Positions 1 through 64,000 of a stretch of 64,000 bases of DNA are shown in pieces (within the stretch, counting starts at the first letter, position 1; each line of letters begins with the position of its first letter). Location: the IMG/VR virus record IMGVR_UViG_3300037507_003370, positions 64,001-128,000 of that record, one strand, 5' to 3'. The translations under genes and the position numbers were made by a program. The notes under the pieces were generated by a model that worked only from the letters and a program-made list of their open reading frames with translations, did not search any database and was not told where the DNA came from. The stretch is from a virus (lineage: Duplodnaviria > Caudoviricetes).

Positions 1-3000
1 AATCCTGGCACACAATTTACCAGAATCAATTCTACGCTTCAAGAATTAGAATATTATAAAAATAATGATATTATAGATATTTCTGGAGAAACTCAGTCAG
101 CATCTGGAATTATTAAACTTGTTTACTTCAATCAAGATACCTCGACATTAACCATAGAGACAGTTTCTGCTATACCGGGAATATCAACAGCAAATATTAA
201 ATCTAGAACACAGCAAGAAAAATTGATAGAATTTGGGTCCAAACCAATACAAATTATTGGAAATAAAAATACCGCAATTGGAATATCCGGGATCAATCTT
301 GGATCATCTAACTATTCCAGTGGAAATAGAATTTTCATTCATGGTAATGATAACGAAGTTTTTGGAAATGATATCATTAGCATTGGAAATGGGATATATG
401 TTAGTGGAGCAATCAATGCTATATCTATAGGAGAGAATAAAGGAAATCTAACAAACTCTGTAGCAATTGGCTTCAATAATAGCATATACGGAAATGATAC
501 TATAGCAATAGGAAATTCAAATAAATCTATCAATATTAATGATGTAATAGGAAAAGATAATATTGCAGCTCAAAGTAATATTTCTGTCTTGGGGTCTGGC
601 AATCAAATAACATACAGATCACAAAGACAAACAGCACTACCAGTAAGCTATGATTTATACAATAGGCCAAATATTCCAACAAGGCTAGACACATCTCACA
701 TAATTGCCTCTGGATACTACAGTGCTGAGTCTCAAGATTTTTTTACTACCAATATTATACGTTTTTCTATCTTAGACAGAGCAATAATACAATTTTATCA
801 TGATGAAAAATATATAGGCTCATACACTGGGCTTGTTACTAATTCTCCTCCAAGTGCTGGCAGTACCTCAACCTCTGTATCTTTTGACAGAAGATCACAA
901 TCGGCCTCTGCCTCAGATCTAGATGCTAATCCGATAACCTTATACGAATATATAACAAGTATATTTCCTGATGTAACTCCATCTCGAATAACTGGATTTT
1001 TATCTTTCGTTTCCAACGATAGCGACGGATCTGTTATAGGAAACGAGAATACTATTGTAGGAACATCAAAAATTTCTGTTGTTGGAAGCAATAATCAATT
1101 CAATGTAGATTCTTATAATACACAGACTACTTCATCTGGTCTTATAGTTGGAGATAATAATAAAGTATTTAATGAGCTGGCAATGACAGCCAGTAGCATA
1201 CAGAATAAATACATTAATGCGAATCCTGTTTTTCAAGGAGCTGTTGGTTTTAATATTAGAAATGCTGATCCTAACTCTATTAAATTTGGCTTTGATACAA
1301 ATACTATTAAGATATTCGATTTATCTGGAAGATCTGACACCAAAATTACCAGTGTTATAGATCCTAATATTAGTCCTCCTCAGACAGAAACATTTTATGC
1401 AGAACAAATAGGAATTAGTGGTTATGCCAGAAGGGGAATCGTATTTAATGCAGATAATATTCAAAATAATTTTTATGTATTAAATAATTCTAGTACTAAA
1501 GATCCTGTTCTTACTGTAGTGTCTAGTGGTACTGGATTTGTTGGAATAAACAATCCGACACCAAGTGTAGATTTGGATATAAAAGGAACATTCGTAGCAG
1601 ATACCGGAACAACTAAATATTTCAGATCTACTAATATAACAATGTCCAGCGGAGCTAAACAAGGATATTTCTTGAGTAGTGTTAATAATGCTGGAGATAT
1701 GGAATGGGTTGGCGGAGTAAAGATTGATGTTAGTGGCATACCTGGAACTTTATTATACTTTAGCGGAATAGCAGGAGCTGGAGGTAAAGTAGAACCAATA
1801 AGCACACAAATAACACAGCCCAACGGAAACTTCCTTTTAAATTTTGTCACATATGAGCCCTCAGGCTCTACTATTAGTAAGAGTGGATTAGTATTTGATC
1901 AATACTATAATATAGATAAATATGCTATTATGACTTTGGATGAACACAGAAGAGCTGTTTTGGGTTATCCAATAGAAGAAACAAGAGATTTAACAACTGT
2001 TAATCCAGGAAAAATTGACTATATACAAAGACTAAAAGATTTGGCGAAAGCCAATAATAAAACAGACGAAGCTCACTATATACCAAGACAATACAATGCT
2101 ATATATTTCATCCCAGAATCTGCACAATATTTAGGATCTATTGATCCAGCACAAATAGCAGATAATTATAAGCTTTCATTAACAAAAGCTGGACAAGCTA
2201 AGGAATCTGTATTTGCTATAGGTAGAAGAAAAATAGATTACAGTCAGCCAACGAATTTGGATAGAGGTGAAGATGTTGATGCTAATAATCCATTCTTCCC
2301 AGGTGGACTATCTGCTCCGCAAGTTATAATATCTACAATTCCTAAAAAAGATCAATTTGGTTCTAATAGTTGGAGAGCTCCTAGATACAAGTATAATCTT
2401 GAAGAACTATACTCTCCTCATCTAGCTCCATATTACGATGATTTTAATGGTCCTGGTATCGGAGACAAATATGATATTATAAAACCAATGACTGGCGACA
2501 ACCTCACTGGTAAAGATTATCAGAGTTGGTGGTATTATGATACCACAAGAACATCCGAAGACGCTGGGTCCAGACCTAAATTTAATACTGTTGGTCTAAC
2601 TTATAGAGTATATGCTACTCAAAAAAGATCTGTAGCAACTGCTTTTAATTTAGGATTAGAAGAAATAGACTTTGTAATATATGGCACAGGGACAAAGCAT
2701 CGTAATAGTGCGGGTATCCCAGATAAACCATCTAAATTCATATTTGGTGGTGACCAAGAATATATGGATTGGGTTAGTACAGGACTAGGTTCCGATATTG
2801 CGGATAGGCCATTCTTGACCAAAGTTCCTGCTTTTTATTTTAATTCTTCTATCAGCTCTTTCATGATTCATACTGATCGTCCCAGTTGGATTCCTTTTAA
2901 ATTACCAGCCGACGTATGCGAACCATGTGACCCTATTCAAAGCGGCATTCAATTTGCAGACCTTACTGTAAGAGGATGGATTGGCACTAGCGGTATCAGA

Positions 3001-4899
3001 ATTGGACAGGGCTTTCGTAGGGCACTTGCTCCTGATGCTGATGGTAATTTAGTTCCAGCTATTGACGCTCAAGGCGGGCCGATTTACGAAAGTACCGCTG
3101 GGATGTTTTTAACATCAGATAAATTTGGATTTGCTGTTTGGGAACCTTTAGGAGGAGTATCGTCCACTAATGATACATTAACTTCTAATACGACTCCTAC
3201 TAGTAGTCAGATATTAACAGAAGGTGTTTTAGATAGAATCTCTAATGCTACTATAGAATTCGCATATGAAACAGATAATACAAATGATACAGCAAGGCTG
3301 TACAGAGATAATCTTAGTGTAAGAGACGAAAATCTTTTAAGTAATGCTGCACTAAAACTTAGAGGAGTAACAAGAAATAGTCTTTTATTTGCTAAAAATC
3401 CAAGACCAAACGCATACGATAATTATAATGGAACATTCAACGAATCTTCTGTGCCAACATCATCTAATGATATGAATATAGATGGTACAGAGAACCTATT
3501 CTATTATGGATATACTAATGCTCTAGAAGGAGTATTAACTTACAATACCTCTTCTAACACAACAGAAATAGTGGTAGACGGAGATGCTACCAGAAGAATT
3601 CAGAATGGAGATATTGTTAGATTACTTTATCGCTATCTTGATACCACAGGAACAACAGAACAAACAGTAAGTTCAATTATCAGAGCTAAAGTTATTGGAA
3701 TAAATATACAGTCTTCTCAGAAAGTAAATTTGACAGCAGATGATATTGGTGGTCCAAGAAGCTTTTTTAATAGGACACATATTATACTGGATAAAAAAGT
3801 AGATAACGTAGTATCTGAAACATATAATTTAGATAGGAATAGCGCATTTAGAAGAGCCGCGATTATATCTGAAACAGTAGGTGGCTACTTAACATTTAAT
3901 TTCCCAGGATCTTCTCCGGACATTGTATTAAGCAATAGACCAAATATAGATACTGAATTTAATCTTAATGGCAAAAAGATAGGATTTAGTGTTTATGGAG
4001 ATCAATCAAGTCCAAAAATTAATTTAGATAAAATAACAAACACAGTATTGCTAAATACAGATAAAGCAAAATCATACGGAAAAGTCACAAAGGTAACATC
4101 ACCACTAACTGCTGAAGACGAAAGAAATATTGATAGCGATCTTTATTATGATTATGGATGGAATGATGATTATATCATAGGTCAAATCTCTACAGTAAGC
4201 AACAAAACAGTAATTAGCACATCTGTAACTTTAACAGATAAAATTAATATCGGAGATATATTAGAAGTTGTATATGATACATATCAAAAAATAAATATGT
4301 ATGTATTATCAATTGATGGTCAAAAAGTATCATTATCTATTAGTATGTTAAGCTATGGGTTAATAGATGATGTAATTGGTAACCTAGCTAGAGATAATAG
4401 TGGAAATATTATAAACAATAATGTCAAATTTAAGATTGTAAAAAGACAATTGCCAAAAGTTACTGTTGCTAACAAGGTTATAGGGTCTGGTTTAATTCCA
4501 GTATATGCCGACGTTGGAGTGAATGGAATATTGCATACTGAAATGGCGATTATAGAAAATCTACCACAATTTAGTGGAGTTAATCGCATACCATATAGCA
4601 ATTTTGGTCTTTTAACACCTTCTAATCTTGGCTTTGTAGACTATAAAGACATATCTACAAATAAAACCTCTTCTTATTTAGTTAATAATACAATTTTGCC
4701 AGATATTATAGATACTAAAATAGCCAATATCAATGGACAAAATAAAAAATTGCCAATTTTAGCTGACACTACTCTTGCAGGAAATGTAAAGATTAATAAT
4801 TTGCATGTTGATAATTTTAATCATTTTAATACTATAGACTGTGGAATCGTTGTTTTTAGAGGGAAATGCGATAAATTAAAAGTTGTTTGTGATGATTGA
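1..4899 (+). CDS. Tail fibre-like protein, 5'-partial (>1632 aa)
   Basis: Frame 1 is open from base 1 (NPGTQFTRIN...), so the TTG at 223 is internal. Has YadA-head-like repeats (NSVAIGFNN, DTIAIGNS), GFVGINNPTPSVDLDIKG, G..L.S...G...W linkers and repeated FN...DF.V.G modules typical of phage fibres. Ends in TGA. Confidence 0.7.
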   Translation, partial: NPGTQFTRINSTLQELEYYKNNDIIDISGETQSASGIIKLVYFNQDTSTLTIETVSAIPGISTANIKSRTQQEKLIEFGSKPIQIIGNKNTAIGISGINLGSSNYSSGNRIFIHGNDNEVFGNDIISIGNGIYVSGAINAISIGENKGNLTNSVAIGFNNSIYGNDTIAIGNSNKSININDVIGKDNIAAQSNISVLGSGNQITYRSQRQTALPVSYDLYNRPNIPTRLDTSHIIASGYYSAESQDFFTTNIIRFSILDRAIIQFYHDEKYIGSYTGLVTNSPPSAGSTSTSVSFDRRSQSASASDLDANPITLYEYITSIFPDVTPSRITGFLSFVSNDSDGSVIGNENTIVGTSKISVVGSNNQFNVDSYNTQTTSSGLIVGDNNKVFNELAMTASSIQNKYINANPVFQGAVGFNIRNADPNSIKFGFDTNTIKIFDLSGRSDTKITSVIDPNISPPQTETFYAEQIGISGYARRGIVFNADNIQNNFYVLNNSSTKDPVLTVVSSGTGFVGINNPTPSVDLDIKGTFVADTGTTKYFRSTNITMSSGAKQGYFLSSVNNAGDMEWVGGVKIDVSGIPGTLLYFSGIAGAGGKVEPISTQITQPNGNFLLNFVTYEPSGSTISKSGLVFDQYYNIDKYAIMTLDEHRRAVLGYPIEETRDLTTVNPGKIDYIQRLKDLAKANNKTDEAHYIPRQYNAIYFIPESAQYLGSIDPAQIADNYKLSLTKAGQAKESVFAIGRRKIDYSQPTNLDRGEDVDANNPFFPGGLSAPQVIISTIPKKDQFGSNSWRAPRYKYNLEELYSPHLAPYYDDFNGPGIGDKYDIIKPMTGDNLTGKDYQSWWYYDTTRTSEDAGSRPKFNTVGLTYRVYATQKRSVATAFNLGLEEIDFVIYGTGTKHRNSAGIPDKPSKFIFGGDQEYMDWVSTGLGSDIADRPFLTKVPAFYFNSSISSFMIHTDRPSWIPFKLPADVCEPCDPIQSGIQFADLTVRGWIGTSGIRIGQGFRRALAPDADGNLVPAIDAQGGPIYESTAGMFLTSDKFGFAVWEPLGGVSSTNDTLTSNTTPTSSQILTEGVLDRISNATIEFAYETDNTNDTARLYRDNLSVRDENLLSNAALKLRGVTRNSLLFAKNPRPNAYDNYNGTFNESSVPTSSNDMNIDGTENLFYYGYTNALEGVLTYNTSSNTTEIVVDGDATRRIQNGDIVRLLYRYLDTTGTTEQTVSSIIRAKVIGINIQSSQKVNLTADDIGGPRSFFNRTHIILDKKVDNVVSETYNLDRNSAFRRAAIISETVGGYLTFNFPGSSPDIVLSNRPNIDTEFNLNGKKIGFSVYGDQSSPKINLDKITNTVLLNTDKAKSYGKVTKVTSPLTAEDERNIDSDLYYDYGWNDDYIIGQISTVSNKTVISTSVTLTDKINIGDILEVVYDTYQKINMYVLSIDGQKVSLSISMLSYGLIDDVIGNLARDNSGNIINNNVKFKIVKRQLPKVTVANKVIGSGLIPVYADVGVNGILHTEMAIIENLPQFSGVNRIPYSNFGLLTPSNLGFVDYKDISTNKTSSYLVNNTILPDIIDTKIANINGQNKKLPILADTTLAGNVKINNLHVDNFNHFNTIDCGIVVFRGKCDKLKVVCDD

Positions 4900-4905
4900 T
4901 GCAAG

Positions 4906-4920
4906 GTGTACTTTAAAGTA
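4906..4920 (+). promoter_or_regulatory. Intergenic motif GTGTACTTTAAAGTA (candidate phage late promoter/operator), followed by the GAGG SD of the next gene
   Basis: Contains the perfect palindrome TACTTTAAAGTA and matches 18693-18707 at 12 of 15 positions. Both copies lie in rare intergenic gaps of the structural block. Confidence 0.4.
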
Positions 4921-4931
4921 AAGAGGTAAAA

Positions 4932-5609
4932 ATGGGATGGCCTGACGATCAAGAAGCTCCAGTATTTGACCCTAATCAGCCGCATATACTGGGGCAAAAT
5001 CCACCTCCAAATGTTAATTGGGAAAATTTAGCCAATCAATTTGGTGCATCACAAAACAAGTTATTGATAAAAAGAGATGTTACTACATCAAATCATCCTT
5101 GTGGGGAAGATCTTGATATTGGAGAGTTGGTCTTTAACGCTATCACAGGAAATTTATATTCGAAAACATTAGGAGGGGATATTATAATGTATGCTCCAAC
5201 AGTCATATGCTCAGACTCTTCTAGTCCATCTCTGGGATTATATAAATTTTCATTATCAATACCCGAAAATTGTGCAGATATTTGTACCAATTCGGCTTAT
5301 GGGATAACTCTCACTTCTGCTAAGAAAAATGCAATCAGGTTCAATCCCGTGCCAATTGTTGAGGGACTACCGATATCTTATAATATTTTTATTGAACAAA
5401 GAAGAAAGGCCACCGCGCCGCCTTTCGAAGAAGTTGTAACAAAAACACACATAGCAAGAATATCATTAATATCTGATTATAAATCAACAATGTCTTTTGA
5501 ATTTGTTTATTATATTGACGATACTACTTTTTATCCATTAGATGGCCTATTAGGTCCAGGATCATACGATAACGGTCAACTTGGTAAACTAATAATAGAA
5601 ACACTATAA
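4932..5609 (+). CDS. Small fibre/adaptor protein with Mtd_N/hyaluronidase-N-like motif
   Basis: KLLIKRD...P...[16 protein letters not shown] resembles the I.IKRS...P..L..GELA.N..DG.LY N-terminal fibre motif. GAGG SD upstream. Confidence 0.55.
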
Positions 5610-5611
5610 TA

Positions 5612-8600
5612 ATGTACGAACAGCATATAACTAAACCAATACAAATTATCCAGTACAAGGGAACAGAAGACATAAGCCTAGTGCCTGATTATACTTTTTC
5701 TTATGCTGTCAATATTTCTAATAATATTAGTTTTGCAATAGCTAATGGTATTCAAAACAATCAATTAGTTCTTCTAAGTACTCAGTCTAATCCTAATGAA
5801 AATGGATTGTATATCTTTAAAAATAATATTCTCAGTAAATATTATGAGTCATTTTTTAAAAATGTACAAAAAATTTATAAAGTCAATAAAAATTCTGCTT
5901 ATGAAGTATATTTTGGTTTATTAGATAATTTTAATCAATTCACTACGATAACACCTAACGAAACATACATTATTGTTTCCAAGGAAAATGCTAGTTTACC
6001 ATATATTTGGTATTCTACAGAACAGTCTTTTGATTCGTCTATATTGTTCGATATGGAGATTATTCAAAAGAACTTTTCTAGTTCAGATGGATCGTCACTA
6101 GACCCTATAAACAATGTTATATCTCTAGACCTGGCTAATAGTTTTGATTTCAGACCTGTTGTTTTTACTACTAAGCTTACTCCAAGTTCTGTTAGCAAAG
6201 AATACATATTAAAATTAGATTTTATTCTTGCTGGTGATGCTGAGTATTATGATGTTTATGATTTTGTACTTAGAGATATCGACGTTTTATCAAACACAGA
6301 GAATGAACTTTCTTTAAATTCTGAATTTTTATCTAATAATAGTCTTTTTATTAAGCACAATCAACTATACTATTTTGTAGAATCTTACAATAATGTCAAT
6401 GGAATATACAAATATAATATAGAATCCAATACATTTACTATTGTTCCTAATTCTGAAGATATCGTTCGTCGTAAATTATTTGTGATAGATAAAAGAATAA
6501 AAAGAATTAAGAGTGTTAAGGATAATGTATATATTAATAATATTCTATATATGCATCCTCCTAAATTACGTCAACAAGATAGTTCTTATGGATTTTATGA
6601 GATACAAGCATCATTAATTAATCCAAGTAATGGAGCAGTAATCAGCGTAGATAAATATTGTTTCAGTATATCTCCAACATCATTAAATTTACCGACCCCA
6701 ACTCCAACATTAACTCCTACGCCGAAGCAACATAGTGTATCATTTGCTGATGCTCCGATACTCAATATTAATTTTTGTGATTATGGTTCTTGTTTAAAAA
6801 CCCCTATTAAATTTACAGCATCCAATCTTTCAGAAACATCAAATTATATTTATGAATTAGGAGTTATAGAATATGGACACGCTAATCCTGATAACCCACA
6901 AGATTTATTAAAAACAGAATTTATCACATTTGATTCTTCTGCCGGAATCCTTCCTCTAGGATATTCTTCGTATTGCATTGAATCATTCATGTCAATATCT
7001 GATAGGATTAGATCTATTATTTATGTAAAAGTAACTAATATTGATAATAACATTAGTGCAACTAATACATTAGAAATAAATTTGTGTGATAGAGATTTTT
7101 GTCCACCACTTCCGACACCTACGAAAACTCCAACATCAACGTTACCGGCCTATCCAACAAGAACACCAACAAGGACAAGAACAAGTACTCCTACTAGTAC
7201 TCCAACAAAAACTCCTCGTGGAACCCAAACAGTAACGCCAACCCCCACATTTACTCCAACTAATACAGCAACACAAACCATAACACCAACAACAACAGCA
7301 ACACAAACTATAACGCCAACAGTCACCCAAACAGCTACTCAAACTCCAACTGTTAGCCCATCCGTATCTGTAACACCCACAATATCACCCTCTTTAACAG
7401 CAACACCGACTATAACTCCTACTAATACTTCTACGCCAACACAAACCACTACCATAACACCAACATCAACAATCACTCCTACAATTACTCCAACTCCCAC
7501 TTATACGTCAACGCCTACTCCATCTACAATGGTTGATGCTTTGATTAGTGTTGGGAGAAATGACGTAGCACAGTTAGCAAGAAATACCTTTTTTGACTCT
7601 GTTGACAGTAATAGTGTTTGCTCTTTCGATGTTATTAATAATATATTCGTAGACTATACTATTAGTAGTCCAACAAATATGGTTTTAGCAGGACTTACTA
7701 CGTATATTCCAAGTTCTCCAACAAAAACTATGTTCATTGGTAAGTATCTGAAATCCTCACAAACTCATAGAGTATTAAGCGCTGGAGCTAATGGAACTAC
7801 TAATAATAGACTATTAAGAAAATTTGCTGGAACAGCAGATTATTCTTTTGGAGAAATAAAGACTTCTCCTTATGCTACTGGAGATAATGAGCTGTCTAAA
7901 GATCTAATAGAATTATTAGACACTAGAGAATGTAATAATCCCATAGCTATATCCAATTTTTCTGGTCAGCAAACAGTATTTGTGGGAATTACTGACAAGA
8001 CTCTTTTTAATAGAAATATAGCAATTTACGATGACGGAGTAGCTGCAAGTGTTATAACACAAAATCTAATTACAAATATAACTTTTTCATCCAATATAAC
8101 TAAACTGAGAGATATTGCTCCATTAGCTTTAACGTCATCTAGCACCAGAACCAATCATGGATGTTTAGCATTAGTAGAATCAGAGAACCAAGAAAAAGCT
8201 CTTATTTTTGTAAATAAAGAAGGAACAGTGATAGAATTTGCTTTTGCTGGCAATAGGAAATTACCAAGGAATACTAATATACTAAGCGTGCATACAATAT
8301 CGGCAGCTTCGGATAGTAATGTAACATCAGGTATATACTTATTAATTAAAGATATAGATAATATTAATCGTATATATTATTCTAGCATATCGTCTGGAGT
8401 AGCTTCTTATCCGTCTTCTATTACTATAGGTACGTCCATAGTATCGGCATCCAATACAAATACTAACGTATATTTAATCGGAGCTAATGGCAAGGTATTT
8501 TCTGCTGGAGCATTGAGTAATTTGGGTAGAATAGCTACGGTGAATGTATTCGGAGAGATAAGTATTCCGGCTAATCATACCGTAAGCACCATCAAAGACA

Positions 8601-11600
8601 GATACATATTGTTAAAAGACAATAGCAACAATCAAGTATTATGTTACATCGGAACAGTTGCTCCATCGTGCGTTGGTTCAACAACTAATTTATTTACTTC
8701 ATATTTATCAAGTACATACTTATGGAAAGTCAATAATATTTTGCAGTTGTCAACTGTTGGGGCGCCATATACTGGTTCATACAATAATATTCTTGACTTT
8801 GGTGCTTGTGATAACGGCCAAAGTTTATATTTGAATATGAGTCCAGCCAGAGCTTTTGTCGATCACCCTGTTCCGACTCCAACAGTTACAATAACATCAA
8901 CAGCAACCTCTACACCTACAAATACTCCAACATTAACTCAGACTCCGACAACAACTACCACAAGAACTCCAACAGCCACGATAACATCTACTCCTACTGT
9001 GACTAAAACAGTGAGTCCGACTCAAACTAATACGCCAACCAATACAAATACAAATACCCAAACAGCCACGATGAGTCCTACTCCTACTAGCACCCCAACT
9101 ATTAGTCCAACTAAGACAGTTACCCCATCAGTTACAGTAACAAATACAGCTACTCCAACCATTACTCCTACACCCACCACAACGAGTATTCCTGATACAT
9201 CAATTACTTTATGGCTTAAAGGAGAAAATACTATACCGGTTGTTGTCGATCATTCTTCTTATCATTATCCAGTATTAAAATATTTAACTGGCTCTTTATC
9301 AACTAGTTTTCCTGGGGTAAGCTCAGATCTTATTGTTAGCGATCTAAGTAGCGATACTCCATTTGGAACTATTAGCGGTCTAAATAGTTATGATATATCA
9401 AATTGGTATTTATTAGTAAATGATAATGCTCCATTTGATACTGCTGCTTTATCCAATGGTATACTAGCTCATACTTTTTCCAATGTTTCTTTTTGTATAG
9501 AGTTTTGGATAAAAAATAAAGCTATTAATAGTAACAGGGGCATATTTGCAAGAGGCGGAAGATCATATCGAGGGTCTTTTGCTTTATTGTTCGATACTCA
9601 GGATAAATTGTTTTTTACAGCATATAATTATCAATCTGGAAACGTACCACTCCTATCTTCTTTAAATCCTGTAAACGATACAAACTGGCATCACATTGTT
9701 ATTAATTGTGAAAAAATTAATGATGTTACATCAAGATGGAGAATGTTTATAGATGGCTCAATGCAATCAGATGTAAGTCTTAGCGGAGAATCCGCCTTCG
9801 TTGCTCCAACAAGTCAAGGTCTTTCATATATGTCCGTAGGTTCTGCAACAAATTATTCTGTTAATTTTCCAAATTGTAATGCAAGAATATTTGATTTTAA
9901 AATTACAAAAAATAATCATATATATAGTAATTCGTTTGTCAAACCATCTAGACCATCTTTTCATAATATTGATTCTGATCTTTATTTTGTCAAGGATGAT
10001 GATAGTCGTTACTATTCTGATTTTATGTTTGAAGACAAGGGGAACAAAACAATATTTACTCCGGCTTTCGGAGACATATTATGGTCAAGATTAAAAGATG
10101 GATTAGGAGTAGATGCTGCTGGTAGAATGTATTTTATACCCATAGGAAATAATACCAGCCAAGCCACAAGTACGCCAGTATTTCCTCCAATGTTCAAATA
10201 CGCCTTATCTGGACCAATATTGACTTTGGGCTATAATAATAATTTTTCTGGTAGTAGGATACTACCAATATATGGTAATTTTACCATGCTTAATAGTGGA
10301 GGAAACTATAATAGTGGACCATTAACTATAGCTTATACAGACGTAGACTCCTCTATATCAAATACGTTTGGTTTAAATAAATCGTCTGATAATGAATCTG
10401 TTATGATTTATGGCATAGATAGAGATCATAACCTTAATGCGTGTTTTGGTACTCGAAAGCCTATAAGTACTATCATGCCAATATCTAAAATATTCCCAAA
10501 TATTAATAAAGTTTCTAGCGATAATATCAGACTTCAACGCTGTAGCAATCTAAAATGGAAACAATTAGTATTGACCACATGGTTAAATTCGTCCTTATTA
10601 AGCGAATTTTTTGGTTTGGGTATCTTAGAAGATGACACACTTAGAATTATGCGCACAGATACTGGATCAATAGGAGATGGAGGAGAGGCAACCACAACAT
10701 TAGTAAAAGATATAGCGGTAGGTAGTATTAGTTACAGTTCTGGCCCCACCACCAATATACAAGCTGCTTACATCACAAATACTGGAACTCTTTATACTTA
10801 TCAATGGAATACGGGTACGTTTAATGCGGTTGATTTTGAAACATGGAAATCTTGTGAATATTCGAATGTATCACTAGATAACATATTGTATGCCGTTAAA
10901 GAAAGCGACAATACCATGTATCGTCTTGGTGTTTCTAATGACAGTAATATAGTCGCTAGTACTACCTTAATTCCTTTTGTTATTAAAAATACCGTTATTG
11001 GAACATCTGTATTTGCAACTAAAGTTCAAGAGACATTTGATCGTATATATATAACTGATAATGAATATAATTTGTATATTTATATTAAGTCTTTTGTTGG
11101 TTTAGTCGAGGCTAAATCTGATTTTGGAATAAAAGAAGGACAATATGGTATAAGTACAATATTGCCTGGGCAAGTTTATAAGTTGCCATTTAAAACTTCT
11201 GAGTTTTCCGCATCACAACAATGCTTTATCAATAAAACGCTCAATCCAACAGCAGTTATACAACAAACTGCGACTCCGACACTCACACCCACAGCAACTC
11301 CTACACCATCTATTACTCCAACTAAAACTCCAACTCAAACAGTTACACAAACAAGAACAGGAACTCAAACAGTTACTCCAACAAGGACCACAACACGCAC
11401 AGTTACGCCAACAAAAACAGCAACTCCAACAGTTACCCCATCTCCAACAGAAACTATTCTACCAAGAACTGCTAGCGCTCCTTTATCTTTGGTCGCCACC
11501 AATAATACTGGTTATGAATTAGTTAATTTGAGCTGGAATGTTCCATCAGATACAGGATCAAGCCCTATATTTAATTATAGAATACAATTTTCAATTGATG

Positions 11601-13045
11601 GCGGTTCAACTTTTACAACTCATGGTCGTCAGTATCAGGATTCGTTCACTCAATTTACCGTTATTGGCTTGTCTCCATCTAATTCTTATATATTTAGGGT
11701 AGCTGGTGTTAATAGTGCTGGTTTGGGCACTTACTCTAATCCTTCATCGCCAATCACTCCGAGATCTGCTCCAGTATTACCAGTACCACAACCTCCCATG
11801 TTCATGGTTGTTGATGGTGCCGAATATTTTGAGACAAGTTTGCCAACGCACAATGGCAGAACAATACTACTATACAATATAGATGAGGCTCAATATAATT
11901 TGACTACTGAAATTCAGGATTCTGATGATAATATAAATTGGATACCTTATACATTTATTAATAATGTTTCCGGGTCTACTGCTGATTATAATGCTGGCAT
12001 GAAATCTAAAAGAGGATCAGGGTTACCGTCTCCAGAACCAAGACAATATATCAGAATTAGAAGCAAGACGAATCAAGCAGACACTTATGGGTCATGGTCT
12101 TATAACACAATATCTCCTACTGCAGGGGCAACTCCGTTAAGATACGGCGTATATTCTTATAATAATTCTATGAATATTGTGCCTCCTTATATTTTTACTA
12201 CTATAGCACCAATTTCATTATTAACTTTCACTGAAAATAGCATGACAAGCGTTTCTCCTCCCATAATTTTTAATCCAAATTTATATCGAGTAACACTTAG
12301 AAATAAACTAATTAATGCTTTTAGTGTGTATGGTTATTATATATACCCCAACTTAGCAGTTGCTGGTCTTGATCAGATAAATACTTATGCATTACCAGGA
12401 TATATCAGTAATTCATCTCAAGATGGAATATTTAAGGAAGTAGCAGCATCTCCAGGAAACCCACCGCCCGGCATGGCCGGCAACAACAACTTTTTTATTA
12501 GTACATCAACCATTGACAAGCACGCATTTAACTTTGCTGGCATGCCAGTATATGATTCTGATGAGATTTCCCAATTTAACCTTCAAACTGGTTTACTATT
12601 AGGTAGTGAAATTATAAATATTCATAATAGATTAGCGGGAATTAGACCAATATATAGAAGAAATATCAATATTGATGGTGCTTCATTTGTAGGACCAGAC
12701 GTTAGCTTTAACTCAACTCTTGGAATAGGAAACGAACCTCTTGATAAATATCCTATAAATACAAATCTAAGTGTTCCAACAGCTAATGTTAGTACTACCA
12801 CTAATTCAATATATGTGTATAGTTATAATACTTATGGAGGACATATTTTTGTACAAGGATGGGCTCCACAGGTGAACAAGTGGGTAACAGTAGGTGTTAG
12901 TGATATTAGGCCTAATATCTTAAAGGATCTTGGTAGCTCGATTTCTATAGATCGTAGACTTAAATATAGAATGAAATTCTTTAGCGTCGGAACAAATGAG
13001 TCTAATTCTGGATTTAGTAATTGGTCCTCAGATATAATATTTTAA
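5612..13045 (+). CDS. Giant mosaic fibre/decoration protein (2477 aa): PT-rich stalks, degenerate RCC1-like region, LamG domain, FN3 domain
   Basis: LamG motifs [29 protein letters not shown]. Canonical FN3 APLSLVA...[20 protein letters not shown]...[21 protein letters not shown]. Three long (T-x)n tracts. Confidence 0.75.
7112..7528 (+). repeat. Thr/Pro-rich coding tract (PT stalk) in the 2477-aa protein
   Basis: About 140 codons of TPT/TxT repeats. Confidence 0.95.
8867..9187 (+). repeat. Thr/Pro-rich coding tract before the LamG domain
   Basis: TPTxT repeats. Confidence 0.95.
11267..11455 (+). repeat. Thr/Pro-rich coding tract before the FN3 domain
   Basis: TPTxT repeats. Confidence 0.95.
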
Positions 13046-13058
13046 TTAGGATTATAAA

Positions 13059-16000
13059 ATGATCAAACAATATATTGAAAATAATTTACAACTTATAGAA
13101 TATAATGGACAAAATTTACCATTATCTTTTTCTCATATTGCTTTAAACTCTAATAAATCAGGCCTAGTAGTTCAAACATCAACAGGAAATGTAACAGTTA
13201 ATGAAGGAACAATGGTCTGGGTCAATAATGTTGGTCCATACCTAGTTAAAGATGGTCCTTGGATTTTTGTTGAATCTTTAGCATCGTTATTTCAAAAATC
13301 ATCTAAAATATATACAACAGATAATAATGGAAATTATTCAATAACATCTTTAAAAAATATTAATGATCAGTTTAATCAAATAAAAACTTTAGAAAAAAAT
13401 AATGGATATATACTTGTTTCAAATAATATTCCTTATCATTTTTATGACCAAGATGCTAATGCTCTAAGCGATGCTGATGTTGCAGAGAAGGTTTTCTTTG
13501 ATGTTTATAAATGTTCTGCCGCGAATGGGATTAAGCCTGTTCATGACGATAAATTATCTAAATTCATTAATCTAGACGGGATATTTACAGGATTCTGCAA
13601 CGATTATACCACCGCTTCTGCAAAAATATATGCTAATGCTATTAAATTGGATGCAAATAGAGATTATACAATTAAACTTTCTAGCGATAATAGTTTTGTG
13701 CAAATATCTAATCCTGAGATTCTTCTTTCAAATATATCTACTTCAGAATATTATTATTCTACTGATATAACTTTTAGAGGAAAGCTTGTTAATACTGTTT
13801 TTAATCTCACAATAGAATTATACATAGATCAAGAACTAATAGATTATGATAACTTGGCTGTATATATTGTGTGTCCTAAGCCTCCAGAACCCACACCAAA
13901 GCCAAGAAATCCTATCAAAGCTAATATAAGTATAGCAAATACATCAGGTGGTGGCGGCGGTGTGCCACTTATTACTCAATCACAGACCATGACGCCCACG
14001 GTAACACCAACATTTACTCCTACTCCCACAATAACGCCAAGTCCAACAGAAATACCAAGGCCGCCGATAGAAGCATTATCTTTTCCTAGCGCTCCTTATA
14101 ATATAAAAGCATTAAGTGGCAACGAAAGTTTAGAAATCACTTGGGAAGCTCCACTACAACCTAGAACAGCAATCACTAACTATACAGTATCATATGCGCC
14201 TAAAGGAGAAGAATCCGCTAATATAATATATATCCCAATAAGCACTGATAGAAAAACCATCTTAACATCTTTATTGAATAATGTAGAATACGAGATAAAG
14301 GTTGGCACAGTTACTGCAACTACTTCTAATTTTCCTTTCTGGTCGCCTTCACCAATATATGCTTCTCCTACAGAAAACCAAAGTGTTTCCGCAGCACCTA
14401 CTTTAGTTGCTTCTGAAAAGAATAAATTTATAGATCTCACATGGCAACCTCCTACGAATCTTATAACAGGAAATTCGTTATATCTACTAGAAGTAGATGG
14501 AATTATTATCAAAGAGTTATCCAGCTCATCGCCCAGAATGTTTGCGCTACAATCTCTGAATAATGACCAACAATATAAAATAAGAATTGGTATAGCAAAA
14601 TCACAATCAATATTGGGACAGCCAAATTTTGCGGATCCTGTATATTACTCTAATACGGTATATGTTACTCCAAGAGAAACGGGGGGTGTTAGTGTTAACG
14701 CCCCTAGAGACTTAAGTGTTCTTGGAGGAGACGGAACTCTTTATATTAGTTGGACCGCTCCACAAAATATCATATCAGGACATTCTTTTTATGCTGTTGC
14801 ATATAAAACTCCTGCCGGAGCATTCAAATATGTATATACTCCAATAAATATAACAGAAGTGAGCATAGCAAACATTAGGAATGCGCAATATGAAATTAAA
14901 GTTGGAACTGCTCCTGTTCAAACTTTTCAAAATTTTGAATCTACTATCTGGTCTCTTTCTACATATGGAACTCCCAAAACAGTACCCATACCCTATTCCG
15001 CTCCTGAATTAATTGCTTTCCCTGGTAATGAGACTATAAGAGTAGTATGGGACACGGGGGGATTTACTACGATAGCATATAGACCAAAAATAGAGGGTTC
15101 TGTTTGGTTATATCATGCTCTTGGCAGTGATACTAGTTATATTGGGATAGATAATATACCAGATCAATATCTAACAAATTTATCAAATAATATTGAGTAT
15201 GAAATAAAAATTGGAAGTAACGATACTCTACTACTTAGTGGGAGATGGCCTGTTCCAAATGGTGGTAATAGAGTTCCTCCACAAGATTTTGAGGCTGAAA
15301 ACTATTGGCTGGCCTCAATATCCTCAATGCCATCTAGTAACAAAAATCTTCCTGCAAGTCCTGTCATTAGGGATACCGCTTTTTCCAACAATACAGATTT
15401 TATTTCTCAGCCAGGAAATCAACACATTTACCTTATATGGAATCCTCCATACATTACAAGATATCTGCGAAATAAGCTTGATGATTACTATATAATAGCA
15501 TATAGATTAAATCAACCAGGAGCCACTTTTGCATATAAAATTATTCCTAGTAATCAAACTGAGTTTGGATATGGCACGCCTAACTCTTTTGGGTCACAAT
15601 TTGGGGGGGCAGGCTTATCAATACAATTTACTCTTGCTGACTTAGAAAATGATGAATATGAAATTAAAATTGGAGCGGGTAATTCTGTTATTTTTGATCA
15701 ACAAGAAATAAATGATTCTAATCTTACAGAAGATATAATCAAGGACTTGCAAGTTATATGGTCGAAAAACTATTTATTTACTACATCAAGCGATAAAACA
15801 ACTATGGCGAATATGACCATATCAAATATTAACGCAATAAATAATAAAATTTCATTAAAATTAAATATAGCAAGATCTAGCTGGAGGTATACAAATAAGG
15901 TAGTAATAGGAAACAATACTACATATGTTCCTATAGGAGTATGCATACTAGCATACAGAATAAAAGATACTAATAATTGGACATATCGCAGTATTCCGAC

Positions 16001-17444
16001 TAGTTCCATATCAACAACTACAGAAATAACATCTTTAGTGAATGATGTTACATACGAAATAAAGGTTGGAGAAGCTTTGAACGATACTTCAGAAGGGATT
16101 AATAATACCACTATCTGGTCGCCTATATATTATGCTACTCCTATTCAGGGAGAAGTTGTATCGCCAAGCGCCCCTAAAAATTTAACTGCCATTGTAAAAA
16201 ATCAAGCAGTAGAAATAAGCTGGACGCCTTCGTCAACTGCTAGAACACAAGATATCTACTATGTAGTACAATACAAACCAAATCAAGCAGGGGCCTCGTA
16301 TACATATGAATATTTTCATAACAGCGCTAGAGTAACAAAAACTATAATAAATCAACTACAAAATGACGTTGAATATTCGATCAGAGTAGGCACAATTTTT
16401 ACTGCTAGTAAATCTGCTATGGAAGCTATTCTTTGGTCAAGAACAATTACCGCAATTCCTAGTAGTTCTGCCCCAACAACTTCCGAATATGCTTATGATG
16501 TAGAGGTTGGTCCCACCTTTTTTAAAGATGAAATTTATTATACTATAGAGAATGGTAAATTAAAAATATCAAAAAACTTAGGAAGATCATTTATTACGTA
16601 TAATAATGCAGTTAAATTAACAAACCGTCCCGGACCATCAGAAGGAACAATTACAGATATTATAGACTTTTATCCAGCTCATAGCAGCTCTCCAGATCCT
16701 ACTAATAATGGTCTATACGACCCCGCGCCCACTGCAATAATTTCTACTATAAACGGTGGATTATATAGAATACAAAATTATAAAGATAATAATCAGGATC
16801 AATTAGTATTATATGACTATTACAGCGTACCTGTATCGTTAAGGAGCAATATTAATAAGACTAATCCTTATGTAGTACAGATTAATAACTCGGTATTCGC
16901 ATTGCTCGGTTATGATAAGTTGTCAGTAATACCAAGTTCTCTTGCTAGAAACTCTAATATTTTTACTAACAATTGGGATACTCTATCTTTAACAGAATCA
17001 GGGGAAAATAATGAGAATGTAAATAGTATATATGTTGAACCAATAACCAAAAAAATTTATGTGGCAACCAATGACGGATTATATGTATCTAATAATACTA
17101 TTACAGATTTGTCTATAAGTTTTACCAAAATTTATATTGGCATTGTTCGAGATGTATTTGTTGTAGATTCTAAAATTTATATTGCTACTGCTAATAATGC
17201 ATTCATGTCAGAAGACGGAGCAACCTGGACAAATATAAATGCTCCATTGAATGATTTATACAGAATTTGCGTTATGTACGATACTGTTTTTGTCCTTGGT
17301 ATCAATACTATTAATCAAATAATTCTTGTAATTTTAAATAACTCTATTTGGTCTAGTAAAATAATTGAAAATATTAATCAAATAACAGCATCAACTAATA
17401 TAGCAATAATTAGTATCAAACCATTTATTAAATACTCAGAATAG
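13059..17444 (+). CDS. Multi-FN3 fibre/decoration protein (1461 aa) with C-terminal beta-propeller-like region
   Basis: About seven FN3-like repeats (P..L.A......I.W..P.......Y.V.Y.......L.N..EY.IKVG). C-terminal [37 protein letters not shown] are BNR/propeller-like. N-terminus is paralogous to that of 5612..13045. Confidence 0.75.
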
Positions 17445-17454
17445 AGAGTTAAAT

Positions 17455-18693
17455 ATGACAGATCAATGTAATTGCGACACAATTTTACCAAAAATAGATC
17501 CTACTAAAAGTCCAACGGCAACCAGCACACCTCCAGCTACACCACCAAGCACGGTGCCGCAAACTCCAACTCCTACAAAAACTCCTACTCGCACATTAAT
17601 ATTGCCAAGTGCTTCTCGTACTAACACTCCCACAAGAACAGCAACTAGCACATTTACTCCTACTAAAACGAAAACTAGCACACATACACCAACATCAACT
17701 AGTAAAAGAACACCAACTCCCACAAATACTCCAACAGTAACTCCTTCTGCCACTAAACTTTGCGGAGATATCAATTGTGTTCCTCCTTTAGTGTTAGATA
17801 TTAATGGTTGTGAATGTTCCACTCCCCCTGTTTTTCCTCCAGAACCACCAGTACCACCCAATCCTCCGACACTACCATGTGATAAAAAACTTCCAGATGG
17901 AACACCAGAAAAAATAACTGTGAATGGTTACGCTTTTTACAGGAAAACTATCTCTACGGTTAATATACCAGGATTAGGCCAAGTTCAATCAAAATGCGCA
18001 GGAGGACACGCTTGCGACAGAGCAGTATTTATTCCAAAATTAACTTTTAATAGTCAATCTTTTTCATCAACTCAAATTAGTTTAAACAATAGATCAACAG
18101 GAGACGATGTTTCTGCTACCTTTAATTTTTCAGACGTTCCATTAAATCTATTTAAGGAAGGCGCCTCTGTTGAGCTTTTTTGTAATCTATCTAATGGCCA
18201 GTGTCATGACGGAATTACATGGGTTGTTCTAACCACAACCATAAATGAACAAACAATCAAATTATTTGATAGTTGCGTGCTGCCTAATAAATCGACTAAA
18301 TTAAATTATGAGTGCTGTCCAACATGCGACGAAATGATTGCTAAGTTTTCTGGGAATAGTACCTTCGTTGGTTTGGGTCAATTAAACAATATAACTAAAC
18401 CTATGCAATGGACTAAAATGGGTAAAGATTGTTGGAGTAGCAATGTATCATTGAAAAATGCCTGCAATGAAGATGTGTCTATAGGATTTTTAGTATGCTG
18501 TGTTAATGATAAATTTGTAGTGACTGGTTCTTTGAGCATAGGGCTACCGGCAACGAAAATATGTGATCAAATTACTTTGGATTGCTTTCCTTCAAATGGC
18601 TCTTTACCGGTCTTTTCTTGCTGCTGGGATAATTTTAATACTTCTTGCCAGCCTAATTATTTCAGTTGTCCATTTTTTGAAGTCGTTCCTTAG
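17455..18693 (+). CDS. Cys-rich PT-stalk protein (412 aa), probable virion protein
   Basis: N-terminal PT tract, a polyproline segment, then a Cys-rich domain ([24 protein letters not shown]). Confidence 0.7.
17500..17754 (+). repeat. Thr/Pro-rich coding tract
   Basis: TPTxT repeats. Confidence 0.95.
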
Positions 18694-18707
18694 TGTATAT
18701 TAATGTA
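18693..18707 (+). promoter_or_regulatory. Intergenic motif GTGTATATTAATGTA (second copy of the candidate late promoter/operator)
   Basis: Near-palindrome TATATTAATGTA preceded by GTG, similar to 4906-4920, upstream of the 2957-aa gene. Confidence 0.4.
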
Positions 18708-18750
18708 GGACCTATCATTTTATTAACAAATAACCAATATTGATCATTTT

Positions 18751-21700
18751 ATGCAAGAAACAGTAATTAATCAGGCTGACTGCCCCATAGAAGTAACTTT
18801 AGAAGCAACCATAGAAAATTTGGTAATTGGTAATTCGTATACATATGAATTCAGTCTTTTAAATAGTGGCACGGTGTCTTTTAAACCCAAAGCAGGAATG
18901 TTCATTGCCACGTCAGAATCACAAAAAATAAAAACATTTGCTCTAATACAAAGTAATGATCTTAAAAAATATCTTATACAATTAGTCATTCATGACGATG
19001 AATTGAATCGTATTGGTAGAGAAATTTATTGTTTAAAAGTAATATCAAATAACTCTAAACCCGTTTGCACTCCGTCGAATTCTCCAACACCAACACAAAC
19101 ACCAATAAATATACAGCAATATTTATTATTGTCAAATTACGCAATCATAGACGATCTTAAAAACTATCCTGACTCCAATGACTTAGGAGCTGTAAATTAC
19201 CCATATGGTATAAGTAAAGCAGAAATAACAGTTGGCGAATGGATGGAATTTTTAAATGCTGTGGCTTTTTATGATGATCCATATCAGTTATGGAAACCTG
19301 AAATGGCATCAGATATTAAATGTGGTATTGTTAAAAAATTTGATGGCAATTATAATTGTTACTCATTATTAACTTGCGAAGACACCAATGCAGACGGAAA
19401 TGTTGACGTTTTGGATATTAGCAATGTATTAGCCGGAGAGTCAATCGGAGGATGTTACTATTATCCCGGTATTAAAAATAGCGCTATAGGATATTTAACA
19501 TGGTTTGATATTGCGAGATATTGCAACTGGTTGCATAACGATAAAAAAAGAGGCTATCCAGACTCTACTACAACAGAGGATGGGGCATATTCTTTATATG
19601 GAACTATGGACACTCCGATTCCTAAGAATGCTAATGCTAAATTTTGGATTCCAACAGAAGACGAATGGTACAAAGCTGCGTATTATGACGGTAAAAATGA
19701 TAAATATTGGAGATATGGAACACGATCAGACAATATTCCTGGATTCGATCTAGATGAAATCAGGGATTATGACAATGATGGTCAAATAAATGATGCTGAT
19801 CAAATAATACTGAACAATAAAAGTAATTTTGTATATGCATATGGCCATCTATTATCAGACAGCTCTTTACCGCAAGACTTTGAGACAATTAATGAATTAT
19901 TATCGTTAATTAATCAAGCTCCAATAAATACTAAACCATATTCTTTAGTAGATCTTATATATTCTAATACTAAAACAGTCATTAATTTGCAATCAAATAC
20001 AACTAACGATTATTGGATTGTTAATTGGGATCCTAATTTACCAACATTAACAAAAATAGATTTATTGAATAATAACAATATTGCAAATTGGAATAGTTCA
20101 CAAATCAAATCTTATGATGTAGGCTCTTACTACGGCGTTAAAGATGTTGCGGGCGGAGTCAAGGAGTGGACATCAACACCAGATACAAGAGATGTTCAAT
20201 TAAAATCAAAATATTTTATAAGACAAGGATCATTCACTGATAATCATATTACGTTAACAAATCTAAATAAAGACACCAAACAGTCTTATGATATTACATC
20301 ATATAGATCAGACTTGGGTGGTAGAATAGCTATTAATTATAACTTATTGGTAAAGTTCCCATTAAGAGTATATTGCGTTTCTAGTGCTTTTAGAATGAAG
20401 AACCCAGAAAATAACGAAATCAAAGATTTTTGGGCTGGATATTATGATGGAGTGAAAAAGGATGAGCCATTTTTAATAGACACAATAGATCCTAACAACG
20501 GAACTGGATTTAGAGTTAATTCTTATTTTGATTATAAAACAAATATTGATCATACAATATATAATAGCCCATATAAAAACTTGATTTATTCTACTCTAGA
20601 ATTGGCTATGATAGACGGAGAGAACAGGGTCGTTGCTTATGCTACTACAAGTAACACTGATTTTGACAATCCAACTAGAAATGGTTGCGGATATAGTTGT
20701 GGTATAGTTTTTGGAGAATTACCAGGAGAAAAAGGTACCCCAATATCTAATATATGGATATTGGGTGGAAAAGTTTCTAAATCATATAATATATTTAGTA
20801 ATATTAAAGCATATGATTATATTCCTGAAACTCTTATAACGACTCCAACACCAACTCCTACAATTACTGTAACTTCTAGCATAACGAATACTCCAACACC
20901 AACAGTAACACAGACTAGAACTCCAACTCAAACTTTTACTAAAACTCCAACACAGACTAGAACTCCAACAAAAACAGCAAGAGCAACAGTTACTCCAACT
21001 AAAACACCAACACAAACTCCAACTCCATCTTTTACATCCACACCAACACAAACCCCAACACTAACACAGACCAAAACTCCATCAGAAACAGCAACAGCAA
21101 CAGTTACTCCTAGTATCACAGCAACAAATACTACTACTCCAACTAATACTCCAACTAATACAGAGACACCGACTAAAACTCCGACGCTTACTCCCACTGC
21201 TACCAATACACAAACTCCTACTAATACTATAACTCGCACACCAAGGCCAACACCCACACCAACTAGTTTTATATCTAATCTTATTGCTTGGGGAGATAAC
21301 TATTATAGTCAATTAAGTTTTGCTGGATTAACTGAGTCATTCTTGGATCCTCCTAGATTAGCTGATCAAAGCAATAATGCATATGATAATTATGATAATA
21401 TCTTAAAGTATACTAATTTAGATAATCGTTCATGTGTTATATTTGATGCTGTGTCAGTAGGAGCTAATTTTAGTCTTGGTATAGACTCTTTTGGAAAATT
21501 ACATAGCGTTGGCAATAATCAGTGGGGTCAATTAGGATTAGGTAATTATGATACTAAGAGAAATTTTACATCAATATCGTCAACTCCTAGTGAAACTAGA
21601 TTCCAAGAGGTAAGCGCTGGATTGTTTCACGGAGCTGCTATAGATCAAAATGGAGATTTATGGACATGGGGAAGAAATTCTGATGGACAATTAGGTAACC

Positions 21701-24700
21701 ATTATTTACCAAGACCAATACATTTAATTTCAAATGCTGATGACGAAACTAAAATATATGTTATAAATATTCCAGGAGATGTATCTTCTGAATATTCAAA
21801 CCAAGATCAACTAATAATTGATTATTACAATGGTAAAAATAATATTACAGACACAAGCGCCATGGTTTTCTATGATCCAGTGGTACAGTCTATAGGTGGT
21901 CAAACCTATACAACCATAGGTATTTTGTGGGAAAATTATGCTGAGAATATGGACTTTTCTGTTATTCCCACGGTTCTTTCAAAAACCAAGAAGGATACAG
22001 ATCCGGGATTATTAGCAAAGGCTAATCCAAGTAAGATTAAAGTTTATAAAGAATACAGATATTGTATCGAAAAAGAATCATCTTTTTATGCTACAAAAAC
22101 ACCAACTTCGACACCAACGACAACCCCCACTAATACTTTAACTAGTACAATAACAAGCAGTCCAACAACAACTAATACTCAAACTCCAACTGCTACCCTT
22201 ACTCAAACTGTTACGAACACTAATACTCAAACCAATACATTATCTAAAACAGCAACAGCAACAGTTACTCCAACATTTACTCCAACCAGCACTAATACAC
22301 CCTCACCTTCTGCCACATCTTTGTTGACACCAACGCCAACAGCATCACCAACACCAACAAAGACATCAACACCAACTTTTACTTCTACTCCAACATTTAC
22401 TCAAACAGCCACTAATACTGCCACTATTACTGCCACAGTTACACAAACTAGGACCTCTACTCCTACAAATACATCCACAGTAACTGTTACTAGAACATCA
22501 ACTCCAACAAATACAGAAACTCCTACTACAACACCGACAACAACTCCTACTCCTACTGTAACCCAAACAAAACAATATTTTCCTGTATTTACAGTATATG
22601 GTAATATAACATCTATATTAAATAATAGTAACAAGCATTTATGTTTTGTAAATATTTATGATGATAACTCTTATCCAGCAGCACTACACAAAGTTAAGGT
22701 ATTGAATGTAGAATATAATAGCAATTTAGATATAAGCAAGATCACAGTAGATCATTCTATGATAAATGCTATTGATACTTCAAAATTAAAGTTTATTTCT
22801 ATCATCAGATTCACTTCTAGCGAAGTAAACTATGAATATCAAACCTTTAGTAAGGTATATGCTGGAGAAGCTCATACTCTAGCCTTAGATAGTTCTGGCA
22901 GACTATATGGCTGTGGAAGCAACAAGTATGGACAGCTTGGAATAGGATTGATCCAAGAAGTTGATGGTTCTGGAGAGGTAGTCACAGATAATGGTCGTCC
23001 AATAGTTAAAATAGGAATCATGAATAATATGGTTCTTGTTAATCCTCCAACAGGAAGAAGATATTGTTATAATAGAGGCTTTGGATGGAAGAAAATTTGT
23101 TTAGGAAGATTCCATACATTAGGACTTGATCATTATGGTCAAATCTGGTGCTGGGGAGATAATGGATTTGGTCAGATTGGACTCGGACCAACTAGCACAC
23201 AAATCAAAAAAGCAGTAATACTACAAGAAACATATCCTGCTGTTGGTAGTATCGTAGAAAAAGATGTTCCTAGCAGAACCAATACTACAATACCATATGC
23301 TCCATTGCCAGTTAGAGTGGTTGTATTACAAGATAATTATTCTGACTTTAGAAATAAAGAAGCAGAAACAGATATTTGGTTAGATATAGCTGCTGGAGGA
23401 TATCATAATCTAGCAATTAAGAAAGAATTCTCAGATATAACAGACTATGGCTCTATATGGGGTTGGGGAAATAATGATTTTAGACAACTATCAACAGTTA
23501 TTGGTTCGCCAAAAGTTATTACTGATGATCCAACAGTAGTAGAAATCGCACAGATAACTTTCGGAGCGATTAAAAATGACAATAGTAGAAACTATTGGAG
23601 AAGAGTATATGCTGGCAGAATCACATCCTATGCTATAAAATCATCAGCAGAGGGAGATATTGCTGCTCCAGGGTCCATGTGGTCTTGGGGAGAGAGCAAC
23701 AGAGGACAAACAGGAAATATAGCTTCTAGAGTAAATGTAATATCTACTATCCAAACCATACCCGGACTTGTGATTAATCCCAACTTACCAAATGGTAATT
23801 TCATAATTCCAACAAATATCAATGATACTAAGATCATAGGAATAGGACATCTATCAAACCATGTATTAATTGTAAATAATAGAAGTAATTTTATAGAACC
23901 ATTGGTATATAATATTTTCCCACAAACAACAGCAACTCCAACTAGCACACCAACCAGCAGTCCAACAGCTACTTTTGTGATTAATGCTACTCCTACGGCA
24001 ACAGCGAGTCCAACAGTTACTCCTACAAATACAAGAACTTCTACATTAACACCAACGCCAACTTTAACTAGTACATTAACAACCACCCCAACGCCAACAG
24101 TTACCCAGACACCCACCGCAACAAATTATTTGAATAACTTTTTCTCACTAAGTAGTGACCCAACAATTTCTATTAAAATAGATCAAACAGCAAAGAATGA
24201 ACTTATAAAAGCTCCAACTAATTGGCCATGGAGTATTCCCACTGAATATGGTGATCCTAACGACTATATTGTTCCAAACACATCCGTAGGAGCAAAAGAA
24301 ATAAACGCATGGAGACAAAGCTATAAAAATGTACAAATTATAATTTCATACAATAACCAAAAGTATACTGACGCTAATGTAAAAGGAAGAGTTAAGGGAT
24401 TTGGAACTTTTAGACCATATAATAGAAAATCTCCATTTAAGATTAAAACAAACTCTGTAACAATAAACGGATTATCTCCTCTTAAAACGCTTAATATAAA
24501 CAATATGTTACAGGATAACTCAAAAACAGCAGAACACTTATCGTATAAGATATTCCATGACTACAATAGTTACCTAACGCAACAATCTGCTCCGCAACCC
24601 TTCATGTTTGCTCCTAGAACTAATTTTACTAGAGTTTTCTTAAATGACTCTACTATACAAATAGTAAACAGGCACGGATCTTCACCAGCATTAATAACAA

Positions 24701-33694: not shown

Positions 33695-36600
33695 TGAATA
33701 TGATACAAAATAATGAATACGATATACAAGAAGACGATAACAGCGGCGGTGGAGATGGAGGTAGCGGCGGTGGAGGTTTTACAGGAAGTTTTATTGATTG
33801 GATGGGGGCAGCATGGAACACTGCCGTAGCTGTTTTTGCTGGAAGTCCACCTCCCCAAGATTCATCAACTAAACAATCATCCCCGCCTCAGCCTGCTCAA
33901 GTTAACTATGGCGCGGATTTAGCAGCCTGTTTGGGCTTAATTCTTCCTTCAACTAGCGGCAATCCTCCAACGCCAGAAGCAAATAATAATTGCATATCTT
34001 GTCCACCAGCAGATTTTTTCTATCCGTGTTTACAGCATAATGTTGATGCTAAAGATCATTATCTTCATATTGGTAGAATCAATAAAAATTATTTTGATAG
34101 TTATGGGCCATATCCTGGTGGTACAAATTTTGGACCAGGAAATGATAATTATTTCGCAATTGGATCAACTACTGAGACTATTCCAGACTCATCATCGAAT
34201 CCTGATAAAACTGAAGGCTTTGTTCTTGGAGAGCCTACTGATCCATTAGGAACATTTAATTTAGCTGGACTGAATGCCGATGGGTTTCCTAGGCAAAAAA
34301 AATTATATGTAAAAAGCGGAGCTGAAGATGACTTTGTTTTTGGAGATCCATTTAATTACCTTGATCCAAGAGCGATATTGACTCTACCAAATCAAGTTTA
34401 TGTTAATAATCCTAGTGCTTTAGGTTCTGATCACAGCCAAAATCCAAAATCTAAATTGGTTCCATTAATAGCTAGCGAAGACTATACAATATTATCTAGG
34501 TTAACGAGTGGTACTTTCATTGGCAATGCCACTTTAGCGAGGCACCTTCCTCCATTTAAAAGAACATATCATGGACAAGGAACCCCATATGACTTTAGGC
34601 CATATAGGGATGTTTTTGCTAAATTATTTAGCACTATATATGTTTTATATAAAACTAGCGCAAATGAGACTCTAACAAAAAATAAAAAAAGGAGCGCTAA
34701 TGATCCTACATTAACAGATCCTATTGGTCAGGCAATAATGCCAAGTAAAATGAGTCCAGAACAAAAAATAGAAGCATCTTTATGGAATAGTAGAAACATA
34801 AACATATCCCACAAAGCTGCGATGCCTCATTTTGCTGCGGTCCCGATAGTTAGTAATCAGCTTGTATACGGCCCTTGGACAAACTATCCAATAAAAGAAA
34901 AAAAACAAATATTTCCATATCTTCTCGATGACGCAAAACAAAACATAGCTATAGAGAATATGATCTGTAATACAAAAGTCAAAGTTGACACAGATTTAAA
35001 TCCTTGGACTTTTAATGGCGTTTATATGTTGGATAATTATGTTGATAAAATTATAAATGAAGATCTAAGCTATCAATTATCTTTAGAAACTGGACAAATT
35101 ACCATACCTGGATTACCAGCATTTAGTTTAGGAGATGAATTTAGACTAGGAGGAAGTACATTATTAAATAATGATATTTATCATAATCGAGCCGGTGGTG
35201 GTGGTGCTTTAGGAATTAATAAAAATGGTAGAGTGGCACCACTAGCGCTTTCTAGCAATGTAACAAGCATGTCTGTTCAACTAAGTAATGGTAAGGGTGA
35301 GACAACATACACATTAAGAACATATACATCAAGACTAAGCTTATACAATAAAGAAAATGCAGACAGGTTCAAAAAACTAGCAGAAGAAAGTAGAAAAGTT
35401 AAAAAAGAATCTAGTAAATTTACAAATATGATGTATCATAGGAATCGTAAACTTACAGAACAAAATTTTAATAATACTCTTAGAGATCTGCTATATAGGC
35501 ATGAGATGAGGAAAACTTCTTCATCAAGTCCTACAGAAGTTTTGGTTGGGTCATTTAATCACTATGCAAACTTTGTAACAAATAGACTTTCTACGCAAGA
35601 TGCTGCTCTAGGAGCCTCTGGTCCTACCGGCATATTGTCTATGCATAGATCTCGTGTTGGTTTATATGAACCTAAAGAAATGAATAGAGAACTTGATACA
35701 GGATATGCTACGAAATCATTTATGAGTCTTGATGGTATATTTTCCCCAGTATCATTTTATCCTACTCCATTTACATCAACCAAACACTATATTAAATATG
35801 ATAGAAGATTTTGTCCATTTTGTAATGGAACAAAGGTATATACAAAAGATGCCCTAACTCAACAAAATGATAGCGCAACAAAATATTATTGCGATTATTG
35901 TGAAGATAGATCGGGATCAAAGAGGTCTCCTTCGATAAGAGAGAATTTACCTCCTTTTATACTAGCTTCTGGAATAAAACTTGCGGTAAGAGACCCAGTT
36001 AATCAATCAGCCGAAGTAATGGTTTATGAATATGTTACAGATAAGGCCTTAATACAAAATCCAAAAAAGTTTTTGGAAGAATTTGGTAAAAAAACTGTAA
36101 ACTTATTTAATCTTAATCCTATTATAGTAGCCACTGGGGAGTTTAGGAATTCTAATGCATCTAGCGGAGATATGAGCGGGCATAGCATAGACATAGTAGG
36201 TAGAGGCTATATTCCTCCTAAAAATTCATTAAGAATTACAGAGAATATTGTTAATAGCGAAATTATGTCTAATAAATCCAGTAATGCTAATAAAAAATTA
36301 AAAAGATATGATCCTCAAGCTGGTACATTTATAGATGATACGGCATTTACAGGAAATTATATAGCAAAAGACTTTAGTAATTTAGATTATGAGTTTCATA
36401 GACATTTGAAGCATGTGATTAATTTACAGAATCCAAAATATGAGCTACTTAACCAAAGGTTTTTTAGTCTTAGAGGACCGCTTGTATTACATGCTTGGGG
36501 TTACGATACAGAAGGATATCCAGTACCAAATGCTTCTGGAGAACCACACCCAGACTATATAGATACTGAAGGAAGACCATTAAGAACAAAAGATTTAAAT

Positions 36601-37260
36601 ACATTTGGTAGTGCAAATCCTGAGGATGGTGATTGCGGATCAATAGTTATAGGGAAAAATCAAGTGTGGGACGAAGCCAAATCAACATGGAGTGCTCCAT
36701 ACAAAGAGATGTCTTTTGCTAATGAATGGGGTCAACAGCCTAATCTATGGCCAGTTGGACCTATAGATTTGAGATGGGATGAAGATAGAAGCGTATGGAC
36801 TGTGCCACAGCCGTATAAAAATGTCTATGTTACGCTTGAAGAAGATATGGTATTAGAAAGAAATTCTAAAACTACATATCCAGCCAGAGGATTTATAGAT
36901 AGTACAGAAGTTTCTAAAGATCCATTGCCATCAGGATTAAGAAGAGTGGTATTTGTAAAAGACTATGCGGGATATACGGCACCAAGAGGAGCTAAATTAT
37001 ATTGTAGATATAATTCAGAAACAGGATTTTATGATCCAGTTAGCAAGCCCAACATCATTGCTTCTGGAGTTCTACAACAAGGAAATACTGCCACAATATA
37101 TAACTCATATGCGGCACCAAATAATGGAATAGTTCAGCAAGTAGCAAAAATTACTACAAAATTTGCTAATAATCTTGGCATAGAAATAAAACCAAATCAC
37201 AAAGCACTATTCATTTATATGGAAGGATCTTGGAATTTAATGTCCATAGGAGGTCAATAA
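33694..37260 (+). CDS. Putative tail-associated protein (1188 aa) with a CxxC...CxxC zinc finger
   Basis: TAATG-coupled to the previous gene. Has CPFCNGTK...YCDYC and LETGQITIPGLP...LGD...SMSVQ...TTYTLRT (hub C-terminal-like). Confidence 0.45.
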   Translation: MNMIQNNEYDIQEDDNSGGGDGGSGGGGFTGSFIDWMGAAWNTAVAVFAGSPPPQDSSTKQSSPPQPAQVNYGADLAACLGLILPSTSGNPPTPEANNNCISCPPADFFYPCLQHNVDAKDHYLHIGRINKNYFDSYGPYPGGTNFGPGNDNYFAIGSTTETIPDSSSNPDKTEGFVLGEPTDPLGTFNLAGLNADGFPRQKKLYVKSGAEDDFVFGDPFNYLDPRAILTLPNQVYVNNPSALGSDHSQNPKSKLVPLIASEDYTILSRLTSGTFIGNATLARHLPPFKRTYHGQGTPYDFRPYRDVFAKLFSTIYVLYKTSANETLTKNKKRSANDPTLTDPIGQAIMPSKMSPEQKIEASLWNSRNINISHKAAMPHFAAVPIVSNQLVYGPWTNYPIKEKKQIFPYLLDDAKQNIAIENMICNTKVKVDTDLNPWTFNGVYMLDNYVDKIINEDLSYQLSLETGQITIPGLPAFSLGDEFRLGGSTLLNNDIYHNRAGGGGALGINKNGRVAPLALSSNVTSMSVQLSNGKGETTYTLRTYTSRLSLYNKENADRFKKLAEESRKVKKESSKFTNMMYHRNRKLTEQNFNNTLRDLLYRHEMRKTSSSSPTEVLVGSFNHYANFVTNRLSTQDAALGASGPTGILSMHRSRVGLYEPKEMNRELDTGYATKSFMSLDGIFSPVSFYPTPFTSTKHYIKYDRRFCPFCNGTKVYTKDALTQQNDSATKYYCDYCEDRSGSKRSPSIRENLPPFILASGIKLAVRDPVNQSAEVMVYEYVTDKALIQNPKKFLEEFGKKTVNLFNLNPIIVATGEFRNSNASSGDMSGHSIDIVGRGYIPPKNSLRITENIVNSEIMSNKSSNANKKLKRYDPQAGTFIDDTAFTGNYIAKDFSNLDYEFHRHLKHVINLQNPKYELLNQRFFSLRGPLVLHAWGYDTEGYPVPNASGEPHPDYIDTEGRPLRTKDLNTFGSANPEDGDCGSIVIGKNQVWDEAKSTWSAPYKEMSFANEWGQQPNLWPVGPIDLRWDEDRSVWTVPQPYKNVYVTLEEDMVLERNSKTTYPARGFIDSTEVSKDPLPSGLRRVVFVKDYAGYTAPRGAKLYCRYNSETGFYDPVSKPNIIASGVLQQGNTATIYNSYAAPNNGIVQQVAKITTKFANNLGIEIKPNHKALFIYMEGSWNLMSIGGQ

Positions 37261-37649
37261 TGGATCCGTGGGAACTTGAGTCTATAGACTATAACCAAAT
37301 AAGTAATCTTAATGATTATTATCATTTTAAAATAATTTTAGATCATATGGATAATATATTTTTTGATATGAAAAATAAACTCATAAATTATATTGCTACT
37401 AGAAAAACAGCCAATAATATAGATTTAGTTCAGGCAGACGATCTAAATAGAGAGTTATTGAATCTTTTGGAGCAATATAGATCAGAGTATAAAAAAAAGA
37501 TATCAATATTATCTCATATTTCTGATATTGAGGGAAAGACAAATGTAAAAACAGCAAATATTTTTTATGATAATTTACAAGTTTTTATTACTAATGAATT
37601 ATATAAAGCATATGGATTATTAATTAGATATCTAGATGAGAGATTTTGA
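37260..37649 (+). CDS. Hypothetical alpha-helical protein (about 129 aa)
   Basis: ATG at 37260 overlaps the upstream TAA (TAATG), which is preferred over the ORF-track start at 37230. Confidence 0.7.
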   Translation: MDPWELESIDYNQISNLNDYYHFKIILDHMDNIFFDMKNKLINYIATRKTANNIDLVQADDLNRELLNLLEQYRSEYKKKISILSHISDIEGKTNVKTANIFYDNLQVFITNELYKAYGLLIRYLDERF

Positions 37650-40600
37650 CTATGGGCAGTCTTGCGTCACAACAAGCTTCAGACCAAGCCTCTACTCTTT
37701 TTAGAGAGGCATTAGCTTTAATTTTAAAATCATATCCTCCTTATGATTTTGAATTATATAATACTTACATACTTCCAACAGAACAATTGAGGCCTAGGCC
37801 GTTTGTGCCAAGGCCAGCGCCAGCACCTTTAACCAGCGCATTGCCATATACATTTAGATTTAATGAAATAGGAATACAAAATGAATCTAAAATGTTTAAT
37901 GGTCCAAATTCTTGTGATATATATAACACAACTTTTGATTATGACTTGGATATGTCTTCTATATCAGAAAATGATATTGTTATAAATCATCGCATAGAAG
38001 ATTATGTATCTCCATTTAGACCAGAGATAAGCGGTATATGGAGACCAGCATTTTTATATATAGACCATGCAAACGCTAATAACAGAAACACAGTGATAAC
38101 TAGAAAAGACTTAGGACAAGATAATGTTTATGAAGCCGGTCTTAAATTAGAACAATTTATTACGATAAATAGACCAATCTTAAAGAGCTGGACATTAAGC
38201 GATGGGGCTACCTTCAATATAGATTTTTCTATACCAAAAGATAGTGTTGTAGAAGCTTCTGTTTTAGGCTTAATGTTCTGGTATAGATGGTATGAGACGG
38301 ATAGAGAAAATAAAGTTAAACAAACATTTACTATTGTTACTCCAGAACAAACAGTGACAGATGTTATTTTAAAAGCATTTAATTTTAATAACGAAAGGTA
38401 TAAAGCTCAGCTTATAGACCATGCATATTCAGAACCAGAAGACGGAGAGGAAGTTACGAATGTCGTTAGATATGGTCTTCACTCAGGATTAGTGGACGGA
38501 GATAGAGTCATTATAAAAGAAAAAACAAATCCACATTTCGAAATATATGACGAATATATATATGAAGTAAAAAATAATGCTGAATGGATATGTTTAGGTA
38601 AAAAAAGATTTATTCCTGGACTAGATATATTTATTCCATATGATGATTTTTTTGTATCATTCAATAGCGAGTTTGATAAACAAGATTATATAGATAGAAA
38701 AGACGGAGAGTTTGGTTCATACTCTTTTCCAAAATGTAAAATTAATACCAATGATTATAATAGATACATAGCATCATATAATAGTCTTTTTAATATTGCA
38801 ACCACGGACAATACTCTTGCAAAAATATTTGAAGTTGATAGAATTAATGCTAATTTATTACCAGGAGAAGAAAGACAAAGAATAACTTCTGCTTATGGAA
38901 TGAGATCAGATCCTGATTTTTTCGAAAAAGGACATAATAGATATATAGCAGCCAAGAATTTATGTAAATTTTTATCTACTAGTCCAGTAGACGAAGGAAT
39001 AACTCACAATTTATATGCTAATCCAGATTTTAATGGTCTAGATTTATTTGATTTATATTCAGTAGCTAATTTAACAAATTTAAAAAGTAATTTAGAAAAT
39101 TTATTTGGTAAAATGACAATAGAATCAATTGCTGGTAGTGAAATACCAGAATTATTAGGAAAAGACAAAAGCTCCGAACAAAAAATTCTAAAAAATGAAG
39201 TTAAACCATTTGCTTTTGCTATGGAAAATCATTCAAATTTAACATTTGATAATGGTAGAATTGTGGCGACAAAAAAGGACTTGGTTACAGAACTATTTAG
39301 AAAAAGTACTAAAAATAGATATATATATTTCCCAAAAAATCAAAAATCAAAAATTGTATCTAAATTTAATGTAGAGGATGCTCAGTGTTATATCGATTTA
39401 AATTTCCAAGAAAAGATGCATATTCCAATAAATAATTTATGTCCAGTAAGAAATGCTCCTTGTAGTTGTGGAGGAAGGGCTCCGTGGGCGCCAGATAATG
39501 CTGCTTCTCTATGGTATAAACAAAATTTTAATATTGCTGGATTTAATATTTATACTAGACTTAAGGTTCCTGACGATGCCGAATTTGAAGATGGAGAAAG
39601 AGAGAGTTTAAGATTATCATATATCGATGAGAATGGCAACGAGGATAAAAGTATCATACACGATATACATATACTTTCTTTTATGGATTATGGTAATTTA
39701 GATACAGAATTTTATAATCAAGCTGTAAATGCTATATATGATGCTTATGGAATAACTCAAAAGTTCCAGCAAAAATATAATCTTGAAAGAAATGTTTTTT
39801 TTGGAAATGGAGAATATTTTGATATATTATTTACCGATCAGTACTCCTCTCCACCAAGTCAAGTAAGAACCATAAAAGGAAAATATTACCAAGAAAATTT
39901 AACATTTGAAAATGCAGTTAAAAATCAAGCTGATGTGATATCCGAATATGCAAAAAAAAATGATAAGATTAATAGGATACTAAGTCTTATAGAAGATAGA
40001 TTTGCCTATAGGCCAGCACAGCAAAAAACATTCTCTCCAAATATTAGACAATTGTATACTAATAAGCTAGGTGGAGCATATTTTAAAAACATAAATCTAT
40101 TCACAACAGGAAGAAATCGTTTCTGGAATTTTAGAACCGGACCAGTGCCAATTAGAGATACTCAGTATTTTACAACACAGTCGATTAAGTCTCTTGTTAA
40201 TGTTAGAGACGAAGAAAATAAAAAAATAGAAATATCTTTTGACTGCGGAAACGCAATAAGTATAGAATTATATGATTTATCTATTAGTAAATTAAGATCT
40301 GATAAATTAGAAACAGCAAGTTGTGTTGAATTTCCAAACAAATCTCCTTTATTAGATGATAGTATCTTTGCATATGACAAAATTATAGGATATGAATATA
40401 ATGAATCACAATATTTATTAACTACCAGAACAGCACCGCCAATAATATCTTATGGTGGACACAGAGACACTACCATATCTCAACTAGGACTTGCTATAGA
40501 AAGCCACCCACCACCAATATCAGCACCAGATCAAGATTATCCAAATGATTTTAAAATTAGAGAAAGAAACACATTACCATATACTGCTAAAAATTCATAC

Positions 40601-43600
40601 TATTATATAAATAATCAAACAGAATTAGCCAACGCTAGAAGACAAAATTCTATAGACAATGGTAGAGGTGACGCATGGAACGGGGCATATATATGGGATA
40701 AATCAGCAGTTAAATGCTTTCTTTCTCCAACAACATTTAACAATGAAATAACATTTCGCAAAGGATTCTTTCATCCAAATAAAGGATGGATTGATCATAC
40801 TCTACTTACAGGAGATTTGGAGACTTTAAAAAATAAGACAGCTGTAAAAGATTTATCAAAGTCAATTTGTAAAGAATTTAGTGGCTATGGCACAATATTT
40901 AATAATGTTTTAGCAACAGATGAAGAGGCTAAGGCTATTATATGTGCAAAGAATCATAAAGGTCCTGATAATTTGATAATAAAAACAGGATTTAAAAATT
41001 GGTTAGGAGATTATGTAAATGATAGATATGAGCTACATGTTCCTCCTAGTTTTATAACGATTGATATTGATGAAAATATAGACTTTATAACTCATTTATC
41101 TGTTAGGCTTAAAAATTTCACCCACACTTGTCCTAAAGATGTTAGAGCTAGTCTTTTAGATTCTTTAGCATATCGTCATTTAGCCTGGAATATTGTTGAT
41201 GATACATTAGCTAGATTGCTTGCTTTTAGTAAATGCAATAGTGCTAGTGAAGATAAAAATTATGCTGAAAAAATAAGAGCCCAGAGAGCAAAAGAAAAAA
41301 GTTCTTGGCTAGGACAATTTGCTAGAAAGAGAAAACCATTTCCTAGACATCTATTATTTAATAACACTATTTTAAATTATGTTAATGATTTTGAAATGAT
41401 ATTTGACAATTATGCTAGAAATAGTTCTTTATTTGCTCATTCGTCCGACAGAATTCTCCCGGTGCAGTCATTAGATTATTATATAGGAACATCCGGAGTT
41501 AATACAGGCTTTGGAGACTATGTTGATACAAATGATGAGGGAGAAGCAACTGTTTCTTCAGAAAAAGCAAAAACCTGGGCCGTATTGTTTGAAAATCTTG
41601 GGGGCGACGAAGAGGGCGGTACTTGTGCATCATTACAAGTTTGTACCGGATGTCCTGTTCCTAATTATGATAGCAAGAGCATATACAACAGATTTGACTA
41701 TAATAATGAAGCATTTAATATACCTTTTAATACTGGATATAATTTTATAGCAAATTTTCGTAATAGAACGCATATAATACCTCCTATTAATCTTGAGGCT
41801 CCATATAATACATATATTTCAGAATATCCATCGACTAATCTTGGAGCAAGAGTTCCCATACAATTATCCTGCTTACCTCAACCAGATCCTCCAAGACCCA
41901 GAGAATTTCCAAAAGTAGAATTTCCTCCACTTCCAATTTTCATACCTCCTGCACATCCATCTATTGTCGGCTTACTAACTCATATCGCTATAATGACTAG
42001 TCTATGGGAGCAGGGCTATGGTTTTGATTGGGGGGCTTTTGCAGGAATAGCTTTCCCGAATCCGCTAATTGCTGGCGCATCAAGAAGAGAAAAAATCAAT
42101 AAGTATATGCAAAATAAAGGATATCTTCAAATCGAAGGAACAACAGGAGAAGCTCTAAGATTCTTTAACAAAAAACAAGACCTTTCTCTATATGACGATA
42201 AACCATTCGGAATATCAGATAAAGTACAATTAGAAGTTCAATATAATGGATGTTTATGGTACAATATAGAGGCTGATATATTTAAATATTCTCAACAGTC
42301 TTCGCCCGCACTAGAAAACAAAAAGTTTAGGTATATAAAGTATTCAGAATATAAAGATAGTGTTTCTGTTTCTTCAGCCGGAGGAACAGAGTATATTCCT
42401 CCATTAAATTATCCCGGATTTGACTATAATATATCAATTAAAGAAGAAACAGATGAGATAGTCATGGATGGAGCTAGACCATTTTATTCATTTTATCAAA
42501 ACGAAAATATATCTATAGTTTATGAAAAAATTAAGATTACTCCAACGGGCACAGTAGTATCCAATGGAACAATCAGTGCTTCAATATTAGAAATAAAATT
42601 AGATGAACAGATAAATTTTAGATACTCTACTAATCAGATAGTATATGCTGAAAAAGAGCCAAATAGTTTATCCATAGGAGACGATACGGAAATAATGGAT
42701 GAACCTACTAATAAGAAATATATTGAAGGAAGCAGAACAATTATCAAATTGAGTTCACGTATTCCTTCTTTGGGCGATAAAGAATCATATACCAGAGCAT
42801 ATATAAAAAAACAACAAACTACAAATTTTTTAATATTTGATCCGACTGTTACTGATGGAATAGTGGATATTAAAACAGGGAGTGTGAGCAATCAAATAAA
42901 AGAAAGACTCACTCCTTTTGGCAAATGGGGAGACATTAAAGAAACCAGTCTCGGACCAATAGTGGCTCCATATATAAAAGATCAATTATTTTCTGAAGGT
43001 AGTCTTGGATGGGGAACTAATTTAATAAATAATAAACCAAAGTCCGTAATATTTCCAGAACCATTATTAACATTACGAGATTTTGACTATCATTATGGAA
43101 ATACTAATTATTGTGGAAAAATTAAATTCACTAAGTCTAATAATCCATCGAATGTTCATATATGCAATATGAAATTTAATCCTAGAAAGATATATGATTA
43201 TGTTGGACATCCATATGCTAAGTCTAGAGAAGATGAATTTATATCATTTACAGGATATCCAAGACCATTGCCAATAATTAAAAATAGAATATATGGACAT
43301 AATCTATTCAGCATATCTGAATCAAATGCGAATCTATTCGAGTTTGGTAAAGAAAATAAACAAATGGCTTTATATAGAGATAAAAATTTAGCAAACTATT
43401 ATTTACCATTTTATGATCTAACTTTGGATCCATCTATTTTAGACACTGAACTTTTATCTAATGCTCCAATAATACATACTCAATTGTCTCCAGGCAGCGG
43501 AACCGTACAATTTGAAAATATAATGTCTGTTAATGACAAAGTATTGTATGATTCTAATTATTATTGGATTAATATTCCAAATGATGCTAGTGGTGTTTTA

Positions 43601-44290
43601 AGTTCTTCTTCTAAAATTCCAAAAGCAATAATACAAAAATGCGATATGGGTCTTGGTGCTGTAAGATACTGTCACAATGTTTGCAATACGCAGCTAATAG
43701 GTCCTACTTGGCCAAATATGAGAGACGATCTTGGATCATCGGATCAACTAATATATAAATACCCCAATGAAAATATACCAAGATGTCCCGATGTTGAATA
43801 TGAAGAGAGAGAAACTGAACAAAGATTCTATATGGGGTGTGGAGAGACAAAAAATGATAGTATCGTTGGTATGGAAGTTAAACAGGTTTATGATGTGCCT
43901 GTAGGAACACACACGTATATATCTGCTAGAGACTTATTTGAAAATAATAATGAGATAAAAGTAAGATTTAAATATATACCAAGAAAGATACCAACAGATT
44001 TTAGAATAACATTAGGTAACAATATAGTTAATCAAAGCCAATTATCTTTTTGGGTTTGCCATAAAACAAGCTTTAGTAATATATATAATGTAAGAACAAT
44101 CGTAGAATCTCCTCCGTTTTATAAGGTTTTAAATGAAATGATTTTCAGGAGTTGGTTTGGAGAAAGACAAAAAATAGGAATGCAAGATACATATAATCAA
44201 ACTATATATTTACAACAAAATCATTACAAATGGGTTCCATATGATTATGATACAGAAGAGGACTTATTTAAAGAAGAAAGAGGATATTAA
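37646..44290 (+). CDS. Giant structural protein (2214 aa) with a proprotein-convertase P-domain-like module
   Basis: ITIDID...ITHLSVRLKNFTHTCPKDVRASL...LLFNN...MIFDNYA matches the P-domain pattern. Also has an LVDGDRVIIK...YIYEV...W fibre-type motif. Confidence 0.6.
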   Translation: MTMGSLASQQASDQASTLFREALALILKSYPPYDFELYNTYILPTEQLRPRPFVPRPAPAPLTSALPYTFRFNEIGIQNESKMFNGPNSCDIYNTTFDYDLDMSSISENDIVINHRIEDYVSPFRPEISGIWRPAFLYIDHANANNRNTVITRKDLGQDNVYEAGLKLEQFITINRPILKSWTLSDGATFNIDFSIPKDSVVEASVLGLMFWYRWYETDRENKVKQTFTIVTPEQTVTDVILKAFNFNNERYKAQLIDHAYSEPEDGEEVTNVVRYGLHSGLVDGDRVIIKEKTNPHFEIYDEYIYEVKNNAEWICLGKKRFIPGLDIFIPYDDFFVSFNSEFDKQDYIDRKDGEFGSYSFPKCKINTNDYNRYIASYNSLFNIATTDNTLAKIFEVDRINANLLPGEERQRITSAYGMRSDPDFFEKGHNRYIAAKNLCKFLSTSPVDEGITHNLYANPDFNGLDLFDLYSVANLTNLKSNLENLFGKMTIESIAGSEIPELLGKDKSSEQKILKNEVKPFAFAMENHSNLTFDNGRIVATKKDLVTELFRKSTKNRYIYFPKNQKSKIVSKFNVEDAQCYIDLNFQEKMHIPINNLCPVRNAPCSCGGRAPWAPDNAASLWYKQNFNIAGFNIYTRLKVPDDAEFEDGERESLRLSYIDENGNEDKSIIHDIHILSFMDYGNLDTEFYNQAVNAIYDAYGITQKFQQKYNLERNVFFGNGEYFDILFTDQYSSPPSQVRTIKGKYYQENLTFENAVKNQADVISEYAKKNDKINRILSLIEDRFAYRPAQQKTFSPNIRQLYTNKLGGAYFKNINLFTTGRNRFWNFRTGPVPIRDTQYFTTQSIKSLVNVRDEENKKIEISFDCGNAISIELYDLSISKLRSDKLETASCVEFPNKSPLLDDSIFAYDKIIGYEYNESQYLLTTRTAPPIISYGGHRDTTISQLGLAIESHPPPISAPDQDYPNDFKIRERNTLPYTAKNSYYYINNQTELANARRQNSIDNGRGDAWNGAYIWDKSAVKCFLSPTTFNNEITFRKGFFHPNKGWIDHTLLTGDLETLKNKTAVKDLSKSICKEFSGYGTIFNNVLATDEEAKAIICAKNHKGPDNLIIKTGFKNWLGDYVNDRYELHVPPSFITIDIDENIDFITHLSVRLKNFTHTCPKDVRASLLDSLAYRHLAWNIVDDTLARLLAFSKCNSASEDKNYAEKIRAQRAKEKSSWLGQFARKRKPFPRHLLFNNTILNYVNDFEMIFDNYARNSSLFAHSSDRILPVQSLDYYIGTSGVNTGFGDYVDTNDEGEATVSSEKAKTWAVLFENLGGDEEGGTCASLQVCTGCPVPNYDSKSIYNRFDYNNEAFNIPFNTGYNFIANFRNRTHIIPPINLEAPYNTYISEYPSTNLGARVPIQLSCLPQPDPPRPREFPKVEFPPLPIFIPPAHPSIVGLLTHIAIMTSLWEQGYGFDWGAFAGIAFPNPLIAGASRREKINKYMQNKGYLQIEGTTGEALRFFNKKQDLSLYDDKPFGISDKVQLEVQYNGCLWYNIEADIFKYSQQSSPALENKKFRYIKYSEYKDSVSVSSAGGTEYIPPLNYPGFDYNISIKEETDEIVMDGARPFYSFYQNENISIVYEKIKITPTGTVVSNGTISASILEIKLDEQINFRYSTNQIVYAEKEPNSLSIGDDTEIMDEPTNKKYIEGSRTIIKLSSRIPSLGDKESYTRAYIKKQQTTNFLIFDPTVTDGIVDIKTGSVSNQIKERLTPFGKWGDIKETSLGPIVAPYIKDQLFSEGSLGWGTNLINNKPKSVIFPEPLLTLRDFDYHYGNTNYCGKIKFTKSNNPSNVHICNMKFNPRKIYDYVGHPYAKSREDEFISFTGYPRPLPIIKNRIYGHNLFSISESNANLFEFGKENKQMALYRDKNLANYYLPFYDLTLDPSILDTELLSNAPIIHTQLSPGSGTVQFENIMSVNDKVLYDSNYYWINIPNDASGVLSSSSKIPKAIIQKCDMGLGAVRYCHNVCNTQLIGPTWPNMRDDLGSSDQLIYKYPNENIPRCPDVEYEERETEQRFYMGCGETKNDSIVGMEVKQVYDVPVGTHTYISARDLFENNNEIKVRFKYIPRKIPTDFRITLGNNIVNQSQLSFWVCHKTSFSNIYNVRTIVESPPFYKVLNEMIFRSWFGERQKIGMQDTYNQTIYLQQNHYKWVPYDYDTEEDLFKEERGY

Positions 44291-44787
44291 TGTTAAATCC
44301 ATATACAATGACGTGTGACTTTAAAAGAATAGCAGAATTTAAATATAAATGCATATACTGTGAAATGGAAGTTACTTCATACAATGCAGGATATCCAGTA
44401 ATGCTTTGTAATAAAAAACTATTGCATTATGGCTCAATGGAGCAATATGGAATGATGCTTCAACCAGTGGCAAACGAGCCACCTCCTCCATCACTTCCTG
44501 ATACGATAGAAGAGAAACCTAAAAAAGAAAAGAAGATTCCTGGCATAATTAGCAAAATATTGAATTTTGGAAAAGCTGCCACTAAACATGCTGTGGCAGG
44601 CAGTCCGAAGTGTACAGAAAAAGAAATCGCAGAGAGATACAATATATGTAAATCCTGCGAATTCTTTAGTGATAATACTTGTACTAAATGTGGATGTAAT
44701 TTAGTAAGAGAACAAGTTTATATGAATAAATTGGCTTGGGCTGACCAGAGTTGTCCAATAGGCAAGTGGAAAGCTATACCAAGATAA
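44290..44787 (+). CDS. Small Cys-rich protein with DUF6171-like C-terminal domain
   Basis: ERYNICKSC...CTKCGC...KLAW....CPIGKW, plus an N-terminal CIYC. TAATG-coupled. Confidence 0.65.
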   Translation: MLNPYTMTCDFKRIAEFKYKCIYCEMEVTSYNAGYPVMLCNKKLLHYGSMEQYGMMLQPVANEPPPPSLPDTIEEKPKKEKKIPGIISKILNFGKAATKHAVAGSPKCTEKEIAERYNICKSCEFFSDNTCTKCGCNLVREQVYMNKLAWADQSCPIGKWKAIPR

Positions 44788-45111
44788 TCACTTAGTCTCC
44801 TTGGACCATTTGTGCCAACCCTTGTTGGGCAAATAGTTTCCATCATCATCTTTTCTCTTAGGAAATAAAGTGCCGCCCTTTTTGTGCTGACCGAAAGCTA
44901 ATACGGCACCACAATCAGAGCACCTTAGTTCATAATAGTCGTTACCTTCTACATTCCTAACAACAAACCTAAAATTGCTGCTACCACATAGTCCACACTT
45001 TTCTTCTCCGAAAATTTCTTGAAGAGCAGACAGTTCCTTAAAAATTTCTTTCTGTCCTTCACCCTCTAATTCAAATTCTAATTTATCATTAACCTTGTAT
45101 CTTAATTTCAT
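44788..45111 (-). CDS. Zn-ribbon hypothetical protein
   Basis: CGLC...CSDCG motifs. ATG at 45111 (MKLRYK) has a GAGG SD and is preferred over 45168. Confidence 0.7.
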   Translation of the reverse strand: MKLRYKVNDKLEFELEGEGQKEIFKELSALQEIFGEEKCGLCGSSNFRFVVRNVEGNDYYELRCSDCGAVLAFGQHKKGGTLFPKRKDDDGNYLPNKGWHKWSKETK

Positions 45112-45118
45112 ATGAACC

Positions 45119-45832
45119 TCATTTCCATTCTTCTGTATAACCCAATAGATCAGAGGGGATCTGATCAATTGTTTGTTGGTATTTGGATAACTCTCTTATA
45201 ATAGAAACCCCGTCTTCATGCATCAAGCTTCTAACGTTATTAGGAAGATTCATATTTGATAAAAGATTAATAGGATTTATATTTAGTCTTTTTGACATTA
45301 CATCTATAAAATTTATCTGATTGTTGCTAATTTTCGACACAGAGTCTCCTGTAATATCATCTTCTATTGAATTGGCCAATTCTTCGGCAGCAACAACCTT
45401 CCTTAGCTTCAGCGCTCTCCTCAATGCTCTACCTTCTGCTCTTGTTTCTGCTACTGCCACTGGATGGTTCCTATAAACCTTATCGCAGTTACCCCAATAA
45501 ACGTCTGCTGCGCCATCTACAGTGATAGTATTTAAATCAGGTATGTCTGCATTAGCATCATTTAAATGATAGGTTATAGAGTGAACAACAGTTGCCCTTT
45601 TTTCGTTCGAAATATCGGGAGATTGAGCCACTTTGCTTTGAGATCTTATTAATCTACAATTTAATGCTATTTCGAATATTCTTCTTAAGCCATCCGTTGT
45701 AGGATTGCCATCTATTTTTTCATCATCGGACAATAATCCTAAGACATAATCATTCCACTCCAGATCATTAGGTGTGACTTTCTTGATCTCACCGGAAACA
45801 ATTTGTTCTTCTACTTTTTCCTTTTTAGGCAT
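45119..45832 (-). CDS. Putative ssDNA-annealing/recombination protein (Rad52/ERF-like fold, uncertain)
   Basis: VAETRAEGRALRRAL motif and a C-terminal ISNNQINFI helix, as seen in phage SSAPs. AGGAG SD before ATG at 45832. Confidence 0.4.
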   Translation of the reverse strand: MPKKEKVEEQIVSGEIKKVTPNDLEWNDYVLGLLSDDEKIDGNPTTDGLRRIFEIALNCRLIRSQSKVAQSPDISNEKRATVVHSITYHLNDANADIPDLNTITVDGAADVYWGNCDKVYRNHPVAVAETRAEGRALRRALKLRKVVAAEELANSIEDDITGDSVSKISNNQINFIDVMSKRLNINPINLLSNMNLPNNVRSLMHEDGVSIIRELSKYQQTIDQIPSDLLGYTEEWK

Positions 45833-46634
45833 TGTCATCTCCTATTTCTATATAAGTTTCTTTATCGTTTTTAATTTTACTAATGGCTCTTATGAGATTA
45901 TCGTAAACAATATTGGCTCTTGTTTTAGAAAAATCTTTTGTTTGCTTTATCCTTATCAAAGATATTCCTTTACCAGCCAATAACCCAGTCTTCTTTGCAT
46001 CATATCCCTTGTTTCTTTTTAGGGACTCCTCGCCCCAAACAGGCTCAAAGTGAGATGGGCCATCAACCTCTATAGCTATGTTAAGAGTGGGAATAAAAAG
46101 GTCAATCTGTAATTTTGTATTTGACAGTATCTGTTCCTTGTGGAAACTAATAACATAGCCATCGTGTATTAATTTTTCTAGTAAGAATTTTTCAAGTTTG
46201 GAACCCTTCTTACTACTATCTCTTACTGCATTATTTGCCATCTTGATTATTTCTGATTTTTTATCATCGCTCATTTTATTCCATCGGTCCCTACTATTAT
46301 TTTTAATTTTAGAGACCTCTTCTTCTGTCATATCTTTCCATGTTTTATAAACACCAAGTCCTATTTTGTCTTTCACATCCTGAGTTCTGACTTTCCCTTT
46401 TGTTGGATGCTTATGCTTACCCGTATTCAAAGCATTCTTTTGAGCATCGCTTTTATTTCTTATATCTATATGAAATTTTTTAGCATCTCTTCTAATTTTG
46501 TTTGGATATGTATCATATTTTTTAGCTATGTCTATAAAAGACATTTTTTTGTTTACATACAGCTGTTCTATTATCTCTTTTTTTTTATTTTCATTATAAT
46601 TATCATAGCTTGATATATTCGAAGATTTTTTCAT
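45825..46634 (-). CDS. Vsr/DUF559-like endonuclease with HTH and NUMOD3-like DNA-binding repeats (putative free-standing homing endonuclease)
   Basis: SKLEK...IDLFIP.LNIAIEVDGPSH...D..K..LL..KG..LIRI nuclease core. N-terminal S..DIAKKY HTH and KGK.R..D.K.KI repeats. Confidence 0.75.
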   Translation of the reverse strand: MKKSSNISSYDNYNENKKKEIIEQLYVNKKMSFIDIAKKYDTYPNKIRRDAKKFHIDIRNKSDAQKNALNTGKHKHPTKGKVRTQDVKDKIGLGVYKTWKDMTEEEVSKIKNNSRDRWNKMSDDKKSEIIKMANNAVRDSSKKGSKLEKFLLEKLIHDGYVISFHKEQILSNTKLQIDLFIPTLNIAIEVDGPSHFEPVWGEESLKRNKGYDAKKTGLLAGKGISLIRIKQTKDFSKTRANIVYDNLIRAISKIKNDKETYIEIGDDNA

Positions 46635-47103
46635 AGTTGTTATTCTCTATTATTAGGGATTCTTTCCAGCATAAATCTAATATTTTTTTGTGTTCAATAT
46701 TATCTGTAACCAATAAACTATTATTGACATATAATTCTCTTAATCCAAAGTATTGAGATAGTTTTTCATAATCTGGATCGTTCACATCATGGTTAAAATT
46801 TACGTATTTTTGCCATTCTAATTCTAAAGGAAAAAAAATCTTATGACTAGTGACGCAGCTTTTTAGAAATAGCATAGAAGCTAGATCAAAAGCTATCATA
46901 GGACCTAAAAAGAATTTGGCTTCATTAAGATGTAAAACTCCAAATTTATTAATCATTGGACTATAATTAGAATACAAAGAATTAAAAACTACGCAATCCG
47001 AATAAGGAGTAGAAGAACTAATTCTATCAATTATATTTAGTATATTTTTGGATTTTTCATTCTCTTCTACAGATGGTACGACAAAGCCTATGCTATTTTT
47101 CAT
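46603..47103 (-). CDS. Hypothetical protein, weak GT-B N-terminal Rossmann-like pattern
   Basis: IGFVVP start and alpha/beta alternation. Coupled to neighbours in the glycosyltransferase cluster. Confidence 0.5.
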   Translation of the reverse strand: MKNSIGFVVPSVEENEKSKNILNIIDRISSSTPYSDCVVFNSLYSNYSPMINKFGVLHLNEAKFFLGPMIAFDLASMLFLKSCVTSHKIFFPLELEWQKYVNFNHDVNDPDYEKLSQYFGLRELYVNNSLLVTDNIEHKKILDLCWKESLIIENNNYEKIFEYIKL

Positions 47104-47888
47104 AATATATAATTCTCTAAAAGGTATTTATAAGAATGTTTTTTCATAATCTCTGGATTAATTGATATTGGATTATTTTTTATAGAATCAATACTACTCT
47201 CATTAATTTTTTGTTTTTTAACCATATTATTAGTTACCGTTGAAATTAGTGGAGTTTTAAAATACGCAGCGTATGCTATATAGTAATTATTCAGATCTAT
47301 ATATAGCTTGCTGGACCTTATCATTGACACAAATCTTACATCATCGACCATTCCTAGATTTTGAATATGATTTATATTTGGATTATTAAATAGTTTAATG
47401 TTTAAATTTGTATTGGGGGCGCAAATATTTTCAAGTTCTTCCGGTATATTTGAAATGCCCGAAATATCGGCTATTATATCAAGTCCATCATAAAGAGTTT
47501 TATCTGGTATGTTATTAACTAAATATTCACTATAGTAAGAATATAATTTAATTATTTTTGTTGCTTTTTTTGATTTTGGAATATCAGAATCTGCATTGAT
47601 TAATATTTTTATATTAAGTTCTAATAAGTCAGATATTAATTGAATATTATTTCCATCAATATAAAAAAGTATTTTATCTTTTATAGATCTATCTGAATTT
47701 TGAATAAAATCAATAACTTCTCTATTTATCATAGAACTAGAAAATATAATCTTTGTAATTTGATCTATATTAGCATATATAGTATCATATAACTTATTTG
47801 GAGAATATAAAGATACAGGATATTTATCTTTTAAATCATAAGTAAGATGTTTTAGAAATTTTTGTTCTATAGATTGTAATATAAACAT
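47100..47888 (-). CDS. Degenerate glycosyltransferase-like protein (CgeB/GT-B-like)
   Basis: IKLFNN...IQNLG......MIRSSKLYIDLNN.Y...AAYF.TP resembles the C-terminal GT-B half without a clear catalytic motif. Confidence 0.4.
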   Translation of the reverse strand: MFILQSIEQKFLKHLTYDLKDKYPVSLYSPNKLYDTIYANIDQITKIIFSSSMINREVIDFIQNSDRSIKDKILFYIDGNNIQLISDLLELNIKILINADSDIPKSKKATKIIKLYSYYSEYLVNNIPDKTLYDGLDIIADISGISNIPEELENICAPNTNLNIKLFNNPNINHIQNLGMVDDVRFVSMIRSSKLYIDLNNYYIAYAAYFKTPLISTVTNNMVKKQKINESSIDSIKNNPISINPEIMKKHSYKYLLENYIL

Positions 47889-47892
47889 ATGA

Positions 47893-48540
47893 TCATTTCA
47901 TGTTAATAATGTTTTGTACGCTATTGTATTTTAAATTATAAGACTCTGTTTTGCATAAATCAAATGATTCATTTAGTATTTCGAAAAGGAGCATATTCTT
48001 ATTGTTGTTCGTTATCTCAGTAAAAGTTTTCAAATGTTCTGGATGTATAATAAAAGACTCTGCCCAGTATGGTTCTAGATTATAGAAAACATACTCAACA
48101 TTATTATCTGTGATAGTACATCCTAGGCGAAAATTAATATTTTTATTAGTAACGAATACGACATTATTTTTTATAGTTTTTTTTATAGGAATTTTCCATA
48201 CAATACCGGAACTTAAAACTAAAGTTGGATACTCGTTATCTATATGATTTAATCCAAGATTTAGTGCATATGATTGTCCATATCTAGAATACTCTTCGTT
48301 ATATACTATCTCTGTACATTTTGGAAAGTTTATTTTTTTTCTTATTTTTTCAAAATCGAAACCAAGAACTATTATTAGTTTTTTTATTTGTTCAATATTA
48401 TTGATCAAAGAATTAATTTGATGATTTAATAAGAAGTCTGTTTTTTGATTAATCCTTATTGGTAAAAGACATTTAGACCCAAAAGATTTCATTCCTTTGG
48501 TAATTTCGTGAGATAGTAATATGACGTTATACTCACTCAT
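47893..48540 (-). CDS. LicC/MobA-like nucleotidyltransferase, degenerate
   Basis: VILLS...GMKSFGSKCLLPI...LLNHQINSL...IIVLGF..EKI...IVYNEEY...GQSYALNLGL. The canonical AAG.G.R is missing. Confidence 0.6.
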   Translation of the reverse strand: MSEYNVILLSHEITKGMKSFGSKCLLPIRINQKTDFLLNHQINSLINNIEQIKKLIIVLGFDFEKIRKKINFPKCTEIVYNEEYSRYGQSYALNLGLNHIDNEYPTLVLSSGIVWKIPIKKTIKNNVVFVTNKNINFRLGCTITDNNVEYVFYNLEPYWAESFIIHPEHLKTFTEITNNNKNMLLFEILNESFDLCKTESYNLKYNSVQNIINMK

Positions 48541-49058
48541 ATAGAAAATATGTCTCTATTTGTTTCTTTAATTTTTTCTAAAATATTTATTTGATTATTC
48601 TTATTGTATATCATAAAATTTGAGAAAGATGTTAGAAATCCATTATATTTATCTCCTTGTGGACTTATCGCACCAAAATCTTGGTTATTTGAATTTTTTA
48701 GTACTTCATCAATCTTAACGAAGTATTCTGAAGACACTTCTTTAATGTTTTCAAACACTACATAATGTGTTGTATCATGTTTTTTCTTATTGGTATCAAG
48801 CACAACATCAATTGATTCTTCTAGAGGATAATCTTCTAACATTATATCATGTAATTTCCATGGATATTTTATCTCTTCATCTTGTAATTCCTGAAGATAC
48901 GTGAAGAGTTGCTGAAAATCATAGGCATATTCTGGCTTAAATAAAAAAGAACAACATCCTATACTAGCATCATAATTCAAACACTCTTTAATTTTTTCTG
49001 GAATAAATTCATCAACAAAAATCAAAAGATATATTTTATAACTTTTTGTTTCAAGCAT
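48537..49058 (-). CDS. Hypothetical protein, possibly a degenerate GT-A-fold protein
   Basis: Intact, coupled ORF in the glycosylation cluster. Fold call is weak. Confidence 0.45.
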   Translation of the reverse strand: MLETKSYKIYLLIFVDEFIPEKIKECLNYDASIGCCSFLFKPEYAYDFQQLFTYLQELQDEEIKYPWKLHDIMLEDYPLEESIDVVLDTNKKKHDTTHYVVFENIKEVSSEYFVKIDEVLKNSNNQDFGAISPQGDKYNGFLTSFSNFMIYNKNNQINILEKIKETNRDIFSI

Positions 49059-49476
49059 GTCTGATCATCTCCATTTTAATTAAAGAATCATCATATGTTA
49101 TATTCACTATCATTATAGTTTTTATATCATTGAGAGCATCTGTTATAGTCTTTTCTAAAAGCAAATTTTTTGTAAAAGTATTATCAAACAATATCTTATT
49201 CACTTGATCAATATTTATTTTATCTTGACAAATATCATTTATAACTTTTTCCGTATTCTTAAAAGAGAAGAACAATCTACCATTATTGATTTTAATTTTT
49301 TCAGAAAGAGCAAATATAAATGCAGAGATATCTTCTTTCCTTATGGTCTCTAATTCTGAAAACCAAAGAGAATCTATCGATCCTGATACTATTTCGTCAA
49401 TTTGCGAAATATGAACGTTTGATCCTTTGGAAAGTTTGTAGCTATCGGAAACATATAAATTGATTGTTTTATGCAT
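49051..49476 (-). CDS. Truncated class I SAM-methyltransferase-like protein
   Basis: IDEIVSGSIDSLW..ELE.I...I..F...L..KI...NGRLFF matches the post-motif-I half of Methyltransf_11-type proteins. No GxG motif. Confidence 0.4.
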   Translation of the reverse strand: MHKTINLYVSDSYKLSKGSNVHISQIDEIVSGSIDSLWFSELETIRKEDISAFIFALSEKIKINNGRLFFSFKNTEKVINDICQDKINIDQVNKILFDNTFTKNLLLEKTITDALNDIKTIMIVNITYDDSLIKMEMIRHA

Positions 49477-50371
49477 AATCGACCACCGTGTTGTTAGCGA
49501 GTGAAAATATCTCTGAGATATCAGATATAAAATTATGGTTATTTAAAATATTCTTATTTTTTTCTATATTCATTTTTCTAATAATTTGATCGTACTGAGT
49601 ATTTAATTGAGAAAACATTGACAATATAGAAGCTGTATCCGGAGTAAAAAATATACTCTGGTTATTAGAAGAGTTTTGATGAGGGGTTAAAGAGACAGCC
49701 CCAAAAAAATTTGCATATAAATAATTTGTGAACTTATGTTCATCAATATGTAGTATCATTTTAGCAGATTTGATCTTGTTCATTAAAGGATCATCAGAAT
49801 AATCAGAGCAATGATCGACATTCAATCCTTCTTTTTTTAGTTCGTTGATAATTGATTTAATCATTTCCGGATCCGTATCACTGTGCAGAACTAAAACATC
49901 AATATTCTTATTTAACTGCAACAGATCTACTTGTCCGAAAACCTGATCCAAATTAGGTATAGAATGAAATACATTTGGATGACCAATAGACTTTATTCCT
50001 TTATATGTTTCATTGTCTAAACATAATATGTATTCATATTTAGATATAGCTTTTTTAACAGCTTCATTCAAGTTCACAATTCTACCTTCAATAATTAAAA
50101 TCGTTGACACGCCATCTATCGATTTATCTCTTTCGTTATCAGATCCTAATGTTACATTAAAATTATAACCCAAATCATTACTTGATGGACCTATGTAGCA
50201 ACCATCCATTTTTGCTGGCCCCGACTTAATAGTAAATGAGTGGTTTGATTTTTCACAAATTAAGCTGAATAAATGATCAAAACATCCTCCAATAGCATTA
50301 TATGCTATATGATAAGAGTCTTTATAGCTACATCTTCTTATTGCATTTTTTACACTATATCCAATAAACAT
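49469..50371 (-). CDS. Glycosyltransferase-like protein (GT-B/CgeB-like, divergent)
   Basis: KNIDVLVL...IINELKKEGL.V......L..KIKSAKMIL....ANFFGAV.L resembles the GT-B C-terminal half. Confidence 0.45.
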   Translation of the reverse strand: MFIGYSVKNAIRRCSYKDSYHIAYNAIGGCFDHLFSLICEKSNHSFTIKSGPAKMDGCYIGPSSNDLGYNFNVTLGSDNERDKSIDGVSTILIIEGRIVNLNEAVKKAISKYEYILCLDNETYKGIKSIGHPNVFHSIPNLDQVFGQVDLLQLNKNIDVLVLHSDTDPEMIKSIINELKKEGLNVDHCSDYSDDPLMNKIKSAKMILHIDEHKFTNYLYANFFGAVSLTPHQNSSNNQSIFFTPDTASILSMFSQLNTQYDQIIRKMNIEKNKNILNNHNFISDISEIFSLANNTVVDYA

Positions 50372-51510
50372 AATTTTTTCCCTACTTCTTGATAGCTGAA
50401 TTGATTGGTCATTAGTTTTGATTGATCTGATTTATATTTTAATAATTCTTTATTGGTTTTATAAATCTCTATTGCGTTTCTTATGGTCTGTCTGATACTT
50501 AAAACAGAAGGACTCATACCCACCTCATATTCTGAATCATGATCTAGAAGTCCATTACCAGAATATTCTACTTGTTCTTCTATTGCTGGTATAATAAAAC
50601 CATTATCATTATTCACGTAATCTGTTGGTCCTGTATTTTCTACACATATTGGAATATTTCCAAATCTCATAGACTCAGCTAGTGGTCTACAAAAAGCTTC
50701 TCCTTTAGATGGACATACGAATATATCACAGTAATAGTGTAATTTTAAGATATCATATCTGCTGATATTTTCTGTAATCAGAAGCACTTTACTACCCAGC
50801 CCTTTATGAAATCTCAATGTAGATAATTCTTTTTCTAAAGATTTGATAAAAGAATCTTTTTTCTCGTCTGGAATATGAGAAGTTTTAATTACCAAAACAA
50901 CTTTTTCTCTTTCCATTATTTCTGACCTAAAAGCCTTAATCAAATTAATGATATTTTTTCTTTTAATAAAAGTACCAATAAAGTATAACTTGATATAATC
51001 TTTATATTTTGTATTTAATCCTACAAAATCCCTATTGTCTGTTTCTATAACAGATATCGCGCTATCTATTTCTTCACACGGTATTACTTGAGATATTGTA
51101 TGTATTGGTTTATGAACACCTGAGTCTACTAATGCTCTTTTTTCTATAGAGCTTGGTACACATATTTTATCAAGCTGATTAAGTGGTTGTATTATTCCAT
51201 AATTTTTGGTTAAATTATTAACTTCAAATACATTTATGCCGACATTAGAAGATGTTTTGTCGGTATAGATTGCTTGAGGAAGCACTTTTTGTATGATAGT
51301 ATCAAATTTTGTAATTGTCTCTGATTCTAGAATCCTAACATATTCTGGTATGTTTTGAGCAATTTCTTGAGAAAAGTATACTGGGTGAATTTTTAAACTA
51401 TAGTTTTTTTCATTACAAGCATATATTATAGAGTTAAGATATCCTAGAGAAGCATTTCCCCAGCCATCATTTTGCCTATATGGAGCTATGTACAAAATAT
51501 TTTTAGACAT
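50350..51510 (-). CDS. Family 4 (GT-B) glycosyltransferase
   Basis: LYFIGTFIKRKNIINLIKAF...CDIFVCPSKGEAFCRPLAESMRFG...TGPTDYV. Start set at ATG 51510 (MSKNILYIAPY). Confidence 0.85.
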   Translation of the reverse strand: MSKNILYIAPYRQNDGWGNASLGYLNSIIYACNEKNYSLKIHPVYFSQEIAQNIPEYVRILESETITKFDTIIQKVLPQAIYTDKTSSNVGINVFEVNNLTKNYGIIQPLNQLDKICVPSSIEKRALVDSGVHKPIHTISQVIPCEEIDSAISVIETDNRDFVGLNTKYKDYIKLYFIGTFIKRKNIINLIKAFRSEIMEREKVVLVIKTSHIPDEKKDSFIKSLEKELSTLRFHKGLGSKVLLITENISRYDILKLHYYCDIFVCPSKGEAFCRPLAESMRFGNIPICVENTGPTDYVNNDNGFIIPAIEEQVEYSGNGLLDHDSEYEVGMSPSVLSIRQTIRNAIEIYKTNKELLKYKSDQSKLMTNQFSYQEVGKKLCLLDIV

Positions 51511-53182
51511 TATTTTTTGTCCTGTCATTGGCGTAATTAATAAAATCTTCTGTTTTAACAGCATCTGGATTAGCCAAAGCATATTTAGTTAAATTACGAT
51601 TCTCTATATTTTTATTTAAGAAATTAATCATATCTTCAAAATGATAAGGCTTTGTATTTGTGAATCCTTCTATGATAAATCCATAATCACTATGTTTTAA
51701 TAGGGATAGATTTCTCATATTATATATATCTTCTTCATTTAGATTATTATAGCAAACATGCTTGAAAGCATTGAAAGACTGGTTAAAGTTAGAACTTAAA
51801 TTTTTATAATCTATAGGTTTTTTATAGTAAGCATTATTAGATCCTGTCCATGATTTTTTTGTAGGTTGGAGCATTAATGAATCAAAAACAGACTCCCATA
51901 AATTAGCAGCATTATCCCAGGTGTATTTATTTTCTGTTAATTCTCTAGTTAGTTTAGATTTTTGTTGTTTTTCTTCGTTAGACATGCTAAAAAATTCGAA
52001 TAAAGTTTTAACTAAAATTCCATTATTTGGATAGCATCTAAATGCTTCTGTTTCTAATTCCTTAAAATATCTATCGGGAGGAATGCTAAAAGCATTTAAG
52101 TTTTTTATAATATCTGTCATAGCGCTATAATCAACAGATGCTAAAGGAATACCACAAGCGGCAGCTTCAACTTGTGGCATTCCAAAACCTTCACATATAG
52201 CATATTGAACATAAATATCGAATACGTTATATATTAGAGATAGTTGTTCAGACGAAACACCGTCTGTAACCGCTGGGAATACTGCACTTTTTTGTTTGCA
52301 ATATGGGCAATACTTAACTACATGATTGAAAGTATGGGCATGTATTCCACGGCATTTTTTACAAAAATATGTAAATAATACTCTTTTTGCAACTTCGTTT
52401 TCTTTTAGTAGCGCCGGTATATTCCACCCAGCATCAGGATACGTTGTATGCACATACAAGTACAAATCCTTACCATCTGCAGAATTATTTTTTTGATAAG
52501 TATTAAGTAAAATCCTAAAGCTTTGGAAAAGATCTGGTAGTAGTTTCCTTTTTTGATTACGCATTACGGTGCCAATAATACGAGCATCAGTATTAATCCC
52601 CAACTGTTTCCTAGCAAGATTTTTTTCTATGGGCTTAAATATATCTAGATCTACTCCAGGAGAAGCAGATCCGCAATATTTAATAAGGTTATTTGTTTGT
52701 TCAGATAAAACATGACCTCCCCATTCGCTATAGGACAAAACAGCATCTGCATCCATATAAACATCAAGCCATTCTTCTTGTTGTGGATAAGAGTCAACAG
52801 TTGGCATAACAGCCCATCTATAATAGGGCCTTAGTGGAGAGTATCTCTGGTATGAATTCATCCAAAAATCTCTTATATCAAAAACTATATCTGGCTTAAA
52901 GTCGTATACAACCCTATCAAATCTCCATTTACCAAAAGCATTTTCTCCAGAACTTGAATATTCTTGAAATCTTGGATCTTCTTGATTGACAGCATTTGGA
53001 TAATATCTCCATGGTATTTCCTGATCTCTTGGATCTCCAGGCATGCCATAAGATGCAAATTCTGCTATCTCATATTTGTTTTTTGCATAGAGTCTTTTAA
53101 GAATTTCTCTAGCATATACAGAATAGCCAGAACTTAAAAAGCTGGCTTCAGAACACATTAAAATTTTTGGTTTGGTTGTCAT
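51503..53182 (-). CDS. Family 4 (GT-B) glycosyltransferase with CxxC...CxxC insertion
   Basis: GTVMRNQKRK..PDL...YNVFDIYVQYAICEGFGMPQVEAAACG.P...VDYSAM. Start set at ATG 53182. Confidence 0.88.
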   Translation of the reverse strand: MTTKPKILMCSEASFLSSGYSVYAREILKRLYAKNKYEIAEFASYGMPGDPRDQEIPWRYYPNAVNQEDPRFQEYSSSGENAFGKWRFDRVVYDFKPDIVFDIRDFWMNSYQRYSPLRPYYRWAVMPTVDSYPQQEEWLDVYMDADAVLSYSEWGGHVLSEQTNNLIKYCGSASPGVDLDIFKPIEKNLARKQLGINTDARIIGTVMRNQKRKLLPDLFQSFRILLNTYQKNNSADGKDLYLYVHTTYPDAGWNIPALLKENEVAKRVLFTYFCKKCRGIHAHTFNHVVKYCPYCKQKSAVFPAVTDGVSSEQLSLIYNVFDIYVQYAICEGFGMPQVEAAACGIPLASVDYSAMTDIIKNLNAFSIPPDRYFKELETEAFRCYPNNGILVKTLFEFFSMSNEEKQQKSKLTRELTENKYTWDNAANLWESVFDSLMLQPTKKSWTGSNNAYYKKPIDYKNLSSNFNQSFNAFKHVCYNNLNEEDIYNMRNLSLLKHSDYGFIIEGFTNTKPYHFEDMINFLNKNIENRNLTKYALANPDAVKTEDFINYANDRTKNNV

Positions 53183-53209
53183 AGATAGAATTTTTATTTT
53201 AGTAAACAA

Positions 53210-53238
53210 TATGGTCCACGCTCTTAACATGGACCATA
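53210..53238 (-). terminator. Probable intrinsic terminator downstream of ssb
   Basis: On the minus strand UAUGGUCCAUG-UUAAGAG-CGUGGACCAUA forms an 11-bp stem with one G-U pair, followed by UUGUUU. Confidence 0.6.
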
Positions 53239-53251
53239 CTGCTTACATTAT

Positions 53252-53620
53252 TCAGAAACTAACGGCTTCTGCTTGTTCTGATGGCTTCTTAGAAACTTTC
53301 GTTATCTTGGAAAAATTATTTACTCTAACCTTAAGAGTATTGTGCTTAACTCCATCCTTTTCCCAAGCATCGTTTCTTAGAGTGCCTTCTACTAATACTA
53401 AGTCGCCCTTTTTAAACGACGAAGCAATAATTTCTGCCCCACTATCCCAAGCTTCGCAAGAAATAAATGAGGTAATCTTATCCTTATTGCCATTTGCCCT
53501 ACTAAATTCCTTTGAAACAGCAACTGTAAAATTAACTACAGATGTCTGCTTATCTCCAGACCCTACTGTTCTAATCTCAGGATCTCTAGTTAGATTACCA
53601 CGCAAAATTACAAGATTCAT
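53252..53620 (-). CDS. ssb: Single-stranded DNA-binding protein
   Basis: MNLVILRGNLTRDPEIR...VVNFTVAV...FISCEAW...KKGDLVLVEG.LR...W. AAGGAG SD 7 nt before ATG at 53620. Confidence 0.95.
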   Translation of the reverse strand: MNLVILRGNLTRDPEIRTVGSGDKQTSVVNFTVAVSKEFSRANGNKDKITSFISCEAWDSGAEIIASSFKKGDLVLVEGTLRNDAWEKDGVKHNTLKVRVNNFSKITKVSKKPSEQAEAVSF

Positions 53621-53657
53621 AATCAATCTCCTTTTAAAGGGTCAAAAACTCTATACT

Positions 53658-53685
53658 ATTGTATCAGATGACACGAGTGTGTCAA
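53658..53685 (-). promoter_or_regulatory. Sigma70-type promoter for ssb (TTGACA-N16-TACAAT, extended -10) with overlapping inverted repeat TGACAC-N4-GTGTCA
   Basis: Minus strand reads TTGACA CACTCGTGTCATCTGA TACAAT. The -35 box overlaps the dnaE-C stop codon. Palindrome at 53669-53684. Confidence 0.7.
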
Positions 53686-55292
53686 GTACTCGGCTCAAAA
53701 CATTTTTCTACAACGAATCCTTCACGACCATTTGTCAATTTATTGCCAATAAATACTAAAACTCTTTCTTCTTTTACTATATCAGAATACTTTTCATATT
53801 GTTCTGGAAATAGTATAACAGAATCAACCGTACCTGTTCCATCAAAGATTTCGATAAAGGACATTTCTGCTCCTTTATTTTTTCCTGTTTTAGTTTTGAC
53901 AATATTAACTCTGCCAATTTCTCCAATAATGGCTATTTTTTTACTATGGATACTATTTTTATAATCTTTACAGGTTACAATATTAAAATTACTCATATCA
54001 TAACAATCTGTTTTACTATAAGATATAGTTGTGCCAAGATAAAAAGACTCCATCTCTGTTATCCACTCCATAGTATCTTCTAAGCTATATGGAGGATTAA
54101 CTAAGCTTTTAATATATCCTTCTATAATAGTTTTTCTATTTTTGTTAATTTTATGGTTATTTAATAAAAAGGTTAATATAGATTCTAGTGTAGTAAACTT
54201 TTCGAATTCACAATTTTTTTCTATAAATTCGCATTCTTTTTTAGTTAAGTTAGTAATTATATCAAGATAAAATAACATTTCTTTTCTTGTTGATTTGAAC
54301 TCATCTAAACATCCACATGAAACTATAGCCTTTGCGGCCGAAATATTTATACGATTTAATAACAAGAATGCAACAGAAAACTTATTGGTGAATATATTTT
54401 TATCACATTTAGTTAGATTGTCCTGAATGCTGTTATAGACCGAATCTCCAACACCTTTAATATTAGTAATTCCAAAATATATTATATCATTAATTAATGA
54501 AAAGTCTTTCTTTGCGATAGATAAGTTTGGTATTCTAATATCTATATCCATTTCTATAGCATTTCTAACTAATTCTTTGATTTCCTGTTGAGGATCTATT
54601 TTATCTTTTGCAAACTTTAAATAAGATGTGAAAAATATTTTTGGAAAATGAGCCTTCGCATATGCTGATAAAAAACCATTAATAGCATAGCTTACAGCAT
54701 GGCTTTTATTAAAAGAATATCTTTGAGATTTTTCTATCCATCCAAATATTTGATCAGCTTCTTCTGAATTAACTATGTTATCTTTTATGCATCCTGATAA
54801 GAAGATTTTCTTAATTTTTGCCATTTCTTCTGGCTTTTTCTTTCCTATCGCTTTTCTTAACATGTCTGCTTCTTTGAGATCAAATCCGGCTATCGCTCTA
54901 GCTATTTGCATAGCTTGTTCTTGATAAATCATTTCGCCATAAGTGGATTTTAGAGAATCTTCTAATGCTGGATGGAAGTAATCTACGCTTTCCTTACCAT
55001 TTTTCTTATCTATAAAATGATCAGAAACGCTTTTATTATCTCTAATAGCCTCAAGACATCCTGGCCTCATAATACTAATTAAGGCAGACAGTTGTTCTAT
55101 ATTTTCTGGCTTCAATTTTTTGGCCATAGACTGACCAAGTCTAGATTCAAGCTGAAAACAGCCCTTAGTATTACCAGATCCAATTAATTCCCATGTCTTT
55201 TTACAGTTGAGATCGATATTTTCTGGTATAAACTTAATTCCGCTATCGTCTGCGGGGAATTTGCATCCGCATTCAAACGCAAGATACTTCAT
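53682..55292 (-). CDS. dnaE: DNA polymerase III alpha, C-terminal subunit (fingers, HhH, OB fold)
   Basis: GCFQLES, RPGCLE, TYGEMIYQEQAMQIA, ADMLRKAIGKK, YSFNKSHAVSY, GITNIKGVG, OB fold ending in VILFPEQY. Confidence 0.93.
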   Translation of the reverse strand: MKYLAFECGCKFPADDSGIKFIPENIDLNCKKTWELIGSGNTKGCFQLESRLGQSMAKKLKPENIEQLSALISIMRPGCLEAIRDNKSVSDHFIDKKNGKESVDYFHPALEDSLKSTYGEMIYQEQAMQIARAIAGFDLKEADMLRKAIGKKKPEEMAKIKKIFLSGCIKDNIVNSEEADQIFGWIEKSQRYSFNKSHAVSYAINGFLSAYAKAHFPKIFFTSYLKFAKDKIDPQQEIKELVRNAIEMDIDIRIPNLSIAKKDFSLINDIIYFGITNIKGVGDSVYNSIQDNLTKCDKNIFTNKFSVAFLLLNRINISAAKAIVSCGCLDEFKSTRKEMLFYLDIITNLTKKECEFIEKNCEFEKFTTLESILTFLLNNHKINKNRKTIIEGYIKSLVNPPYSLEDTMEWITEMESFYLGTTISYSKTDCYDMSNFNIVTCKDYKNSIHSKKIAIIGEIGRVNIVKTKTGKNKGAEMSFIEIFDGTGTVDSVILFPEQYEKYSDIVKEERVLVFIGNKLTNGREGFVVEKCFEPST

Positions 55293-55984
55293 GATTCTGT
55301 ATTTTTAAAAGACCCTTCGAATTTGATTTGCGGAGCTAGTCTTCTATGTAACTTCAAAAATCTTATCAATATTTCAGCACAATCTTTTACGTCTTTTAAA
55401 GCGTCGTGTGCTCCGTCTTTGGATATTCCAAGATATGATCGCAGATTATCCAGAGATATGCTTTTTATATCTTTATTATTTTCAAGCCAATAATAAGCTA
55501 AATTCATTATGTCTAATGTATCTCTGGGATAAAATAAGTCACACTCTCCATCTTTAGTGACATATCCAAACTTTTTTGTATATCTATCAACAATTTTAAG
55601 ATCAAATTTAAATATATTATATCCGGCAGTTACAGGAGCAGAAAACATATTTTTTTTTGTTCTATTTATATGGTAAAGCTCTAAATAGCTTTTGAACATT
55701 GACCAAGCCTGAGATTGACTAATAGAATTTTTCCATAAGTCTAAAATGTCAGATGCTTGGCATTTTTTTACTTTGGCATGAAAATCCAATATATCAGATT
55801 CTGCATAATCAAAATCTGGATTATCTTCTAACTTAGATGGTTTAACTTGGATATTAAATTCAGAGTCATCTATTATAGAAAGATCATAAGGGTCTATCAT
55901 GATTGCAGCAATTTGGACAGGACTGCATGAGGTTGGGTCTGATCCGTCGGTTTCGAAATCAAAAACGCATATTTTGTTTTTCAT
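55289..55984 (-). CDS. DnaQ-like DEDDh 3'-5' exonuclease (epsilon-like proofreader)
   Basis: ExoI VFDFETDG, ExoII GYNIFKFD, ExoIII HDALKD. ATGA-coupled to dnaE-C. Confidence 0.9.
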   Translation of the reverse strand: MKNKICVFDFETDGSDPTSCSPVQIAAIMIDPYDLSIIDDSEFNIQVKPSKLEDNPDFDYAESDILDFHAKVKKCQASDILDLWKNSISQSQAWSMFKSYLELYHINRTKKNMFSAPVTAGYNIFKFDLKIVDRYTKKFGYVTKDGECDLFYPRDTLDIMNLAYYWLENNKDIKSISLDNLRSYLGISKDGAHDALKDVKDCAEILIRFLKLHRRLAPQIKFEGSFKNTES

Positions 55985-58359
55985 AATGTCCTAAAAGGCA
56001 TATTTTCTATAGCCGTAGAAATGTTAAAAAGATTGTTAAAATAAATAGATGGTCCAATTACTGGACCGCAGGACCAAGGTGGTATTTCATAAGGTACGCA
56101 CCCTATCTTATAGTTGAAACTGAATGGTCTGTCAAGGGTTATTTTTGTGAGCGTTTGCTCTTTTATATAGTCCATCGAAACGATATTTAAAGACGCAAAA
56201 ACCTTTTCATAACGACGTATATCTGTATCTGTCGGTAATAATTGTTTCTTAGGAATCCAATATTCAATTTTTGTTGCACCTCTTTTAAATCTTGGAACAA
56301 AATTTCCAGACATAAATAAATATCTCAGATCCGTCCTGTCTGTAAAACAAGCAATTTTTTTATATGGTAACCAATTCCATAAGCCGTTATAAGATATAAA
56401 AGGAAAATTATCAGAATATGTTGTTATAAATTGTGGAGATCTATACCATTCATCTAATGATGTTGTCTCATCTCCGGTTTTAACTACCGGAATACCGTCA
56501 GCATCTAGATATGTTTGGTTAGCTAGTTTTGAATTGATAATAGTTCTGAATTTTTTGAAAGATTCTAGTGCTATAGGATACGGATCGTTTTTGACAGAGA
56601 GGTAAAGTTCTTCTAAGTCTATTTTATAGAAACCAAAAAATTTTGTTGTTTCCTCAGGATCTGTATCAGCATCCAAAAAATATTCAATCAATTGTTTTCC
56701 GTATATGCCAAGATCAAAGCTTTCTTTTTGGGTTGTTGAATCTATGCATGACCCGGGCCATCTAATGTCGTAACGCGCATTATTGCATGGTGGAGAGCTT
56801 TTATTAGGGTCTTGCGGAGATATTTTAGAATACGGATCAATGATCATCTGGTCAAAACTTGACTTTCCTCCAGAAATATAAAATCTAATTAAGTAAGGAT
56901 CTGTAATATAGTGATTTTCTATTAAAATATTATTTTGTTCATCGCAAGGAATGCCGTTAACCCCAGGCTGAGAAAGACTATTATCTTTAATTGTATCGTC
57001 TGGTTCTGGCATTGGTTTATAAAATTTTTCATAAACCTTGTCATCTTTTTCTACTTCCCGAATGTCCTTAACTGTATCAGTATATAGATATGGTTGAGTT
57101 TTTCTATGCCAAATATATGGTTTTTGTGTTTTAGGATTAAGTTTAAAAAAGTAAACAGGAGCAGATCTATTAAATCCATTAGATCTATCTTGATTAATAG
57201 GATCTGGATTGTAGTATTGTCCTTCTAATAGAGTATATTTTTTCTTATTTAAAAAATACTTAGGGAAAATATCATTTTTAGAAAATATTTCTTTAACACT
57301 TAATTTTTGTACTTGTGTTTTGATATTAAAAAGCTGTGTCAGATCTTCATCAAAAAATAATGCATCATATAATATAACATCTAATAAATTAGTTGTTTCT
57401 GTTATCATATATAATCCTCGAAGAGACCAAGGATCTATATTTACGTCAGAAAAAAGAGTAGAACCACTATGAGAACTATACAAATAAAAATTAGTACCAT
57501 ACTGTTCTAGTGCGGTAAATCTTTTTGCAATCGTACATTCGGATGCAAATGTGCCTCTATTTTTTTCTAAAATATTAGATACTGATATAGAACCTGGAAC
57601 TTCATATAATTCTTCTTCTGGAATCACGCTTAAAAGATCTCTATATGTTGCATGAAGACACAGTGCGTTGATCCTACAGCACCCGGCGTCTTTTTGGAAA
57701 GTTCTGATTTTTTTATATAGAACCCTATCTCTGTTATTTGGCTGTACTAATGTGAACACATCTCCAATTTGAAGAGATTCGAAGGTAGTAAATTCTTGTG
57801 GAAATAAATCTCCTGACCAGTCAGCATAAAAGTAAGATCCCCCACTTAATCTACCAAGAATAGTTTTTGGGCCGGCATTAATAGTAAGCCATTTATCTGA
57901 GTTTCTATTGTTTATATACAGAGGCTCTAGCTTTCTATAAACTGTTACAGACTCATCTGCAAAGTTTTGAAAGGTTCCTATTCCATATGCTCTGTCGCTA
58001 GTAGCATATATTGTACTAAAATAGTATCCAGCATTTATTGTTGTTTTTTTAATATCAAAAGATACAGGAATATCTATTTTTTTAGGAGATGTTATAAATT
58101 TAACACTTGATGGTTCTGCAACTTGTCCTTCTATGTTCGAACCCCAAACCCAAAACGTGCCATTTTCTTTCAATGCTACAGAGTGTGTCAGACCCATCCT
58201 TGCTTGAATCCAAGGAGAGCTATCGTTAGTACTATTTGTTAAAACCTCGTACTCTTTTCCTGCCTCTACTGGTCTATTGTGACCTAGTCCTAACTGACCA
58301 TGTCCATTATCCCCATATGCATACAATTTACCTTCAACAATCTTGATAACATGAGCCAT
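55981..58359 (-). CDS. RCC1/BLIP-II-repeat protein (792 aa) with an internal copy of the neighbouring small-protein domain
   Basis: LYAYGDNGHGQLGLG...MGLTHSVALKENGTFWVWGSNIEGQV...AGYYFS. C-terminal part not recognised. Confidence 0.75.
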   Translation of the reverse strand: MAHVIKIVEGKLYAYGDNGHGQLGLGHNRPVEAGKEYEVLTNSTNDSSPWIQARMGLTHSVALKENGTFWVWGSNIEGQVAEPSSVKFITSPKKIDIPVSFDIKKTTINAGYYFSTIYATSDRAYGIGTFQNFADESVTVYRKLEPLYINNRNSDKWLTINAGPKTILGRLSGGSYFYADWSGDLFPQEFTTFESLQIGDVFTLVQPNNRDRVLYKKIRTFQKDAGCCRINALCLHATYRDLLSVIPEEELYEVPGSISVSNILEKNRGTFASECTIAKRFTALEQYGTNFYLYSSHSGSTLFSDVNIDPWSLRGLYMITETTNLLDVILYDALFFDEDLTQLFNIKTQVQKLSVKEIFSKNDIFPKYFLNKKKYTLLEGQYYNPDPINQDRSNGFNRSAPVYFFKLNPKTQKPYIWHRKTQPYLYTDTVKDIREVEKDDKVYEKFYKPMPEPDDTIKDNSLSQPGVNGIPCDEQNNILIENHYITDPYLIRFYISGGKSSFDQMIIDPYSKISPQDPNKSSPPCNNARYDIRWPGSCIDSTTQKESFDLGIYGKQLIEYFLDADTDPEETTKFFGFYKIDLEELYLSVKNDPYPIALESFKKFRTIINSKLANQTYLDADGIPVVKTGDETTSLDEWYRSPQFITTYSDNFPFISYNGLWNWLPYKKIACFTDRTDLRYLFMSGNFVPRFKRGATKIEYWIPKKQLLPTDTDIRRYEKVFASLNIVSMDYIKEQTLTKITLDRPFSFNYKIGCVPYEIPPWSCGPVIGPSIYFNNLFNISTAIENMPFRTL

Positions 58360-58389
58360 GGTCCTTCCTTTAATCCTTTGATTTTATTT

Positions 58390-58578
58390 TTAACTATTGA
58401 TATTTTTAATTTCTACAACAGTATCATCTGACATAAAGTTTTGTTCATTGTTGCTAACTTTGACACAATTTATTGCTCTGCAACAGGAAACTCTTACTGT
58501 CTCTGTTTTTCTGTATGTTTCTCCACCAAAAGAAAAAACAGTATTTACGACTAAGTCTCTAAAAGCAGCGGTTGACAT
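58390..58578 (-). CDS. Small SH3-like/beta-barrel hypothetical protein with CC motif (62 aa)
   Basis: FRDL...VFSFGGETYRK...SCCRAINC. Fills the gap after dnaE-N and is homologous to a segment of the next gene. Confidence 0.75.
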   Translation of the reverse strand: MSTAAFRDLVVNTVFSFGGETYRKTETVRVSCCRAINCVKVSNNEQNFMSDDTVVEIKNINS

Positions 58579-58582
58579 AGTT

Positions 58583-60424
58583 TTACTCCGTAGTTAATAA
58601 TGACTGAATACACATAATTTTATCTAACATACCAATACCAAGTATATCAAATTTAACAATACCCAGGGCTTCCAAATCTTGCATTTCCATACCCGCGATA
58701 TTGGTACCCGTTTTAGTATCATACACCATAGGACAAACTTCATTTAAGTTATTGGCTGAAATAGCTATTCCTGCAGCATGTTTAGATTGATTGCATTTCG
58801 TTCCTTCTAATCTAATAGCTTGTTCAAATCTTTTTGCAAACATGCCGGATATGTTATTATCTTTATCTATTTTTACCCAATCCTTGAATTTATCTGGCGT
58901 ATTTTCTAGTGCCCACATAATTATAGAAGATTCTCCTGTTTCTTCTTTCATCTCTTGGAGATCATCAGCTATTTTAGCCTCATCTGGTATATTTTTAGTA
59001 ATTTGATTCATTTCATCAAAAGACAATCCTCCATATACTCTTAGGACTTCTTTTAAGGCTCCTCGTCCTTTCATAGTATTGAATGTAATCATTTGAGAAA
59101 CTCTGTTTTCTCCATATTTATTTTTTATATAGGATATGATTTCATCTCTTTTTGTCATTGGAACGTCTATGTCTATATCTGGCATAGAAATTCTATTTTC
59201 TGTATTACGTCCAGCATTATAAAATCTTTCAAACAGAAGATCATATTGTATTGGATTGATATTTGTTATCCCTAACAAATAAGAGACTAAACATCCAGCA
59301 GCACTGCCTCTTCCTGGTCCTGGCAACCATGAATTTTCTTTTACATATTTTACTATATCTTGGATTATTAAGAAATATCCAGATAAGTTAGCCCCTTGTA
59401 AAACCTCTAGTTCTTTTTTAATTCTTTCAACATATATATTTTTGTCTGATTCTGACAATGAATTTAGATCTCTATCTCTCCAGCCGTTTCTGCATAGTTG
59501 TCTTAAATACTCGTCTTCGTTTTCTATTACTTCGGGTAGTGTTGGCTTGTCTAATATATTATAATCTTCACACATTGAATCTATTAATAGAGTATTGTCT
59601 ATTTCAGATTCTGTATGTATTTTATTCATTTCTTCTCCGGATAATATATAGTAATTATCGGATTTGAAGAAAGCTCCCAAAGGAACCGCTTCGTCATTTA
59701 AAAGCTTTTTATTTATATCTTTAAATGTAGACTTAAGATTATTGCACAATAAAACCCTCTGATCTATAGCGTCTTCTTTATTTGCATAATGAGCATCATT
59801 TGTTGCAACAACTTTGATTTTTAATTTGTTAGATAAGTCTCTTATCATATCTGTTATAACTTTTTGTTCAGGACTATACTCTAGATCCATAAGCTGAGAT
59901 TCTAGAAATAAGTTGTCTCTGCCAAAAAGATCAATAAGATTATTAGCATGAAGTTTAGCCTGATTCATGTCTTCTTGCAATAAGCAATTATGCATGGTTG
60001 ACCCCATGTGTCCTGTGATACATATGAGTCCCGAAAGATCCATATCGGAGAGGTTCTGAATTGAGATCCTAGGCTTTCTATAAAAGTAGTCTGGCCTGTT
60101 GGTCTCAGAAACTAAACGAACTAAATTTTTCCATCCTGTATGGTTTTTGGCCAATACCAACATATGTTTCAGTTGTTGATTATCTTTGTTTTTTATTTTA
60201 GCATCATATTCGGATATATATAGCTCACACCCTAATATTGGTTTAATTTTTTTGGATTTTAGTGCTTGGTAAAAAGATACGCAGCCAGAAATTGTTCCAT
60301 GGTCTGTTATAGCACAAGACTTTGCTCCTATTGATAAACATCTATTTGCTATTTGTTCTGGCTTTGATAATCCGTCCAATAAAGAATAGTGACTATGAAC
60401 ATGCAAGGGTATATAATTTTTCAT
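58583..60424 (-). CDS. dnaE: DNA polymerase III alpha, N-terminal subunit (PHP, palm, thumb)
   Basis: LHVHSHYSLLDG, ITDHG, GCELY, TNDAHY, GPGRGSAAG, LLFERF, MPDIDID, KHAAG, KFDILG. Confidence 0.95.
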   Translation of the reverse strand: MKNYIPLHVHSHYSLLDGLSKPEQIANRCLSIGAKSCAITDHGTISGCVSFYQALKSKKIKPILGCELYISEYDAKIKNKDNQQLKHMLVLAKNHTGWKNLVRLVSETNRPDYFYRKPRISIQNLSDMDLSGLICITGHMGSTMHNCLLQEDMNQAKLHANNLIDLFGRDNLFLESQLMDLEYSPEQKVITDMIRDLSNKLKIKVVATNDAHYANKEDAIDQRVLLCNNLKSTFKDINKKLLNDEAVPLGAFFKSDNYYILSGEEMNKIHTESEIDNTLLIDSMCEDYNILDKPTLPEVIENEDEYLRQLCRNGWRDRDLNSLSESDKNIYVERIKKELEVLQGANLSGYFLIIQDIVKYVKENSWLPGPGRGSAAGCLVSYLLGITNINPIQYDLLFERFYNAGRNTENRISMPDIDIDVPMTKRDEIISYIKNKYGENRVSQMITFNTMKGRGALKEVLRVYGGLSFDEMNQITKNIPDEAKIADDLQEMKEETGESSIIMWALENTPDKFKDWVKIDKDNNISGMFAKRFEQAIRLEGTKCNQSKHAAGIAISANNLNEVCPMVYDTKTGTNIAGMEMQDLEALGIVKFDILGIGMLDKIMCIQSLLTTE

Positions 60425-61467
60425 TCTATGCTTCCTGGAGCTTTGTACTTTCCTACACTATAACCAGGAATCGTGTATTCGTCAACAACTGCATTCATAC
60501 CTTTTAGCTCTATGTCGTGTTTAACTTGCTCACACTTTGTCATAAATTGATTTTTTGCAATAAGCTGTCCATCTCTATACTCTATTGTGGGAAGAACGTG
60601 AGTGTTATCAAAATTACTTTTTCCAAAGTGACATAACTTACTACACATCCATGTTTTATTTAATCTAGGTTTTTTTGTATTTTTAATAACTTCAAATTTT
60701 TCTCTTAGCATACTTTCTGTTTTATAAATATCAGAACTATCAAATGTCATAGAAAAAGGACCGCCATCATTTATAAAAAATATCGTTATAATTATATGTT
60801 TAATTTCTGGATATAGTTTTTGTACAGCATAGAAGTATATCATTAATTGAGGATCTGTTTCTAGCTTAGACTGTGTTTTTTCTTCTCCTGTTGCCCAATT
60901 AAGTCTTTTTCCTGTTTTCCAGTCTATAATTTCTATGGTATCTTCTCCAACTTTTGTGATCAGGTCTATCGTTCCTTTTATAGCCAAATTTCCTTTTAGT
61001 GAATCTCCATTATTTAATTTATATGAATATTCTGCCCACTTTTTATCTATAGATATGTCGAATCTTTGTTCTGGACAAAGTATTTGTCTATTTCTTGGAT
61101 CAAAAAGACCGGAGCCATAATTTATTGCTTTATATACCCAGTCTCTACAATCAGAAAAATCTTTGTTAGACCATTTGTGATGAGAGAATTGTTCGCTGTA
61201 ATACTTGTATACAGATTCGATGATCTTGTCTAAATCATAATTATTTGTTAAAATTTCTCCAACTATTTCATCATTGCATGTTTTTTCGTTATTCTGCATC
61301 GCCTGTTTAATAACAGCTAAAATTTCTAATACTTTATGTACTATAGTGCCCTTATCTGCTTTTTGATTAGACGGACCTCTCCATCCTAAAACATATTCGA
61401 AAAAATATTGTTGCTCACACATACAATGAGTATTATACGACGAGCTGCGAAAATATGTAATTATAAT
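60421..61467 (-). CDS. PD-(D/E)XK exonuclease (RecB/AddB/Cas4-like), probable ATT/ATA start
   Basis: GTIVHKVLE, PEQRF, KGTIDLI, IIDWKTG, QLMIY, terminal C-x3-C...C. The in-frame upstream YFRSSSYNTHCMC motif has no ATG/GTG/TTG before it, and an AAGGA SD precedes ATT at 61467. Confidence 0.85.
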   Translation of the reverse strand: MIITYFRSSSYNTHCMCEQQYFFEYVLGWRGPSNQKADKGTIVHKVLEILAVIKQAMQNNEKTCNDEIVGEILTNNYDLDKIIESVYKYYSEQFSHHKWSNKDFSDCRDWVYKAINYGSGLFDPRNRQILCPEQRFDISIDKKWAEYSYKLNNGDSLKGNLAIKGTIDLITKVGEDTIEIIDWKTGKRLNWATGEEKTQSKLETDPQLMIYFYAVQKLYPEIKHIIITIFFINDGGPFSMTFDSSDIYKTESMLREKFEVIKNTKKPRLNKTWMCSKLCHFGKSNFDNTHVLPTIEYRDGQLIAKNQFMTKCEQVKHDIELKGMNAVVDEYTIPGYSVGKYKAPGSIE

Positions 61468-62063
61468 AGTATTATTCCTTTATTTTTGAGAAATTCTATA
61501 ATTTGATTATTTTGTTCATCTATATTCAGATTCTGATTATCAATAATTAAATCAAAATTATTTTGATCATATTGATCCGGATCTAATGCCATCTCACTAG
61601 CATGAAAAGAATTATAAGGATTTCTCGTCAGCTTAATAACAAAACCTCTAGCTTTTTTAACTGTATCAACTTCATTAGGAAATCTACAATCGGCAATTAT
61701 AGCCATATCTAAATTTTCTTTATTAATACGTCTAACTATAGCGTCAGACCAAACACTTTGTTTCATTCGTCTAAAAATATCTGTGCCAACAATTTGCATA
61801 ACTTCTCTAGCAGACAATTGGCGATTTTCCCAATAACAATCTACTAACTCATTTTTTTTAATATCCGATCCATAGCATTGTTCATAGGTCAAACCAAGTA
61901 TATCAATACATATATTTTGTTTCAATGGATCAGCAAAATTATATATAGCAATACTATTTTCAATAGTATGCTTATTGTATACAGATTGAACAAATTCGGA
62001 ACAAGTAGTTTTACCCGACTGTTTCCTTCCAGCAAATGCTATTATTTTAGTTTTAGTCATCAT
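61461..62063 (-). CDS. Deoxynucleoside monophosphate kinase (T4 gp1-like)
   Basis: IIAFAGRKQSGKTT, FADPLK, SAREVMQIVGT, IADCRFPNE. Confidence 0.9.
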   Translation of the reverse strand: MMTKTKIIAFAGRKQSGKTTCSEFVQSVYNKHTIENSIAIYNFADPLKQNICIDILGLTYEQCYGSDIKKNELVDCYWENRQLSAREVMQIVGTDIFRRMKQSVWSDAIVRRINKENLDMAIIADCRFPNEVDTVKKARGFVIKLTRNPYNSFHASEMALDPDQYDQNNFDLIIDNQNLNIDEQNNQIIEFLKNKGIILL

Positions 62064-63225
62064 ATATATTAGTTATATTTTTAAGGTTATCTATTATTAT
62101 AGAACAATCAGTGTCAGCTATGTCTGTTGTTACGAAATTAGGAACATGAATATTATAGGTTTTTTTGCATTTTTCAATTATTTTTTTAGTAGCTTCTATA
62201 CCAGCGGCATCATTGTCTAATAAGAGTATTAGTTCCATAGCGCCAGAAGTGTCTAAAATCATTTTTTGTCTATCGCTCATAGAGGAGCCAAATATGGCTA
62301 CGCTATTTCTTATTCCGCATTCTTCAAGCTTCCATACATTTCCAGGACTTTCTACAATGATAGCAACTTTAGTTTCTTTGATATAATGTTTGGCAAACCA
62401 GTAATTGTACAGATGGTTCTGTGCCTGAAACCCTGTATTATGTTTCCATTTTGGATATTTCCATCTATCTTCTACTCTAGGACATTGTTCTTCTGATGAA
62501 TGATAAGAATTACAGCTGTCGCATTTCTCAAAAATACTTCTACCAGAACATCCTGTCATGAATTTATAGTTATCATCATATATTGGTACAACTATTCTAT
62601 TATACATTTCTTTGTCTGATTTGTTACATAATCCAACATCGTATTTATTCAATACGGTATTGTTAAATCCTCTAGATAAAAAATATTCCGCTGGCATAAT
62701 TAGACTTTTTCTAATATTATGTCTAGATATTTTTTGATCATAAATATTTTGTACTGGTTTGATCGAATTTACTAATCCGGCAAATATAGCCTTGTCTCTA
62801 TCTGTTTTAGATATCTTAATAGAATCAAAGTCTTTATCTAAAAATTGCATACCATATTTTAATGCTTCGTCGAAAGAACAAACCTTGTCTCCTTCTTTGA
62901 TCCAATCAAATTTTTTGTTGGATAAAACTCCGCGAATGAAACCTATGATTGATGATTTAAAATATTTTTCACATCCATGAGTTCTGCATTTCCAGTTTCC
63001 TCTGTAAACCTCTCCGTCAGGATACAAATTTAATGCTGACTTATTATCGCCACCATGAATTGGGCAACTCATAGTTATCATCTTACCAGTAGATTTGTAT
63101 TCTAAATCTAAACTATTCAATAAATCATCTATATTATCACATAAATGATCACAGACTAATTTTAGCTTAGCCTGATCATACGAATTCGATTTGGTCTTTT
63201 TCATTTTGGTTAGTGTCTGACTCAT
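62053..63225 (-). CDS. dnaG: DnaG-type DNA primase
   Basis: Zn finger CPIH...WKCRTHGC, RIVVPI...GCSGR, Toprim IIVESPGN and LLDNDAAG. Start could be 63225 or 63204. Confidence 0.88.
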   Translation of the reverse strand: MSQTLTKMKKTKSNSYDQAKLKLVCDHLCDNIDDLLNSLDLEYKSTGKMITMSCPIHGGDNKSALNLYPDGEVYRGNWKCRTHGCEKYFKSSIIGFIRGVLSNKKFDWIKEGDKVCSFDEALKYGMQFLDKDFDSIKISKTDRDKAIFAGLVNSIKPVQNIYDQKISRHNIRKSLIMPAEYFLSRGFNNTVLNKYDVGLCNKSDKEMYNRIVVPIYDDNYKFMTGCSGRSIFEKCDSCNSYHSSEEQCPRVEDRWKYPKWKHNTGFQAQNHLYNYWFAKHYIKETKVAIIVESPGNVWKLEECGIRNSVAIFGSSMSDRQKMILDTSGAMELILLLDNDAAGIEATKKIIEKCKKTYNIHVPNFVTTDIADTDCSIIIDNLKNITNIYDD

Positions 63226-64000
63226 CTATTATAAATCCACCAGAGTTATTTTTAGTTCTTGAAGTATTTAATAATTCCAATCTAGTTTTACCTTCTGTAA
63301 TCTTTGCACACCAGCCTTTCATATAGCAATTAATATAGTCATTATCATCCAATCCCCCTCCATGGCGACACACTAATGGCAATAATTTTCTATTACCACT
63401 CTCTGGGCCATCTTCTGCTATTTCCTCATCGCTCTTTCTCTTGAAAATACTGAAATTACTACATAGCCATATAATTCTATCAGAACCGCTAGCAGAATCT
63501 GTAGACTCTTTTGTTATACCGTCTCTGTTTAATTGTATAAATGCAACAATTGGCACCTGATACCTAACCGCAAAGTTGTGAAGGCTCGTCATCATAAATC
63601 CAAGTACTTGGTACTCTTTTAAGTCTTGGCTTATTCCAACGCTATCCATAAGCTTAAGATAATCATAAAATATTACGCAATCTTTTGCTTTTCCTTCCTC
63701 ATTTAATCCAACATCTTTAACTAGCCATCTACGCATTAATGCCAATTGATCTTCAAATGGTTTTCCTGCGATACTTTTATGATATAATTTGGTTTCTTTT
63801 ATCTCATTAACTGCAGAATATATTTTTTGTTTTTTCTCTGGCGATTCTGCAAATTTTCCAGTTTCTATCGAGTTTATTTCTGTTTCTGTAATCATTGCCA
63901 GTATTCTATTAACATGGTCTTCTTTATTCATTTCTGTATCCATATTTAATACAGGGATGCCTAATTTTGCGATATTGTAGCCCATATTGTCAGATAACAG
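63176..64000 (-). CDS. dnaB: DnaB-like replicative helicase, 5'-partial
   Basis: Frame is open to the window edge (LLSDNMGY, just after Walker A). Has VLNMDTEM, IFYDYLKL (Walker B), FIQLNR, SGSDRI. Confidence 0.92.
   Translation of the reverse strand: MLSDNMGYNIAKLGIPVLNMDTEMNKEDHVNRILAMITETEINSIETGKFAESPEKKQKIYSAVNEIKETKLYHKSIAGKPFEDQLALMRRWLVKDVGLNEEGKAKDCVIFYDYLKLMDSVGISQDLKEYQVLGFMMTSLHNFAVRYQVPIVAFIQLNRDGITKESTDSASGSDRIIWLCSNFSIFKRKSDEEIAEDGPESGNRKLLPLVCRHGGGLDDNDYINCYMKGWCAKITEGKTRLELLNTSRTKNNSGGFIIDESDTNQNEKDQIEFV

What the first reader, a model, noticed from the sequence alone, without database searches (positions are those of the whole stretch)
53682..60424. Intein-free split DNA polymerase III alpha: two genes separated by about 3.3 kb carrying three other genes
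Seen in sequence: dnaE-N (58583-60424) ends just after KFDILG, and dnaE-C (53682-55292) starts just before the GCFQLES motif. Established: in E. coli alpha all three catalytic Asp residues (DxD and the KFD motif) lie in the palm, and the fingers begin at about residue 560, so the break falls at the palm/fingers boundary. The cyanobacterial split-intein site (Y/CFNKSH) is intact here as YSFNKSH, and neither end has intein motifs. Inference: a heterodimeric C-family replicase that assembles non-covalently, with its DnaQ-like proofreader translationally coupled to the C subunit.
Basis: partly seen in the sequence, partly recalled or inferred. Interest (0 to 1): 0.8.

Follow-up and report, generated by a model that had tools for sequence, protein, structure and literature searches.

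The report
Intein-free split phage DNA polymerase III
A lake-water phage, like thousands of uncultured relatives, encodes its only DNA polymerase (bacterial Pol III alpha type) as two separate genes cut inside the catalytic core, with the proofreading exonuclease gene between them and no intein or intron to rejoin them.

Summary
dnaE-N (58583-60424, PHP+palm+thumb, all three catalytic Asp) and dnaE-C (53682-55292, fingers+HhH+OB) are separate minus-strand ORFs 3290 nt apart.

- **No rejoining mechanism found.** There is no Hint/intein domain and no Rfam intron. N-to-C frames vary among relatives, and independent lake metagenome runs tile the junctions.
- **The break is a family trait.** All 61 complete IMG/VR loci carry N / ~60-aa ORF / DnaQ-like exonuclease / C, with a gap of about 0.9 kb. 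The 3.3-kb gap comes from a lineage-specific RCC1-repeat gene. Of 150 cluster representatives at 50% identity, 143 stop at the same point.
- **Both halves are functional genes.** dN/dS is about 0.04-0.15. Five complete relatives have no other DNA polymerase.
- **Unsplit relatives exist.** They sit in the same module with the exonuclease elsewhere, in two clades nested among split forms.
- **The small ORF** is an SH3/KOW-like barrel of unknown role. It is subfamily-specific and so not required for the split.

Best reading: a non-covalent two-chain Pol III alpha with a composite active site. Assembly is inferred, not shown. This is a new variant of a known kind (compare phage gp43A/43B). First readers of this scan noted the same pattern on other genomes.

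The parts
58583..60424 (-). dnaE-N: PHP, palm and thumb of a DnaE-type Pol III alpha, 613 aa. It ends 17 residues after KFDILG at a TAA stop.
   Evidence: Pfam PHP and DNA_pol3_alpha. Aligns to Taq and E. coli alpha up to the KFD motif. 61 related loci stop at the same point.
59165..59185 (-). MPDIDID motif holding two catalytic Asp (equivalent to E. coli D401/D403)
   Evidence: invariant in alignment A5
58637..58654 (-). KFDILG motif holding the third catalytic Asp (equivalent to E. coli D555)
   Evidence: invariant in A5
58390..58578 (-). s62: conserved 62-aa ORF with motif RVSCCxxxNC, predicted to be a five-stranded SH3/KOW-like barrel. Function unknown. Specific to this subfamily.
   Evidence: Alignments A1/A4 with invariant F15, C32, C33, V55. 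AF2 pLDDT 92. Only weak fold matches. dN/dS about 0.22-0.35. Absent from distant split members and from unsplit relatives.
55981..58359 (-). 792-aa RCC1-repeat protein: a lineage-specific insert in the gap, present only here and in L001/L002
   Evidence: Pfam RCC1/RCC1_2 at residues 9-132. tblastn survey. Residues 191-256 weakly resemble s62 (hhalign E 0.004, probability 8%).
55289..55984 (-). DnaQ-like DEDDh 3'-5' exonuclease, 231 aa. Its stop overlaps the dnaE-C start (ATGA).
   Evidence: Pfam RNase_T. PHROG 192 'DNA polymerase exonuclease subunit'. Motifs FDFETDG, YNIFKFD and HDALKD. Lies immediately upstream of C in every split locus examined.
53682..55292 (-). dnaE-C: fingers, HhH and OB of Pol III alpha, 536 aa, with a short new N-terminal leader (ECGCKF)
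   Evidence: Pfam DNA_pol3_finger and HHH_6. phmmer to E. coli alpha 589-855. AF2 model residues 13-299 superpose on E. coli alpha 573-870, Z 19.
55257..55274 (-). C-half leader motif ECGCKF (residues 7-12). It is absent from unsplit relatives. CGC is invariant among 24 leader-bearing relatives.
   Evidence: predicted beta strands with pLDDT about 87
54699..54719 (-). YSFNKSH, the cyanobacterial split-intein site, uninterrupted here
   Evidence: A distant relative (L090) does carry a split intein at FNK|SH.
53252..53626 (-). SSB gene that closes the conserved cassette (context)
   Evidence: Pfam SSB; conserved position in all loci
60421..61422 (-). PD-(D/E)XK nuclease gene upstream. It overlaps the dnaE-N start by 4 nt (context).

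Best explanation
The phage's replicative polymerase is a DnaE-type Pol III alpha made as two separately translated polypeptides that associate non-covalently. N supplies PHP, palm (all three catalytic Asp) and thumb. C supplies fingers (nucleotide-binding motifs), HhH and OB. The active site is therefore composite. The genes lie in one tightly packed operon: PD-(D/E)XK / dnaE-N / small ORF / [RCC1 insert] / DnaQ-like exonuclease / dnaE-C / SSB. The exonuclease is translationally coupled to C and is the likely proofreader. No RNA or protein splicing is involved.

Shown: the gene structure, its conservation, purifying selection, the absence of joining elements, and the absence of any other polymerase in complete relatives. 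Inferred: physical assembly, activity, and the exonuclease acting as a subunit.

The space between N and the exonuclease is a tolerated insertion site; here it holds s62 and the RCC1 gene. One possible origin (inference only) is tandem duplication of an ancestral exo-dnaE pair followed by complementary loss. This would explain why the exonuclease always sits directly upstream of C.
For: - **Domain split.** PHP and DNA_pol3_alpha are in N; finger, HHH_6 and OB are in C. The catalytic motifs PDIDID and KFD are in N; RKAIGKKK and YSFNKSH are in C. The break maps to E. coli alpha at about 573-576, and the C model superposes on solved alpha structures at Z 17-19.
- **Conserved break.** All 61 complete IMG/VR loci have a real stop (TAA, TGA or TAG) after N, and all three relative frames occur between N and C. 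About 8000 N-half proteins of 605-633 aa were found. 143 of 150 cluster representatives at 50% identity end at the break.
- **Selection.** dN/dS is 0.04-0.12 for N, 0.06-0.15 for C and 0.04-0.14 for the exonuclease.
- **No joining element.** No Hint domain at either end, although inteins are detected elsewhere in relatives. No Rfam hit at E<=1, whereas the same scan finds group I introns in the gaps of Bacillus phage WH1 dnaE.
- **Only polymerase.** Five relatives rated 100% complete by CheckV (153-244 kb) have no PolA or PolB and only one DnaE palm.
- **Operon packing.** 4-nt overlaps or 4-30 nt spacers, and no excess of promoter- or terminator-like sites.
- **Independent data.** Other lake metagenome runs confirm the junctions.
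- **Precedent.** The intein-free split PolB gp43A/43B of Aeromonas phage 25 co-purifies and is active (PMC2988022).
Against: No direct evidence shows that N and C bind or that the pair polymerises DNA. No RNA data were available to exclude a rare spliced transcript. Unsplit relatives exist, so the split is not obligatory for this polymerase lineage. The OB-fold hit in C is below the Pfam cut-off. No phage sliding clamp was found in complete relatives, so how the enzyme achieves processivity is unknown.
Confidence: 0.8

Rival explanations
1. The halves are joined after transcription or translation: a trans-splicing atypical split intein, an intron with ORFs, or ribosomal bypass or frameshift gives one full-length alpha chain.
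For: DnaE is the classic host of split inteins in cyanobacteria and in 'fractured genes' of environmental phages (PMC2677866). Relatives of this very family carry inteins inside N and a split intein at FNK|SH. No RNA runs were available to test splicing.
Against: After the helix homologous to E. coli LRTLTIINWALEMI, only about 3-5 residues of N remain. The C leader has about 18 extra residues and no HN/C-S-T junction, which is too short for either intein half. There is no Hint Pfam hit and no Rfam intron at E<=1, with a positive control. The gap holds conserved, selected protein genes in varying frames and ranges from 0.85 to 3.3 kb.
Confidence: 0.03
2. The two genes are decaying or functionally independent remnants. 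The phage replicates with the host Pol III, and the halves have other roles, for example the PHP exonuclease alone.
For: No activity data exist. No phage clamp was found. One relative has an N-half fused to a cpYpsA SLOG domain (P0253), which shows N can acquire other partners.
Against: Both halves have dN/dS of 0.04-0.15, and catalytic and fingers motifs are invariant over a radiation reaching 39% identity. The halves always co-occur in the same order within the replication module. There is no other polymerase in complete genomes.
Confidence: 0.05
3. The split needs a dedicated assembly factor: the small SH3-like protein s62, possibly through a shared Cys/Zn site with the CGC leader of C, clamps the halves or tethers the exonuclease in a theta-like role.
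For: s62 sits between N and the exonuclease in all close relatives, with an invariant CC pair. It is absent near the unsplit relatives. The C leader with invariant CGC and C30 is also absent from unsplit forms.
Against: Distant split members lack any s62 homologue, and L090 has N directly followed by the exonuclease and C. The CGC leader occurs without s62 (L089, L091), and s62 occurs without the leader (L008, L026, L045). s62 is under weaker constraint (dN/dS 0.22-0.35).
Confidence: 0.15

Closest known systems
Split PolB gp43A/gp43B of Aeromonas phages 25 and 44RR (Petrov, Ratnayaka & Karam 2010, as summarised in PMC2988022)
   Same: A phage replicative polymerase encoded as two cistrons with no intein, with inserted DNA between them. 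The products co-purify and are active. This is the best functional analogy.
   Different: gp43 is B-family, not C-family. Its insert is a seg homing endonuclease or an untranslated spacer, not the proofreading exonuclease gene. It is restricted to a few phages, whereas this break spans thousands of sequences.
Cyanobacterial split-intein DnaE and 'fractured' DnaE genes of environmental phages (Wu et al. 1998; Dassa et al. 2009, PMC2677866)
   Same: The same enzyme (Pol III alpha) encoded in pieces. In fractured genes the pieces are adjacent with a gene between them. Relatives P0141, P0172 and L090 of this family are of that type.
   Different: Those breaks carry Hint half-domains and are repaired by trans-splicing, and they lie at other sites (Y/CFNKSH and others). 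Here there is no intein, the break lies after the KFD motif, and the gene between is a DnaQ-like exonuclease rather than a homing endonuclease.
Rossellomorea phage phiT1 gp20 / gp19 / gp18 (GenBank PV767480)
   Same: A cultured phage annotated with two 'DNA polymerase III subunit alpha' genes, broken in the same loop: N ends shortly after KFDLLG...INQGVAV and C begins before IPLDD...GVFQLES. A 49-aa ORF lies between.
   Different: Only about 31% and 28% identical. There is no exonuclease gene in the gap, and the small ORF is unrelated to s62. It is a single record, so a sequencing frameshift has not been excluded. No paper was found.
Intron-interrupted dnaE of Bacillus phage vB_BceM_WH1 (gp235/236/237)
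   Same: A phage DnaE annotated in pieces.
   Different: Its gaps are ORF-free and match the group I intron model (E 8e-6 and 9e-5). The window region has no such match.
E. coli Pol III core (alpha-epsilon-theta) and PolC
   Same: A C-family polymerase working with a DEDDh DnaQ-type proofreader. PolC also places the exonuclease inside the polymerase gene (established knowledge).
   Different: Alpha and PolC are single chains, and the PolC exonuclease is a fused domain inside PHP. Here the exonuclease is a separate ORF sitting between the palm and fingers genes. s62 shows no similarity to theta.

Membership tests
C-family DNA polymerase, DnaE type (Pol III alpha) | N-terminal PHP domain with metal-ligand residues | tested here: met
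   Pfam PHP E 1e-38. HVHSH, D17, H42, E67, H87, H139 and D210/H212 are present, and most are invariant in A5.
C-family DNA polymerase, DnaE type (Pol III alpha) | Palm with three catalytic Asp (DxD and KFD) | tested here: met
   MPDIDID at 414-420 and KFDILG at 591-596 align to Taq and E. coli alpha.
C-family DNA polymerase, DnaE type (Pol III alpha) | Fingers domain followed by HhH and OB | tested here: met
   DNA_pol3_finger E 4e-48 and HHH_6 above cut-off; OB below cut-off. Structural match to E. coli alpha 573-870, Z 19.
C-family DNA polymerase, DnaE type (Pol III alpha) | Catalytic core on one polypeptide | tested here: not met
   A stop follows residue 613 of N, and C has a separate start 3290 nt away. 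The break is conserved in 61 loci.
Split-intein DnaE (cyanobacterial or 'fractured gene' type) | Hint/intein half-domains at the broken ends | tested here: not met
   No Hint or Intein_splicing hit in N or C, while the same library detects them in P0141-P0143, P0172 and L090. The tails are too short.
Split-intein DnaE (cyanobacterial or 'fractured gene' type) | Break at a known intein insertion site (for example Y/CFNKSH) | tested here: not met
   YSFNKSH is intact at C residues 192-198. The break is at about E. coli residue 573-576.
Intron-interrupted phage polymerase gene | Self-splicing intron RNA in the gap | tested here: not met
   No Rfam match at E<=1 across 52-62 kb; positive control in phage WH1. 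The gap is filled by conserved ORFs.
Intein-free two-cistron replicative polymerases (gp43A/43B type) | Two cistrons with no splicing element | tested here: met
Intein-free two-cistron replicative polymerases (gp43A/43B type) | Products co-purify and polymerise DNA together | not testable with these tools
   Needs biochemistry.
Pol III core-like alpha-epsilon pairing | DEDDh DnaQ-type exonuclease encoded with the polymerase | tested here: met
   RNase_T Pfam hit; Exo I/II/III motifs; invariant in A3; adjacent to C in all loci.
Pol III core-like alpha-epsilon pairing | Theta-like small subunit | tested here: inconclusive
   s62 has no sequence or clear fold match to any named family.

The most novel reading that the evidence does not exclude
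The break is ancient and ancestral for a very large radiation of aquatic jumbo phages. These would then use an obligately two-chain C-family replicase, in which a PHP-palm-thumb chain docks with a co-translated exonuclease plus fingers-HhH-OB module. On this reading the few unsplit relatives are secondary re-fusions, which would make this a natural and reversible fission/fusion through a polymerase active site.
Probability: 0.35. Interest if true: 0.72.

Novelty: new variant of a known kind. Interest (0 to 1): 0.6.

Why it matters
Pol III alpha is the textbook single-chain bacterial replicase. Its only described natural splits are repaired by inteins or introns. Here a break between the catalytic palm and the nucleotide-binding fingers is left unrepaired, yet it is kept under strong selection in thousands of lake and ocean phage sequences.

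If the halves assemble as inferred, three things follow. This would be a natural two-piece C-family polymerase for studying palm-fingers communication and proofreader docking. It would be a ready-made split site for engineering. It would also be a marker for a large uncultured phage group. For annotation, the N and C genes should be named as two subunits of one enzyme rather than as truncated or duplicated dnaE.

Tried and rejected
- **Complex prediction**: s62 as partner against N 290-613, C 1-345 and the exonuclease scored 0.00, which is no verdict either way.
- **s62 as a remnant of DnaE**, for example its OB fold: hhalign against N and C gives E 0.4-0.5, so this was rejected.
- **Naming s62:** no Pfam, PHROG or PDB sequence match. 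Foldseek gives only weak EF-P/eIF5A/Tudor-type barrels (E >= 1e-3). The Atlas holds only viral hypothetical clusters.
- **Expression:** no RNA holder was listed among public runs, so expression and splicing could not be examined.
- **Close relatives in cultured phages:** no near-identical DNA in INPHARED, and the best protein matches are <=34% identical.
- **Literature:** four searches found only intein-related 'split DnaE' papers and none on an intein-free split. Nothing was found on phage phiT1.
- **Prokaryote genomes:** the genome-contig scan found one locus only, in an Alphaproteobacteria MAG from Lake Lanier. This is too weak for a host call.
- **Sliding clamp:** no PF02768 match in five complete relatives.
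- **Promoters and terminators:** the scan was no different from shuffled sequence.
- **s62-like segment in the RCC1 protein:** only weakly supported (hhalign E 0.004, probability 8%).


Full report
**1. Observation**

The minus strand of 53.2-63.2 kb carries a replication module. In order it holds:
- DnaB-like helicase
- Toprim primase
- dNMP kinase
- PD-(D/E)XK nuclease (60421-61422)
- dnaE-N (58583-60424, 613 aa)
- a 62-aa ORF, here called s62 (58390-58578)
- a 792-aa RCC1-repeat protein (55981-58359)
- a 231-aa RNase_T/DEDDh exonuclease (55289-55984)
- dnaE-C (53682-55292, 536 aa)
- SSB (53252-53626)
- two glycosyltransferases

N has the PHP and DNA_pol3_alpha domains. C has DNA_pol3_finger, HHH_6 and a sub-threshold OB hit.

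N contains MPDIDID (414-420) and KFDILG (591-596) and stops 17 residues later. C carries GCFQLES at 44-50, RKAIGKKK at 146-153 and YSFNKSH at 192-198. The gap is 3290 nt.

**2. Where the break lies**

phmmer aligns N up to Taq alpha residue 625, and C from E. coli alpha 589 or Taq 637. An AF2 model of C residues 1-300 (pLDDT 79) superposes on E. coli alpha 573-870 with Z 19 (model residues 13-299).

The cut therefore falls at about E. coli residue 573-576. This is one helix into the fingers domain as usually defined (fingers from about 561; my recollection of Lamers et al. 2006). The catalytic carboxylates are on one chain and the nucleotide-binding fingers on the other. About 12-18 residues at the C start (MKYLAFECGCKF...) have no counterpart in unsplit DnaE.

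**3. Nothing rejoins the halves**

- No Hint or intein domain is found in N or C. The same Pfam scan does find inteins inside relatives (P0142, P0143) and a split intein at FNK|SH in L090.
- The N tail is still homologous to the helix that follows KFD in unsplit enzymes. Only a few residues remain after it, and the C leader has no HN-Cys/Ser/Thr junction.
- Rfam at E<=1 finds nothing in 52-62 kb. As a positive control, the same scan finds group I introns in both ORF-free gaps of the three-piece dnaE of Bacillus phage WH1.
- In 61 related loci the N stop is TAA, TGA or TAG, and N and C occur in all three relative frames. This rules out readthrough or a fixed frameshift.
- Contigs from four other lake-water runs tile the region with 0-4 differences and no joints. 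They bridge the N stop, s62, the RCC1 start and the exonuclease/C junction.

**4. The split is a family trait and the 3.3-kb gap is not**

IMG/VR holds 144 relatives of N at 61-73% identity. In all 80 fetched loci the order Toprim / dNMP kinase / PD-(D/E)XK / N / exonuclease / C / SSB / GT is kept.

In the 61 loci with complete genes, the N-to-C gap is 848-921 nt. It holds a ~60-aa ORF and the ~230-aa exonuclease. The exceptions are the window and its two closest relatives (L001, L002), where the RCC1 gene adds about 2.4 kb.

The wider database gives the same picture. It holds about 8000 N-half proteins of 605-633 aa from lake, marine (Tara) and other metagenomes. Of the best 150 cluster representatives at 50% identity (39-62% identical to N), 143 terminate at the break. 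Sixteen of those carry large inserts inside N; one was checked and is a Hint+LAGLIDADG intein.

Four distant split members (36-43% identity; L088-L091) keep the same break and keep the exonuclease immediately upstream of C. Between N and the exonuclease they carry other genes (UDG, small ORFs) or nothing at all. So N...exo-C is the invariant core, and the N-to-exo interval is a tolerated insertion site.

**5. The genes are functional**

Pairwise dN/dS values (dS is near saturation, so these are approximate):

| Gene | dN/dS |
|---|---|
| dnaE-N | 0.04-0.12 |
| dnaE-C | 0.06-0.15 |
| exonuclease | 0.04-0.14 |
| s62 | 0.22-0.35 |

Catalytic and fingers motifs are invariant in alignments A5 and A2. 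Five relatives rated 100% complete by CheckV (153-244 kb, two with terminal repeats) have no PolA or PolB match and exactly one DnaE palm. The split enzyme is therefore the only polymerase these phages encode.

**6. Operon structure**

- PD-(D/E)XK and N overlap by 4 nt.
- s62 starts 4 nt after the N stop, behind a GGAG.
- The RCC1 gene overlaps the exonuclease by 4 nt (ATGA), and the exonuclease overlaps C the same way.
- Across loci the exo-to-C distance runs from -20 to +24 nt and is mostly -4 or -8.
- Promoter- and terminator-like sites are no more frequent than in shuffled sequence.

**7. Unsplit relatives and direction of change**

P0144, P0161 and P0212 (1102-1151 aa; 40-46% identical over N) are contiguous DnaEs. 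They sit in the same module, with the orthologous exonuclease elsewhere:
- directly upstream of dnaE in L085
- two genes upstream in L084
- downstream of the glycosyltransferase in L083

None has an s62 homologue. They also lack the CGC leader.

On trees of the N region they form two well-supported clades nested among split forms (FastTree; IQ-TREE). At least three state changes are needed. An AU test rejects placing all unsplit forms on one side of a branch (p 0.0026), although that grouping was chosen after seeing the tree.

With the Bacillus phage DnaE as outgroup, parsimony favours one old split and two re-fusions. However, the sample is biased towards relatives of a split query, and the root is not secure. 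I leave the direction open.

The exo-dnaE adjacency in L085 suggests one neutral route to the split: tandem duplication of exo-dnaE followed by complementary loss. This would explain why the exonuclease always abuts C. It is inference only.

**8. The small ORF s62**

- It is conserved in the window's subfamily, with an invariant CC in RVSCCxxxNC.
- It folds with high confidence (pLDDT 92) as a five-stranded SH3/KOW-like barrel.
- It has only weak fold neighbours and no sequence family.
- It is missing from distant split members and from unsplit relatives. It is therefore an accessory of this subfamily rather than a requirement of the split.

**9. Comparison with what is known**

- The nearest functional precedent is the intein-free split PolB gp43A/43B of Aeromonas phages 25 and 44RR. 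Its products co-purify and are active (PMC2988022).
- DnaE itself is known in pieces only with split inteins, in cyanobacteria and in 'fractured genes' of environmental phages (PMC2677866), or with introns.
- GenBank already holds one cultured phage, Rossellomorea phage phiT1, annotated with two Pol III alpha genes cut in the same loop with a 49-aa ORF between. It has no exonuclease in the gap, and I found no paper on it.
- Literature searches found no description of an intein-free split DnaE.
- PHROGs contains several partial DnaE families, so fragmented phage DnaEs are implicit in databases.
- First readers of this scan flagged the same pattern on at least six other genomes.

**10. Verdict**

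The feature is real and is conserved on a very large scale. It is best explained as a two-chain, non-covalently assembled Pol III alpha with its proofreader encoded between the halves (confidence about 0.8).

It is a new variant of a known kind: split replicative polymerases are known, but not this family, this site, or this gap content. Assembly and activity remain to be shown at the bench.

Habitat is lake water. The host is unknown. One related contig is binned with an Alphaproteobacteria MAG, which is only a weak hint.

Noticed in passing
window 55981-58359 (-): The 792-aa RCC1-repeat gene in the gap is present only here and in L001/L002. Residues 191-256 (…GCCRINALC…) weakly resemble the neighbouring s62 protein (hhalign E 0.004, probability 8%). 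A 2957-aa RCC1-containing virion-type protein lies at 18751-27624.
   Followed up: partly
L090:689-6128: A distant relative has a three-piece DnaE. It has the same intein-free break (N / exonuclease / C1) plus a split intein at FNK|SH, with a 307-aa ORF between C1 and C2. This is the 'fractured gene' arrangement.
   Followed up: partly
protein P0253 (762 aa): An N-half that ends at the usual break but is fused to a circularly permuted YpsA (SLOG) domain (Pfam E 1.6e-35).
   Followed up: no
L086:1-9216: The same cassette sits on a contig binned as an Alphaproteobacteria MAG from Lake Lanier. The N-half has an insert of about 1.1 kb near the PDIDID motif, and the PD-(D/E)XK gene has an insert of about 0.95 kb. 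Neither insert was examined.
   Followed up: no
window 50350-53230 (-) and 61461-62063 (-): Two or three group-1 glycosyltransferase genes and a dNMP kinase are conserved next to the polymerase cassette in all relatives, unsplit ones included. This may point to DNA base modification.
   Followed up: no
window 45825-46634 (-): A 269-aa ORF matches HNH/homing-endonuclease PHROGs (phrog_559, E 2e-12), downstream of the replication module.
   Followed up: no
window 1-44290 (+): A run of very large ORFs (up to 2957 aa) carries fn3, RCC1, CotH and FGE-sulfatase domains, presumably fibre or virion proteins. Complete relatives are 153-244 kb.
   Followed up: no
L082:4989-8271 (Rossellomorea phage phiT1): A cultured phage has DnaE cut in the same loop, with an unrelated 49-aa ORF between the halves and no exonuclease there. 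It is a single record, so sequencing error is not excluded.
   Followed up: partly
window 54270-54281 (-): The C-half carries EMLF (consensus RTxMLFEY, with R336 invariant and M339 nearly invariant in A2) about where E. coli alpha has its internal clamp-binding motif. No phage clamp was found in complete relatives.
   Followed up: no

Follow-up and report, generated by a model that had tools for sequence, protein, structure and literature searches.

A putative two-chain DNA polymerase III alpha homologue encoded in one operon with a DnaQ-like exonuclease in an uncultured phage

The window analyzed here is a 64,000-nucleotide stretch of viral DNA (IMGVR_UViG_3300037507_003370:64001-128000) whose source appears to be an uncultured large phage, putatively tailed. 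It carries a homologue of the DNA polymerase III alpha subunit (DnaE) as two genes, dnaE-N and dnaE-C, with ORF coordinates (Table 1) exactly as given in the original prediction. The halves are 3,290 nt apart, and three ORFs on the same strand lie between them, encoding a small conserved protein (S), an RCC1-like protein and a DnaQ-like exonuclease. ATGA stop/start overlaps, read directly in the sequence, link the PD-(D/E)XK exonuclease gene to dnaE-N (60421-60424), the RCC1-like gene to dnaQ (55981-55984), and dnaQ to dnaE-C (55289-55292), the last in keeping with the translational coupling that had been claimed for this pair. S starts 4 nt past the dnaE-N stop. The PD-(D/E)XK exonuclease gene is also the upstream neighbor of dnaE-N in relatives, and the SSB gene is the downstream neighbor in split and unsplit relatives. 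A promoter and terminator scan gave counts not above those of shuffled sequence, and no tRNA was found in the window.

Table 1. Genes of the split dnaE locus and its flanks, in coordinates of the window
Feature	Position	Strand	Length (aa)	Description
PD-(D/E)XK exonuclease gene	60421..61422	-		upstream of dnaE-N; in conserved replication operon
dnaE-N	58583..60424	-	613	PHP, palm, thumb of C-family polymerase
S, small conserved protein	58390..58578	-	62	predicted SH3-like five-stranded beta-barrel
RCC1-like gene	55981..58359	-	792	RCC1 repeats N-terminal; Pfam RCC1 and RCC1_2 matches
dnaQ-like DEDDh 3'-5' exonuclease	55289..55984	-	231	PF00929; putative proofreader (epsilon)
dnaE-C	53682..55292	-	536	fingers, HhH, OB
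SSB gene	53252..53626	-		directly downstream of dnaE-C; conserved flank

dnaE-N matches the PHP domain (PF02811, E 1e-38, residues 7-177) and the Pol III alpha domain (PF07733, E 2.7e-73). dnaE-C matches the fingers domain (PF17657, E 4e-48) and HHH_6 (31.9 bits, over its cut-off), and has a weak OB match that falls under its cut-off (20.7 bits against 27). The phrog_405 profile is cleanly partitioned between the two, with positions 41-611 covered by dnaE-N and 619-1055 by dnaE-C. Together the halves sum to 1149 aa (613+536), compared with 1124-1146 aa for DnaE in the closest unsplit relatives. All DnaE-type domains appear to be present, but on two chains and not on one polypeptide, so that the pair is a predicted two-chain DnaE homologue.

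The break had been described as falling shortly after KFDILG and shortly before GCFQLES, and the positions of the motifs agree: KFDILG occupies dnaE-N residues 591-596, with the stop 17 residues later, and GCFQLES occupies dnaE-C residues 44-50. Residue 600 of dnaE-N aligns with Taq alpha 625 and with Mtb DnaE1 588, and dnaE-C residues 15, 17 and 26 align with Taq 637, Mtb 602 and E. coli 589, respectively. The alignments to all three alpha subunits concur with the earlier claim, placing the break a few residues past the third catalytic Asp, at the predicted palm/fingers boundary. The DnaE domain limits used to place it are reportedly those of Lamers and colleagues from 2006. dnaE-C begins with a novel head of ~17 aa containing a CGC motif, which is not found in unsplit relatives. 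In this head C8, G9 and C10 are each at least 90% conserved (alignment A2), and residues 2-15 are modelled by AF2 as a beta-hairpin (pLDDT about 82).

The split arrangement extends across a large and diverse clade, with related environmental phages numbering in the hundreds. A synteny survey of related phages, one of the checks proposed at the outset, found dnaE-N, then dnaQ, then dnaE-C on one strand in every one of the 146 related IMG/VR loci that contain both halves. Since the same break recurs in all of these loci, which come from independent metagenomes, it is neither a product of chance nor an assembly artefact, and the latter explanation is ruled out. The same end point is seen in the N-half-only proteins that make up 142 of the best 149 cluster representatives (50% identity). 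The clade genomes are about 140-240 kb and come from freshwater and marine metagenomes; in protein searches no deposited phage exceeds ~34% identity, and the clade has no cultured member above 35%. Three complete relatives were examined, one of 197 kb and two, with terminal repeats, of 243.8 and 237.9 kb. Searches of complete relatives with Pfam models for the HK97 capsid and the sheath gave no match. Five of the plus-strand ORFs, three of them giant, have no match in PHROGs.

The genes between the halves are of two kinds. All 69 unique related loci have an ORF at the S position and the order N-S-Q-C, in which stops and starts overlap or abut, and S and dnaQ are evidently conserved members of a four-gene N-S-Q-C module. 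The usual N-to-C gap in relatives is ~0.9 kb, but across lineages it ranges from 0.85 to 4.5 kb with differing cargo genes. The gap in the window is larger by 2.4 kb, which is the RCC1-like gene. Orthologues of this gene occur in two loci only (L001 and L002, 34-37% identity) and the other loci are without it, which marks it as apparent lineage-specific cargo inserted between S and dnaQ. The original count of three genes in the gap therefore stands, but the three are not equivalent.

Syntenic relatives with an unsplit DnaE have dnaQ located elsewhere. In a quick ML tree two unsplit clades are nested among the split forms (3 changes), and monophyly of the split forms is not rejected by an AU test (p = 0.104). 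Other interruptions of the same gene are also found in the clade. In 26 related loci, which do not include the window, dnaE-N carries a candidate short translational bypass element resembling that of gene 60. The relatives L146 and L147 have a split intein and a free-standing nuclease at another site in the DnaE gene, with Hint and Intein_splicing matches at residues 380-460 of the L146 N1 protein, and in L101 and L128 DnaE is broken at another site with a LAGLIDADG gene.

S has four invariant residues, F15, C32, C33 and V55 (alignment A1). AF2 predicts a five-stranded SH3-like beta-barrel (mean pLDDT 92.7), for which the top Foldseek matches, all weak, are to EF-P/eIF5A domain I and indicate no more than a generic SH3-like or KOW-like barrel. 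S has no match in Pfam or PHROGs, and an ESM Atlas search returned only unnamed viral clusters. Its homologues are seen solely in N-S-Q-C contexts, and tblastn found none in unsplit relatives (~19 kb per contig). A complex prediction with full-length dnaE-N, dnaE-C residues 1-277 and S as the scored partner gave an ipSAE of 0.00, which, being without controls, is uninformative either way. A Cys4 site shared by the Cys-Cys pair of S and the CGC head of dnaE-C was considered, but is weakened because a headless sub-clade (L008, L026, L045, L050, L052 and L069) keeps the Cys-Cys pair.

The dnaQ product matches PF00929 (44.4 bits, cut-off 24) and phrog_192. Its residues D9, E11, D128, H193 and D198 are invariant (alignment A3) and make up the DEDDh set, and dnaQ is the sole RNase_T-family gene in the complete relatives. 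The position of the gene and its coupling to dnaE-C suggest that DnaQ binds the polymerase and proofreads. The combination of a C-family polymerase with a DEDDh exonuclease resembles the E. coli Pol III core (alpha, epsilon and theta). S does not match theta in sequence, and theta is helical, unlike the beta-barrel predicted for S. PolC also has an exonuclease inside its polymerase gene, but as an in-frame domain within PHP; in the window the exonuclease has a gene of its own, located at the palm/fingers break.

Both halves appear to be under purifying selection. D416, D418 and D593 of dnaE-N do not vary among 31 sequences, little or no variation is seen at the PHP ligand positions (alignment A4), and RKAIGKKK and YSFNKSH of dnaE-C are invariant (A2); the catalytic and dNTP-binding residues are thus unchanged although the sequences are only about 55-65% identical. 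Median dN/dS is 0.11 for dnaE-N, 0.21 for dnaE-C and 0.17 for dnaQ, values that are rough estimates by the Nei-Gojobori method, with most pairs near saturation. Such constraint makes it very improbable that the split gene is a relic, in decay or put to another use, with its halves inactive or separately employed while a host polymerase replicates the phage. Phage use of host Pol III is possible in principle, and no beta clamp or clamp-loader gene is detected in the relatives with PF00712. The split form, however, is kept in more than 140 cluster representatives, and the genomes encode their own DnaB, primase and SSB, yet no second polymerase is detected: each complete relative has one PF07733 match only, and PolA and PolB are absent from all three.

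The halves could also be joined by an undescribed mechanism acting at the RNA or protein level. Post-translational ligation by split-intein protein trans-splicing is very unlikely, even though DnaE is a frequent intein host, relatives have a split intein and free-standing nuclease in the same gene at another site (L146 N1), and fractured DnaE genes have been described (PMC2677866). Neither dnaE-N nor dnaE-C has a Hint/intein Pfam match, in line with the original reading of both ends as free of intein motifs, and the same type of search detects Hint in L146, a positive control. The tail of dnaE-N is fully homologous to unsplit relatives, and the ~17 extra residues of dnaE-C, which lack an HN motif, fall far under the ~130 aa that a Hint fold needs, which counts against such a fold at the junction. 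What separates the halves is dnaQ and S, not a homing endonuclease gene.

Cyanobacterial DnaE is likewise encoded by two genes. It is reportedly broken at Y/CFNKSH, with intein fragments, distant genes and covalent ligation (Wu et al. 1998 and Caspi et al. 2003, cited in PMC3919608 and PMC2677866). In the window the corresponding site is intact, as had been stated, with YSFNKSH uninterrupted at dnaE-C residues 192-198, and the genes are intein-free and in one operon. The 'fractured genes' of environmental phage-like DNA, with a split intein and a free-standing homing endonuclease, include three DnaE loci (Dassa et al. 2009; PMC2677866). They resemble the present locus as environmental phage DnaE in adjacent pieces with a gene between, and L146/L147 and L101/L128 match them exactly at other sites, but the N/C junction in the window lacks both Hint motifs and an endonuclease gene.

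It is just as unlikely that the halves are united in the RNA or during translation, whether a group I/II intron, trans-splicing or a long-range bypass of the gap by ribosomes is invoked. Introns are frequent in phage polymerase genes, the annotation of Bacillus phage vB_BceM_WH1 divides dnaE into three pieces separated by non-coding sequence, and clade relatives apparently use a short bypass elsewhere in dnaE-N. Here, however, no Rfam match was found at E<=1 within 53000-61000, and the gap is occupied by conserved same-strand protein genes that have their own starts and are under purifying selection. The length and content of the gap vary among lineages, so there is no fixed splicing or hopping spacer. 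dnaE-C also has its own ATG, which overlaps the dnaQ stop, and no frameshift connects the two halves.

With high probability, then, the locus encodes a C-family alpha of two polypeptides assembled non-covalently, with the S and DnaQ genes embedded in one coupled operon. The clade-wide break, invariant residues, purifying selection, varying gap content and lack of another polymerase in complete relatives all favor the heterodimeric, non-covalent replicase first proposed from the window itself. Alpha-N (PHP, palm and thumb) would supply the complete set of three catalytic Asp, and alpha-C (fingers, HhH and OB) the dNTP-binding motifs of the fingers; the halves would assemble without covalent joining. 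N, S, Q and C appear to form a tightly packed, translationally coupled operon, so that the parts should arrive together and in similar amounts. The break probably lies in a variable surface linker, directly past the helix that follows the KFD strand, and in that position the native palm-fingers interface could hold the halves together. The CGC beta-hairpin of alpha-C, in most lineages, may add to this interface, and S may add to it as well. The assembled halves would then act as the polymerase, with DnaQ as its putative proofreader.

Two split enzymes of T4-like phages that also lack inteins, gp43 and NrdA, are the nearest precedents. The split gp43 of Aeromonas phages 25 and 44RR is a family-B replicase; in phage 25 its gp43A/B halves are purified together and show activity, and activity is likewise described for the split NrdA of phage Aeh1 (Petrov et al. 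2010 and Crona et al. 2011, as described in PMC2988022 and PMC3045599). Each is an essential replication enzyme encoded, as here, by two adjacent same-strand genes without an intein or intron. Their products reassemble non-covalently, as is proposed here from the genes. NrdA-a/b have new terminal tails at the break, and the head of dnaE-C is similar in this respect. In contrast to gp43A/B, the polymerase in the window is of the C family and not the B family, with a break at palm/fingers. It also differs from both precedents in that the insert is its own putative proofreader and a small conserved protein instead of a homing endonuclease, and in that the arrangement is fixed over a very large clade and not confined to a few phages.

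Other phage DnaE genes also occur in more than one CDS. Examples are those annotated in pieces in Microbacterium cluster EF phages (PMC7302621), the vB_BceM_WH1 gene, and the partial DnaE PHROG families 7513, 13169, 11165, 12219 and 21652. These are broken past PHP or near palm residue ~410, and the PHROG fragments 11165, 12219 and 21652 cover the junction of the window. None of them has an embedded dnaQ.

A more elaborate model is tentative and rather doubtful. It describes a phage Pol III core of four subunits (alpha-N, S, epsilon and alpha-C). S and the CGC hairpin would serve assembly specifically in the split form and might bind a metal jointly, and the order N, S, Q, C would programme co-translational assembly. 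The split may, on the same model, be ancestral to the large 140-240-kb phage radiation, with unsplit forms as secondary re-fusions.

The clade is a hotspot of gene-interrupting elements in one essential gene, where split inteins and homing endonucleases occur along with cargo genes and a putative short ribosomal bypass. The embedded proofreader and conserved small protein suggest that operon order serves the assembly of a multi-subunit core. If the two-chain reading is true, the polymerase tolerates a break in the palm/fingers linker. Such a replicase would hint at how split or modular forms of Pol III alpha might be designed, and would provide a ready system for studying polymerase domain assembly and movement. 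These phages would then have a natural, evolutionarily successful, intein-free two-chain replicase in the family that copies bacterial chromosomes.

dnaE-N and dnaE-C, the two genes of the split DNA polymerase III alpha, lie 3,290 nt apart in a tightly packed replication operon on the minus strand (window 53-64 kb; table). On phrog_405, the phage DnaE profile, dnaE-N covers positions 41-611 and dnaE-C positions 619-1055, a clean division of the profile that leaves no part missing. Together the halves come to 1149 aa, against 1124-1146 aa for the closest longer homologues, which are unsplit DnaE proteins 48-53% identical to N. As the original prediction had it, KFDILG is near the end of N (residues 591-596; the halves are numbered separately) and GCFQLES near the start of C (residues 44-50). 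When the halves are aligned to solved structures, the break falls between residues 625 and 637 of Taq alpha, between 588 and 602 of Mtb DnaE1, and just N-terminal to E. coli residue 589. This bears out the proposed palm/fingers boundary, with the break a few residues beyond the third catalytic Asp. Stop and start codons overlap as ATGA at the PD-(D/E)XK/N, RCC1-like gene/dnaQ and dnaQ/C junctions, the last agreeing at sequence level with the translational coupling proposed for dnaQ and C. The start codon of S, the gene for a small Cys-Cys protein, is 4 nt past the N stop.

Replication operon of the window, in transcription order, and candidate bypass elements of related loci
Feature	Position	Strand	Remarks
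DnaB-like helicase	63985 down to 63176	-	first in transcription order
Toprim primase	62053-63225	-	after DnaB-like helicase
dNMP kinase	61461-62063	-	after Toprim primase
PD-(D/E)XK exonuclease	60421-61422	-	333 aa; directly before dnaE-N
dnaE-N	58583-60424	-	613 aa; PHP and Pol III alpha palm domains
S	58390-58578	-	62-aa ORF; after dnaE-N
RCC1-like gene	55981-58359	-	792-aa ORF, RCC1 repeats at N-terminus; between S and dnaQ
dnaQ (DnaQ-like exonuclease)	55289-55984	-	before dnaE-C
dnaE-C	53682-55292	-	536 aa; fingers, HhH, weak OB match
SSB	53252-53626	-	downstream of dnaE-C
Two glycosyltransferases, side by side	50350-53230	-	last, after SSB
Candidate bypass element	L068:4064-4132		5' end of dnaE-N
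Candidate bypass elements	L034, L055, L065, L070, L074, L076, L080, L096, L097, L098, L099, L110, L128, L129, L137		5' end of dnaE-N

The split recurs widely. Scans of IMG/VR at 55-73% identity found N in more than 140 loci and C in more than 240, and every one of the 146 loci with both halves keeps the order N, dnaQ, C on a single strand, confirming that the split is real. The four-gene module of N, S (55-72 aa), dnaQ and C is present in 69/69 unique loci, with stops and starts overlapping or abutting and usually 846-921 nt between N and C. When 1.84 billion cluster representatives were searched exhaustively with HMMER, 142 of the best 149 matches were N-half-only proteins with the identical end point. 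Among deposited phages there is no match above 34% identity.

The gap in the window does contain three ORFs, as predicted, but the RCC1-like one is only lineage-specific cargo, since it is common only to the window and its two closest relatives (L001 and L002), at 34-37% identity versus 72-73% for N. Other cargo occupies the dnaQ-C space in L126, L156 and L133 and the N-S space in L137; the intergenic spaces of the module are insertion hotspots. The cargo genes scanned in L126 (6358-9850) encode an FkbM methyltransferase, ThyX and a DUF1559 pilin-like protein with a prepilin N-methylation motif. This last protein type is expanded in Planctomycetota, a possible hint at the host. The RCC1 repeats of the 792-aa protein are weakly similar to those of a 2,957-aa protein. 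Seven giant ORFs (1,188-2,957 aa) occupy window 1-44290 on the opposite, plus strand. Pfam matches (fn3, RCC1, CotH kinase and FGE-sulfatase domains) occur in three of them and are absent from the remaining four; three of the seven were compared with PHROGs, and no match resulted. Their products presumably belong to the virion or interact with the host.

The dnaE halves appear to be joined by no known mechanism. The tail of N is homologous to unsplit relatives (phages with one-piece DnaE) to its last residue, and C extends about 17 residues beyond homology with them, forming a head M..Y..F.CGC.FP. The CGC head is at least 90% conserved and is missing from one split sub-clade. A split intein at the N/C junction is rejected because these extra residues are too few and a Pfam search gave no Hint/intein match in either half; the cyanobacterial intein site, YSFNKSH, is uninterrupted (C residues 192-198), as originally read. 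The same search picked up Hint motifs in two relatives that are fractured twice, L146 (6038-9117) and L147, where a second break past dnaE-N residue 373 is a split intein with a free-standing PD-(D/E)XK-like nuclease gene. In L101 (6117-9110) and L128 a LAGLIDADG gene lies past about residue 419 of dnaE-N and the downstream piece carries an extension of about 87 aa; this break could be an atypical split intein. Both kinds of second break correspond to the 'fractured genes' that Dassa et al. described (PMC2677866). Rfam has no intron match in window 53000-61000, and the variation of gap length and content between lineages speaks against spacer-dependent splicing or hopping.

S is a real gene, with F15, C32, C33 and V55 invariant in the alignment. 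Its AF2 model is a five-stranded beta-barrel (pLDDT 92.7), and Foldseek returns only generic matches (EF-P/eIF5A domain I, E about 1e-2, TM 0.5-0.6). All 73 clusters of S homologues, including the two most distant ones checked, were found in N-S-Q-C contexts, suggesting that S belongs specifically to the split module. For the C head, AF2 predicts a beta-hairpin (pLDDT about 82). Residues 48-104 of C, which in intact enzymes lie packed against the palm, are poorly modelled by AF2 with C folded alone. Roles for S and the C head are conjectural.

The module looks functional. Alignments show D416, D418 and D593 of N, RKAIGKKK and YSFNKSH of C, and D9, E11, D128, H193 and D198 of DnaQ to be invariant, and the PHP metal-ligand positions all invariant or nearly so. 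Median dN/dS (Nei-Gojobori) is 0.11 for N, 0.17 for dnaQ, 0.21 for C and 0.48 for S, values that are approximate, since most pairs lie close to saturation. Three relatives rated complete by CheckV, two with direct terminal repeats (243.8 kb and 237.9 kb) and one of 197 kb, each have a single PF07733 match, the split N half, and only one RNase_T gene, the exonuclease embedded in the module; no PolA or PolB was found in them. A beta clamp was searched for in the relatives and not found. The window's PHP domain (59779-60424, minus strand) keeps residues at all nine canonical metal-ligand positions: H8, H10, D17, H42, E67, H87, H139, D210 and H212. With these positions kept and a DnaQ proofreader also encoded, the enzyme may have two exonuclease sites.

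The unsplit contigs share the window's synteny (DnaB, primase, dNMP kinase, PD-(D/E)XK, DnaE, SSB, glycosyltransferases), but their dnaQ orthologue (34-37% identity) has another position. It is between two glycosyltransferase genes in L158 (12860-16321) and the P0008 contig and right after PD-(D/E)XK in L157, whereas the window's glycosyltransferase genes are adjacent, a difference consistent with dnaQ having moved into or out of dnaE. tblastn found no S homologue in about 19 kb of each unsplit contig. In a rapid ML tree built from the N region two unsplit clades are nested among split ones (three changes), and a single split clade remains acceptable under an AU test (p = 0.104). There may have been one fission with two re-fusions, or the unsplit forms may be basal. 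The PD-(D/E)XK exonuclease of L157 (572-2539) has 655 aa versus 333 aa in the window and a LAGLIDADG_3 match; the extra sequence probably stems from an intein or from fusion to a homing endonuclease.

A candidate programmed bypass opens dnaE-N in 26 of about 154 loci (16 unique sequences). A mini-ORF of 11-15 codons ends in ...PLHVHS, its last Ser codon (TCC or TCT) being followed by TAA or TAG and then an 8-12-nt insert, usually no multiple of three. The last three nucleotides of the insert are TCT or TCA, or in some sequences ACT, immediately 5' of the H-Y/F-S-LLDG codons. The site is flanked by two stems. One, of 9 bp, is formed by the start-codon region ATGGACGTG and the HVH codons CACGTCCAT and is intact in 15/15 sequences; one pair is altered on both sides in four sequences, and G-U changes occur at two other pairs. 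The second is a hairpin of 5-8 bp that runs from the stop codon to the Y/F-S-L codons, with arms that vary by locus and stay complementary. This take-off and landing anatomy resembles that of gene 60, with a very short gap: from the Ser take-off codon the ribosome would hop over the insert to a Ser-like landing codon, restoring LHVHS-HYSLLDG. No report of such a bypass was found in the literature searched. The window itself is uninterrupted here (60380-60424).

The nearest mechanistic precedents are the intein-free split gp43 and split NrdA of T4-related phages; 43A and 43B co-purify and are active (PMC2988022, PMC3045599). Cyanobacterial DnaE and the 'fractured genes' differ in using split inteins, and other phage dnaE fragments are broken at other sites (phrog comparison; PMC7302621). 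In Bacillus phage vB_BceM_WH1 (LC597490.1; L162:3911-8109) dnaE is interrupted in another way: non-coding, unannotated stretches of about 0.7 kb and 0.4 kb, which may be introns, separate its three CDSs (gp235-237). The window's architecture goes unmentioned in the surveys consulted, which cover C-family polymerases and viral replication proteins. On sequence evidence the original interpretation of the split dnaE is supported. What appears new is a C-family replicase whose split at palm/fingers holds the genes for its proofreader and for a novel small protein, an arrangement fixed in a large clade of uncultured phages.

What the first reader, a model, noticed from the sequence alone, without database searches (positions are those of the whole stretch)
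53682..60424. Intein-free split DNA polymerase III alpha: two genes separated by about 3.3 kb carrying three other genes
Seen in sequence: dnaE-N (58583-60424) ends just after KFDILG, and dnaE-C (53682-55292) starts just before the GCFQLES motif. Established: in E. coli alpha all three catalytic Asp residues (DxD and the KFD motif) lie in the palm, and the fingers begin at about residue 560, so the break falls at the palm/fingers boundary. The cyanobacterial split-intein site (Y/CFNKSH) is intact here as YSFNKSH, and neither end has intein motifs. Inference: a heterodimeric C-family replicase that assembles non-covalently, with its DnaQ-like proofreader translationally coupled to the C subunit.
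Basis: partly seen in the sequence, partly recalled or inferred. Interest (0 to 1): 0.8.

Follow-up and report, generated by a model that had tools for sequence, protein, structure and literature searches.

The report
Two-piece phage DNA polymerase III
A large aquatic phage makes its only DNA-copying enzyme, a bacterial-type polymerase III, as two separate proteins with no splicing element; the same cut is fixed in well over a hundred related genomes and recurs in an unrelated group of Bacillus-family phages, so the two halves most likely just clip together.

Summary
Confirmed. dnaE-N (613 aa: PHP, palm, thumb, all three catalytic Asp) and dnaE-C (536 aa: fingers, HhH, OB) lie 3,290 bp apart with three genes between; no intein or Rfam intron. 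It is not an artefact: 268 fetched loci (175 distinct) are split at the same site, both halves have dN/dS about 0.03, and four complete genomes hold one copy of each half and no PolA or PolB. Corrections: the cut lies about 20 residues after the KFD Asp, after the first fingers helix, which a complex model docks into the C half (0.65 versus 0.00 controls; may be from memory of intact DnaE). The 3.3 kb gap is peculiar to this lineage; the usual gap is about 870 bp. New: dnaQ lies between the halves in 175 of 175 loci; single-chain relatives form two separate clades nested among split ones (probably one fission, two re-fusions); a distant group of ~50 kb Bacillaceae phages, including cultured phiT1, has the same cut. 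Activity is untested. Intein-free split phage polymerases are known in family B; I found no report for a full-length family C enzyme. New variant of a known kind.

The parts
58583..60424 (-). dnaE-N, 613 aa: PHP domain (H8 H10 D17 H42 E67 H87 H139 D210 H212 kept), palm and thumb, catalytic D416, D418, D593, then a terminal helix (598-613) that docks into the C subunit
58390..58578 (-). 62-aa SH3-like beta-barrel protein with an invariant Cys-Cys at a hairpin tip; lies in the gap in about 200 of 220 split loci; role unknown, not universal
   Evidence: dN/dS 0.12
55981..58359 (-). 792-aa protein with N-terminal RCC1-like repeats; lineage-specific insertion (only this window, L001, L002); probably unrelated to the polymerase
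55289..55984 (-). DnaQ-like DEDDh 3'-5' exonuclease, 231 aa (D9 E11 D128 H193 D198 invariant); between the halves in 175 of 175 distinct split loci; ATGA overlap with dnaE-C
53682..55292 (-). dnaE-C, 536 aa: new N-terminal hairpin with C8-G-C10 and C30, fingers with intact YSFNKSH, HhH, OB fold
53252..53626 (-). single-strand binding protein (context)
60421..61422 (-). PD-(D/E)XK nuclease (context; upstream in split and fused relatives)
61461..62063 (-). deoxynucleotide monophosphate kinase (context)
62053..63225 (-). DnaG-type primase (context)
63176..64000 (-). DnaB-like helicase, cut by the window end (context)

Best explanation
The two genes are the subunits of the phage's replicative family C polymerase. 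They are translated separately from one replication operon and assemble without splicing. SHOWN: both halves are whole, complementary (no missing or duplicated segment), conserved and under purifying selection; no intein, no known intron, no other DNA polymerase of family A, B or C in complete relatives. INFERRED: the cut sits in the turn after the first helix that follows the third catalytic Asp; that helix (N 598-613) slots into the helical bundle of the C subunit (C 205-227) and the palm loop 367-406 packs on the FNKSH region, which rebuilds the normal DnaE active site; a short new hairpin with a CxC..C cluster at the C subunit's start probably caps the cut in most lineages but is dispensable. 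DnaQ is probably the proofreading subunit, possibly alongside an active PHP site; clamp and loader are probably borrowed from the host. INFERRED history: dnaQ came to lie inside dnaE once, in the ancestor of this aquatic phage clade; the gap later took up and lost other genes; two lineages re-fused with dnaQ moved elsewhere; a second phage group (phiT1-like) was cut at the same hinge, most likely independently.
For: Domain split and catalytic residues (D416/D418/D593 in 81 of 81 sequences). Same break in 268 loci, tails of 20-30 variable residues after the Asp and ATG starts a few residues before the CGC motif. dN/dS N 0.036, C 0.031, DnaQ 0.033 over 8 independent close pairs. One palm and one finger match and no PolA/PolB/beta-clamp/clamp-loader match in four genomes rated complete, 223-244 kb. 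Rfam empty for window, gap and six relatives. Complex model N(280-613)+C(1-345): score 0.65, best of 3 controls 0.00; the mark was reached by 58 of 80 solved complexes and 2 of 110 mismatched pairs; runs agree in at least 83% of contacts, partner pLDDT at least 74; this is a split of a solved single chain, so the pass may be from memory. Isolated C half is poorly defined just where it should touch the palm (77-121, 190-195; shallow alignment could also cause this). Cultured Rossellomorea phage phiT1 and 15 related clusters carry the same cut, with no PolA match in phiT1. Trees and AU tests.
Against: No biochemistry or transcript data. Rfam misses undescribed introns. The structure pass can come from likeness to intact DnaE. 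Pfam models may miss a very divergent second polymerase. The root inside the phage clade is unresolved (three-way fork behind a long branch), so the count of fissions and re-fusions is less sure than the heterodimer itself.
Confidence: 0.85

Rival explanations
1. The halves are joined before or during translation (undescribed self-splicing intron, RNA trans-splicing or ribosome bypass), so the protein is one chain.
For: Phage polymerase genes often carry introns (own knowledge); homing-endonuclease-like ORFs sit in the gap in some relatives (L137, L172).
Against: No Rfam match. The gap is wall-to-wall protein genes, from dnaQ alone (L290) to 4.5 kb of varied cargo, with only 4 bp between the dnaE-N stop and the next start in the window. 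N tails vary freely; C halves have their own conserved start and a new, selected N-terminal motif absent from every fused form.
Confidence: 0.04
2. The halves are joined by protein trans-splicing through an atypical, very short split intein.
For: Inteins are common in this gene family: cis-inteins and split-intein fractures occur at other sites in relatives (L146, L190, L200, L217). The C half begins with conserved cysteines.
Against: Only 0-10 residues follow the terminal helix of N and about 12 precede the homologous part of C; no Hint match although the same scan finds the intein in L146; no conserved His-Asn/Asn-Cys junction. Natural split-intein halves are 88-105 and 33-54 residues in PMC2677866. 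Many split lineages lack the cysteines altogether.
Confidence: 0.02
3. The halves work, but not as a stable pair: each complements or hijacks host Pol III parts, or the N half acts mainly as a nuclease/accessory enzyme.
For: No phage clamp or loader was found, so host replisome parts are probably used; PHP ligands are intact.
Against: The halves always co-occur, give matching major groups in separate trees, are exactly complementary, and have re-fused or fused close relatives at 49-60% identity. The DnaE active site needs fingers residues (established), and host DnaE is one chain with no free half to pair with.
Confidence: 0.06
4. History rival (compatible with the heterodimer): the clade's ancestor was single-chain and the gene was cut at the same hinge four or more times; fused clades are ancestral, not re-fused.
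For: The hinge is demonstrably permissive: the distant phiT1 group is cut at the same place. Root position inside the clade is open.
Against: It needs dnaQ to land in the gap every time (175 of 175), whereas fused forms keep dnaQ in two different places (downstream after SSB and a glycosyltransferase in one clade, upstream in the other); the CGC start is shared by split lineages on all three main branches; three changes suffice for one fission plus two fusions.
Confidence: 0.3
5. Assembly artefact or decaying pseudogene.
For: The window's own gap holds an odd 2.4 kb insertion.
Against: Same break in hundreds of independent assemblies and in a cultured phage; dN/dS about 0.03; the insertion is shared with L001 and L002 at about 72% polymerase identity.
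Confidence: 0.005

Closest known systems
Split gp43 (gp43A/gp43B) family B polymerases of T4-like phages (as summarised in PMC2677866)
   Same: Phage replicase broken into two genes 2-3,000 bases apart, other genes in the gap, no intein; same working principle.
   Different: Family B (RRM palm), unrelated fold; here family C, with the proofreader gene fixed in the gap.
PhiKZ/chimallivirus DNAP-N + DNAP-C (PMC13648687)
   Same: Two genes give a stable non-covalent polymerase; solved by cryoEM.
   Different: Family B-like; split lies inside the palm; extra clamp-derived subunit.
Cyanobacterial split-intein DnaE and 'fractured' phage DnaE genes (PMC2677866, PMC3919608)
   Same: Same protein family, encoded by two genes.
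   Different: Those are ligated into one chain by split inteins, at other sites; here no intein, FNKSH site intact. The cyanobacterial break is described as single and irreversible; here single-chain forms nest among split ones.
Minimal split Pol III alpha of group 2.2 jumbo phages (Iyer et al. 2021, PMC7824862)
   Same: Intein-free family C module in two proteins, predicted to reconstitute.
   Different: Minimal core only, genes far apart, cut within the catalytic module, accompanies a family B replicase; here full-length (PHP to OB), all catalytic Asp on one chain, sole polymerase.
Aeh1 nrdA genes-in-pieces (PMC2677866, PMC3045599)
   Same: Essential phage enzyme functional as two non-covalent pieces from one operon.
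   Different: Ribonucleotide reductase split by a homing endonuclease; the main split here has dnaQ, not an endonuclease, in the gap (the extra palm split in L101/L128 does look Aeh1-like).
Rossellomorea phage phiT1 gp20/gp18 (GenBank PV767480.1)
   Same: Intein-free cut at the same hinge; annotated as two 'DNA polymerase III subunit alpha' genes; cultured.
   Different: About 28-31% identity; 53 kb genome; 49-aa ORF in the gap, no dnaQ match, no CGC motif; no paper found describing the split.

Membership tests
Family C DnaE-type polymerase | PHP - palm/thumb - fingers - HhH - OB domain order, complete | tested here: met
   across the two ORFs; (OB match weak, E 4e-4)
Family C DnaE-type polymerase | Three catalytic aspartates (DxD and KxD) | tested here: met
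   D416, D418, D593 invariant
Family C DnaE-type polymerase | Single polypeptide in the mature form | tested here: not met
   two ORFs with no splicing element found; mature form not observed
Family C DnaE-type polymerase | Polymerase activity | not testable with these tools
   needs reconstitution
Family C DnaE-type polymerase | Clamp-binding motif and C-terminal tau-binding domain | tested here: inconclusive
   no QADMF-like motif recognised by eye; protein ends after the OB fold
Split-intein DnaE | Intein N part fused to the N extein and intein C part fused to the C extein | tested here: not met
   no Hint match, no room, no junction motif; positive control L146 detected
Split-intein DnaE | Break at the FNKSH site | tested here: not met
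   YSFNKSH intact inside the C half
Intron-interrupted phage polymerase gene | Group I/II intron structure flanking the gap | tested here: not met
   Rfam: none at gathering or at E<=1 in the gap; undescribed introns not covered
Intein-free split phage polymerases (gp43A/B, PhiKZ type) | Two separately translated, conserved halves that are the genome's only replicase | tested here: met
Intein-free split phage polymerases (gp43A/B, PhiKZ type) | Family B fold | tested here: not met
   family C: works like them, is not a member
Intein-free split phage polymerases (gp43A/B, PhiKZ type) | Stable non-covalent complex | tested here: inconclusive
   model supports it, 0.65 versus 0.00, possibly from memory of intact DnaE; not measured
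Minimal split Pol III of group 2.2 jumbo phages | Minimal catalytic core only, beside a family B polymerase | tested here: not met
   full-length enzyme, no PolB match in complete relatives
DnaQ/epsilon DEDDh exonuclease | D-E-D-H-D active site | tested here: met
   D9 E11 D128 H193 D198 invariant
DnaQ/epsilon DEDDh exonuclease | Binds the alpha subunit | not testable with these tools
   DnaQ was not the scored partner in the one complex job; the long C-terminal tail that E. coli epsilon uses (own knowledge) is absent

The most novel reading that the evidence does not exclude
A full-length family C replicase that has worked as a non-covalent two-subunit enzyme since the origin of a large, globally spread aquatic phage clade (created when dnaQ came to lie inside dnaE), that gained its own cysteine clasp at the cut, re-fused into one chain twice, and whose cut site was found again independently by Bacillaceae phages: a natural, reversible hinge separating catalytic and DNA/nucleotide-binding halves of DnaE.
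Probability: 0.5. Interest if true: 0.75.

Novelty: new variant of a known kind. Interest (0 to 1): 0.63.

Why it matters
Every characterised full-length DnaE works as one chain; even cyanobacteria, which encode it in two genes, splice it back. A natural intein-free cut shows that the palm-to-fingers covalent link is dispensable, defines a split point for engineering or domain-swap studies of bacterial replicases, and bears on whether unspliced cyanobacterial halves could matter. The clade offers split and single-chain relatives at 50-60% identity, a ready test of what gene fission and re-fusion cost, and phiT1 makes the test possible in a cultured phage. Practically, these genes are mis-read as fragments by annotation and would be dropped or re-joined in polymerase surveys.

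Tried and rejected
No whole genome is held for the window, so genome content was taken from complete relatives. Idea that the 62-aa protein's Cys-Cys completes a zinc site with the C half's C8/C10/C30: not supported, since the two features do not go together (13 split loci with CGC lack the ORF nearby, 14 with the ORF lack CGC, and a Cys-less homologue sits in L189/L200); no fourth ligand specific to CGC lineages was found; zinc rode along but is not scored. Fold searches of the 62-aa protein gave only generic SH3-like barrels (best Z 5.4; no Foldseek E<=0.001) and Pfam, PHROGs and Atlas gave no named family; theta-like role not tested. In one search the control that kept C and DnaQ but replaced N scored 0.00; this is no evidence either way on DnaQ binding. 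No N-DnaQ or DnaQ-C fused ORF found. Promoter and terminator scans were at chance level. DUF1559 search in five genomes was empty with a silent control. First AU runs under the mixture model did not finish; repeated with LG+G4 on 35 rows. Bacterial genome scan gave four short or phage-like MAG contigs and one ordinary intact DnaE. Moraphages (PMC12619734) are PolB phages, not this clade. Yutin 2024 (PMC11348598), Timinskas 2014 (PMC3919608) and the 2026 survey (PMC12926913) do not mention an intein-free split DnaE; ten literature searches found none, but the library lacks most subscription papers.
Full report
Observation. The 613-aa ORF at 58583-60424 matches PHP (7-177) and the whole DNA_pol3_alpha profile (305-596); the 536-aa ORF at 53682-55292 matches the finger domain (16-171), HHH_6 and weakly an OB fold; neither matches an intein family. 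The 3,290-bp gap holds a 62-aa ORF, a 792-aa ORF with RCC1-like repeats and a 231-aa DEDDh exonuclease whose stop overlaps the dnaE-C start as ATGA. The neighbours are helicase, primase, dNMP kinase, a PD-(D/E)XK nuclease, SSB and glycosyltransferases. Relatives lie on IMG/VR virus contigs up to 244 kb, some with terminal repeats, so the window is inferred to be a large phage. DUF1559 and DUF1501 genes in the gap of three relatives hint at a Planctomycetota host (own knowledge of those families; not tested further).

Where the cut is. N residue 600 aligns with Taq alpha 625 and C residue 15 with Taq 637; C26 aligns with E. coli 589. A single-chain relative aligned through the junction puts the cut at about Taq 636-640. 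The N half therefore runs 20 residues beyond the third catalytic Asp (D593; E. coli D555 from own knowledge), through the first helix of the fingers, and the C half takes up at the next turn. Nothing is missing.

How widespread. Of 318 loci fetched from virus and metagenome collections, 268 are split at this site, 15 are single-chain, the rest are cut by contig ends; freshwater and marine (Tara) assemblies are both present. The usual gap is about 870 bp with the small ORF and dnaQ; the RCC1-like gene is confined to this window, L001 and L002. Gaps range from dnaQ alone to 4.5 kb of mixed cargo. dnaQ lies between the halves in 175 of 175 distinct split loci and ends within about 25 bases of the dnaE-C start in 164 of 172. 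Overlaps are, however, the rule in this operon (10 of 15 junctions). N tails are 20-30 variable residues after the Asp; most C halves begin with a new motif, F-x-C-G-C-x-F, plus a third Cys at position 30, folded as a confident hairpin and absent from all 25 fused forms. Catalytic Asp residues are invariant in 81 sequences and the nine PHP metal ligands are nearly so. Eight independent close pairs give dN/dS 0.036 (N), 0.031 (C), 0.033 (DnaQ), 0.12 (small ORF). The survey is biased towards relatives of the queries and capped at 80 loci a scan.

Is it the replicase, and is it spliced? Four relatives rated complete each hold one palm match and one finger match and no PolA, PolB, beta-clamp or clamp-loader match. 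Rfam finds nothing in the window, the gap or six relatives. Inteins do occur in this gene family at other sites and the same scan detects them, but at this site there is no room and no motif. A complex model of N(280-613), C(1-345), DnaQ and zinc, scoring C, gave 0.65 against a best control of 0.00; that mark was reached by 58 of 80 solved complexes and 2 of 110 mismatched pairs; runs agreed in at least 83% of contacts and partner pLDDT was at least 74. The best-defined contacts join the N half's last helix (599-610) to C 205-227, with the palm loop 367-406 against the FNKSH region. Because intact DnaE is solved, this shows likeness more than binding; it does show why the cut is tolerable: the helix left on the N half acts as a docking peg.

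History. The nearest single-chain proteins are 49-60% identical over the palm and sit in the same gene neighbourhood. They do not form one group: in concatenated trees they are two fully supported clades, each nested with split lineages, and separate N and C trees give the same two clades. AU tests reject monophyly of split forms (p 4e-5) and of fused forms (p 8e-7) (LG+G4, 35 rows; groups defined by gene structure). One fused clade keeps dnaQ downstream, after SSB and a glycosyltransferase, the other upstream. One fission with dnaQ in the gap, then two re-fusions, needs three changes; the alternative needs four or more cuts with dnaQ landing in the gap each time. The root inside the clade is open, so I put re-fusion at about 0.65-0.7.

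A second lineage. The tblastn survey of cultured phages showed Rossellomorea phage phiT1 (PV767480.1, 52.8 kb) with dnaE in two genes, cut at the same place (N ends 19 residues after its KFD Asp; C starts MFDILDIPLDD), a 49-aa ORF between, no intron, no PolA and no DnaQ match. Fifteen related clusters at 62-86% identity have the same stand-alone C half, with different small ORFs in the gap. phiT1 lies outside the aquatic clade on a long branch, in an open fork with intact Bacillus phage enzymes; an independent origin is most likely but not proven.

The small ORF. It folds as an SH3-like barrel (pLDDT 92) with an invariant Cys-Cys on a hairpin tip, has no named family and was not found near fused genes or in one complete fused genome. 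It is absent from several split lineages and does not track the CGC motif, so it is not required for the split; an accessory role is possible.

Comparison. Intein-free split phage polymerases are known in family B (gp43A/B, PMC2677866; PhiKZ, PMC13648687). In family C the known splits are intein-ligated (cyanobacteria; fractured phage genes, PMC2677866) or a minimal module beside a PolB (PMC7824862). I found no description of a full-length intein-free DnaE heterodimer, within the limits of the library. It works like split gp43 but is not a member; it is a DnaE by every feature except the single chain.

Verdict. Real, conserved and most likely a functional non-covalent heterodimer (0.85). New variant of a known kind; interest 0.63, raised by the probable re-fusions, the repeat origin and a cultured test system, lowered by family B precedents and the lack of direct activity data.

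Noticed in passing
L101:6117-9110 (also L102, L105-L109, L128): dnaE-N is cut a second time, just before the catalytic DID motif, with a LAGLIDADG endonuclease ORF between and about 90 extra residues on the second piece; no intein or Rfam intron found: an apparent three-piece DnaE, Aeh1-nrdA-like.
   Followed up: partly
L146:6038-9117 (L147, L148) and L217:15970-18853: Classic split-intein plus free-standing endonuclease fractures (at GRG/SAAG and at FNK/SH) stacked on top of the main intein-free split.
   Followed up: partly
L323:1158-4440 (phage phiT1, PV767480.1); L329, L330: Same-site intein-free dnaE split in ~50 kb Bacillaceae phages and a Halobacillus 'plasmid' record; a cultured test system.
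   Followed up: yes
window 55981-58359, residues 191-232: The RCC1-like protein holds a segment resembling the neighbouring 62-aa protein, Cys-Cys included (hhalign E 0.0026, probability only 12%), also seen in L001; perhaps a duplicated domain.
   Followed up: partly
L126:7596-8579, L156, L217:12728-15083: DUF1559 prepilin-type and DUF1501 genes inside the dnaQ-dnaE-C interval, a hint of a Planctomycetota host.
   Followed up: partly
L137:8433-9128, L172:2130-2813, L189:11793-12821: Homing-endonuclease-like ORFs inserted right after dnaE-N: the gap is a landing site for mobile genes.
   Followed up: no
window 1-44787 (+): A run of very large ORFs (up to 2,957 aa), two with fibronectin type III domains, mostly without PHROG or Pfam matches; probably virion or tail proteins.
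   Followed up: no
window 47893-53230 (-): Cluster of glycosyltransferases and a nucleotidyltransferase-like gene right after SSB, conserved in split and fused relatives; possible DNA or capsid glycosylation.
   Followed up: no
L324:3911-8109 (Bacillus phage vB_BceM_WH1): dnaE annotated as three pieces with non-coding gaps of 400-700 bp, at other sites; possibly introns.
   Followed up: no
L318-L321: Contigs with this phage polymerase sit inside bacterial MAGs of unrelated taxa; probably mis-binned phage DNA.
   Followed up: no

What the first reader, a model, noticed from the sequence alone, without database searches (positions are those of the whole stretch)
53682..60424. Intein-free split DNA polymerase III alpha: two genes separated by about 3.3 kb carrying three other genes
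Seen in sequence: dnaE-N (58583-60424) ends just after KFDILG, and dnaE-C (53682-55292) starts just before the GCFQLES motif. Established: in E. coli alpha all three catalytic Asp residues (DxD and the KFD motif) lie in the palm, and the fingers begin at about residue 560, so the break falls at the palm/fingers boundary. The cyanobacterial split-intein site (Y/CFNKSH) is intact here as YSFNKSH, and neither end has intein motifs. Inference: a heterodimeric C-family replicase that assembles non-covalently, with its DnaQ-like proofreader translationally coupled to the C subunit.
Basis: partly seen in the sequence, partly recalled or inferred. Interest (0 to 1): 0.8.

Follow-up and report, generated by a model that had tools for sequence, protein, structure and literature searches.

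The report
Intein-free two-gene phage DNA polymerase III
An uncultured lake-water jumbo phage, like thousands of its relatives, encodes its only recognisable DNA polymerase (a bacterial-type Pol III alpha) as two separate genes cut between the catalytic palm and the fingers, with an exonuclease gene between them and no intein or intron to rejoin them, so the enzyme most likely works as a non-covalent two-piece polymerase.

Summary
DnaE-N (58583-60424, minus strand) carries the PHP domain, palm and thumb. DnaE-C (53682-55292) carries the fingers, HhH and OB domains. Together they make one complete Pol III alpha with nothing missing or duplicated. The break lies in a variable loop about 20 residues after the KFD aspartate. 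Three genes sit between the halves: a 62-aa ORF (s62), an RCC1-like 792-aa gene and a DEDDh (DnaQ-like) exonuclease.

There are no intein, intron or homing-endonuclease signatures. Contigs from four other lake samples bridge every gene junction. All 80 related IMG/VR loci share the split. 140 of the 150 best 50%-identity cluster representatives are N halves ending at this site. Two complete ~240-kb relatives have one N half, one C half and no PolA, PolB or PolY match.

The s62-exonuclease pair is the core intervening content in the window's clade. RCC1 is a recent insertion, and deeper lineages carry other genes there. Trees place two contiguous-gene clades inside the split radiation (AU p=0.003), which suggests one old fission and two re-fusions.

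Non-covalent assembly is inferred, not shown. I rate it a new variant of a known kind (intein-free genes-in-pieces). Interest 0.6.

The parts
58583..60424 (-). dnaE-N: PHP domain, palm and thumb of Pol III alpha (613 aa). All nine PHP metal-ligand positions are kept. The palm aspartates are D416, D418 and D593.
   Evidence: Pfam PF02811 and PF07733; phrog_405 positions 41-611; alignment to Taq alpha; these residues are invariant or nearly invariant in 27 relatives.
58646..58648 (-). Codon of D593 (the KFD motif), the third catalytic aspartate. It lies 20 residues before the N stop.
   Evidence: Translation and sequence; invariant K591 F592 D593.
58390..58578 (-). s62: a conserved 62-aa ORF with the motif R-V-S-C-C-[KR], predicted to be a small SH3/KOW-like beta barrel. 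Function unknown.
   Evidence: Present in 78 of 78 related loci that span the region; invariant F15, C32 and C33; AF2 pLDDT 92; only weak fold matches to eIF5A/EF-P domain I, FeoA and KOW/Tudor barrels; no Pfam, PHROG or NCBIfam family.
55981..58359 (-). RCC1-like 792-aa gene, a lineage-specific insertion between s62 and the exonuclease.
   Evidence: RCC1 repeats at residues 9-132; found only in L001 and L002 among the 80 loci.
55289..55984 (-). DEDDh 3'-5' exonuclease (DnaQ/RNase T superfamily, 231 aa). Its stop overlaps the dnaE-C start (ATGA).
   Evidence: Pfam RNase_T E 3e-11 and phrog_192 'DNA polymerase exonuclease subunit' E 2e-22; D9, E11, D128, H193 and D198 invariant; AF2 pLDDT 87 with best fold matches to the PolC exonuclease domain, RNase T and a TREX1 homologue.
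53682..55292 (-). dnaE-C: fingers, HhH (beta-binding) domain and OB fold of Pol III alpha (536 aa). It ends just after the OB fold.
   Evidence: Pfam PF17657 and PF14579, plus a weak PF01336 hit; phrog_405 positions 619-1055; alignment to E. coli and Taq alpha; the fingers motifs FQLES, RPG, YQEQ, LRKAIGKKK and FNKSH are invariant.
55227..55292 (-). C-half head (about residues 1-22) with the motif F-x-C-G-C-K-F. This is extra sequence relative to contiguous homologues and is absent in one sub-clade.
   Evidence: Junction alignments.
54699..54719 (-). YSFNKSH, the site where cyanobacterial DnaE carries its split intein. It is uninterrupted here.
   Evidence: Translation; the cyanobacterial split-half models NF007079 and NF005616 align about 200 residues downstream of this break.
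60421..63225 (-). Upstream genes of the same tightly packed replication block: DnaG-like primase (62053-63225), dNMP kinase (61461-62063) and PD-(D/E)XK nuclease (60421-61422).
   Evidence: Pfam and PHROG hits; synteny is the same in all 80 loci.
50350..53626 (-). Downstream genes of the block: SSB (53252-53626) and two glycosyltransferases (51503-53230 and 50350-51582).
   Evidence: synteny.

Best explanation
The phage's replicative C-family polymerase is made from two polypeptides that associate non-covalently. The N subunit supplies the PHP domain, the palm with the three catalytic aspartates, and the thumb. The C subunit supplies the fingers (dNTP and template contacts), the HhH/beta-binding domain and the OB fold. 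The active site is therefore composite and forms only when the two subunits dock along the normal palm-fingers interface. The cut lies in a variable surface loop after the last palm helix. The genes are co-transcribed in one tightly packed block, N - s62 - (RCC1) - exonuclease - C, with overlapping or nearly abutting stops and starts. This layout should give coupled, local synthesis of the halves together with a DEDDh exonuclease that probably serves as the proofreader. The split is old and arose at the base of a large radiation of aquatic phages. The space between the halves later collected different genes, and two lineages appear to have re-fused the gene. Shown here: the gene anatomy, conservation, spread, absence of splicing elements, and lack of any other recognisable polymerase in complete relatives. 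Inferred: physical assembly, activity, the proofreading role of the exonuclease, any role of s62, and the direction of the evolutionary changes.
For: 1) The break is clean. N and C tile one DnaE profile (phrog_405 41-611 and 619-1055) and tile Taq alpha up to residue 625 and from residue 637. In an alignment with contiguous relatives the cut falls in a gap-rich loop.
2) Function is under selection. Across 27 relatives at 53-72% identity to the window's halves, the PHP ligands, D416/D418/D593, all fingers motifs and the exonuclease DEDDh residues are invariant or nearly so.
3) The split is widespread. All 80 IMG/VR loci have it with the same synteny. The top 120 N-like proteins are 609-633 aa and the top 120 C-like proteins are 530-555 aa. 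140 of the 150 best 50%-identity cluster representatives end within 25 residues of the same site.
4) It is not an artefact. Contigs from four other lake samples bridge every gene junction and show no joined form.
5) No splicing element is present. No intein family matches N or C, although complete inteins are detected at other sites in related N halves. Rfam finds nothing in the window. Only 20 residues follow the KFD aspartate in N, only about 22 precede conserved sequence in C, and in one sub-clade that head is absent altogether.
6) It is the only polymerase found. Two complete direct-terminal-repeat relatives (244 and 238 kb) have one PF07733 hit, one PF17657 hit, and no PolA, PolB or PolY hit.
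7) The genes are tightly coupled.
8) There is precedent. Intein-free split NrdA of phage Aeh1 and split gp43 of phage 25 assemble and are active (PMC3045599, PMC2988022).
Against: No experiment or expression data bear on assembly or activity. The exonuclease falls far below the curated cut-offs of the epsilon models and is about equally similar to RNase T, ExoI and TREX-type enzymes. No beta-clamp N-domain (PF00712) was found in the complete relatives, so how processivity is achieved is unknown. The intervening genes differ among deep lineages, and one lineage has no exonuclease between the halves. The exonuclease position therefore cannot be the universal reason for the split. Only five polymerase-related Pfam families were searched in the complete relatives, so an unrecognised polymerase cannot be excluded.
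Confidence: 0.8

Rival explanations
1. The halves are joined covalently after transcription or translation, by a split intein, a trans-spliced or very large intron, or ribosomal bypassing.
For: DnaE is the classic host of split inteins (cyanobacteria, and 'fractured' DnaE genes in aquatic metagenomes, PMC2677866). Related N halves do carry complete inteins at other sites. One weak sub-threshold Intein_splicing match (12.8 bits against a cut-off of 35.8) lies inside the body of the C half of relative G002.
Against: No intein family matches N or C. N has only about 20 residues after the KFD aspartate. C has about 22 residues before conserved fingers sequence, and in one sub-clade none, whereas known split-intein parts are 88-105 plus 33-54 residues (PMC2677866). 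There is no conserved Cys/Ser/Thr-type junction residue. Rfam finds no intron in the window. The intervening 0.9-3.3 kb encodes conserved, tightly coupled proteins. The G002 hit is not at the break and adds no length.
Confidence: 0.03
2. The two ORFs do not form a polymerase. They are decaying remnants or have separate new functions, and replication relies on a host or other phage polymerase.
For: No biochemical data exist. No phage clamp was found.
Against: Both halves are conserved across thousands of sequences, with every catalytic and substrate-binding motif invariant. They always occur together and in order. They are embedded in a full phage replication module of helicase, primase, SSB and nuclease. 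No PolA, PolB, PolY or second DnaE match was found in two complete relatives.
Confidence: 0.05
3. The break is an assembly or sequencing artefact, such as a chimera or a frameshift.
For: The window is a metagenomic contig.
Against: Contigs of four non-source lake runs cover the stretch at 95-100% identity, bridge all junctions and show no indels or joints. 24 runs hold the stretch or part of it, 16 of them at least half of its sampled words. 80 independent viral contigs show the same arrangement.
Confidence: 0.01
4. Evolutionary rival: the contiguous gene is ancestral within this phage group, and the fission at this loop happened many times independently, rather than once followed by two re-fusions.
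For: The loop is variable and evidently tolerant of a break. The genes between the halves differ among deep lineages. Fused-clade genomes keep an orthologous exonuclease elsewhere in the same module, as expected if it later moved into dnaE. The tree uses the N half only, deep nodes are weakly supported, and the root depends on distant bacterial outgroups.
Against: With a bacterial outgroup, both contiguous clades nest inside split lineages in the FastTree and the IQ-TREE PMSF trees. The fewest changes is 3 in all, and 2 among the viral rows. The AU test rejects the best tree that holds the split rows together (p 0.0033). Under this rival, many independent cuts at the same residue window would be needed.
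Confidence: 0.2

Closest known systems
Cyanobacterial split DnaE with a naturally split intein (Synechocystis and Nostoc type)
   Same: The C-family replicase alpha subunit is encoded by two genes.
   Different: There the halves carry split-intein parts, lie at separate loci, are cut at the ...Y/CFNKSH site and are ligated by trans-splicing (background in PMC2677866). Here that site is intact, the cut is about 200 residues upstream, the halves share one operon and no intein is present.
'Fractured genes' of aquatic metagenomes (Dassa et al. 2009, PMC2677866), including three DnaE loci
   Same: These are phage-type replication genes broken in two, with another gene lying between the halves in the same locus, found in lake and marine metagenomes.
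   Different: Fractured genes carry split inteins at the break and a free-standing homing endonuclease between the parts. Here there is neither. The intervening genes are a small SH3-like ORF, a DEDDh exonuclease and sometimes others.
Intein-free 'genes in pieces' of T4-like phages: Aeh1 NrdA-a/NrdA-b split by mobE, gp43A/gp43B of Aeromonas phages 25 and 44RR, and T4 gp39/gp60 (PMC3045599, PMC2988022)
   Same: An essential enzyme is split into adjacent cistrons and reassembles non-covalently without RNA or protein splicing. New terminal tails occur at the break, comparable to the C-half head here. The split family-B polymerase co-purifies and is active.
   Different: Those splits are confined to a few phages and are tied to homing-endonuclease or untranslated insertions. 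This one is in a C-family polymerase, separates the palm from the fingers, is fixed across a very large and old radiation (140 of the 150 best 50%-identity cluster representatives), has no endonuclease at the site, and shows apparent re-fusions. Activity here is untested.
E. coli Pol III core (alpha-epsilon-theta) and Gram-positive PolC
   Same: A DnaE/PolC-type polymerase is combined with a DEDDh exonuclease. In PolC the exonuclease is embedded inside the polymerase gene, and in E. coli a small third subunit (theta) accompanies epsilon.
   Different: Here the exonuclease is a separate gene placed between two polymerase genes at the palm-fingers boundary, not inserted in the PHP domain. It does not reach the epsilon model cut-offs. 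s62 has no detectable relation to theta. The PHP domain keeps all metal ligands.
Interrupted DnaE of cultured phages, for example Bacillus phage vB_BceM_WH1 gp235-237
   Same: DnaE is annotated in several pieces in a jumbo phage.
   Different: In that phage the three pieces are separated by non-coding gaps of about 725 and 404 nt at other positions. That pattern is typical of introns (my inference, not tested). The closest INPHARED relatives of the window's halves are contiguous genes.

Membership tests
C-family DNA polymerase, DnaE type (Pol III alpha) | PHP domain with its metal-binding residues | tested here: met
   PF02811 E 1e-38. H8, H10, D17, H42, E67, H87, H139, D210 and H212 align with the Taq alpha PHP residues and are invariant or nearly so in 27 relatives.
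C-family DNA polymerase, DnaE type (Pol III alpha) | Pol-beta-like palm with three catalytic aspartates (PDxD ... KFD) | tested here: met
   PF07733 full length, E 2.7e-73; D416, D418 and D593 invariant.
C-family DNA polymerase, DnaE type (Pol III alpha) | Fingers domain motifs, HhH/beta-binding domain and OB fold | tested here: met
   PF17657 E 4e-48 and PF14579 E 1.6e-7; the OB fold is weak (E 4e-4, below cut-off). FQLES, RPG, YQEQ, GKKK and FNKSH are invariant.
C-family DNA polymerase, DnaE type (Pol III alpha) | All domains on one polypeptide | tested here: not met
   There are two ORFs 3.3 kb apart, and the same is seen in 80 loci. N reaches the TIGR00594 superfamily cut-off and C does not. 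Neither half reaches any equivalog cut-off.
Split-intein DnaE (cyanobacterial type) | Split-intein N and C parts flanking the break | tested here: not met
   No Hint or intein family matches N or C, while the same search finds inteins in related N halves. The tails are too short.
Split-intein DnaE (cyanobacterial type) | Break at the Y/CFNKSH site | tested here: not met
   YSFNKSH is uninterrupted at C residues 192-198. The cyanobacterial half models align across this break.
Fractured genes (split intein plus free-standing homing endonuclease) | A homing endonuclease gene between the halves | tested here: not met
   The intervening ORFs match RCC1 and RNase_T or no family at all. None matches an HNH, GIY-YIG, LAGLIDADG or Vsr family. 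Deep lineages carry UDG-like, VWA-like and unknown genes instead.
Intein-free genes-in-pieces (Aeh1 NrdA and phage 25 gp43 type) | The gene is contiguous in relatives, and the halves are adjacent cistrons with no splicing element | tested here: met
   Contiguous relatives at 40-53% identity share the same synteny. There are no intein or Rfam hits.
Intein-free genes-in-pieces (Aeh1 NrdA and phage 25 gp43 type) | The halves physically assemble into an active enzyme | not testable with these tools
   This needs co-purification and activity assays.
DnaQ / Pol III epsilon proofreading subunit | DEDDh exonuclease fold and motifs | tested here: met
   RNase_T E 3e-11; D9, E11, D128, H193 and D198 invariant; fold matches to the PolC exonuclease domain, RNase T and DnaQ domains.
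DnaQ / Pol III epsilon proofreading subunit | Score above the curated epsilon model cut-off; binding to the PHP domain | tested here: not met
   NF004964 scores 19.6 bits against a cut-off of 236, so the sequence criterion is not met. Binding to the PHP domain cannot be tested here.

The most novel reading that the evidence does not exclude
The palm/fingers fission is an ancient, selectively maintained architecture of a major radiation of aquatic large phages rather than tolerated damage. The inter-half slot acts as a docking bay for polymerase accessory genes: the DEDDh exonuclease, the conserved SH3-like s62 as a new core subunit, and the RCC1-like protein that carries an s62-like segment. 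These products would be assembled co-translationally with the two halves. The gene has been re-fused at least twice, which would make this a natural example of reversible fission in a replicative polymerase.
Probability: 0.25. Interest if true: 0.75.

Novelty: new variant of a known kind. Interest (0 to 1): 0.6.

Why it matters
If the two halves do assemble, this is a natural C-family replicase whose active site is built across a subunit interface. It would be used by a very large group of abundant lake and marine phages. It would show where Pol III alpha tolerates a backbone break, which is useful for split-polymerase engineering and for dissecting palm-fingers motions. It extends the 'genes in pieces without splicing' solution from a few T4-like phages to a whole radiation and to another polymerase family. 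The nested contiguous clades offer a test case for gene fission followed by re-fusion. It also matters for annotation: thousands of these ORFs are labelled 'DNA polymerase III alpha' and could be mistaken for fragments or pseudogenes.

Tried and rejected
- Complex prediction (N 270-613, C 1-290, the exonuclease, and s62 as partner): no verdict, score 0.00. This gives no information for or against binding. N and C at full length exceed the tool's size limit, so the N-C pair itself was not tested.
- The look-up of sequencing runs: no RNA holder was listed, so expression and splicing could not be examined. Only DNA contigs were laid.
- No whole genome is held for the window.
- s62: no Pfam, PHROG or NCBIfam family. 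The ESM Atlas gives only unnamed viral clusters. Foldseek against PDB gives no match at E <= 0.001, and the wide VIA search gives Z <= 5.5, which indicates generic small beta barrels only. An s62 profile found no copy in the contiguous-gene loci or in L087-L089.
- s62-like segment in the RCC1-like protein: hmmsearch was not significant and hhalign gave probability 31%, E 5e-4. I keep it only as a lead.
- Promoter and terminator scans and repeat searches over 53-64 kb were at chance level. No flanking repeats mark a mobile insertion.
- Rfam over the whole window: no hit. tRNA scan: none.
- PF00712 clamp search in the two complete relatives: no hit.
- Seven literature searches found only intein-based split DnaE and no description of this arrangement. 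The library lacks most subscription journals.
- Bacteroides phage DAC19 matched N to its last residue but proved to be one 1274-aa CDS.
- The SDBT01 accession of L089 is only a bulk sediment metagenome assembly.
- The host and the phage's taxonomic lineage were not determined.

Full report
**What is there.** On the minus strand of 50.3-64.0 kb lies a tightly packed replication block:
- a DnaB-like helicase, cut by the window end
- a DnaG-like primase (62053-63225)
- a dNMP kinase (61461-62063)
- a PD-(D/E)XK nuclease (60421-61422)
- dnaE-N (58583-60424)
- a 62-aa ORF, here called s62 (58390-58578)
- an RCC1-like 792-aa gene (55981-58359)
- a DEDDh exonuclease (55289-55984)
- dnaE-C (53682-55292)
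- SSB (53252-53626)
- two glycosyltransferases

N (613 aa) holds the PHP domain and the complete palm/thumb Pfam domain. C (536 aa) holds the fingers, the HhH domain and, weakly, the OB fold.

**The break.** On the full-length phage DnaE profile phrog_405, N covers positions 41-611 and C covers 619-1055. Against solved structures, N residue 600 aligns with Taq alpha 625, C residue 15 with Taq 637 and C residue 26 with E. coli alpha 589. Nothing is missing or duplicated.

Aligned with contiguous relatives, N stops and C starts inside a gap-rich, variable loop. That loop follows the helix after the KFD strand and precedes the first fingers helix. From my knowledge of the E. coli and Taq structures this is the palm-to-fingers transition. 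Pfam agrees: PF07733 ends at N596 and PF17657 begins at C16.

C carries about 22 extra N-terminal residues with a common F-x-C-G-C-K-F motif. One sub-clade lacks this head entirely.

**It is real and common.**
- The stretch or part of it is held by 24 lake-water runs, 16 of them with at least half of its sampled words. Contigs from four non-source runs bridge every gene junction without indels or joints.
- All 80 IMG/VR loci fetched with N (61-73% identity) have the split and the same gene order.
- The 120 best N-like proteins in the 5.8-billion-protein collection are 609-633 aa with only PHP and palm domains. The 120 best C-like proteins are 530-555 aa.
- Among the 150 best 50%-identity cluster representatives, 140 are N halves that end within 25 residues of the same point.
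- Relatives occur in lake, marine (Tara) and deep-sea sediment assemblies.
- Two relatives are complete genomes with direct terminal repeats, of 243,821 and 237,915 bp. The group therefore includes jumbo phages.

**No splicing element.**
- Neither half matches an intein family. The same search does find complete LAGLIDADG inteins at other positions in related N halves that still end at this break.
- Known split-intein parts need 88-105 plus 33-54 residues (PMC2677866). Here only 20 residues follow the KFD aspartate and at most about 22 precede conserved fingers sequence.
- Rfam finds nothing in the window.
- The intervening DNA is coding, conserved and coupled. In 26 clean relatives most junctions overlap by 1-8 nt or are separated by 1-6 nt. 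In the window the RCC1/exonuclease and exonuclease/C junctions are both ATGA overlaps.

**It should be functional.** Across 27 diverged relatives the following are invariant or nearly so:
- the nine PHP metal-ligand positions
- the palm aspartates D416, D418 and D593
- the fingers motifs FQLES, RPG, YQEQ, GKKK and FNKSH
- the exonuclease residues D9, E11, D128, H193 and D198

The two complete relatives each contain exactly one palm hit and one fingers hit, and no PolA, PolB or PolY hit. This makes the split enzyme the only recognisable polymerase in those genomes.

The best-supported mechanism is therefore a non-covalent N-C heterodimer with a composite active site, made from one operon together with a DEDDh exonuclease. 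This is inferred, because no tool here could test binding or activity. Experimental precedent exists for intein-free split NrdA (phage Aeh1) and split gp43 (phage 25) (PMC3045599, PMC2988022).

**What lies between the halves.** In the window's clade the conserved content is s62 plus the exonuclease. s62 is present in 78 of 78 loci that span the region. The RCC1-like gene occurs only in the window and its two closest relatives, so it is a late insertion.

s62 has an invariant F15 and Cys pair (motif R-V-S-C-C-K/R). It folds confidently (pLDDT 92) as a small SH3/KOW-like barrel, and the Cys pair sits on a hairpin tip. Only generic barrel matches were found, so its role is unknown.

The exonuclease has the DEDDh fold. 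It resembles the PolC exonuclease domain, RNase T and TREX-type enzymes about equally, and it does not reach the epsilon model cut-offs. 'Proofreader' is therefore an inference from its context.

Deeper split lineages differ in what they carry between N and C:
| Lineage | Genes between N and C |
|---|---|
| L088 | exonuclease only |
| L087 | UDG-like gene, a 150-aa gene, exonuclease |
| P0289 | a 56-aa and a 225-aa gene |
| L089 | three unrelated genes, no exonuclease |

The break position is the constant. The cargo is variable.

**Evolution.** Contiguous relatives exist at 40-53% identity to N, with a total length equal to N plus C (1099-1146 aa) and the same flanking synteny. They keep an orthologous exonuclease elsewhere in the module: between the glycosyltransferase genes in L081 and L083, and upstream in L082.

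N-region trees were rooted with bacterial DnaE. Both the FastTree tree (167 rows) and the IQ-TREE LG+C20 PMSF tree (53 rows) place the two contiguous clades separately inside the split radiation. The minimum is 3 state changes. An AU test rejects the best tree that holds all split rows together (p 0.0033).

The simplest reading is one old fission followed by two re-fusions. Repeated fission at the same loop is the alternative. Several caveats apply. The trees use the N half only. Deep nodes are weakly supported. The outgroup is distant. The tested group was named after the tree had been seen, although it is defined by an independent trait.

**Comparison with what is known.** Split DnaE is known only with split inteins, in cyanobacteria and in 'fractured genes' that have a homing endonuclease between the parts (PMC2677866). 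Both defining features were tested here and are not met.

Functionally the closest kind is the intein-free genes-in-pieces of T4-like phages (PMC3045599, PMC2988022). The present case differs in several ways. The enzyme family is C rather than B or an RNR. The cut is at the palm-fingers boundary. No endonuclease is present. The scale and age are much greater. There are apparent re-fusions.

Interrupted DnaE in Bacillus phage vB_BceM_WH1 has non-coding gaps at other sites. The nearest INPHARED phages have contiguous genes. Seven full-text searches found no description of this arrangement. The library is incomplete, so I call it undescribed only as far as I could search.

**Verdict.** Novelty: a new variant of a known kind. 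Interest 0.6. A specialist would find a naturally two-piece C-family replicase used by a whole radiation of abundant phages notable and directly testable, although the principle of non-covalent genes-in-pieces is established.

Noticed in passing
window 1183-44290 (+): Seven very large ORFs stand in a row (1238, 2477, 1461, 2957, 1328, 1188 and 2212 aa). Of the four scanned with Pfam, two show fibronectin type III domains and two show nothing. The one scanned with PHROGs had no hit. They are presumably giant structural or fibre proteins.
   Followed up: partly
window 45825-46634 (-): An HNH/homing-endonuclease-like ORF (phrog_559, E 2e-12) lies about 7 kb from the replication block, not at the dnaE break.
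   Followed up: no
window 57574-57792 (-); L001:12618-12821; L002:12617-12820: The RCC1-like protein contains a conserved segment (F..L..GD.F ... Y.K ... GCC..NA) that resembles the neighbouring s62 ORF, including the Cys pair. hhalign gives probability 31%, E 5e-4. It may be an s62-like domain fused to RCC1 repeats.
   Followed up: partly
window 55227-55292 (-) and 58390-58578 (-): The C-half head carries F-x-C-G-C-K-F in most relatives, and s62 carries an invariant S-C-C. These clusters of conserved cysteines next to the break could form a metal or disulfide site. One sub-clade lacks the C head but keeps s62.
   Followed up: partly
protein P0373 (a relative, 762 aa): An N half ends at the usual site but is fused there to a circularly permuted YpsA SLOG domain (PF12694, E 1.6e-35). 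The N C-terminus therefore tolerates an added domain.
   Followed up: no
proteins P0264, P0151 and P0307; L082:2572-4539: Related N halves carry complete LAGLIDADG inteins in the PHP domain (about residue 67) and in the palm (about residues 377-388). In L082 the PD-(D/E)XK nuclease gene is 655 aa with a LAGLIDADG domain. This replication module is an intein hotspot, yet the break itself has none.
   Followed up: partly
L083:9439-10143; L081:16491-17180; L082:4555-5289: In genomes with a contiguous dnaE, the orthologue of the inter-half exonuclease sits elsewhere. It lies between the two glycosyltransferase genes in L083 and L081, and upstream after the PD-(D/E)XK gene in L082. Exonuclease relocation therefore goes with the fused or split state.
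   Followed up: partly
L089:7985-9391: A deep-sea sediment relative has three unrelated genes between N and C and no exonuclease there: a 57-aa helical ORF, a 190-aa Cys-rich ORF, and a 216-aa ORF with a weak VWA match.
   Followed up: partly
window about 44.3-44.8 kb: Gene orientation switches here from the plus-strand giant ORFs to the minus-strand replication and glycosyltransferase block, and the AT-skew sign changes at the same place.
   Followed up: no
G002:C1:45029-45508: A sub-threshold Intein_splicing match (12.8 bits, E 0.009) lies inside the body of a relative's C half of normal length. It is probably spurious.
   Followed up: no
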